Shown here: positions 1 through 32,000 of the stretch, piece after piece
How positions within the stretch are numbered: position 1 is the first letter of the stretch
How the letters are laid out: each line of letters begins with the position of its first letter
Source: Methanosarcina sp. MTP4
Lineage (GTDB): Archaea > Halobacteriota > Methanosarcinia > Methanosarcinales > Methanosarcinaceae
Direction of reading: 5' to 3'
Assembly (NCBI RefSeq): GCF_000970045.1
Contig: NZ_CP009505.1
Coordinates: 2,782,808 to 2,814,807 of the forward strand
DNA length: 32,000 nucleotides
The notes under the pieces: model-generated
Told to the model about the DNA's origin: nothing
The model's database searches: none
The model's input: the letters and a program-made list of their open reading frames with translations, nothing else
Made by a program: the position numbers and the translations under genes

Positions 1-255
1 GATTTTCCGGTCCACGAGTGCTTCCACTTTCTCCTTAACTTCCGCCCACACATCCACATGCGATGCCGGCCAGAAGATCCCGACAAGGGCACTTAAAGCA
101 AAACCCACTACCGGAATTTTACCGAGAGATGCGGATATGACCACTTTTGCCGCATTATTATAATCGAACTCATAGTCAACCTGAGTGGAATACACTACAT
201 GTTCAAGCCCGTCCTCCGTAACCCGAACTCTTGCCATAACTTGATTATTACTCAT
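1..255 (-). CDS. N-terminal 85 codons of a gene running off the left edge. The N-terminus resembles helical domain I of three-domain Cry/delta-endotoxin-like proteins.
   Basis: Not in the ORF track because the window truncates it. Own minus-strand translation from ATG 255-253, open to position 1: MSNNQVMARVRVTEDGLEHVVYSTQVDYEFDYNNAAKVVISASLGKIPVVGFALSALVGIFWPASHVDVWAEVKEKVEALVDRKI. GGGGAG lies 7 nt upstream of the ATG. The block IPVVGFALSALVGIFWP..DVW....VEALVDRKI resembles, from memory, the Cry1A block [38 protein letters not shown]. Confidence 0.45.
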   Translation of the reverse strand, partial: MSNNQVMARVRVTEDGLEHVVYSTQVDYEFDYNNAAKVVISASLGKIPVVGFALSALVGIFWPASHVDVWAEVKEKVEALVDRKI

Positions 256-683
256 TACGATTCTCCCCATAGAATTTTTTCCATTCCAAATATATTTCCA
301 TAAACTTCTCGTGAAGTCATGAAGATTGGTCTATCTACACTTTGAAGGTTCAAATTTTCAGGAATATACGCCATTTAGGCGAAATTTTATTGCACAACAT
401 ATACATACTTTATCATATTTTATAGTATGTTCCATTGAAAGTTGTTTAAGAACTTGTTGAAAATCCTTAAACCCCTCCCCAACCCAAAATCTTCCTCCTA
501 TCCAAACTCTCCTTACTCCATTTTTCCGAAAACAACTCGAAAAGGATTGAGAGATAACCCCAAGCCCCTTTTGCCCCTCTTTTCTCTCTTGAATTTTCGT
601 CCTAGATATAATTATATAAATACAGCCCATAACCTGATTCTGTCAGATGATATTGATTTTTTCAAAATTAAGGGGGCTATGGA

Positions 684-1124
684 ATGACTACAGGTGTAAC
701 CAATCTTGACAAAAGTATTGAGCTTACCAATGTCTGGCTGAATGAAATTCTTGACCAGTTACAGTGGGAGAGCAAGAAAAGCGCATACCAGGCACTCCGG
801 GGCACACTGCACACCCTCAGGGACAGGCTCAGGATAGAAGAAGCAGTCCAGCTTTCAACCCAGCTGCCCCTTGTGATTAAAGGTGTGTACTATGACGGCT
901 GGACCCTTCGGGACAAACCGGAGAAATTACACAAAGAAGAGTTTGTAAGAACTGTCCACGAACAATTCAATTTTGATGAAAAAATTAACCCTGAAGAGGT
1001 TATCCGGGCAGTCCTGCGTGTCATGTACAAACATATGGGCGAAGGCGAACTCGGAGACGTTAGAAGCAATATGCCAGCCGATATCCAGGAACTGTTCCCG
1101 CAAGAGATCATGCCGAAGCAGTGA
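684..1124 (+). CDS. DUF2267-family protein (146 aa)
   Basis: ORF track. GGGGG lies 7 nt upstream of the ATG. The segments ALRGTLHTLRDRL..EEAVQLSTQLPLVIKGVYYDGW and IRAVLRVMYKHMGEGELGDVRSNMP match my recollection of the DUF2267 repeat pattern. Confidence 0.65.
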   Translation: MTTGVTNLDKSIELTNVWLNEILDQLQWESKKSAYQALRGTLHTLRDRLRIEEAVQLSTQLPLVIKGVYYDGWTLRDKPEKLHKEEFVRTVHEQFNFDEKINPEEVIRAVLRVMYKHMGEGELGDVRSNMPADIQELFPQEIMPKQ

Positions 1125-1220
1125 GATATGAATGATACCGGTCTAAATTGAATTTGCTTTTGAAGGAGTTTTTCCTTTTTTACTCAATTTTTTACTTTGG
1201 ATACATCTAATGAAAAAAAG

Positions 1221-1242
1221 ATGTGATGATATTTCATCACAT
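1221..1242. terminator. Hairpin between convergent genes (possible bidirectional terminator)
   Basis: Perfect 9-bp inverted repeat ATGTGATGA-tatt-TCATCACAT between the 3' ends of the DUF2267 gene and rnc. T-runs sit nearby (about 1170-1200). Confidence 0.35.
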
Positions 1243-1269
1243 GAAAATTCTTAAAAATCGGAGTTGTTT

Positions 1270-2037
1270 TTACGAAGAAACGTCCGGTTCATCTAAGCTT
1301 TGAAGATACTTTTCAGCAGCATCTTTTTGTGCGTCCTTTTTCTTTAAACCGTATCCGTAAGAAACTTCCTCACCATTGATAGATAGTAAATATGTAAATT
1401 GTTTTTTATGGTCAGGTCCTTCTTCATTAATCAGATTATACTCCAAATACGAATGTTTTTTGTCGCATCGTTCTTGCAGTTTTCTTTTTGGATTTGAAGA
1501 ATCTACTTTTCCTAAAGCACCTCTTATATCAAAAAAAGTATTCACAAAACCCTTTGCTCGAGGGTACCCCTGGTCAAGAAAAATAGCACCAATAATCGCT
1601 TCGATTACATTTGCATAAACATCTTCAACATTTACTAGCCCGTCTTGAAGTATATACTTGCCAAGGTTTATCTTACGTGCCAATGGAACCAAGCTTTCGT
1701 TAGGTACCAGAACTTGCTTTACGTCAGTTAGCGCTCCTTCGATTTTTTTGCCTTCAGTTTTGGCGTAGTCTTCTATTTCTTCATTATGATATGTGTATTC
1801 AGAAATAATAAGACCTAATACCGAATCTCCCAGATATTCTAATTTTTCATAATTATCATTTTCAAGACAATTCTTTTGTTTGAAAGTGTTCAGTTTTATT
1901 TTGTTACCGCTAAAGAAAGTTCCATGCAATAAAGCCTGTATCAAAAACGCAGGATTATTGAATGTGACACTGATCTTGTGCTGCACTTCATCCAAAAATT
2001 CCAGACTTACAGTTAAGTCACTGTTCAATTTATTCAT
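1270..2037 (-). CDS. rnc: Class-1 (bacterial-type) ribonuclease III with C-terminal dsRBD (255 aa)
   Basis: ORF track. RNase III signature NYEKLEYLGDSVLG, second catalytic block VYANVIEAIIGAIFLD, and a dsRBD-like C-terminus (NPKRKLQE...GPDHKKQF...KKKDAQKDAAEKYLQSL). Confidence 0.9.
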   Translation of the reverse strand: MNKLNSDLTVSLEFLDEVQHKISVTFNNPAFLIQALLHGTFFSGNKIKLNTFKQKNCLENDNYEKLEYLGDSVLGLIISEYTYHNEEIEDYAKTEGKKIEGALTDVKQVLVPNESLVPLARKINLGKYILQDGLVNVEDVYANVIEAIIGAIFLDQGYPRAKGFVNTFFDIRGALGKVDSSNPKRKLQERCDKKHSYLEYNLINEEGPDHKKQFTYLLSINGEEVSYGYGLKKKDAQKDAAEKYLQSLDEPDVSS

Positions 2038-2107
2038 GTAATTTCCTCATGTTTTCAACTTCATTTTCTGTTGCTAAACACAAGGAACCAACAACGAAAA
2101 AAACAAG

Positions 2108-2207
2108 GTATTAAAACAGGCTTGTAGTAAAAAACCCATGAAATCGTTTACTATAAAGCTAATAGTAAAAAATCACATGAAATCGGTTACCACAAGCCTG
2201 TTTTAAT
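2108..2207. repeat. 100-bp palindromic element: perfect 17-bp inverted repeat enclosing two 27/28-nt direct repeats
   Basis: TATTAAAACAGGCTTGT (2108-2124) is the exact reverse complement of ACAAGCCTGTTTTAATA (2191-2207). Inside are TAGTAAAAAACCCATGAAATCGTTTAC (2124-2150) and TAGTAAAAAATCACATGAAATCGGTTAC (2162-2189). The first also folds as TAGTAAA/TTTACTA. The element lies between the csa3 stop and the rnc start. Confidence 0.8.
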
Positions 2208-2350
2208 AGCCCATTTTTAAAGCTATTAATTCCTTCTTTTCAGTTAGCTGTTGTATTACAATAATTAAATAAGTTTCGGTTTTGTCCCGCTCGCGAAGCC
2301 GAGAGGCCTTTTCCAGTGAAAAAAAAGAAGTTGAAGAAGAAAATACCCTC

Positions 2351-2953
2351 TCAAATAGCAGCGATTTTGCCTGCATCTGTGATTTCGTACCCTTTTTCCC
2401 CGTCAGCGATATATCCCATTGCTTTGAGTTCACGCAGGTGGTTATAGGTCATTCCCTTTGAGATCCCTGCAGTTGCTGAAATCTGGGTAACTGCAGAAAC
2501 CCCGTTCTGGATCTGTTCAAGGATCAATTTTTTTGTTTCCGAGAGGTTAAAGCTAAGAACCGGAAAATCAATCATAAAACTATCCTCTTCGGTCACGTAT
2601 ACGATCCTTTGAACCATGTCATTCCTAGCGTACGCCCCAAAAAGCGCCCCAAAAGCCTGTGGCTTCCTGCCGCCCGAGACGTTGACGATTACATGGTTTC
2701 CTTTTGCATGCTCTTCTTCGATCAGTTCCGCAACATCTTTTGCAACCCGCACAGTGTCGTAAACGGCAGTGTACTTTTTCTCAACTTCTAGTGCATTTTT
2801 AAAAGTTTTCTCGATCATTTCCTCGGACAACAGCTTTTTTTCACCTGCCCCTTCCTCTGACAACATTATGATCTTCGAAGGAGAAAGCCGGGTCACACAG
2901 ATAATAACAGGTTCGAGGGCGTAGATGGTGGAGATGAGTGTGAGTTTTGGCAT
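2351..2953 (-). CDS. csa3: Csa3-like CRISPR-associated regulator (CARF domain + C-terminal winged HTH, 200 aa)
   Basis: ORF track. The N-terminal Rossmann-like part carries VNVSGGRKPQ (a CARF-type motif). The C-terminal part LILEQIQNGVSAVTQISATAGISKGMTYNHLRELKAMGYI is wHTH-like. The gene is divergent from the cas operon. Confidence 0.75.
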   Translation of the reverse strand: MPKLTLISTIYALEPVIICVTRLSPSKIIMLSEEGAGEKKLLSEEMIEKTFKNALEVEKKYTAVYDTVRVAKDVAELIEEEHAKGNHVIVNVSGGRKPQAFGALFGAYARNDMVQRIVYVTEEDSFMIDFPVLSFNLSETKKLILEQIQNGVSAVTQISATAGISKGMTYNHLRELKAMGYIADGEKGYEITDAGKIAAI

Positions 2954-3177
2954 TAGATGTTATGTATTGTAGGGGTTGCTTATATGTATTCCGATATGAG
3001 ATATAGGTTAGTTTTCATTATGTGTTAATTAATATAATTAAATTTAGAAATGTATATATAGAGTATTGATAATTAATCTTTATTGTTTACAAGTTAATGG
3101 TTTAATTTCAAAGAGGAACAGTTATAATGAATTAAATAGATTCATCTATTGCATTATTTTAAGAGGGTGTAGCTTCT

Positions 3178-5043
3178 GTGATCGAAGCGATGAAAGAAAT
3201 TGGTGAATATGCGCTCGAAAAAGAAAATAAGGATTTAAACGATTTCGTATCAATTTTAGTTGAGAATCCTGCAAGCAATGAAACTTATAAGCATGTATTC
3301 TGCATCAAGTTTGCTTCTAGCCAAGATAATTTTAAGTTTAAAGGAATTGAACATCAGGAGTATTCAAAAGAAAAAATTGCAAAATATCTCTACAAGAGAG
3401 GGTCATCTAATGGTCCAGACATCACTCCTACTGCAAGAGTCACAGAAATCAAAAAAACTTTTTCTAACAAGATCATAGGCTGGTTCTCAAAGCCTTTGAA
3501 AGAAGCAAAACCTATATTGGATGGCGAAGAAGTACAATTTTTGGAGCTTCTTGGAAAGTGTATAAAAGGAAATGAAGATATAATACTTTCGGAGCTTGAA
3601 CCTAAAGTAAACTCGATCGATGCAAAGGAAAATTCGATATTAACCTTAGTTCTTGAAGAAAATGGCTTCATCAGATATGTTGGAGATTTTGAGGTATTTC
3701 GAAAAATCCTTAAAAATAATGGGGCTTCTAAATTTTACCGCAAATATGATATTATCTCTAGAGATGATGATAAAGTATGTTCGGTTTGCAAAACACATAA
3801 AGAAGTTTATGGTTTCGTTACACCTTATGAATTTTATACCGTAGATAAACGGGGGTTTGTTAGCGGGGGGTTTGACCAAAGTAAGGCATGGAGAAACAAT
3901 CCCATTTGCCTTGAATGCGCCTTGAAAATCAAAGTGGGAAAAGAATATATTGAGAAATACATGTCTTTTGGTTTTTATGGATTCAATTTTCTCCTTATCC
4001 CAAAGTTACTTAATAAGAGTGCAAAAGAAGCTATTTTCGATGTTTTTGAGAATTTCAATGAGAAAAAATTTGCTTTTAATAAGGAATATGAAAATTTCTT
4101 ACAGGCTAATGAAAACGATATCCTTGAAATTCTAAGTGAAACGAACGATTATCTTAATTTTAATTTTCAATTTTATGAAAAATCCAATTCTTCATATCGA
4201 ATTCTTTTGTATATAGAGGGGGTTCGACCTTCAAGGCTAAGAGAACTTTTCAAATCCAAAGGAATAGTTGACAAGAGAAAAATATTCAGTAACTATTTCT
4301 CTAATGATACTGAAACAAAATCAATTCAATTCACATTAGGTAATGTAAGGTGTTTTTTCCCGAATACTCCAGATGACCCTGATACAAACAAATATTTTTT
4401 AGAAGTTGCAAATGGGATATTTACGGGAACATCAATTGATTACAATTTTTTATTAAAGTATATAATGCAGCGTATTAGAAAAGATTTCAGGAAGGAAAAT
4501 CCCATTAGGTATTCACTATTTCAAGGGTTCCAAATGTTAGATTTCTTAAGTCAGCTGCATTTGCTTGGGAATTATAATGGAGGTAAATGTGTGAATTCTA
4601 AGAATTTATCGGTTTTATTAGATGATATAGCACCAAAGGAAAACAGTGGTTACGAGGAACGGACAAATATTATCTTTTCGGAATTTGAATCCTTTTTCAA
4701 TACTGACGCAAAGAAGGCTATTTTTTTAGAAGGTACACTGGTCCAGTATCTACTAAATATTCAAAAAAGCCAGCGTGGAAGCACTCCTTTCAGAACAAAA
4801 CTTCGAGGCCTGAATCTTGATGAGCGTTATGTGAAAAGGATCTTCCCTGAAATCATAAATAAACTAGAAGAGTATGATTCAAATTATTATAAAGAACTCG
4901 AAAATCTGATCTCTAAATACATGATTCAATCAGGCACTGATTGGAAAATGCCAAACGATGAAATCAGTTTTTATTTTGTTTTAGGTATGAATATGTCAAA
5001 CCTTTTAAAGCCACCTAAATCTGAGAAGGAGGTAAAAAAATGA
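3178..5043 (+). CDS. cas8b: Cas8b (Csh1-like) large subunit of type I-B Cascade (621 aa)
   Basis: ORF track. GTG start, with GAGGG (3163-3167) 10 nt upstream. It is first in the operon and followed by cas7/cas5. It has a Cys-rich block CSVCK...CLEC. The stop overlaps the cas7 start (ATGA at 5040-5043). Confidence 0.8.
   Translation: MIEAMKEIGEYALEKENKDLNDFVSILVENPASNETYKHVFCIKFASSQDNFKFKGIEHQEYSKEKIAKYLYKRGSSNGPDITPTARVTEIKKTFSNKIIGWFSKPLKEAKPILDGEEVQFLELLGKCIKGNEDIILSELEPKVNSIDAKENSILTLVLEENGFIRYVGDFEVFRKILKNNGASKFYRKYDIISRDDDKVCSVCKTHKEVYGFVTPYEFYTVDKRGFVSGGFDQSKAWRNNPICLECALKIKVGKEYIEKYMSFGFYGFNFLLIPKLLNKSAKEAIFDVFENFNEKKFAFNKEYENFLQANENDILEILSETNDYLNFNFQFYEKSNSSYRILLYIEGVRPSRLRELFKSKGIVDKRKIFSNYFSNDTETKSIQFTLGNVRCFFPNTPDDPDTNKYFLEVANGIFTGTSIDYNFLLKYIMQRIRKDFRKENPIRYSLFQGFQMLDFLSQLHLLGNYNGGKCVNSKNLSVLLDDIAPKENSGYEERTNIIFSEFESFFNTDAKKAIFLEGTLVQYLLNIQKSQRGSTPFRTKLRGLNLDERYVKRIFPEIINKLEEYDSNYYKELENLISKYMIQSGTDWKMPNDEISFYFVLGMNMSNLLKPPKSEKEVKK
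4591..5043 (+). CDS. Candidate internally translated Cas11-like small subunit (C-terminal 150 aa of the cas8b frame)
   Basis: A strong GGAGGT (4579-4584) sits 6 nt upstream of an in-frame GTG (4591) inside cas8b. Established knowledge: I-B, I-C and I-D systems make Cas11 by internal initiation in the cas8 3' region. No separate cas11 gene is present here. Confidence 0.35.
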   Translation: MNSKNLSVLLDDIAPKENSGYEERTNIIFSEFESFFNTDAKKAIFLEGTLVQYLLNIQKSQRGSTPFRTKLRGLNLDERYVKRIFPEIINKLEEYDSNYYKELENLISKYMIQSGTDWKMPNDEISFYFVLGMNMSNLLKPPKSEKEVKK

Positions 5044-6050
5044 CTGAAGTATACAGAAGGTCTGAAATTGTATTTTTGTATGATCTGAAAGATGGGAATC
5101 CAAATGGAGACCCACTTGATGAAAACAAACCAAGGATTGATGAAGAGACAGGGATAAACCTCGTAACAGATGTTAGATTCAAGAGAACCATTAGGGATTA
5201 TCTCAATAAGTTTAGAAATGAAGAAATTTTTGTGAGAGAAATTTCAGACGAGAGGGGAGACATCCAAAATGCAAAACTGAGAGCTAGAGATTTTTTAACG
5301 ACTAAAGAGCCTCTCGATGCTTTTGAAACAGGGAAAAAGAACATCGATGAAAATATTTTAAATAAATGTATCGACGTTCGTCTTTTTGGTTGCACTGTGC
5401 CTCTTGAACTTAAAGTCCAAAACAAAAAAGAGAAAGAAAAAGAAAAAGAAAAAGAAAAAGAGAAAACAGGTTCAATAACCCACACTGGTCCTGTACAGTT
5501 TAAGATTGGAAGATCAATGCACAAAGTGTTCATGAAACATTTTAGGGGAACCGGAGCATTTGCGTCCAAGGAAGGAGCCAGCCAGAAAACCTTCCGAGAA
5601 GAAGATTTCTTGCCTTATTCTTTGATAATTTTTTACGGAATTATCAATGAAAATGCGGCAAAGGATACAAAACTTTCTGAGGAAGATGTAGATCTGCTTC
5701 TTGATGGAATGTGGAATGGAACTAAGAATCTGATTTCCAGGTCAAAAGTAGGACAGGTTCCCCGTCTCTTGTTTAAAGTAAACTACAAAGAGGGAAATTA
5801 TCACATTGGAGACCTGAACAACCTTTTCAATCTCAAATCTGACCTGATTGATGAAGAAATTAGGGACATCTCGCAGGTAAGGATTGATGTTCAGAGGCTG
5901 GTTGAGGTATTGGGTAAAAACAAAGACAAAATTGAAAATATCCAGTTATGTCTGGATGGGTCTCTTGTATTCATATATGGCGGAGAAGAGACTGACATCG
6001 AGAAGTGTCTTAATGAAGCAGGGATCAGCACTGAACAATTATCAATGTGA
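5040..6050 (+). CDS. cas7: Cas7 (Csh2-type) Cascade backbone subunit (336 aa)
   Basis: ORF track. The N-terminal FLYDLKDGNPNGDPLDENKPRID motif is typical of the Csh2/Csd2 Cas7 family. Operon position supports the call. Confidence 0.9.
   Translation: MTEVYRRSEIVFLYDLKDGNPNGDPLDENKPRIDEETGINLVTDVRFKRTIRDYLNKFRNEEIFVREISDERGDIQNAKLRARDFLTTKEPLDAFETGKKNIDENILNKCIDVRLFGCTVPLELKVQNKKEKEKEKEKEKEKTGSITHTGPVQFKIGRSMHKVFMKHFRGTGAFASKEGASQKTFREEDFLPYSLIIFYGIINENAAKDTKLSEEDVDLLLDGMWNGTKNLISRSKVGQVPRLLFKVNYKEGNYHIGDLNNLFNLKSDLIDEEIRDISQVRIDVQRLVEVLGKNKDKIENIQLCLDGSLVFIYGGEETDIEKCLNEAGISTEQLSM
5424..5465 (+). repeat. In-frame purine hexanucleotide microsatellite (GAR-AAA)x6 inside cas7, encoding KKEKEKEKEKEKEK
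   Basis: Read directly: aaaaaagagaaagaaaaagaaaaagaaaaagaaaaagagaaa. It is in frame with the cas7 start at 5040. Confidence 0.9.
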
Positions 6051-6059
6051 GTTAAGAAC

Positions 6060-6761
6060 ATGAAAGTATTAGTTTTCGATGTATGGGGAGAATTTGGGCA
6101 TTTCCGAAAACACTATACTACAACTTCTCCCCTTACGTATTCCATTCCTCCTCGAACAGCTATTACTGGAATGATTGGTGCAATAGAAGGGCTAGGAAAA
6201 GATGAATACCTGAATTATTTCTCTAAAGAAGATGCAAATATTGCAGTAAAAATATGCTGTCCTATCAAAAAGACCAGAATTGCAGAGAATCTAATCGATA
6301 CCAAAATTGCTCCTATGATGAGCAGAATAAAGACCAGAACCCAGATCAGATTCGAGGTATTAAAAGATGTAAAATACAGGATATATTTTTCTCATTCCTC
6401 GGAAGAAGTATATAACAAACTTCATTCTATGTTAAAAGAACACAAGTCGGTGTATACTCTGTGCCTCGGTTTGAGTGAACACATTGCCAATTATGAATTC
6501 ATAGGGGAAACGGAGGCTGTCAGTGAACTTTCAGACTCCGAAAGGGAAATCCATTCTGTAATCCCCGAAAAAGAGCTCATAAAAATCAATTTCGAAGAAG
6601 GAAAAGAGTATTTCTCAGAGACTATTCCAATAGAAATGCTTCCCAATAGAGAAGTTACAGAATACGGCAAAGTTTTGTTTGAAAAAAATGGAAAAATTAT
6701 TGTTGCGAATGTAAATCATCTCTGGAGGCTTGAGAATGGAGAAGGAATTGTCTTCATGTGA
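6060..6761 (+). CDS. cas5: Cas5 (Cas5h/b) Cascade subunit (233 aa)
   Basis: ORF track. The N-terminus MKVLVFDVWGEFGHFRKHYTTTSPLTYSIPPRTAITGMIGAIEG is typical of Cas5. Operon position supports the call. Confidence 0.85.
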   Translation: MKVLVFDVWGEFGHFRKHYTTTSPLTYSIPPRTAITGMIGAIEGLGKDEYLNYFSKEDANIAVKICCPIKKTRIAENLIDTKIAPMMSRIKTRTQIRFEVLKDVKYRIYFSHSSEEVYNKLHSMLKEHKSVYTLCLGLSEHIANYEFIGETEAVSELSDSEREIHSVIPEKELIKINFEEGKEYFSETIPIEMLPNREVTEYGKVLFEKNGKIIVANVNHLWRLENGEGIVFM

Positions 6762-9171
6762 TTTCCATCTTCATTCCCATCCCGATAAAATACTATTTAG
6801 ACACTTATCCAATGTAGGAAACAAATCTATCTCGACCAGTAGGGAAAAAATCTTATCTCTAGAAAAGTTTGGGATTGATGAAAATACCTTTTCCAAAATA
6901 GCATTTCTTATAGGGATCTGTCATGATTTTGGGAAAGGCACGAAGTACTTTCAAAGGTATCTTTTTGAGACCGATCCTGCCATACAGAGGGGTTTAAAAA
7001 ATAAAAAAGAATACCATCATGGCCTTATTTCAGCTATTTTTACTTATTACATATTAGAAAAATATGTAAACTCACTAAATAATGAAAATGGTCTGAAATT
7101 TATTCCCACTATAGGATATCTTATTGTAAAAAGGCATCATGGAAACTTAAAAGATGCTGAGGATGAAATTCGAGAACTGATAGATAAAGACGTCCTTGAA
7201 GTTATTGATCTTCAAATAAAGTCGTTAGAAATAAACGAGTTGAGAACAGTATATGAAAAGTTATTTGATGGGTATGATATTTCTTTTGACATCGAAACTT
7301 TCTGTAATGAATATCGTTCCATTGCTGGCGAGATTTTAAAAAATCGAAGAAAATTTGTAAAATTGCTCAAGGAAGAGCAATTTACAGGCTATTATCTAAT
7401 TACACTAACTCTTTATTCAATTCTTATAAACTCTGATAAGATTGATGCTTCTTCTATTGATGTTTTCAGTGAAATCGATATTTCATCTGAACTTGTGGAT
7501 AAGTATAAGGTGGAGAAGGGCTTCCAGAGTAATGAAAGTACAATCAATAAGGTACGTAATGAGATCTACAAGGAAGTCACGGAAAGTATTGAAAAGCTTG
7601 ACCTTGATAACAAAATATATTCAATAAGCGTTCCTACAGGTTCAGGGAAAACTCTCACATCGCTATCATTTGCATTAAAATTGAAAGCAAGATTAAGAGA
7701 GGAAAAAAGAATTAAGGCAAAAATTATTTATTCGCTACCTTTTCTGAGCATAATAGACCAGAACTATGATGTTTTTGAAGACGTTTTTAAAACAGTTGAA
7801 AAGGCTAACCCTACTGAAGACGTGTTGCTTAAACATCATCATCTTGCAGATATTTTTTACAAAACGCAAGATGACGAAGAATTTGAAGGGCTTAAGAGTC
7901 TATTTTTAATTGAGGGATGGAACTCTGAAATAATCGTTACCACTTTTGTCCAGTTTTTCCATACAATTGTATCTAATAAAAATCGCTCACTCAGAAAATT
8001 TCACACCATTACAAATTCGATTGTAATACTTGATGAAGTCCAGTCAATCCCTCATAAGTACTGGTTATTGTTAAAACAGCTCATTTCGGGGTTCGCGGAG
8101 TATTTTAATACGTATTTCATTTTTGTGACAGCAACTCAACCACTTATTTTCGATCCCGAAAAAAAGGAAATTATCGAGCTGGTTAATAATAAAGATAAGT
8201 ATTTCAGGGAATTTGATCGAGTTAAGCTGGAAATAAACCTGAATCCAATGAATCTTAATGAGTTTAAGGAAATAATTGAATCAAAAGTTAAAGAAAATCC
8301 CGAAAAGGATTTCTTATTTGTATTGAATACAATTAAGTCTTCTCTAGATATATTTAAGCATTTAAATGACCTGAAACTTGAAAATAGCAGTTATTATTAT
8401 CTTTCTACCAACATTGCCCCAAAAGTGAGACTTAGTAAAATTAAAGAAATCAAAGAAAAGTCGGAAAAAAGAAAAATTATCGTTAGTACTCAGCTTATAG
8501 AAGCCGGAGTGGATATAGATGTAAACATTGTCTACAGGGATTTTGCTACTATTGATTCAATTAATCAGGTGTCAGGACGATGTAACAGGAATTTTTCCAA
8601 AAGTTATCGAGGACAAGTAAATATTGTTGTCCTGAAAGATGAAAGGAAAGAGTTTCATCGATATATATATTCGAGTTTTCTTATCGACAAAACAAAAGAA
8701 GTATTGAAAGAATCCCCTTCGGAAATCTATGAGGCGGACTTACTTTTTTTAAATAACAACTACTTCAGGAAAGTTAAAGATACTTCAAGTGAAGATGAAT
8801 CAAAGGAGCTACTATCATGCATAAATGAGCTTAAATTCAAAACTCTTACTTCTGATTTCAGGCTAATAGACGATAAAGCAGGCTATGAAAAAATAGATGT
8901 ATTTGTTGAACTTGACGTTGAGGCAGTTGAAATATGGAAAGAATACATCTTAATAAAATCTCTTAAAAATCCTCTGGAGAAAAAAGAGAGATTTCTGGCG
9001 ATCAGAAAAAAATTCAATGAATATATAATTTCCGTACCTAAAAAAGACTTTTCCTGCGAAGAGCCAGAGGATCTCAATATCGGCTATATTCCTTTTGAAC
9101 AAATAAAACATTATTATGATCCTGAAACCGGTTTTGTCTTTGAATTAAAACCCAGCATGATGTGTGATTAA
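6736..9171 (+). CDS. cas3: Cas3 with fused N-terminal HD nuclease and SF2 helicase
   Basis: The ORF track frame runs 6730-9171. I prefer ATG 6736, with GGAGG (6724-6728) 7 nt upstream. HD motifs: HSHPDK, GICHDFGK, KRHHGN. Walker A is VPTGSGKT and the DEAH-like box is LDEVQ. It overlaps the cas5 3' end. Confidence 0.95.
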   Translation: MEKELSSCDFHLHSHPDKILFRHLSNVGNKSISTSREKILSLEKFGIDENTFSKIAFLIGICHDFGKGTKYFQRYLFETDPAIQRGLKNKKEYHHGLISAIFTYYILEKYVNSLNNENGLKFIPTIGYLIVKRHHGNLKDAEDEIRELIDKDVLEVIDLQIKSLEINELRTVYEKLFDGYDISFDIETFCNEYRSIAGEILKNRRKFVKLLKEEQFTGYYLITLTLYSILINSDKIDASSIDVFSEIDISSELVDKYKVEKGFQSNESTINKVRNEIYKEVTESIEKLDLDNKIYSISVPTGSGKTLTSLSFALKLKARLREEKRIKAKIIYSLPFLSIIDQNYDVFEDVFKTVEKANPTEDVLLKHHHLADIFYKTQDDEEFEGLKSLFLIEGWNSEIIVTTFVQFFHTIVSNKNRSLRKFHTITNSIVILDEVQSIPHKYWLLLKQLISGFAEYFNTYFIFVTATQPLIFDPEKKEIIELVNNKDKYFREFDRVKLEINLNPMNLNEFKEIIESKVKENPEKDFLFVLNTIKSSLDIFKHLNDLKLENSSYYYLSTNIAPKVRLSKIKEIKEKSEKRKIIVSTQLIEAGVDIDVNIVYRDFATIDSINQVSGRCNRNFSKSYRGQVNIVVLKDERKEFHRYIYSSFLIDKTKEVLKESPSEIYEADLLFLNNNYFRKVKDTSSEDESKELLSCINELKFKTLTSDFRLIDDKAGYEKIDVFVELDVEAVEIWKEYILIKSLKNPLEKKERFLAIRKKFNEYIISVPKKDFSCEEPEDLNIGYIPFEQIKHYYDPETGFVFELKPSMMCD

Positions 9172-9172
9172 C

Positions 9173-9832
9173 ATGAAAGTCAAAACGCTAACTTTAACTC
9201 TTGTCCCTGACCGAAAAGTAGGAACAAATGCCTCAAAACTTCGAGGTTTTTTCGCGACTCGGTTTAATGAATATATACTTTTGCATCAACATAACTGTGA
9301 TAAAGTAATTTACATGTATCCTTTAGTCCAATATAAAATTTTGAATGGCATTCCTTTAGTTTTCGGAATAAATGAGGGTGTAGAAGTTCTTCAGGAAATT
9401 TACAATAAATATGACAAAATCAAGTTAGATGAATCCACATATGAAATAATGGAAAAAAAGGTATCATTTAAAGAACAGGAGTTCGGTCTTTCCGACAAAT
9501 TCCACACCTACAGTTTTGAAACTCCCTGGTTTGCCCTCAACCAAGAAAATTTCACTGATAGATACAAAAAAATGGATCTCTACGAGCAAAAAGAACTCCT
9601 TCAAAGAACTCTGGTCGGCAACATCCTTTCAATGTCCAAATCCCTTGGCTACACAGTCCCCGGACAAATCAAATGTGAAACAAACGTTCAACCAGGTGTA
9701 GGTAAGATGAAAGGAGTCCAGATTGCTACCTTCAGGGGGGAATTCATGGTAAATTTCCTTATCCCTGACTATTTTGGCATTGGAAAATCCGTTTCTCGCG
9801 GATTTGGAACGGTGAAACGATGCAACTCGTAA
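9173..9832 (+). CDS. cas6: Cas6 (Cas6b-type) crRNA endoribonuclease
   Basis: The ORF track frame runs 9164-9832. ATG 9173 lies just after the cas3 stop. The C-terminal glycine-rich loop GIGKSVSRGFGTVKR is typical of Cas6. Confidence 0.85.
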   Translation: MKVKTLTLTLVPDRKVGTNASKLRGFFATRFNEYILLHQHNCDKVIYMYPLVQYKILNGIPLVFGINEGVEVLQEIYNKYDKIKLDESTYEIMEKKVSFKEQEFGLSDKFHTYSFETPWFALNQENFTDRYKKMDLYEQKELLQRTLVGNILSMSKSLGYTVPGQIKCETNVQPGVGKMKGVQIATFRGEFMVNFLIPDYFGIGKSVSRGFGTVKRCNS

Positions 9833-10791
9833 TCAACACCCGTGGTTCCTACCTGAAAAAGAAGAACAACTGCTTCCTGGTCAAAAACGACGATAAGGTC
9901 TTTGAAGTCTCCGAAAAGAAAGTGGAAAGCATCCTGATTACGACTTCTGCAACCATCACCACAGACGCTATCAAGTTTGCCGTGGAAAACAATATCGACA
10001 TCGTTTTTCTTGACAACTTCGGGGACCCTTACGGCAGAGTTTGGCACTCAAAGCTAGGGAGCACGACTTACATCCGGAGAAGGCAGCTTGAAATTTCAGA
10101 TGAACCGGAAGGTTTCAAACTGGCAAAAGGCTGGGTCATACAGAAGGTCGAAAACCAGGTCCAATTGTTGAAAGACCTTAAAAAGAACCGGCCTGAGCAA
10201 AAGGAAGAGCTCGAAGCTTACATTTCTGACGTTGAAGCCCTGAAGCTCCAGCTTGAGGAGCTTGAGGGAACTCTTGAAGAGAAACGCAACAGCATAATGG
10301 GGCTCGAAGGAATGGCTTCCAGGCACTATTTTGAAGCCCTTAACGTTCTTATGCCTGATGATTGGAAATTTAACGGGCGGAGCCGGAACCCTGCTCAGGA
10401 CGGGTTCAACTGCCTTTTGAACTATGGGTATGGGGTCCTCTATTCAAAGGTTGAAAAGGCCTGCATCATAGCGGGACTTGACCCTTATGTGGGTTTCAAC
10501 CATACGGATAATTACAACAAAAAATCTCTTGTGTTCGACCTGATCGAGATGTACCGGGTCTATGCGGATAGGACGGTATTCAACCTTTTTTCAAGGAAGC
10601 AGGTCAAAGAAAGCTTTTTTGATGAAATTCCTAACGGGATGACTCTAAACAAAGAAGGTAAAGCCGTACTCATAACGGCAGTAAACGAAACCTTTGAAAA
10701 AAGCATTACGTACCACGGCAGGAACATAAAAATAGGGAACATAATCCAGTTTGACTGCCACAGGATAGCTAACAGCCTTATAAGAAAGTGA
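9820..10791 (+). CDS. cas1: Cas1 integrase (323 aa)
   Basis: ORF track. Cas1 motifs: RSRNPAQDGFNCLLNYGYGVLY, GLDPYVGFNHTD, SLVFDLIEMYR. It overlaps cas6 by 13 nt. Confidence 0.9.
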   Translation: MQLVINTRGSYLKKKNNCFLVKNDDKVFEVSEKKVESILITTSATITTDAIKFAVENNIDIVFLDNFGDPYGRVWHSKLGSTTYIRRRQLEISDEPEGFKLAKGWVIQKVENQVQLLKDLKKNRPEQKEELEAYISDVEALKLQLEELEGTLEEKRNSIMGLEGMASRHYFEALNVLMPDDWKFNGRSRNPAQDGFNCLLNYGYGVLYSKVEKACIIAGLDPYVGFNHTDNYNKKSLVFDLIEMYRVYADRTVFNLFSRKQVKESFFDEIPNGMTLNKEGKAVLITAVNETFEKSITYHGRNIKIGNIIQFDCHRIANSLIRK

Positions 10792-10863
10792 AATAACAAG
10801 AAAATAGAAAAAGGTGAATAAAAAGTAAATCAGAAGAAGAAAGTAAATCAGGGGGAATTTAAA

Positions 10864-11154
10864 CTGCTTGTCTGGGTAATATACGACATCACGGAAAACA
10901 GGCCTCGTCAGAAGGTCAGTGATTGCTGCAAGAGTTATGGGCTTTACAGGGTCCAGAAAAGTGTCTTTCTGGGAGACCTGAACTCAAATGAAAGAGATTC
11001 TCTAGCAGTTGAATGTGAAGAACTGGTTGATACCGACAGGGATTCAGTATATGTTTTCCCGATGGACGAACAGTCATTCAAGAAAGTCCAGCTAATCGGG
11101 CAAGCCTTTGACAAAGACCTTGTCAGTGACGAAGTTATTACAAAATTCTTTTGA
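10864..11154 (+). CDS. cas2: Cas2 (96 codons) without a canonical start codon (CTG at 10864)
   Basis: Absent from the ORF track. Own translation: LLVWVIYDITENRPRQKVSDCCKSYGLYRVQKSVFLGDLNSNERDSLAVECEELVDTDRDSVYVFPMDEQSFKKVQLIGQAFDKDLVSDEVITKFF*. This is the classic Cas2 pattern (V.YDI....R.kv...c..yG..rvQ.SVF). GGGGG (10851-10855) lies 8 nt upstream of CTG. The frame has no ATG, GTG or TTG between the upstream stop (10819-10821) and codon 73. Confidence 0.75.
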   Translation: MLVWVIYDITENRPRQKVSDCCKSYGLYRVQKSVFLGDLNSNERDSLAVECEELVDTDRDSVYVFPMDEQSFKKVQLIGQAFDKDLVSDEVITKFF

Positions 11155-11161
11155 GGAACTT

Positions 11162-11779
11162 ATGCAGGCTGCAGGAGAAAACCAAAAAGAAGCCCTGGAA
11201 GGAACCTTAATCACGATTTCAGATGTGCTAGAATACCTGTTCTGCCCCAGATTCATCTTTTATATGTATTGCCTTGATATTCCACAGCACGAAGAAAACC
11301 GCTTCAAGGTCCAGAAAGGCAGGGAAGTGCATGAAACCCGAAAACTCACAAATAGGGACCATACGAGAAAAAGGTTGAACTGCACAAGAAAAGAGAGCGA
11401 AGTGTTCATAGCCTCCAGTAAAAACCACATAAAAGGAATCGTTGATGAAGTCCTGTTTCTGGAAGACGGAACTACAGCTCCCTTAGAATACAAATTTGCC
11501 GAATACAAGGACAAGATATTCAAGACATATAAAAACCAGTTGATCCTGCAAGCCCTTTTAATCCAGGAAAATTATAACATAGAAGTAAACAGGGGATACA
11601 TCTGCTTCACTCGAAGCAACAACCTTGTCAAAGAAATCGAAATCAAAACTTCTGATTTTGACAAATCCCTGAAAATCATACAGGAAATCTTAGACGTAAT
11701 GCACAAAGGCGTATATCCAAAAACAACAAGATCCTCAAGAAAGTGCATAGATTGCTGTTATAGAAATATTTGTGTTTGA
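11162..11779 (+). CDS. cas4: Cas4 RecB-like nuclease with Fe-S cysteines
   Basis: The ORF track frame runs 11108-11779 from a TTG that overlaps cas2. I prefer ATG 11162, just after the cas2 stop. Evidence: N-terminal Cys (YLFCPRF), C-terminal CIDCCYRNIC, and the nuclease core IVDEV...PLEYKF. Confidence 0.85.
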   Translation: MQAAGENQKEALEGTLITISDVLEYLFCPRFIFYMYCLDIPQHEENRFKVQKGREVHETRKLTNRDHTRKRLNCTRKESEVFIASSKNHIKGIVDEVLFLEDGTTAPLEYKFAEYKDKIFKTYKNQLILQALLIQENYNIEVNRGYICFTRSNNLVKEIEIKTSDFDKSLKIIQEILDVMHKGVYPKTTRSSRKCIDCCYRNICV

Positions 11780-11905
11780 TGCTATTTTTCACGCCATATT
11801 TCTTCCCTATATAAAGGACTTGATAAATTACCATCAAGAATTTTGATGCCAAAAAAGAAGCTTTAATATACCTTATTTACCTAAAAAGAGGTAAAAACTT
11901 GCGGT
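11780..11905 (+). promoter_or_regulatory. CRISPR leader with candidate archaeal TATA boxes
   Basis: AT-rich 126 bp between the cas4 stop and the first repeat. TATA-like TATATAAA sits at 11808-11815 and TTTAATATA at 11862-11870. Confidence 0.55.
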
Positions 11906-14900
11906 GTCCGTGAGCAAAATCCACTAAAACAAGGATTGAAACTACATTATTTGTGGATATTTGTATCCAACTTTCACCAGTCCGTGAGCAAAATCCACTA
12001 AAACAAGGATTGAAACAATTCGACGATATTCATGTTGCTGCGTAAAATAAAAGTCCGTGAGCAAAATCCACTAAAACAAGGATTGAAACAAAGTGTAAAA
12101 GATCAAAAAAAAATATATGATTAGTCCGTGAGCAAAATCCACTAAAACAAGGATTGAAACCGAAATACGCGACCCTGACCACGGCCAAGTTGACCAGTCC
12201 GTGAGCAAAATCCACTAAAACAAGGATTGAAACATTTTGTGCTAGTGATGGTCGGGGCGGTGAAGGGGGGTCCGTGAGCAAAATCCACTAAAACAAGGAT
12301 TGAAACGTGAACTCGCCATGCTCAACGCAATTGCTCAGGGTAGTCCGTGAGCAAAATCCACTAAAACAAGGATTGAAACCCGAAAACGCAAAACTATAAA
12401 TATTGAAATCTGTGTCCGTGAGCAAAATCCACTAAAACAAGGATTGAAACTGATTCTTACTGGTTAAATGCTTCTTTACACCCTGAGTCCGTGAGCAAAA
12501 TCCACTAAAACAAGGATTGAAACTTACCGTGTACCCTGCCGCCGTAGCCTGGGATGTTGTCCGTGAGCAAAATCCACTAAAACAAGGATTGAAACAAATG
12601 GGTACGTTACTGACCGACATTAAGACACTGGTCCGTGAGCAAAATCCACTAAAACAAGGATTGAAACAGGAATGGATAGAAGAACTCAAAGCCGATTCTG
12701 AGGGTCCGTGAGCAAAATCCACTAAAACAAGGATTGAAACATATAAACCCAACTACCCTAGGGTATGTAATTTCAAGTCCGTGAGCAAAATCCACTAAAA
12801 CAAGGATTGAAACTGTCTGAGAATTAAATCCCCTGTCCCGACAGTGTAAGTCCGTGAGCAAAATCCACTAAAACAAGGATTGAAACTTGGAAAATGACTG
12901 ATTGACGCAATCAAACAGGTCCCGTCCGTGAGCAAAATCCACTAAAACAAGGATTGAAACATTTCGACTGCGCCCCCGTAGAGGGTTGCGTCGATGGTCC
13001 GTGAGCAAAATCCACTAAAACAAGGATTGAAACTGTGTTATCCATGAGCTGACGGCCAACTATTACAAGTCCGTGAGCAAAATCCACTAAAACAAGGATT
13101 GAAACAAAATCCTGCAGTTTCTGGGAAATTGCAGGCAGCGTCCGTGAGCAAAATCCACTAAAACAAGGATTGAAACCTCTTTCATTGTGGGCTGTGTAAA
13201 TTTGAGCCCGCGTCCGTGAGCAAAATCCACTAAAACAAGGATTGAAACACAGTTACAAACTTCTGTATTAGTTCTTTGTCCATCGTCCGTGAGCAAAATC
13301 CACTAAAACAAGGATTGAAACATGACGTTCCCAGTGATTGATATATTTTCCAATGTGGTCCGTGAGCAAAATCCACTAAAACAAGGATTGAAACCAGTAC
13401 CAATTATTTCTAAAATATTACAATTGTTTTGTCCGTGAGCAAAATCCACTAAAACAAGGATTGAAACTATATAGCACTATCTTTTACATAGCCAAAGCTA
13501 TACATTGTCCGTGAGCAAAATCCACTAAAACAAGGATTGAAACATAATTATCTAACAAATCTTAAAATAGCTTTGGCCGAGTCCGTGAGCAAAATCCACT
13601 AAAACAAGGATTGAAACTACACCTCATCCACAGAAAAACCGGTCCATTCAACAAGGTCCGTGAGCAAAATCCACTAAAACAAGGATTGAAACCCATCAGA
13701 GATAAAGCTCTGATAGCTTTTTTATAGTCCGTGAGCAAAATCCACTAAAACAAGGATTGAAACTTTAAGCGGATTCTCCAAAAAATCAAAGACGAATGGG
13801 TCCGTGAGCAAAATCCACTAAAACAAGGATTGAAACGAAAAATATTGGGACACCCTACGTAACCTGGGATATGGTCCGTGAGCAAAATCCACTAAAACAA
13901 GGATTGAAACTACCCGCCCTCAAATGTTTCTGAGATGATCCCGGTGTGTCCGTGAGCAAAATCCACTAAAACAAGGATTGAAACATACTCCTTCTCCCTT
14001 CTCCGGCTTTGTGTTCAGTCGTCCGTGAGCAAAATCCACTAAAACAAGGATTGAAACTTGAATGGGTTAGTTATAGGGCGTTCACCGTACATAGTCCGTG
14101 AGCAAAATCCACTAAAACAAGGATTGAAACACCATTGTTTCGCAACCTGCCCGGAGTGGTAAAACTGTCCGTGAGCAAAATCCACTAAAACAAGGATTGA
14201 AACTTGTATTGTAGGTAAATGTACCTACGGAGGATCTACGTCCGTGAGCAAAATCCACTAAAACAAGGATTGAAACAGTGTTGCTATACATTTTGGGAAT
14301 GTATTGATTTGTCCGTGAGCAAAATCCACTAAAACAAGGATTGAAACAAATCTGATGTTGGGGGAGATGTGACCTGTTCTGAGGTCCGTGAGCAAAATCC
14401 ACTAAAACAAGGATTGAAACATTTTTAAGAGGTCCAAACCATGCCAAAAGTATCTGTCCGTGAGCAAAATCCACTAAAACAAGGATTGAAACTGTTTACT
14501 ATTTGTGTTCTTACTTTCCCTCCAAAATTCGTCCGTGAGCAAAATCCACTAAAACAAGGATTGAAACATAAGTCCACGATGAAAAAACGGGCTTGAAGGG
14601 ATTTGTCCGTGAGCAAAATCCACTAAAACAAGGATTGAAACAAAAAGTATAAGGTATGATGTATCTACGAGATTGCAGTCCGTGAGCAAAATCCACTAAA
14701 ACAAGGATTGAAACATCTATTATCCCGAATTAAAAACTGTGCAGAAGCGTCCGTGAGCAAAATCCACTAAAACAAGGATTGAAACTAAGTGCGGCCTTTG
14801 TAGCCAGTAAAGCCCCTGCAAAGTCCGTGAGCAAAATCCACTAAAACAAGGATTGAAACTCCCCGAGTGCCCCGCCCAGAGGTTCCAGGAATTCAAGTCC

Positions 14901-17410
14901 GTGAGCAAAATCCACTAAAACAAGGATTGAAACTTGAAGCCGGTATAGGATGGGCTGAAGAAAATAACGTCCGTGAGCAAAATCCACTAAAACAAGGATT
15001 GAAACGTATTTGGAGACATAACAGCCCGTAATACAGGCATGTCCGTGAGCAAAATCCACTAAAACAAGGATTGAAACCGTAAACGGTGCATCAGGCTACA
15101 CTCTTGAATGCGGTCCGTGAGCAAAATCCACTAAAACAAGGATTGAAACTTTTGTACCATCTGGTACTCGGTCATGAGCCCCATGTCCGTGAGCAAAATC
15201 CACTAAAACAAGGATTGAAACTATGGATACTCCTTTCTTGAAACTTGCGGCGGGGAGTCCGTGAGCAAAATCCACTAAAACAAGGATTGAAACATCATAT
15301 TCATGATTTTCTATTACACACATCCTTAAGTCCGTGAGCAAAATCCACTAAAACAAGGATTGAAACTTCATACAGTCACCCCAAACCAACCAAGAATTTT
15401 TAGTCCGTGAGCAAAATCCACTAAAACAAGGATTGAAACTTGAGATAAAAGACTCTACTCAATTTGAAAACCGGCCAGTCCGTGAGCAAAATCCACTAAA
15501 ACAAGGATTGAAACATGGGAGTTGAAGCTGTTGCCGATGCCATGACCGGGTCCGTGAGCAAAATCCACTAAAACAAGGATTGAAACACAATTTTGAAAAA
15601 TTGCTTGTAATCCATATAAAAAGTCCGTGAGCAAAATCCACTAAAACAAGGATTGAAACTCCGGATTGTTAAGTGTTTTTGTGATTTCTTGTTTTGTCCG
15701 TGAGCAAAATCCACTAAAACAAGGATTGAAACTTCTGTTGTTCAATAGAATGGTAAGAAATTAAATGTCCGTGAGCAAAATCCACTAAAACAAGGATTGA
15801 AACTTCTGTTGTTCAATAGAATGGTAAGAAATTAAATGTCCGTGAGCAAAATCCACTAAAACAAGGATTGAAACGTAACCGAGTTTGAATTGTTGGTCAG
15901 GAAATCATAAGTCCGTGAGCAAAATCCACTAAAACAAGGATTGAAACTAATACCAACCGGTCGCACCTGGCATGTTAGGGAAGTGTCCGTGAGCAAAATC
16001 CACTAAAACAAGGATTGAAACCACAACAGCAATAATAAAATGAGTACCCGGAAACAAGTCCGTGAGCAAAATCCACTAAAACAAGGATTGAAACCACAAC
16101 ACATTATACATCATGGCAATAGTCATACACGTCCGTGAGCAAAATCCACTAAAACAAGGATTGAAACCACAACACATTATACATCATGGCAATAGTCATA
16201 CACGTCCGTGAGCAAAATCCACTAAAACAAGGATTGAAACACATTCTCGATGTCCAACTGTTCCGCCATTCTCCAGTCCGTGAGCAAAATCCACTAAAAC
16301 AAGGATTGAAACACCGTTGTCGCTCCTAACGGCTCCACACAATCAACAGTCCGTGAGCAAAATCCACTAAAACAAGGATTGAAACTGTCACTGTGTCGAT
16401 CTGCAGGACTCCGTTTTTTCCTGTCCGTGAGCAAAATCCACTAAAACAAGGATTGAAACAATAGAGAATTTTTTGATCTGGCGCAAAGTTCTGAAGTCCG
16501 TGAGCAAAATCCACTAAAACAAGGATTGAAACTATAAAAGATATGAAAAATGCGGAGATGGCAGAAAGGTCCGTGAGCAAAATCCACTAAAACAAGGATT
16601 GAAACATTGGTCTTCGGTCAAGGCTTGCTTTTTGAGAGCAGGGTCCGTGAGCAAAATCCACTAAAACAAGGATTGAAACTTCCCTGGGGATTATTATATC
16701 TGGATCTCGTGATCCGTCCGTGAGCAAAATCCACTAAAACAAGGATTGAAACGATACTGTATACATAGCATGTGAGGGAACTTCTAATAAGTCCGTGAGC
16801 AAAATCCACTAAAACAAGGATTGAAACTAATCCAGCAATCGCCCTCAAAAATATGATCAGTATGTCCGTGAGCAAAATCCACTAAAACAAGGATTGAAAC
16901 TAAGTATCAGCGTAAAGATCTGATATAGATTCTAGTCCGTGAGCAAAATCCACTAAAACAAGGATTGAAACAATTTGCATATAAACAATATAATCATTAT
17001 TTCGTTTGTCCGTGAGCAAAATCCACTAAAAAAAGGATTGAAACAAAAAGCGTCCATGTCATCCACCCCTTAAAATTAGTCCGTGAGCAAAATCCACTAA
17101 AACAAGGATTGAAACCACTGAACTAAATCAGCTATCGGAAGATCAATTAAAAGGTCCGTGAGCAAAATCCACTAAAACAAGGATTGAAACTTGATAAGCT
17201 CCTCAATAAAGTCTCGGTAATCCTCAGTCCGTGAGCAAAATCCACTAAAACAAGGATTGAAACTAAGATTAAATCTTCATCTTCAGGTGCTAAAAAAGGT
17301 CCGTGAGCAAAATCCACTAAAAAAAGGATTGAAACTGAATGATATCCTAGAGATAGACGTAGACGGACGAAAGTCCGCGAGCAAAATCAACTAAAAAGGG
17401 GATAAAAAAC
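11906..17410 (+). CRISPR. Main CRISPR array: 76 repeats of 37 nt and 75 spacers of 34-39 nt
   Basis: Repeats were counted by eye (starts 11906, 11980, 12053 ... 17299, 17373). Consensus GTCCGTGAGCAAAATCCACTAAAACAAGGATTGAAAC. Repeats 71 (17008) and 75 (17299) carry C25A. The last repeat (17373-17410) is degenerate: GTCCGCGAGCAAAATCAACTAAAAAGGGGATAAAAAAC. The strand is assigned from the 3' ATTGAAAC (the expected 8-nt crRNA 5' handle), the cas-proximal leader and the distal degenerate repeat. Confidence 0.98.
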
Positions 17411-17558
17411 CTATACTCTCATTTCAATTTTTTAGGGAAAAGCCGTCCGCCTCGCTTCGCTCCGCGGCCGGTGAGAGCGCCGGCACCCAAAAAAGCAATC
17501 CGAAAAAAAGCACCTTTCTTAGTCCACCAGTCACACAAACGCCGCTAGCCTGTCCTCC
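17411..17558. repeat. Array trailer / ATPase 3' flank, copy 1 of a thrice-repeated element with a GC-rich core
   Basis: The sequence ctatactctcatttcaattttttagggaaaagccgtccgcctcgcttcgctccgcggccggtgagagcgccggcacccaaaaaagcaatccgaaaaa recurs nearly identically at 21376-21473 and in diverged form at 22053-22225. On the minus strand it carries T-runs just after the ATPase stop, consistent with an oligo-T archaeal terminator. Confidence 0.7.
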
Positions 17559-18890
17559 TTAGCGACCACTCTTCTCCCCGCCATCCCCCTCAAGCAGCCA
17601 GTACCACAACGGAACATACCTTATTTTCTTCCCTTCAACAAACTCCTCGTCAAAAAGGTCCGATGTGATGATAGTCCCTTCTTTCATTTTGAAGTTCTTC
17701 ATCCCGGCAAGCAGGCCGTTTACCTCGCGTTCTTTTGTTTCCGGGTCGGACAAATTCGAGCAGACCTGTATCAGGCGGGTGGGTTTAAGTCCTTCCTTTG
17801 TTACAAAATCAACCTCTAAGCCCTTCCGGTCCTGCCAGTAGTATATTTCGTTTCCGGAGCGCAGGAGCTGGATGAAGACGAGGTTCTCGTATAATCTTCC
17901 GGTATCGGAGGAAAGCTTGAAAGAAACGGCATTGATCATGCCAGTGTCGATGCAGTATAGTTTCCTGGGTTTGCTCATTTGCCGTTTCAGCGATTCGTCA
18001 TAATGGCTGAGGCCAAAGAGCAGGAAGGCATCTTCAAGGTACGCAATATAATTGATTATTGCATCCGTGCTGAGGGAGGAGTAACTGGCAAACAGTTTCC
18101 TGAGAGAGTTGTAGGTATGCGGTTTTGCGATGTTCGATATGCAGAACAGGGTAAGGTCCTTGAATATCAGGGGATTCCTTATTCCGTGCCTTGAAATGAT
18201 ATCCCGGTAGATGATGTCGTCAAAGTATGACTGCAGGGTTTCCCGGTGCTGAACAGACGGATAGACTATGGTCTCGGGGAATCCTCCTTTTTTCAGGTAT
18301 TCGTTGAACCTGCGTTTGATAACTATCCTTTCTTCTGAGTAAGGGAGGGTTTTCAGATCAAAGCTGACTGAATGATAATCCAGGAATTCCTCAAAGCTGA
18401 AAGGGAACATCCTGGTGCTCAGGTGCCTGCCTGTCAATAAGGTGGATATCTCCTGTGAAAGCAGGGATGCGTTCGACCCGCTGATTACAATCTTCACGTT
18501 CTGCATCCTGTCGTAGCTGCCTTTAACCCACCGTTCCCATGAAGGGAAGTTCTGGATCTCATCAAGGAAAAGGTACAAACGGGCTTCTTCGGAGATCTCC
18601 TGTGTTTCCCTGAAAGTTTCTATCAAGAGCTGCAGTTCATCCCCGTTTAGCGGCTGCAGGCGGTCATCATCAAGGTTCAGGTACAATATATTGCTTTTCG
18701 GCACACCCCGCTCAAGCAGTTCCGAGATCAGCTGATACATATAATATGTTTTGCCGCATCTCCTCACACCCACGATGTCATTTACATGCGGAGCCGCAAT
18801 GTTAACCTCATACCTGCGCTTCTGAAATGGCGGTAATGCTCTTCCCTGCCACTCGATAATTACACTTTTCAGCTTCTCCCTTGTATCCAC
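17559..18890 (-). CDS. AAA+ ATPase of the AAA_14/DUF4143 (COG1373-like) family (443 aa)
   Basis: ORF track, GTG start. Walker A is GVRRCGKTY and Walker B is LFLDEIQ. The C-terminal GLEVDFV block is typical of the DUF4143 (PD-(D/E)xK-like) domain, from memory. Confidence 0.85.
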   Translation of the reverse strand: MDTREKLKSVIIEWQGRALPPFQKRRYEVNIAAPHVNDIVGVRRCGKTYYMYQLISELLERGVPKSNILYLNLDDDRLQPLNGDELQLLIETFRETQEISEEARLYLFLDEIQNFPSWERWVKGSYDRMQNVKIVISGSNASLLSQEISTLLTGRHLSTRMFPFSFEEFLDYHSVSFDLKTLPYSEERIVIKRRFNEYLKKGGFPETIVYPSVQHRETLQSYFDDIIYRDIISRHGIRNPLIFKDLTLFCISNIAKPHTYNSLRKLFASYSSLSTDAIINYIAYLEDAFLLFGLSHYDESLKRQMSKPRKLYCIDTGMINAVSFKLSSDTGRLYENLVFIQLLRSGNEIYYWQDRKGLEVDFVTKEGLKPTRLIQVCSNLSDPETKEREVNGLLAGMKNFKMKEGTIITSDLFDEEFVEGKKIRYVPLWYWLLEGDGGEKSGR

Positions 18891-18925
18891 AAAGAATAAT
18901 CAGGAGTTTTTTGTTTATATAGCTA

Positions 18926-19021
18926 TCGAGTATAGACGATAAAATTTGCATATTTTGTCGTGTATAAATGATAAAATTCAGTAATTTTGTCGTATATAGA
19001 TGACAGGTTTAAAAGATTATA
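18926..19021. promoter_or_regulatory. Three tandem 32-bp units upstream of the ATPase gene
   Basis: The units start at 18926, 18958 and 18990, an exact 32-bp phase. They read TCGAGTATAGACGATAAAATTT, TCGTGTATAAATGATAAAATTC and TCGTATATAGATGACAGGTTTA. A separate TATA (minus-strand TATATAAA, 18914-18921) sits about 26 nt upstream of the GTG start. Confidence 0.55.
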
Positions 19022-19035
19022 TTTTGGAAGGTTAA

Positions 19036-19311
19036 AACAGGGAGTATGGTTTTAGGTCGTGGGAGCTTACTAAAACCCATTGGTTTAAACGCCTCTTTAT
19101 ATTTCTTCCAAAAACGGAATATGCAGTCTTTTCAGATTTGATCAATGATTCACACAGAAACCTGAGCGAAAAAAACCGCTTTTGGGTTGGAGCCAAAGGC
19201 ATAAAATTTTACAAAGCAGACCCCATCACCGAGGAGGAGCGCAGGGAAGCGGAAGAGCTCTGGAAAGCCATGAGCCTGCCCGGGATAAGCAAAGGAAAAA
19301 TCAAGAAATAA
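19036..19311 (+). pseudogene. Open frame of 91 codons with no start codon, possibly a gene remnant
   Basis: Own translation ends ...EYAVFSDLINDSHRNLSEKNRFWVGAKGIKFYKADPITEEERREAEELWKAMSLPGISKGKIKK*. The frame has no ATG or GTG. Its 5' part overlaps the decayed repeat at 19056-19090. No family was recognised. Confidence 0.2.
19056..19090 (+). repeat. Possible heavily decayed CRISPR repeat
   Basis: GTCGTGGGAGCTTACTAAAACCCATTGGTTTAAAC shares ordered blocks with the consensus (GTC-GTG-GAGC, ACTAAAAC, ATTG, AAAC), but the alignment needs several indels. Confidence 0.3.
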
Positions 19312-19333
19312 TGGTGCGAGAAGGGCTTAATTT

Positions 19334-19370
19334 GTCCGCGAGCAAAATCCACTAAAACAAGGATTGAAAC
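19334..19370 (+). repeat. Solitary CRISPR repeat (36/37 identical; T6C variant)
   Basis: GTCCGCGAGCAAAATCCACTAAAACAAGGATTGAAAC has no neighbouring repeat within 240 bp. It lies 140 bp upstream of the lipoprotein ATG. Confidence 0.9.
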
Positions 19371-19509
19371 TAAAGATAGGTTTTATATACAAAAATCATC
19401 CCTTATTAATTTATATAATTAATAAAGAGAGTTATAATAAATTAAATATAATTTTGACAGAATAAAACCCTCCAAAAATTGGACAAATCAAAAGGGTAGG
19501 TGGTAAAAA

Positions 19510-20955
19510 ATGAAATCAAAAATACTATTAGTACTAATTCTGATAGGTATCGTCGCACTTTCAGGATGTACGGATATAAGTGACTCCTATAAACCTGGAA
19601 GTTTCGGAGCCACCGAAGAAGAGCAGCAGATAGTAGACGCAGTAACAGAAAAATACGGCGACATGACGGCCGATGGCGCGCCAAGGCTGCTTGAAGTAAT
19701 GATGACATCATCAACACAGAACTTCATACCTGTCGATAAGGTATTGAAATACTCAAAAGATTCAGAAAAGCTCTACGCATGGTTCATCTACGACAACTTT
19801 GAATACGACATAATAAACGTAGAGTGGATCTACCTTGACAACGATTACTCGATCTACACCTTCGAATCAGAAACAGGCGAAGACTTTGGACGTGGAACAT
19901 TCATACTCGAGAAGCCAGATGACGGCTGGCCACTTGGAGATTATAAGGTAATTATAAGTGGAGCAGGAGTGCAAGAATCTGTCGAGTTCGAGATAATAGA
20001 CGGAGCGACAGTCTCAATACCACTGGATCTGCTGGACGGTACAACAATGGGCAGCCAGCAGGAAGATTTCGGAAGCACAGGAACAACTGACGCAATACCA
20101 ACTCCACAGAGTGGTTTCAGATCTGAAAGCACATCACACAGTTTCGTAGGAGAATGGAGTTCAAACTGGGGTGATATGACATTCACACAATCTGGAAATA
20201 AGATCGTCGGTGAGTACACACACGACAAGGGAAGACTTGAAGGTGTTATTAACGGTGACGTATTCATAGGAACCTGGTCCGAAAGCCCTTCATACTCAGT
20301 ACCAAACGATGCAGGTGATGTGGAACTCAAACTGAGCAAAGACGGTAATTCATTCGAAGGAAACTGGAGATACGGCTCAGATAGTTCATCATGGAGCGGT
20401 GGCTGGACAGGAAGCAGAGCAGGACAATCAACAGCCTCAACATCATCAGGCGTAACACCTGGCTGGTATCTCATAGAAGTTGAAGACTACAGTGAGGTGG
20501 GCGACCGCGACACATTCAGTCTCGAATACAAAAGAGGTAATGTCCTAACTATTAAAACATCATCAGATGGCGATAAAACATTACAGATAAGAACAGTCAG
20601 TGAAGAAGCAAAAGACTTCTATGCTGCTGAAGAAGAGATTGCTATCAAAGTAAGAAAAGAAGGCGCACTAATAGCAACTGGTAACCTCGGAATGTCTGAT
20701 TCGAGCCATATTAACATAGATATGGCAGATATTAGACCCGGTGGGACCACAGCAGGCGGTTATTCCCTGGAAGATGAAACATATGGGGATCTCTTCACGA
20801 TGGACTGGCAAGATTCAACTGGCGACGTCAAAGAAGGCATATTCAAAGCAAATGTACCGGGAGCAAAAGCACATGGTGGATCATTTGCAATAATTTACAC
20901 ATACTACAATGGCGAAATATACGGAACAAAATACATTTACGAATGGAGAGAGTAA
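19510..20955 (+). CDS. Secreted lipoprotein-like protein of unknown function (481 aa)
   Basis: ORF track. GGTGGT lies 6 nt upstream of the ATG. Signal peptide with a lipobox-like LSGC (MKSKILLVLILIGIVALSGCTD). The mature part is Gly/Trp/Ser/Thr-rich, with repeated G.W motifs. Confidence 0.75.
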   Translation: MKSKILLVLILIGIVALSGCTDISDSYKPGSFGATEEEQQIVDAVTEKYGDMTADGAPRLLEVMMTSSTQNFIPVDKVLKYSKDSEKLYAWFIYDNFEYDIINVEWIYLDNDYSIYTFESETGEDFGRGTFILEKPDDGWPLGDYKVIISGAGVQESVEFEIIDGATVSIPLDLLDGTTMGSQQEDFGSTGTTDAIPTPQSGFRSESTSHSFVGEWSSNWGDMTFTQSGNKIVGEYTHDKGRLEGVINGDVFIGTWSESPSYSVPNDAGDVELKLSKDGNSFEGNWRYGSDSSSWSGGWTGSRAGQSTASTSSGVTPGWYLIEVEDYSEVGDRDTFSLEYKRGNVLTIKTSSDGDKTLQIRTVSEEAKDFYAAEEEIAIKVRKEGALIATGNLGMSDSSHINIDMADIRPGGTTAGGYSLEDETYGDLFTMDWQDSTGDVKEGIFKANVPGAKAHGGSFAIIYTYYNGEIYGTKYIYEWRE

Positions 20956-21117
20956 TTCTCTACCATTCCTTTTTTCTTTTCTTTTAGATTTCCATAAAAC
21001 TGAGTGGGCAGATCAGTCTCTTGACTTTTAAGAACAAAAAGCAATAGCATACGCTTTAGGGTTAATGAAAAGAGATAGAAATGTGGTCACAAGGTATGAA
21101 GTTTTGAGTACATCGGT

Positions 21118-21375
21118 GTCCGCGAGCAAAATCCACTAAAACAAGGATTGAAACCAAGACGTTGACCGATTCCCACGCAATGCAGTTTCTGTCCGCGAGC
21201 AAAATCAACTAAAACAAGGATTGAAACTTCAGGATCAACTGAAAACGCCTCAATATCTCTAAACTGTCCGCGAGCAAAATCCACTAAAACAAGGATTGAA
21301 ACATCAAAATTGGAAAAGATGTTAATAGAGAAATTGCAGTCCGCGAGCAAAATCAACTAAAAAGGGGATAAAACA
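21118..21375 (+). CRISPR. Mini-array 2: four repeats (C6 variant, last one degenerate) and three spacers of 36-38 nt
   Basis: Repeats lie at 21118-21154, 21191-21227 (also C18A), 21266-21302 and 21339-21375. The last is degenerate and nearly identical to the terminal repeat of the main array. All carry GTCCGCGAGC. Confidence 0.9.
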
Positions 21376-21473
21376 CCTATACTCTCATTTCAATTTTTTA
21401 AGGAAAAGCCGTCCGCCTCGCTTCGCTCTGCGGCCGGTGAGAGCCCCGGTACCCAAAAAGCAATCCGAAAAAG
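21376..21473. repeat. Trailer element copy 2
   Basis: ctatactctcatttcaattttttaaggaaaagccgtccgcctcgcttcgctctgcggccggtgagagccccggtacccaaaaagcaatccgaaaaa is near-identical to 17411-17510. Confidence 0.8.
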
Positions 21474-21542
21474 GAACACAATTATATTCTTAATGGCAGG
21501 TAAACTGAGTTAACCACACGATGTTAATGAGAACCATTTTAT

Positions 21543-21737
21543 CTATTTAGTCAGCTTTTCCACTATCAAAAGAAAATTTACTTTAGCAGTAGCTCCCATG
21601 AGTTGAAATGTAGGTTTAACATTGGGAATAATCGTCACAACTTCTCCTTCTAGATTATTCAAAAATTGCTCTAATCTCACCTGGTCCTTATCCATGTCGA
21701 TGTCGAATCGATGTACTTTGTATTTTATAATAGTCAT
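21543..21737 (-). CDS. Small hypothetical protein (64 aa from ATG 21737; the track gives 68 aa from a TTG)
   Basis: ORF track frame. MTIIKYKVHRFDIDMDKDQVRLEQFLNNLEGEVVTIIPNVKPTFQLMGATAKVNFLLIVEKLTK. No family was recognised with confidence. Confidence 0.45.
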   Translation of the reverse strand: MTIIKYKVHRFDIDMDKDQVRLEQFLNNLEGEVVTIIPNVKPTFQLMGATAKVNFLLIVEKLTK

Positions 21738-22052
21738 TATATCACCCAACTATGTTATTTTTATAAGTATTCCATTTTATTCAACCGCTCAGCAACATTA
21801 AATTTGTCATTTTTATATGCATTTGCCTCTTATTACTAACAATTATTGGTTTTTCAATTTCTATACAGGTAAAGTGAGGTGTGCAGATGCATTAAGCAAA
21901 CCGGAATACTGGAGAGAATAAGAATCCAGTAAGCTTATAGGACCCCGGTATCAAGCTCTCGAAACCAAATTTTCCGCTCCCCGGCTTCGTATAAAAAAAG
22001 GTGTTGAGATGCTTTTATTCTCGTTTATTCTCTTATTCTTTTTTATTTTCCT

Positions 22053-22225
22053 GAAAAAGCCGTCCGCTTCGCTGCGCTCTGCGGTCTGTGAGAGCTCCGG
22101 TACCCAAAAAGCAGTCCGAAAAAACGCAGCTATTTCTTAGTCCGCCAGCCACACAAACGCCGCCATAATATCCTCCTCCCCGACCAACCCTGTGGCGTGT
22201 CCTTTTCCTCCCGTATCCCCAAACC
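22053..22225. repeat. Trailer element copy 3 (diverged), including a remnant of an ATPase-gene 3' end
   Basis: gaaaaagccgtccgcttcgctgcgctctgcggtctgtgagagctccggtacccaaaaagcagtccgaaaaaacgcagctatttcttagtccgccagccacacaaacgccgcc aligns with 17438-17547. Weaker similarity continues into the last roughly 40 nt of the ATPase ORF (tcctcct..cgaccac..tcccc). Confidence 0.6.
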
Positions 22226-22232
22226 ATACTAT

Positions 22233-22492
22233 GTCCGGTAACTGAGGAAAAAATCCACCTTAAAAGGGCTGAAACAAAAAATTATACACTTTGAGGTATG
22301 CATTTTTTCCTGGTCCGTGAGCAAGATCCACTAAAACAAGGATTGAAACCCGGGTTAACAGCCGCAGCCGTGAAAGATGATCTGTCCGTGAGCAAGATCC
22401 ACTAAAACAAGGATTGAAACTTGTGGGCGGTATCGATATTAGGGTTATGGATGTAGTCCGTGAGCAAGATCCACTAAAACAAGGATTGAAAC
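22233..22492 (+). CRISPR. Mini-array 3: one indel-laden repeat plus three intact repeats (A13G variant), with three spacers
   Basis: The decayed copy is GTCCGGTAACTGAGGAAAAAATCCACCTTAAAAGGGCTGAAAC (22233-22275). Intact copies GTCCGTGAGCAAGATCCACTAAAACAAGGATTGAAAC lie at 22313-22349, 22384-22420 and 22456-22492. Spacers are 37, 34 and 35 nt. Confidence 0.85.
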
Positions 22493-22740
22493 ACCGGGTT
22501 TCTCGGCTTCTTCAACCTGATCCATGAAAGGTTGGAATACATCTCAAATCGATAAAACCTGGTTTTTTCTAAAGCATCGGAAGTCCTGGATACCAAATCC
22601 TCTTCGTTCCTGACCTGCCCATTGGAATACGAATAAATCAGAAAAACAGAGATCAGGATAATTATTACAAGAATTATCGTGAATCTACCTTAAAGACCGT
22701 TTTGTGTAATTTTTCTCATGTTCGCATTCTCTTTCTTTAT

Positions 22741-25700
22741 TCACATTTTCTTTTTTAAAACATATGCAGCTCCCAACCCCGTCAGTAAGATTATCATGGC
22801 TACTGCCAGGTAGAACCATATGGATTGGGTTTCAGGGAGAGTATCTGTTTCTGCTGCCGCAGGAGTTTCTTTTGAAGTATTTTCCGGGCTTTCCAGAGGT
22901 GCCTGAACGTCTTCAACTGTAATGTTCTCATCCTGGCTTTCTTCATCCGTGATTATAGGGATTCTGCGGTGCCCGTCATGGGGTGGAACCACAGGCTCCT
23001 TTATTTCACTGCCTGAAAGCCCGTACAGGCTGAGATGAGAGACATTTGCCCAGGCGTATCCCTCGTATTCTTTGCCGTAAATGACATCATTTGTGGTATT
23101 TACTCCGACATCGTTTACCCAGTCCATATCAGTTGACAGTTTCTCCCATTCTCCTGATAATTCATTGAACCAGGAAATGCCTATGGATTTCTCATTGATA
23201 TCCCCTAGGTCATTCGAATAACCATCACCGGTCCTGTCGAGGTCTTTAGCAGTATAATAAATAACAATCTTTGCCCAGTCTATATTGTCTGCCGTAGCGT
23301 TCAGGATATTTTCACTGACATTTATGTCCAGAGATTTCCCAACATCCTTTTCATTCACCTGAGCCAATACGTGCGGAAAATCTGTTGAGTTGTGGGCTCC
23401 CAGTCTGACAGTGGGTTTAACAGGTTTTTCAAGTTCGATCCATACAAAGGCATCCATCTCTTTGACAGCATCAACAGTTATCGAGCTCACAGGTGTCTGG
23501 TATTCTATAGTCTGGTTAAGGGTCTTGAAAGAATCCAATACGGCGTAGTGGTCGAAAACATAGGGATTGGAGAGCATCACAACTGTCTGGGGCGAGGTCC
23601 AGATGTCATAGGTGGTATAGAACCTGTCAAAGTCCGATTCCTGCATCTTTGCCAGCTCATCCGGCGCCAGGCTATTCAGGATGCTGTGGGTTATATTGCC
23701 AGCAGTGCTGTTTTCAAGCCCCGGTCTTCCAACGATCAGGATGTACGGCTTGGTTGAATAATTTGCCAGTTCTTCCGGCTGGAATACTGTGACATTAGTG
23801 TATTTATTAAGATTTTCTATGAAGTTCCCGGAATCTTCATCCGGATCACAGGTCATCCAGATATCGTCCACGTTTGGAGCCAGTGAATAGGGATCTTCTG
23901 AGTCGTTGATGCCATTACCCCTCGTATCGCCGAATACCGGGTTTGTGCCGTTCTGGAGTTCGGAATAGTCATCGAGACCGTCCCCATCGGTGTCGTTGTT
24001 CAGGGGGTCCATCCAGTTTTCAATTTCCTCTTTGTCGCCGACACCGTCCCCATCCGTATCGTTAAGCAGCAAACTGGTATTATACAGGCTCTCATTACCA
24101 TCGTCCAGACCGTCCCCGTCGGTATCAGGGTTTCGGGGGTCGCTACCCTGATTATATTCTTCCCCATCGGATAGCATATCCCCGTCAGAATCCGGGGAAA
24201 GCATGCTCGAGTTAAATGCGAGTTCTTCGGAGTCACTAAGCCCGTCTCCGTCGGTGTCTCTATCTCTTGGATTGGAGTAATTCAGATACTCATAGTAATC
24301 CGATAACCCATCGCCATCGGTATCATTTAGCCAGGGGTCGGTTCCAAATATCATTTCAAGGTTATCATCCAAGCCGTCGCCCTCGCTGTCATAACCTTTA
24401 ATGTTCGTCCCGAGCACCCATTCAACATAATCTGTCAACCCATCATCGTCTGTATCCACATCTCTGGGATTTGTATAGAAGTTGAACTCCTGGTAATCAG
24501 TAAGTCCGTCATAATCGGTGTCATTGATCAAAGGTTCACTTGTCACGCTTACATAAAAGACACCGGTTGAATTTACAAAGGACACAACATTCCAGCCGGT
24601 CATTTCGTCAATGTTCTTCAGACCGTCCCCATCCGTATCACTATCGGGGTCAAATATGTCCGGAGGGTAGTAGACCAGTGTTTCATTGAACTTCTGGATG
24701 ACATTGTTCGTCTCATCTGCAACATAGACAGAGCCATCCGGACTGACCCCAATTCCCCACGGTCCTTCAAATTGCCCGTCGAACGAACCCTGGCTGCCCC
24801 ATGTCACTAAGAACAAACCATTGGTGTCAAATCCTAAAATCCGGTGGTTATCACGGTCCGATACAAAAATATTTCCTTCTGAATCCGCACTCATTCCATA
24901 AGGGGAGGAAAAAGTCCATGGTGGATATCCGGGGATCGATCTGATAAAAAGACCATTGTTAGAGAACTTCTGAATGCGATCGTTACCCAGGTCAGCAACA
25001 TATACATATCCATTGGAATCTGTTGCAATCCCACTCGGATAATTGAACTTTCCATTCCCGGTTCCCTGCCCTCCCCATTGTATGCCAGTGTAGACACAGT
25101 TAGCATAGTACTTTTTCACCAGATGGTTCACAGCATCAGTGAGATATAAATAGCCGTTTTTATCGCTTGCCACGTCGTATATTGGGGTGGCAAAACTGGC
25201 AGTTTTCGATAGATAGTTACCATTCAAATCGTACACAAAAACTCCGTTATATCCGCCATAGGGGTCTGCCATGGCAACAGCAACGACGTTATAGATATCA
25301 TCTGCAATTCCATAACCATAATACGGTATCGTCCAGCTTTTTATAAAGGTCCCATTGGGATCGAATTTTTGAACACGGTTCCTGTCAAGGACATATACAT
25401 TTCCGGTCTGGTCAACTCCAGCGTCACGGCAGTGATCAAACTCTCCGTTCCCTGTTCCCTGGCTGCCCCATTTAGTAACGAACTCCATGGCAGTAACAAG
25501 TTTTGGATTTGCCACATCGTTATTTCCATCACCGTCAGTATCCTTTGACCTTGGATTAAGATTGCTGTAGTATTCCATCTGGTCATCCAGGCCATCGCCG
25601 TCCGTATCGTTCAAAAGCGGATTTGAGCGCACGGGTATGTTGATTGTCTTGCCGTCAAAGTTGAAGGTGATCGCCCATCCGGTTTGTTCCATGTAGTCTG

Positions 25701-28584
25701 AAAGTCCGTCGCCATCAGTGTCCCAGCTCGACGTATTGGTGCCGTAGAAAAGCTCCATTTTGTCATTCAATCCGTCCTGGTCAATGTCCCAATTATTTGG
25801 ATCTGTCTCGATGTCCAGTTCGTATTTATCACTCAACCCGTCCCCGTCAGTATCCCATTTCATCATGTCGGTAACCGTTTCTTCCGAGTCGTTCAGACCG
25901 TCGCCATCGCTATCCAGAGGATAGGGGTTTGGCGGCATATCCAGGGTAAAACACCAGTCCTCATTTCCAAGTATGCAGATCTTATAGACCATATGGGCCC
26001 AGTCCTTGAAATCTTCAATATTTTCGGGCAGCACGTCAAAATAAACAGTAGGGATTTTAAGGGACTGGGAACCCGTTTTTTCCCTATCGTATGTATGCCA
26101 TCTCATATCCCATTCTATTTTTTCTTCGATGTAATAGTATTTGTAGTCAACTTTAAAGATGGCTCCCTGCCCGAAATTGATGGTTGGTCTTACAGGCTCC
26201 AGCCATGCCCTGGCATCATATGTTGTATTTGTTGAGTCAGGATACTTCGGGTCATATGAAACAACATCAGTAAACTCATCGTATGAGGCAAAATACGAAT
26301 TCTTCCACAGTAAAGTATATGATGGGATAACATAACTTTTCTCAACGTGTCTGTACCAGTCGCCGTATTCGGTTTTTGTTACTGTGGAATTTACAAGGCT
26401 CTGGAACTCTACATGATCCCCCACATCCAGCCCGTTATCGTCATAATCCCGAATGTTTATTGAGTTTTTCAATATTTGCATATCGACTGTAGTTGCAATA
26501 TGCGTTTCCATGAAAAGTGCCACAAGTTTTCCAATCAGATCTGCAACACCATGTCCAAATATGCTGGCTATAGCATCAGCTACCATTATGATAGCAGCAA
26601 TTACCTCACCTATTGGTCCTGCTAGCAAAAGCACTGCAAGTATCACAAGATAGATGGTCATTGCAGTAATATAGACGGTTGCCTGTAAAGTTGAACCGCT
26701 ATCCAAAAATATTATGAAACCGACAACTGCAAAAGCGGCTTCAAGTGCAAGTGCTGCAAAAGTAACGACCTTACCTGCGACTTTCAGGGCATTTATTGTT
26801 TTAGTGGCTGCCTGCGCAGCTGCTTTTACACTTGCTCCGATCGTTACTTTGATAGCACCCCATAGGGCTTTTCCAAATCCGACCAGCTTGATCGAGGTGA
26901 ACAGATATACACCAAAAATGGCGAGCTTTATTGTGGGCGTCAGATAACTGAATCCATCTGCTTTAATTTTAGCTTTCACATCCATTGCATTATGGAAACT
27001 GGTATATGCCCCGTTTAGCCTGGTCACCACAGATTCACCGAAATTCCATAAAAGCGCCATGCTCATCATGGAATTAATTGCATCTTCATCAAGCCCGTTT
27101 GCCTGTCCCCAACTTTCCACTTCAGGCAAAAAGGACTCCACGCCAACACTTTCTTTCGTGGTGGTATCATACCAGCTCATCTTGATTGTTTTCATGGTAA
27201 CGGCGGGAGAGGGGGAAGCCGTCAGGTCGAAATCAAATTCGTTTCCGTTGACGCACACATCACCAGAAACAAGGTCATCGATGCCCTTACTGGTAAAATT
27301 GAATTGATAAGCGGCAAGTAATGGCAGTATCTTATTTCCTGGTAATGATTTGAGTGCATGCTCTTTCATTTCCGATGTAGTGTTAAAAACTGCCATATCC
27401 CGATGAGAGACCGATCCGATCTCGGAATTTATGGTCAGATTCGAATCCATTAACGCGGCAGGCATATCATATAATGTCGTCTGGTTGTCCCGGAGATATG
27501 AAAAGGCCATTAAAAACCCTGCCAGCAATGTCTGGTTCACACTGTCCCCGTAGAACATACCAACATCAGTACCATAGTTCTCTTCAACCTCAAAGCCTGT
27601 TAGCATACACCCTTCTTTGTATTTGGCAAGGGTAACAGTTTCAGATTCTATCCCCCCTGCAGTCATTTTATCGGTCTTTCCCTGCAGCAACCAGACAAGG
27701 CTCGCATTAATAGAAATATCTGAAGGATCTGATGCCGGGTAGAACATCCTGCCCCCAAAAGCAACGTTTGTGCCATAGTCCTTTATGAGTGTCAGGGGAA
27801 TGTACAGGCTGTCAGAAGAAACCACAATACCATATTCCAGCAAATCAGCCTGGTCAGGGATCACGTTCGATCTTAATTCGAGCATGGGAATGATTTTGAT
27901 GTCATCAGTTGAATCATCCAGGTCCTTCATCTGACCTTTATCATCGTATGGCCAATCCCAATCCTGCAACGGCAACCTCAAATTGTCAGGATTCCGGGGC
28001 TTTATCTGGAATGTGACATATGTAGGGTTTCCATTTGTCCTTATATCAAAAAGGAAGCTGTCATTAATACCGGAATGTGAGTATGGGGACAGGTCTATTG
28101 AGTCCATCACTTTATCGTCATCGTTGTCAAGGTCCCATACATTTGAAAACCCATCCCCATCAGCATCAAGGGAGTCGACGTCTGTCACTTCAAAGTAATC
28201 CGACAGCCCGTCATGATTTGAATCCGGTTCAAGCGGGTCCGACTCATAGAAAACTGATTCATTATAGTCGTCCAGCATGTCAAAATCAGAATCTGTGTTA
28301 TTAAAGTCAGTTCCAAGAACAGCCTCAACAGAATCGGGTAGTCCGTCTTTATCGGTGTCAGTTTTGTTTGTTGAAACATCTATAAGCCCGACTATGTCCA
28401 GATTGGTGTTTATCTGGTTCTGAACACTAAGTTGAGACACCATTGCCAGAGCAGCAGCAGTGCCTGTTGAAATGTAAGAAGGTTCTTGAACTGATTCCTG
28501 GCTACTTGATGCGGCTGCCGGGTAGAACTGGGCAGCTAATAAGATAAGGATGATCACCAGGTTATAAGGTTTACATCTTCGCAA
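22741..28584 (-). CDS. Giant surface protein (1947 aa). It has a signal peptide, many thrombospondin-type-3-like Ca-binding repeats, an NHL beta-propeller region, a central cluster of TM helices and a C-terminal TM anchor.
   Basis: ORF track. TTG start, with GGTGGT 6 nt upstream. There are dozens of D.D.DG..D..E motifs ([10 protein letters not shown] and similar). NHL-like repeats: [71 protein letters not shown]. A hydrophobic block spans about aa 545-700. The C-terminus reads [26 protein letters not shown]. Confidence 0.9.
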   Translation of the reverse strand: [1947 protein letters not shown]

Positions 28585-28711
28585 AGCTAACCACCAACCC
28601 TATTATAGATTATGAAAAGTCAATATATAAAGAAGTTGTCATTTTTTTTCAAAACGAACTCATCTTCAAGATTAAATGTGCGGAGTTTTCAGTTTATAAA
28701 AACATTTATAT

Positions 28712-28748
28712 GTCTGCAATCAAAATCCACTAAAAAAAGGATTGAAAC
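28712..28748 (+). repeat. Solitary CRISPR repeat (32/37; the 3' 28 nt has one mismatch, the C25A variant)
   Basis: GTCTGCAATCAAAATCCACTAAAAAAAGGATTGAAAC lies in the divergent intergenic region between the giant gene and the UbiA gene. It ends 55 nt upstream of the UbiA ATG. TATA-like TTTATAAAAA (28693-28702) and TTTATATG (28705-28712) lie immediately upstream. Confidence 0.8.
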
Positions 28749-28754
28749 TCCGTA

Positions 28755-28785
28755 TACTCAATAGTTGGGCTGCAAATATTGAGTA
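28755..28785 (+). promoter_or_regulatory. Perfect 9-bp hairpin in the UbiA 5' region
   Basis: TACTCAATA (28755-28763) pairs with TATTGAGTA (28777-28785), leaving a 13-nt loop. It sits between the solitary repeat and the RBS. Confidence 0.5.
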
Positions 28786-28803
28786 AATTGTGAGAGGAAC
28801 GTT

Positions 28804-29655
28804 ATGTTTAAAACAAGAATGATAGGCCTGTTTCGCTTATTCCGTTTTGAACTGCCATTTGCTGCGGGAGTGTGCGTGGTATTGGGGGAATTACTGGCAT
28901 TGGGCGAACTCCCCACCACAACAGAAATCGTACTGGGGTTTCTAAGCTTTTTTTTCATTTCGGCTGCGGCTCTGATCCTGAATGACTATTTTGATGTAGA
29001 AATTGACAGAATAAACGCGCCGGAAAGGCCGCTCCCTGCAGGGCTTGTTACCGGGCAGGATGTCGTTTTACTTTCCATTGCAGTGACAGGGCTTGGATTT
29101 ACCACGGGCTACCTGATTAGCCTGGAGGCTTTGTTAGTAGTTATTTTAGTATGGGCAGTTGGTTTTCTTTACAACTGGCGGTTCAAAAGGGCTGGTTTTA
29201 TTGGAAATCTGATGGTCAGCTTTTCGGTTGGCATGACTTTTGTTTTTGGCGGCATAGCAACAGGCAGACCATTTGAAACTATAGTCTGGTTTTTCGCGGT
29301 CATAGTAATGCTCGTAGACCTGGGAGAGGAAATTGCGGCAGATGCTATGGATATCGAAGGGGACCGCCAGGCAGGGTCCCGTTCCCTTGCCCTGGTACTT
29401 GGACGCGAAAACGCCTTGAAAATTAGCGGAGCGATTTTCTTACTGGTGATTGTTGCAAGTATCCTGCCGTTTTTCCTGGGCTGGTTAGAGTTGATTTATC
29501 TGTTTCCCATTTTACTGATGGATGCGGTTATTCTGTACTCAACCAGTAAATTGTTAGATTCGAGAATAGTAAATCGGCGAATTTATATCCGCTGGATATA
29601 CCTGAGTGGGTTGGCGGCATTCTTAATTTTCATAATCATTCGAATGCTCAGCTGA
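28804..29655 (+). CDS. UbiA-family prenyltransferase (DGGGP-synthase-like paralogue, 283 aa)
   Basis: ORF track. First Asp-rich motif NDYFDVEIDRINAPERPLPAG, second DAMDIEGDRQAG. Hydrophobic multi-TM protein. Confidence 0.9.
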   Translation: MFKTRMIGLFRLFRFELPFAAGVCVVLGELLALGELPTTTEIVLGFLSFFFISAAALILNDYFDVEIDRINAPERPLPAGLVTGQDVVLLSIAVTGLGFTTGYLISLEALLVVILVWAVGFLYNWRFKRAGFIGNLMVSFSVGMTFVFGGIATGRPFETIVWFFAVIVMLVDLGEEIAADAMDIEGDRQAGSRSLALVLGRENALKISGAIFLLVIVASILPFFLGWLELIYLFPILLMDAVILYSTSKLLDSRIVNRRIYIRWIYLSGLAAFLIFIIIRMLS

Positions 29656-29691
29656 AAGTCCGGTGGCAGTTTGATCCTGAGCCGCCCAGCA

Positions 29692-29830
29692 CCGCTTGCA
29701 GCGGACAGGTGCGGGAATTCAACCAGGCTTTCGGGGATTCTGCCCCGGCGGTGGATTCGGCATCCGATGGTTTTCCCTCAAAATTCCCCCCTGGTAATGC
29801 CTGCCGTTAAGCGGCAGCTCCACCTGTCCG
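29692..29830. ncRNA. GC-rich element with nested helices (candidate structured RNA; strand undetermined)
   Basis: Helices read directly. CGGACAGGTG 29702-29711 pairs with CACCTGTCCG 29821-29830 (10 bp, perfect). GGGAATT 29713-29719 pairs with AATTCCC 29782-29788. CGGGG 29732-29736 pairs with CCCCG 29743-29747. CTGCCG 29801-29806 pairs with CGGCAG 29812-29817. An alternative hairpin CCGCT/AGCGG spans 29692-29704. The region is markedly more GC-rich than its flanks and no family was recognised. Confidence 0.35.
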
Positions 29831-29834
29831 GCTG

Positions 29835-29871
29835 ATTCGAGAGCAAGGTCCACTAAAACAGGGCCTGGAAC
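29835..29871 (+). repeat. Diverged solitary CRISPR repeat (28/37)
   Basis: ATTCGAGAGCAAGGTCCACTAAAACAGGGCCTGGAAC keeps the central GAGCAA..TCCACTAAAACA core intact but has different termini. It lies 4 nt after the outer helix of the GC-rich element and 10 nt before the stop of the minus-strand membrane gene. Confidence 0.6.
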
Positions 29872-29880
29872 TTTATAGGT

Positions 29881-30174
29881 TTATTCGACTTCTATTTCCA
29901 GACCACCAATGAATCCGGCTGCTACGTTATATATGAAGGCTGTGATGATACCGCCAATGAAACCTAAAATTCCATAGAAGATGGGTAATGTTATGATAGC
30001 TCCTGTCCCTAACAGCAGACCCGCTAACGCCCCCTCGTTTCCCATTATGGACCCCATCCCCATGGACGTGAGAGTCATTATAGCTCCGAATATAAGGCCC
30101 ATTATTGCGTAAATCGCTCCAAGGATCTTTCCAAGTGATAACACACCGATTTTAGTAATACGTCTGGTTGCCAC
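29881..30174 (-). CDS. Small glycine-zipper-rich integral membrane protein (97 aa)
   Basis: The ORF track frame runs 29881-30213 from a TTG. I prefer GTG 30174, because AAGGAGG (complement of 30183-30189) lies 8 nt upstream. There are three predicted TM segments, including GAIYAIMGLIFGAIMTL and GILGFIGGIITAFIY. Confidence 0.65.
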   Translation of the reverse strand: MATRRITKIGVLSLGKILGAIYAIMGLIFGAIMTLTSMGMGSIMGNEGALAGLLLGTGAIITLPIFYGILGFIGGIITAFIYNVAAGFIGGLEIEVE

Positions 30175-30434
30175 AGTATAAACCTCCTTAAATAGTATTA
30201 TAGAAGAGATCAAGAAAATATAAAAAGTTATTCTATATGTTTTTGTTGTCAGGTTGTTTTGCTATTTCTCAGATATTTGCCGAATTGAACTATAGATGAA
30301 AAAAGGTATATTCCTCAATTCAATACTTTATATAGAAACTTATATTCTGCAGGTCGACATTAAAATTTGAACATTTTTTATTGATGTCGCTTTTGAATCA
30401 AATATCCCTAATTGAAATCCCCTTGCAAGGTTTA

Positions 30435-30471
30435 CAATATTCCAATAATCCACTAAAACAAGGATTGAAAC
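30435..30471 (+). repeat. Solitary CRISPR repeat with a decayed 5' third (3' 25 nt identical to consensus)
   Basis: caatattccaatAATCCACTAAAACAAGGATTGAAAC. A perfect 25-nt match cannot be chance. Confidence 0.75.
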
Positions 30472-30481
30472 AGAGTATCAA

Positions 30482-30658
30482 ATCAAGAATTTATTCTCTG
30501 GAATAGATAAGATATTCCATAATTAATGTGAACAATGGAAACAAAATACTCAAAACGACAGATGTATCTTTTCCGATACTGGTTATTCCGAGAATGAAAA
30601 ATACAATAAATCCTAAAGTGAGTGCCTGTAAGGTTCCAAAGATGTAAAAAAGGTTTCT
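30482..30658 (-). CDS. Candidate small two-TM membrane protein (58 aa, GTG start, probably leaderless)
   Basis: Below the track cutoff. Own translation: VQNRNLFYIFGTLQALTLGFIVFFILGITSIGKDTSVVLSILFPLFTLIMEYLIYSRE*. The TATA box at 30681-30688 is centred about 26 nt upstream of the GTG. Confidence 0.3.
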
Positions 30659-30680
30659 GTTTTGCACATTGTCAAATAAA

Positions 30681-30688
30681 TTATTAAA
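30681..30688. promoter_or_regulatory. TATA box (TATATAAA) positioned for divergent leaderless transcripts
   Basis: Its centre is about 26 nt from GTG 30658 on the minus strand and about 25 nt from ATG 30709 on the plus strand. Confidence 0.3.
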
Positions 30689-30708
30689 GTATATAAAACC
30701 TGGTGATC

Positions 30709-30870
30709 CGGTGTTATATGATTGGTGTTTTGAAACACTTAAATGTTAGAAGAAACGGGTATGTAAGGACTAAAGATATTCGACCTGTAAGTTCCCATTT
30801 ATCCGGAAGTCCCCCGTATTTCAAGTCGCTCCAACCCATTTTCATCCTGTCAGGAAATGAAATGCTACCG
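30709..30870 (+). CDS. Candidate small basic protein (53 aa, leaderless)
   Basis: Below the track cutoff. Own translation: MIGVLKHLNVRRNGYVRTKDIRPVSSHLSGSPPYFKSLQPIFILSGNEMLPIY*. No family was recognised. Confidence 0.2.
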
Positions 30871-31078
30871 ATTTACTAAGAAATTATACTTTTTAGCAAA
30901 TAAATATATATAACAAACAAAAGAATTAATATATGTAAAAATATTTTGTACATTTTAAAAAGGTGCGGGAATTTGCAAGAATAATTATAAGGTGTGGAAG
31001 CTGGCATTTGTTCGGAAACGTTAACAAAGTTGCTAAAAAAACAGGATTTGGTAATTAAAGATCTACTACAGGTAAAAA

Positions 31079-31281
31079 CGTAAAAAAAATAAAACGGAAA
31101 AAAAATAAAACGGAAAAAAAATAAAACGGAAAAAAAAATAAAGCGGAAAAAAATAAAACGGAAAAAAATAAAACGGAAAAAAATAAAACGTAAAAAAAAT
31201 AAAACGGAAAAAAATAAAACGGAAAAAAAATAAAGCGGAAAAAAATAAAACGGAAAAAAATAAAACGGAAAAAGAGGAAAA
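31079..31281. repeat. A-rich tandem repeat, about 12.5 copies of a 15-17-nt unit CGGAAAAAAA(A)TAAAA
   Basis: Units were read directly (31079, 31095, 31111, 31127, 31144 ... 31251, with a partial unit at 31266). A higher-order pattern (CGT-unit ... AAAG-unit) occurs twice. The repeat ends about 20 nt upstream of the RBS (GGGGG 31292-31296) of the next gene. Confidence 0.95.
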
Positions 31282-31302
31282 ATTCGTTAATGGGGGAATT
31301 GA

Positions 31303-31710
31303 ATGAAGATACGTGTGGTTAGTTCCAGGGAAGAGATTTTTACGCTTAATCCTAATGAAAGAGTGATTCATATGGCGTTCCGTCCTTCGAACAAGGACAT
31401 CTTTGCGCTGATTGAAACATGCCCAAAAATTGAAGCGATCCAACTACCTAACTCTTACCGCCGGACCATCTCAAAGTCAATCGAAATGTTCTTTGAAATG
31501 CAAAAAATCCAGCTTATCGAAGGGGATGTATGGGGTCACAGGAAGGACATCAGTGAATACTACAACGTCCCGCCTGCCGTTATTAAAGATATCAGAGACC
31601 TGAAACTGGTAGGCACACCCGTCGAGAAAATAGAAGAAAAGGTTGCAAGAGAAAGCAAACTGAACCCTGAGATGGTTGCCTACATTCTCGCCAGGGATAT
31701 CACGGCCTGA
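31303..31710 (+). CDS. Hypothetical protein (135 aa), possibly a member of a small archaeal DUF family (DUF1699-like; uncertain)
   Basis: ORF track; GGGGG RBS. MKIRVVSSREEIFTLNPNERVIHMAFRPSNKDIFALIETCPKIEAIQLP... The family assignment is from vague memory only. Confidence 0.65.
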   Translation: MKIRVVSSREEIFTLNPNERVIHMAFRPSNKDIFALIETCPKIEAIQLPNSYRRTISKSIEMFFEMQKIQLIEGDVWGHRKDISEYYNVPPAVIKDIRDLKLVGTPVEKIEEKVARESKLNPEMVAYILARDITA

Positions 31711-31812
31711 GTCCGGCTGCTCACAGCCAGCTCAGTAACTAATTTACTTTTTTTATAGGCAAGACCCCAAATTCCTTCATCAATCTCAAGTTAAAGTTTT
31801 AACAACAGAAAA

Positions 31813-31887
31813 CACGGAAAACATGGAAAACACGGAATAAAGGAAAAATTGGGGCACAATCCTTCCGTGCTTTCGGTGTCTTCCGTG
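31813..31887. terminator. Imperfect 25-nt inverted repeat built from CACGGAA heptamers, downstream of the 135-aa gene
   Basis: CACGGAAAACATGGAAAACACGGAA (31813-31837) matches the reverse complement of TTCCGTGCTTTCGGTGTCTTCCGTG (31863-31887) at 21 of 25 positions, with a 25-nt loop. Confidence 0.5.
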
Positions 31888-32000
31888 GTTATTAATGTAA
31901 GTGTTAATATTTATGTTCGGGACTATAATCAATTTTACATTTTTTAATTCATCTTACTTTTTGGTTGTTCATTAAATGACAGATCCTGAACCAGGTCCCC

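Follow-up and report, generated by a model that had tools for sequence, protein, structure and literature searches.

CRISPR repeats scattered downstream of a type I-B array in Methanosarcina sp. MTP4 evidently act as borders at which gene blocks are deleted, swapped and, once, inserted, as judged from alignments with related loci. We analyzed a window of 32,000 nt from this genome (W) and compared it with related loci, designated by L-numbers. We consider it probable, with some reservation, that the region represents a CRISPR field, fragmented and in part still active, in which gene blocks undergo homologous recombination by way of the co-oriented repeats.

The window carries a type I-B cas operon on the plus strand (3178-11779), which was recognized by NCBIfam and Pfam matches and contains cas8b, cas7, cas5, cas3, cas6b (9164-9832), cas1 (9820-10791), cas2 (approximately 10790-11100, assigned from its reading frame) and cas4 (11108-11779). 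The csa3 gene is located on the minus strand (2351-2953; NCBIfam/Pfam). The main CRISPR array (11906-17409, plus strand) comprises 76 repeats of GTCCGTGAGCAAAATCCACTAAAACAAGGATTGAAAC and ends with a degenerate copy (17373-17409, 29/37). An ungapped scan and nhmmer confirmed this terminal repeat as well as most of the further copies listed in the initial annotation. These are the solitary repeat 19334-19370 of the GTCCGCGAGC... variant (36/37), whose sequence equals that of repeat 21118; mini-array B (21118-21375) with repeats at 21118, 21191 and 21266 (35-36/37) and a degenerate fourth at 21339 (28/37); mini-array C of the GTCCGTGAGCAAGATCC variant (22313-22492) with three repeats at 22313, 22384 and 22456 (36/37); the solitary repeat 28712-28748 on the 5' side of a UbiA-family gene (32/37); an old solitary repeat of the ATTCG... 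type at 29835-29871 (28/37; nhmmer E=3e-6); and a 5'-truncated solitary repeat at 30435-30471 (27/37, with the 3' 25 nt exact), whose truncation is identical in L002, L003 and L005. All confirmed copies except 17373, 21339 and 29835 reached the gathering score of Rfam CRISPR-DR7. Decayed copies were judged by their gapped score against 1413 control windows, which yielded a maximum of 28. The copy proposed to precede mini-array C held up, with a score of 32 for 22233; it precedes the opening repeat of array C by 37 nt and is kept in all copies of its module. The candidate at 19056-19090 (plus strand) was rejected, as its score of 19 was below the 95th percentile of the controls and nhmmer did not match it. 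All supported copies are on the plus strand, and neither the ungapped scan nor nhmmer revealed a minus-strand copy in the window. The constant polarity of repeats throughout the gene gaps was thus corroborated for every copy claimed but 19056. Five of the seven one-gene blocks that had been proposed are credible (ATPase, lipoprotein, 1947-aa protein, UbiA and 110-aa protein); the '64-aa ORF' is not a gene, and the gap 30668-31302 contains no repeat copy.

The repeat-interleaved layout is genus-wide. In 17 Methanosarcina loci, all of which have genes between repeat copies, we counted 62 solitary copies and 18 mini-arrays, none of them on the minus strand; nhmmer returned 401 plus-strand matches versus three minus-strand matches at chance level. 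The identity to the array consensus falls with distance from the array, the Spearman rho being negative in five of five loci, none individually significant. We are left with very little confidence that the region merely combines three ordinary nearby arrays, chance repeat-like matches and normal trailer decay. Loci with several arrays are common, degenerate terminal repeats are expected, and the claimed copy 19056 is not significant. However, the matches at 28712, 29835 and 30435 are significant, and other species possess orthologues of these copies, a single polarity holds across 80 solitary copies or mini-arrays, genes separate the copies in all 17 loci, and junctions were located at nucleotide resolution. 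This reading is largely refuted. The architecture is non-random, and the splitting of one simple array does not account for it, because it includes three repeat variants and two different leaders. In L004, two repeat variants are interleaved, which runs counter to our preferred reading, since a single fossil array does not predict them. In L011, a DDE transposase lies between two array halves.

One rearrangement concerns the 1947-aa surface protein gene (22741-28584, minus strand; TSP3 and NHL repeats according to Pfam). In L093, the 6.2-kb block with this gene is absent and a single chimeric repeat is found in its place. The chimera follows the repeat that precedes the 1947-aa gene in its left flank and 5' part, and repeat 28712 with the UbiA leader in its 3' part and right flank. 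The alignment shows that the block was deleted in L093 through recombination between its two flanking repeats. A replacement distinguishes W from L003, the differing stretch beginning within repeat 19334 and stopping where repeat 22456 starts. The ATPase gene (17559-18890, minus strand; 443 aa, AAA_14/DUF4143 in Pfam) is conserved across L001, L003, L004 and L093; its left neighbor differs in each. Its 3' end overlaps T1, a copy of a trailer module (parts a, b and c; 17410-17568, plus strand; repeat families D9, D10 and D13, and alignment) that is a recurrent breakpoint between strains, at W17556-17564 versus both L001 and L003. Altogether, a repeat is located within 10 nt of 19 of the 46 homology ends, compared to 10.3 expected (p=0.003); this enrichment of breakpoints at repeats is moderate, and the events are not phylogenetically independent. 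Resolution at the nucleotide level refers to one deletion and one insertion only.

The crossover points also bear on the resemblance to integrons noted previously, that is, on a site-specific cassette system with a dedicated recombinase acting on the repeats. The likeness, one-gene blocks split by a constant, co-oriented site, is formal only. Crossovers occurred at varying positions within the repeat (approximately 24 in L003 and 8-24 in L093), as in homologous rather than site-specific exchange. Moreover, no tyrosine or serine recombinase was present among the window ORFs searched, the genes occupy both strands with upstream regions and promoters of their own, and folding of the repeat gave a 5-bp Cas6b hairpin as the sole structure, not an extended imperfect palindrome of the attC kind. 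We therefore disfavor such a system and consider it exceedingly improbable.

Units bordered by repeats also change their surroundings. The UbiA-family prenyltransferase gene (28804-29655, plus strand; Pfam) is preceded by a conserved 5' region (28749-28803, plus strand) with a 9-bp hairpin (TACTCAATA...TATTGAGTA; alignment and fold). In four other species (L004, L005, L010 and L011), the repeat-UbiA-repeat unit keeps both repeats next to differing neighbors, and homology stops at the repeats at eight of eight ends. The block with the 110-aa membrane protein gene (29881-30213, minus strand) is found in L005, another species, on the other, upstream side of UbiA together with the same two repeats. 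The expectation that relatives gain, lose and reorder blocks whose ends coincide with repeats was thus borne out by the L093 deletion, the UbiA unit and the 110-aa block.

The UbiA locus also bears on an account in which solitary copies are kept as RNA or promoter elements, be it as Cas6b processing sites, as crRNA-like regulators of the CreA, crlRNA or SRU type, or as parts of promoters or 5' UTRs of adjacent genes, with the cassette appearance as a by-product. The 3' 25-nt remnant of repeat 28712, consisting of the Cas6b hairpin and the 8-nt handle, and the next 55 nt are recognizable 5' of UbiA in nearly all aligned Methanosarcina loci, where other intergenic DNA is unalignable. Several copies are cut down to the 3' 25 nt alone, the 3' 25-31 nt of the same repeat also occur on head-tail virus contigs, as in the truncated copy 30435, and the hairpin of repeat 29835 is kept, in a shifted register, despite five substitutions (fold). 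Furthermore, a regulatory role of standalone repeats in cas loci is known (PMC10120712; bioRxiv 2024.12.27.630466). On the other hand, pseudo-spacer seed matches were zero both within 4 kb and elsewhere in the window, the hairpin upstream of UbiA is destroyed in L004 and a whole species clade, 3'-truncated copies exist too, and the lipoprotein promoter lies downstream of repeat 19334. Such a function would also leave the breakpoint coincidences unexplained, and we consider this account rather unlikely. Nevertheless, the remnant in nearly all aligned loci and the retained 29835 hairpin suggest that some copies are under selection and are not mere relics.

The single insertion involves the lipoprotein block (19371-21112, plus strand), which contains a lipoprotein gene (19510-20955) preceded by a TATA-containing region of its own. 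Outside the species, the nearest proteins are from Methanolobus, with 71-79% identity over the full length. Nucleotide homology to L090 begins at 19371, the first base past repeat 19334, which forms the left border of the block. On the right side, an extra 33-nt match (21068-21100) scored 46 versus a shuffle maximum of 32, so that homology reaches to 5-17 nt short of repeat 21118. The block was, on this comparative evidence, horizontally acquired from a Methanolobus-like donor, and its junctions have an apparently spacer-like geometry in this one case. It may thus be asked whether blocks are giant spacers, kb-long DNA inserted with duplication of the repeat by Cas1-Cas2(-Cas4) or by repair of its staggered nicks at repeat ends. 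Foreign DNA starts right after one repeat and ends shortly before the next, both flanking repeats are identical 37-mers, adaptation genes are present, a nearby array is acquiring spacers, and the chance of both junctions lying so near within a 73-nt period is roughly estimated at 2%. Against this stand the single case, the placement of the right junction only to 5-17 nt, since identity to the sampled donor is just 81%, and the lack of a recognizable leader 5' of repeat 19334. The known Cas1-Cas2 complexes gauge the length of their prespacers, the repeats on either side of older blocks are dissimilar, and homologous recombination with a donor segment already flanked by repeats would yield the same picture. 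Capture of long DNA with the aid of Cas1-Cas2 is a minority possibility, and we assign giant spacers a low probability.

Between mini-arrays B and C lies no gene but a duplicated trailer/leader module. Mini-array B has no recognizable leader and contains one internal spacer fewer than in L001. It is followed by T2 (parts a and b; 21376-21472, plus strand), which shares 96% identity with T1 (D10; alignment). A 573-nt segment inserted between two partial module copies (21473-22045) is conserved in L001, L003 and L004 and shows no sign of a gene; its 68-aa ORF matches no family. Module M (22046-22312, plus strand), the leader of array C, includes T3 (parts b and c), the decayed repeat (22233-22275), and a 37-nt fossil spacer that carries a TATA-like AAATTATACA approximately 27 nt upstream of the first array C repeat. 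The '64-aa ORF' (22033-22227), previously counted as a gene block, lies on this leader-like, repeated non-coding module, and its translation is of low complexity. L004 has three copies of module M, each followed by one or two repeats. Neither spacer of mini-array C is shared with a strain of 98.6% identity (W versus L002 and L001); this mini-array is evidently turning over spacers actively.

According to the homologous recombination model, the region would be the distal portion of a Methanosarcina type I-B CRISPR locus, broken up into a chain of copies that keep the array polarity. The chain would run from the long active array through the leaderless, decaying mini-array B and the leader-bearing, spacer-exchanging mini-array C to four old solitary repeats, with cellular and horizontally acquired genes presumably inserted at or beside repeat borders. 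As the copies are co-oriented, any two could serve as 37-bp homology for recombination, although efficient homologous recombination normally calls for more than 37 bp, which counts against the model. Recombination between two copies would delete the intervening DNA, presumably as a circle with one repeat, and the same process would permit replacement and re-insertion at other repeats. The leader/trailer module of approximately 300 nt would play the same role on a larger scale. The circular intermediates and the chemistry of insertion are inferred, and some solitary copies may still be transcribed and cut by Cas6b.

Several known systems share features with this locus. Integron cassette arrays likewise consist of serial single-gene units with a recurring co-oriented site, units being lost and reordered, but the window has neither an integrase among the ORFs searched nor an attC-like site or a common promoter, its genes occupy both strands, and crossovers are variable. 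Standalone repeats and mini-arrays (Shmakov et al. 2023, PMC10120712), CreA/CreTA and crlRNA/SRU (bioRxiv 10.1101/2024.12.27.630466) are extra-array copies enriched beside type I loci, including I-B, often partly degraded and in some cases conserved in related genomes. Those lie within or beside cas operons and have a pseudo-spacer matching a nearby promoter, whereas here 4-11 copies per locus, all of one orientation, extend over more than 13 kb among non-cas genes, the window revealed no cis target for crRNA-like regulation, and copies coincide with ends of structural variants. Viral solitary repeat units and mini-arrays, along with RNA anti-CRISPRs (PMC10651486), recall the head-tail virus contigs, but no block is recognizable as a virus or plasmid, and the copies are ancient and sit in the chromosome. 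Casposon or Cas1-mediated integration also leaves a long insert with a duplicated target on either side, in our case the 37-nt repeat (19334 and 21118); the lipoprotein block, in contrast, lacks Cas1-solo, PolB and a terminal inverted repeat, and a role of the integrase is suggested by geometry only. Spacer loss by inter-repeat recombination (Kupczok et al. 2015, PMC4524480) uses the same direct-repeat substrate and removes the intervening DNA. The internal spacer loss in array B is a classical instance, whereas the units deleted or exchanged here are kb-sized gene blocks rather than 36-nt spacers and their repeats are solitary and diverged. The 'long spacers' of that study, insertion sequences in arrays, are likewise kb-sized DNA between two repeats, as in L011, but the blocks in the window (ATPase, lipoprotein, surface protein, prenyltransferase and small membrane protein) carry no transposase. 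Integration of mobile elements via solitary repeats was proposed, rather than demonstrated, by Faure et al. (2019), as summarized in PMC8616872, and would yield repeat-flanked insertions. The initial suggestion of undescribed biology thus needs narrowing, as repeat-mediated recombination is known for spacer deletion and solitary-repeat integration had already been proposed; what may be new is at most the scale, the cellular-gene cargo and a possible role of the integrase.

Repeat copies in the window were located by an ungapped scan, by Rfam, and by an nhmmer profile. The main CRISPR array (11906-17409) comprises 76 copies of the 37-nt repeat GTCCGTGAGCAAAATCCACTAAAACAAGGATTGAAAC and ends in a degenerate terminal repeat at 17373. 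To its right, we found a solitary repeat at 19334, mini-array B (21118-21375) with repeats at 21118, 21191, 21266, and 21339, the final copy being degenerate, mini-array C (22313-22492) with repeats at 22313, 22384, and 22456, and three further solitary repeats at 28712, 29835, and 30435. The copy at 30435 is 5'-truncated and keeps the 3' 25 nt alone, in exact form. Rfam scored the copies at 17373, 21339, and 29835 below the gathering score. All of these repeats lie on the + strand, and none of the three methods returned a minus-strand copy in the window, which upholds the constant polarity described in the initial annotation. A regular period of ~73 nt with unique spacers (type I-B; Rfam CRISPR-DR7) characterizes the main array and mini-arrays B and C; the copies at 19334, 28712, 29835, and 30435 are solitary and show no regular array period.

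Two further, decayed copies had been proposed. The one at 22233 was confirmed: with a gapped score of 32 it outscored all 1413 control windows, it lies one spacer length 5' of array C, and it is kept in every copy of the module to which it belongs. The one at 19056 scored 19, under the 95th percentile of the controls, and was dropped. The 64-aa ORF that had been counted as a gene block sits on a repeated non-coding module and was dropped as well. The repeats of the window fall into three variants, namely that of the main array, a GTCCGC variant (19334 and array B), and an AAGATCC variant (array C), and the copy at 29835 is of an older ATTCG type. Because of these three variants and the older copy, the layout cannot be explained as one recently and simply split array.

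Subtype-matched cas genes adjoin the arrays, with Cas6b and Cas1-Cas2-Cas4 all present. The type I-B cas operon (3178-11779) consists of cas8b, cas7, cas5, cas3, cas6b, cas1, cas2, and cas4, so ordered that cas6b stands between cas3 and cas1 and cas4 comes last; csa3 is divergent. GC3 is uneven across the operon, with 0.29-0.35 in cas8b, cas7, and cas3 versus 0.57 in cas1, and this composition may reflect a mosaic origin of the effector and adaptation modules. An RNase III-like gene (1270-2037, - strand, 255 aa) adjoins csa3; its product scored 148 bits against the bacterial-type RNase III model, under the curated cut-off of 166. To derive the PAM, 340 spacers were compared with the fetched DNA, including seven viral loci, and no protospacer turned up. 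The window also encodes a DUF1699 protein. Upstream of and overlapping the start of its gene, an A-rich 15-17-nt unit (AAAAAAATAAAACGG) is repeated in tandem (31037-31316), and this tandem array differs in length between the window and the relative L003.

To place the window among its relatives, loci were fetched with the UbiA gene (28804-29655); the close relatives found were all Methanosarcina contigs. Across 17 Methanosarcina loci, nhmmer detected 62 solitary copies and 18 mini-arrays (2-6 repeats each), all of them in the direction of the array and of UbiA. In total, 401 + strand matches stood against three minus-strand matches at chance level (E>2). Some loci (L004, L010, and L011) carry more than 10 copies over 10 kb, and the genes among the repeats of the relatives are ordinary ones, for permeases, a GNAT acetyltransferase, a cupin, a DNA alkylation repair protein, and an acyltransferase. 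In all five of five loci, identity to the consensus of the resident array tends to drop with distance from that array, with no single correlation being significant. A transposase occasionally divides an array in the relatives, and in L011 one lies between repeats. 'Long spacers' have been described as transposon insertions (PMC4524480); no block of the window carries a transposase gene, and an array interrupted by transposons was rejected as a description of them for that reason.

Strains were compared to see whether the gene blocks between the repeats change as repeat-bounded units, and this was borne out for a deletion, a replacement, the UbiA unit, and a reordering. The deletion was found in L093, a locus 95.7% identical to the window, which is without array C and the 1947-aa surface protein gene (22741-28584, - strand). 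A single repeat remains at the junction. Its left flank and 5' bases (ATTCG) equal the repeat standing before the 1947-aa gene in both L003 and the window, and its 3' part (AAAAAAAGGATTGAAA) and right flank equal repeat 28712 and the UbiA leader. The parental repeats are mismatched at seven positions, and the 1947-aa block is present in L004, which is more distant than L093. We conclude that the block was deleted by recombination between two solitary repeats. An assembly join in L093 was discounted because the exact matches between the parental repeats (15 and 12 nt) are too short. The replacement distinguishes the window from L003: the exchanged segment begins at position 24 of repeat 19334, ends where repeat 22456 starts, and measures 3.1 kb in the window versus 323 nt in L003.

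The repeat-UbiA-repeat unit is kept in L004, L005, L010, and L011, where homology stops at the repeats at 8/8 ends and UbiA has other neighbours in every species. As for the reordering, the block of the 110-aa membrane protein (29881-30213, - strand) lies downstream of UbiA in the window and upstream of it in L005, where it is flanked by the orthologue of repeat 29835 and by the same 5'-truncated repeat. In L003, the 3' half of that truncated repeat (L003:11634-11670 versus 30435-30471) is of the 29835 type (CAGGGCCTG), which suggests gene conversion between the two repeats flanking the 110-aa block. The trailer end of the main array of L093 (L093:2382-2857) holds eight copies of an older variant (GTCCACGGGCAAAATCCATT...), and in L005 the solitary repeat that precedes UbiA is nearly identical to this variant. 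These sequences would fit a former position of UbiA directly after the terminal repeat of an array.

Over the compared loci, 19 of 46 homology ends fell within 10 nt of a repeat, with 10.3 expected for random intergenic positions (p=0.003). This count comes from a restricted automated test, which replaced an earlier version that we disregarded because of HSP ends made by masking, array interiors that inflated the null, and divergence-driven HSP ends that swamped the rearrangements. Not every change conformed to repeat-bounded exchange. The 3' end of the ATPase gene (17559-18890, - strand) is a repeat-free breakpoint inside module T, with four different left neighbours (window, L001/L003, L004, and L093), and UbiA itself was deleted in L093 without involvement of a repeat.

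The repeated non-coding module occurs in part and in full. One part, T (~160 nt), comes after the degenerate last repeat of both the main array and array B; the full form, M (22046-22312), is the leader of array C and precedes it. A piece of the ATPase 3' end (17515-17568) is duplicated within module M at 22133-22186 with 81% identity. At its 3' end, module M consists of the decayed repeat and a 37-nt fossil spacer with a TATA-like motif, followed by the first repeat of array C. L004 contains three copies of module M, each followed by one or two repeats, and L003 contains one copy followed by a single repeat. The GC-rich repeated module had also been considered as a tRNA-derived attachment site; this was rejected, since there are no tRNA genes and Rfam gives CRISPR-DR7 only. 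The related locus L002 is 98.6% identical to the window and colinear with it over 21324-32000 apart from the spacers of array C, both of which differ. As these spacers differ between near-identical strains, array C is a live array with its own leader. No leader was recognizable for array B, whose sole difference between the window and L001 is the loss of an internal spacer, which is a classical repeat-by-repeat deletion.

The lipoprotein block (gene at 19510-20955, + strand) records a gain. The protein is identical to MSMTP_2125 of Methanosarcina sp. MTP4, and the other fetched Methanosarcina loci lack a homologue of it. Outside MTP4-like strains, its best full-length relatives are from Methanolobus (71-79% identity), where the gene stands in ordinary chromosomal contexts free of CRISPR repeats. 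Nucleotide homology to the Methanolobus locus L090 (81%) starts at 19371, the first base past repeat 19334, and takes in the gene's own upstream region with the TATA-like TTTTATATAC. In L090, the bases CTA stand directly before the homologous segment. The similarity fades past the stop codon and resumes at 21068-21100 (29/33; score 46 versus a maximum of 32 in 500 shuffles), with weaker similarity to ~21112; repeat 21118, which is identical to repeat 19334, begins 5-17 nt further on. The junctions are the same in three independent assemblies (L001, L093, and L094). Block junctions of this kind were assessed on one block, the sole one young enough, with the left border exact and the right border within 5-17 nt. 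Two further loci offered no closer donor: L095 (86% protein identity) shares the coding region only, and the homology of L092 starts later than that of L090. Within the gene, a 360-nt segment (20088-20446) is missing from L093 and L094, which carry a 358-aa allele; an in-frame gain or loss of a repeated domain probably explains the difference.

Judged by its borders, the lipoprotein block has the geometry of a 1.7-kb-long spacer. Insertion at repeat borders could account for it, with either the Cas1-Cas2 integrase or repair of staggered nicks made by Cas1-Cas2 as the mechanism. Homologous recombination with a molecule that already bore the lipoprotein block between repeats fits the same junctions equally well. 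That CRISPR adaptation, through its enzymes or through the breaks these leave at the edges of repeats, captures kilobase foreign DNA as 'giant spacers' is in our view improbable. If it does, the distal array would be a gene-acquisition site, and its co-oriented repeats would allow cassette-like excision, exchange, and reshuffling of the captured genes. The block provides a concrete natural case for the question of whether the spacer integrase takes long DNA.

Standalone repeat-like sequences are enriched in or near CRISPR-cas loci and act as regulators (PMC10120712; bioRxiv 10.1101/2024.12.27.630466). The solitary copies might accordingly be kept as putative RNA or promoter elements, a partial explanation that does not exclude recombination, and the evidence for it is mixed. 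Upstream of UbiA, the 3' 25-nt remnant and the next 55 nt are recognizable in nearly all loci aligned, within intergenic DNA that cannot be aligned. Several copies in different genomes are cut down to exactly this 3' unit, although 3'-truncated copies exist too. The unit also occurs, as one copy or as a mini-array, on contigs of head-tail viruses that encode terminase, portal, and capsid. Repeat 29835 keeps a hairpin in a shifted register despite five substitutions, but L004 and one whole clade have lost the Cas6b hairpin from the copy upstream of UbiA. In that clade, the remnant lies ~30 nt before the start codon and could act as a promoter sequence. Covariation of the hairpin over 84 repeat variants was set aside as evidence, since detection itself favours conserved copies. 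The pseudo-spacers after the solitary repeats speak against a guide function, as searches for their targets came back empty, both across the whole window at a threshold of 13/16 and, with a 12-nt seed, within 4 kb, where chance predicts ~0.007 seed matches per pseudo-spacer. Regulation in cis by crRNA-like molecules (CreA, crlRNA, or SRU type) was rejected on this ground.

A separate 9-bp hairpin (TACTCAATA...TATTGAGTA) at 28755-28786, formed by the 55 nt between that remnant and the UbiA start codon, is conserved across species (L003-L011, L008, and L050) and could be a regulatory RNA element. L008 shows an apparently compensatory change in it (ACC...GGG). UbiA-family homologues with 66-76% identity occur in MAGs of Anaerolineae, Calditrichia, and Ignavibacteria (L014, L018-L031), which suggests inter-domain transfer of the gene; the upstream regions of the bacterial relatives have neither repeat nor hairpin. 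The contig L016 bears the label Clostridiaceae; with its Methanosarcina CRISPR repeats, it is probably mis-binned. On viral contigs, the 3' 25-31 nt of the repeat were found at L089:1-92, L086:3277-3307, L085:1255-1283, and L087:2759-2785, two of these contigs encoding terminase, portal, and capsid; the L089 repeat forms a mini-array with a different 5' part. These copies resemble solitary repeat units belonging to Methanosarcina viruses. Such units have been proposed to serve for the integration of viral genomes into arrays (summarised in PMC8616872).

CRISPR arrays are usually viewed as stores of 30-40-nt spacers. Here, in a chromosomal region found genus-wide, the repeat has turned into punctuation between ordinary genes, and nucleotide-level evidence shows that repeats are the sites at which gene blocks disappear, are exchanged, and, in at least one case, arrive from another genus. 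On this view, CRISPR repeats would promote genome plasticity and the horizontal acquisition of genes, beyond immunity. Recruitment of repeats as promoter or RNA-processing elements can be tested on the ancient solitary copies, among them the one whose remnant is recognizable in nearly all loci. The layout had been annotated correctly in the main and its interpretation in part. Recombination at repeats, taken there as potentially undescribed biology, is the accepted route of spacer loss (repeat-by-repeat; PMC4524480). For gene blocks, the literature searches turned up no report in which co-oriented repeats alternate with cellular genes through many kilobases and in a whole genus, or in which such repeats are the sites of block deletion or insertion.

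The likeness to an integron cassette array did not hold. An integron has an adjacent integrase (a tyrosine recombinase) with an attI site; here no integrase or other recombinase family was found among the window ORFs searched, a set that left out two 90-aa ORFs at the left edge; crossover points are variable. An integron attC site is a long imperfect inverted repeat, whereas the repeat here folds into a 5-bp hairpin only (AAUCC/GGAUU; -3.3 kcal/mol, z=-0.33), followed by the 8-nt handle AUUGAAAC. Integron cassettes are co-oriented and mostly promoterless, in contrast to the genes on both strands found here and to the lipoprotein gene with its own upstream region. We rate the region as a set of CRISPR repeat relics and mini-arrays that serve as recombination substrates, extended to gene-sized cargo.
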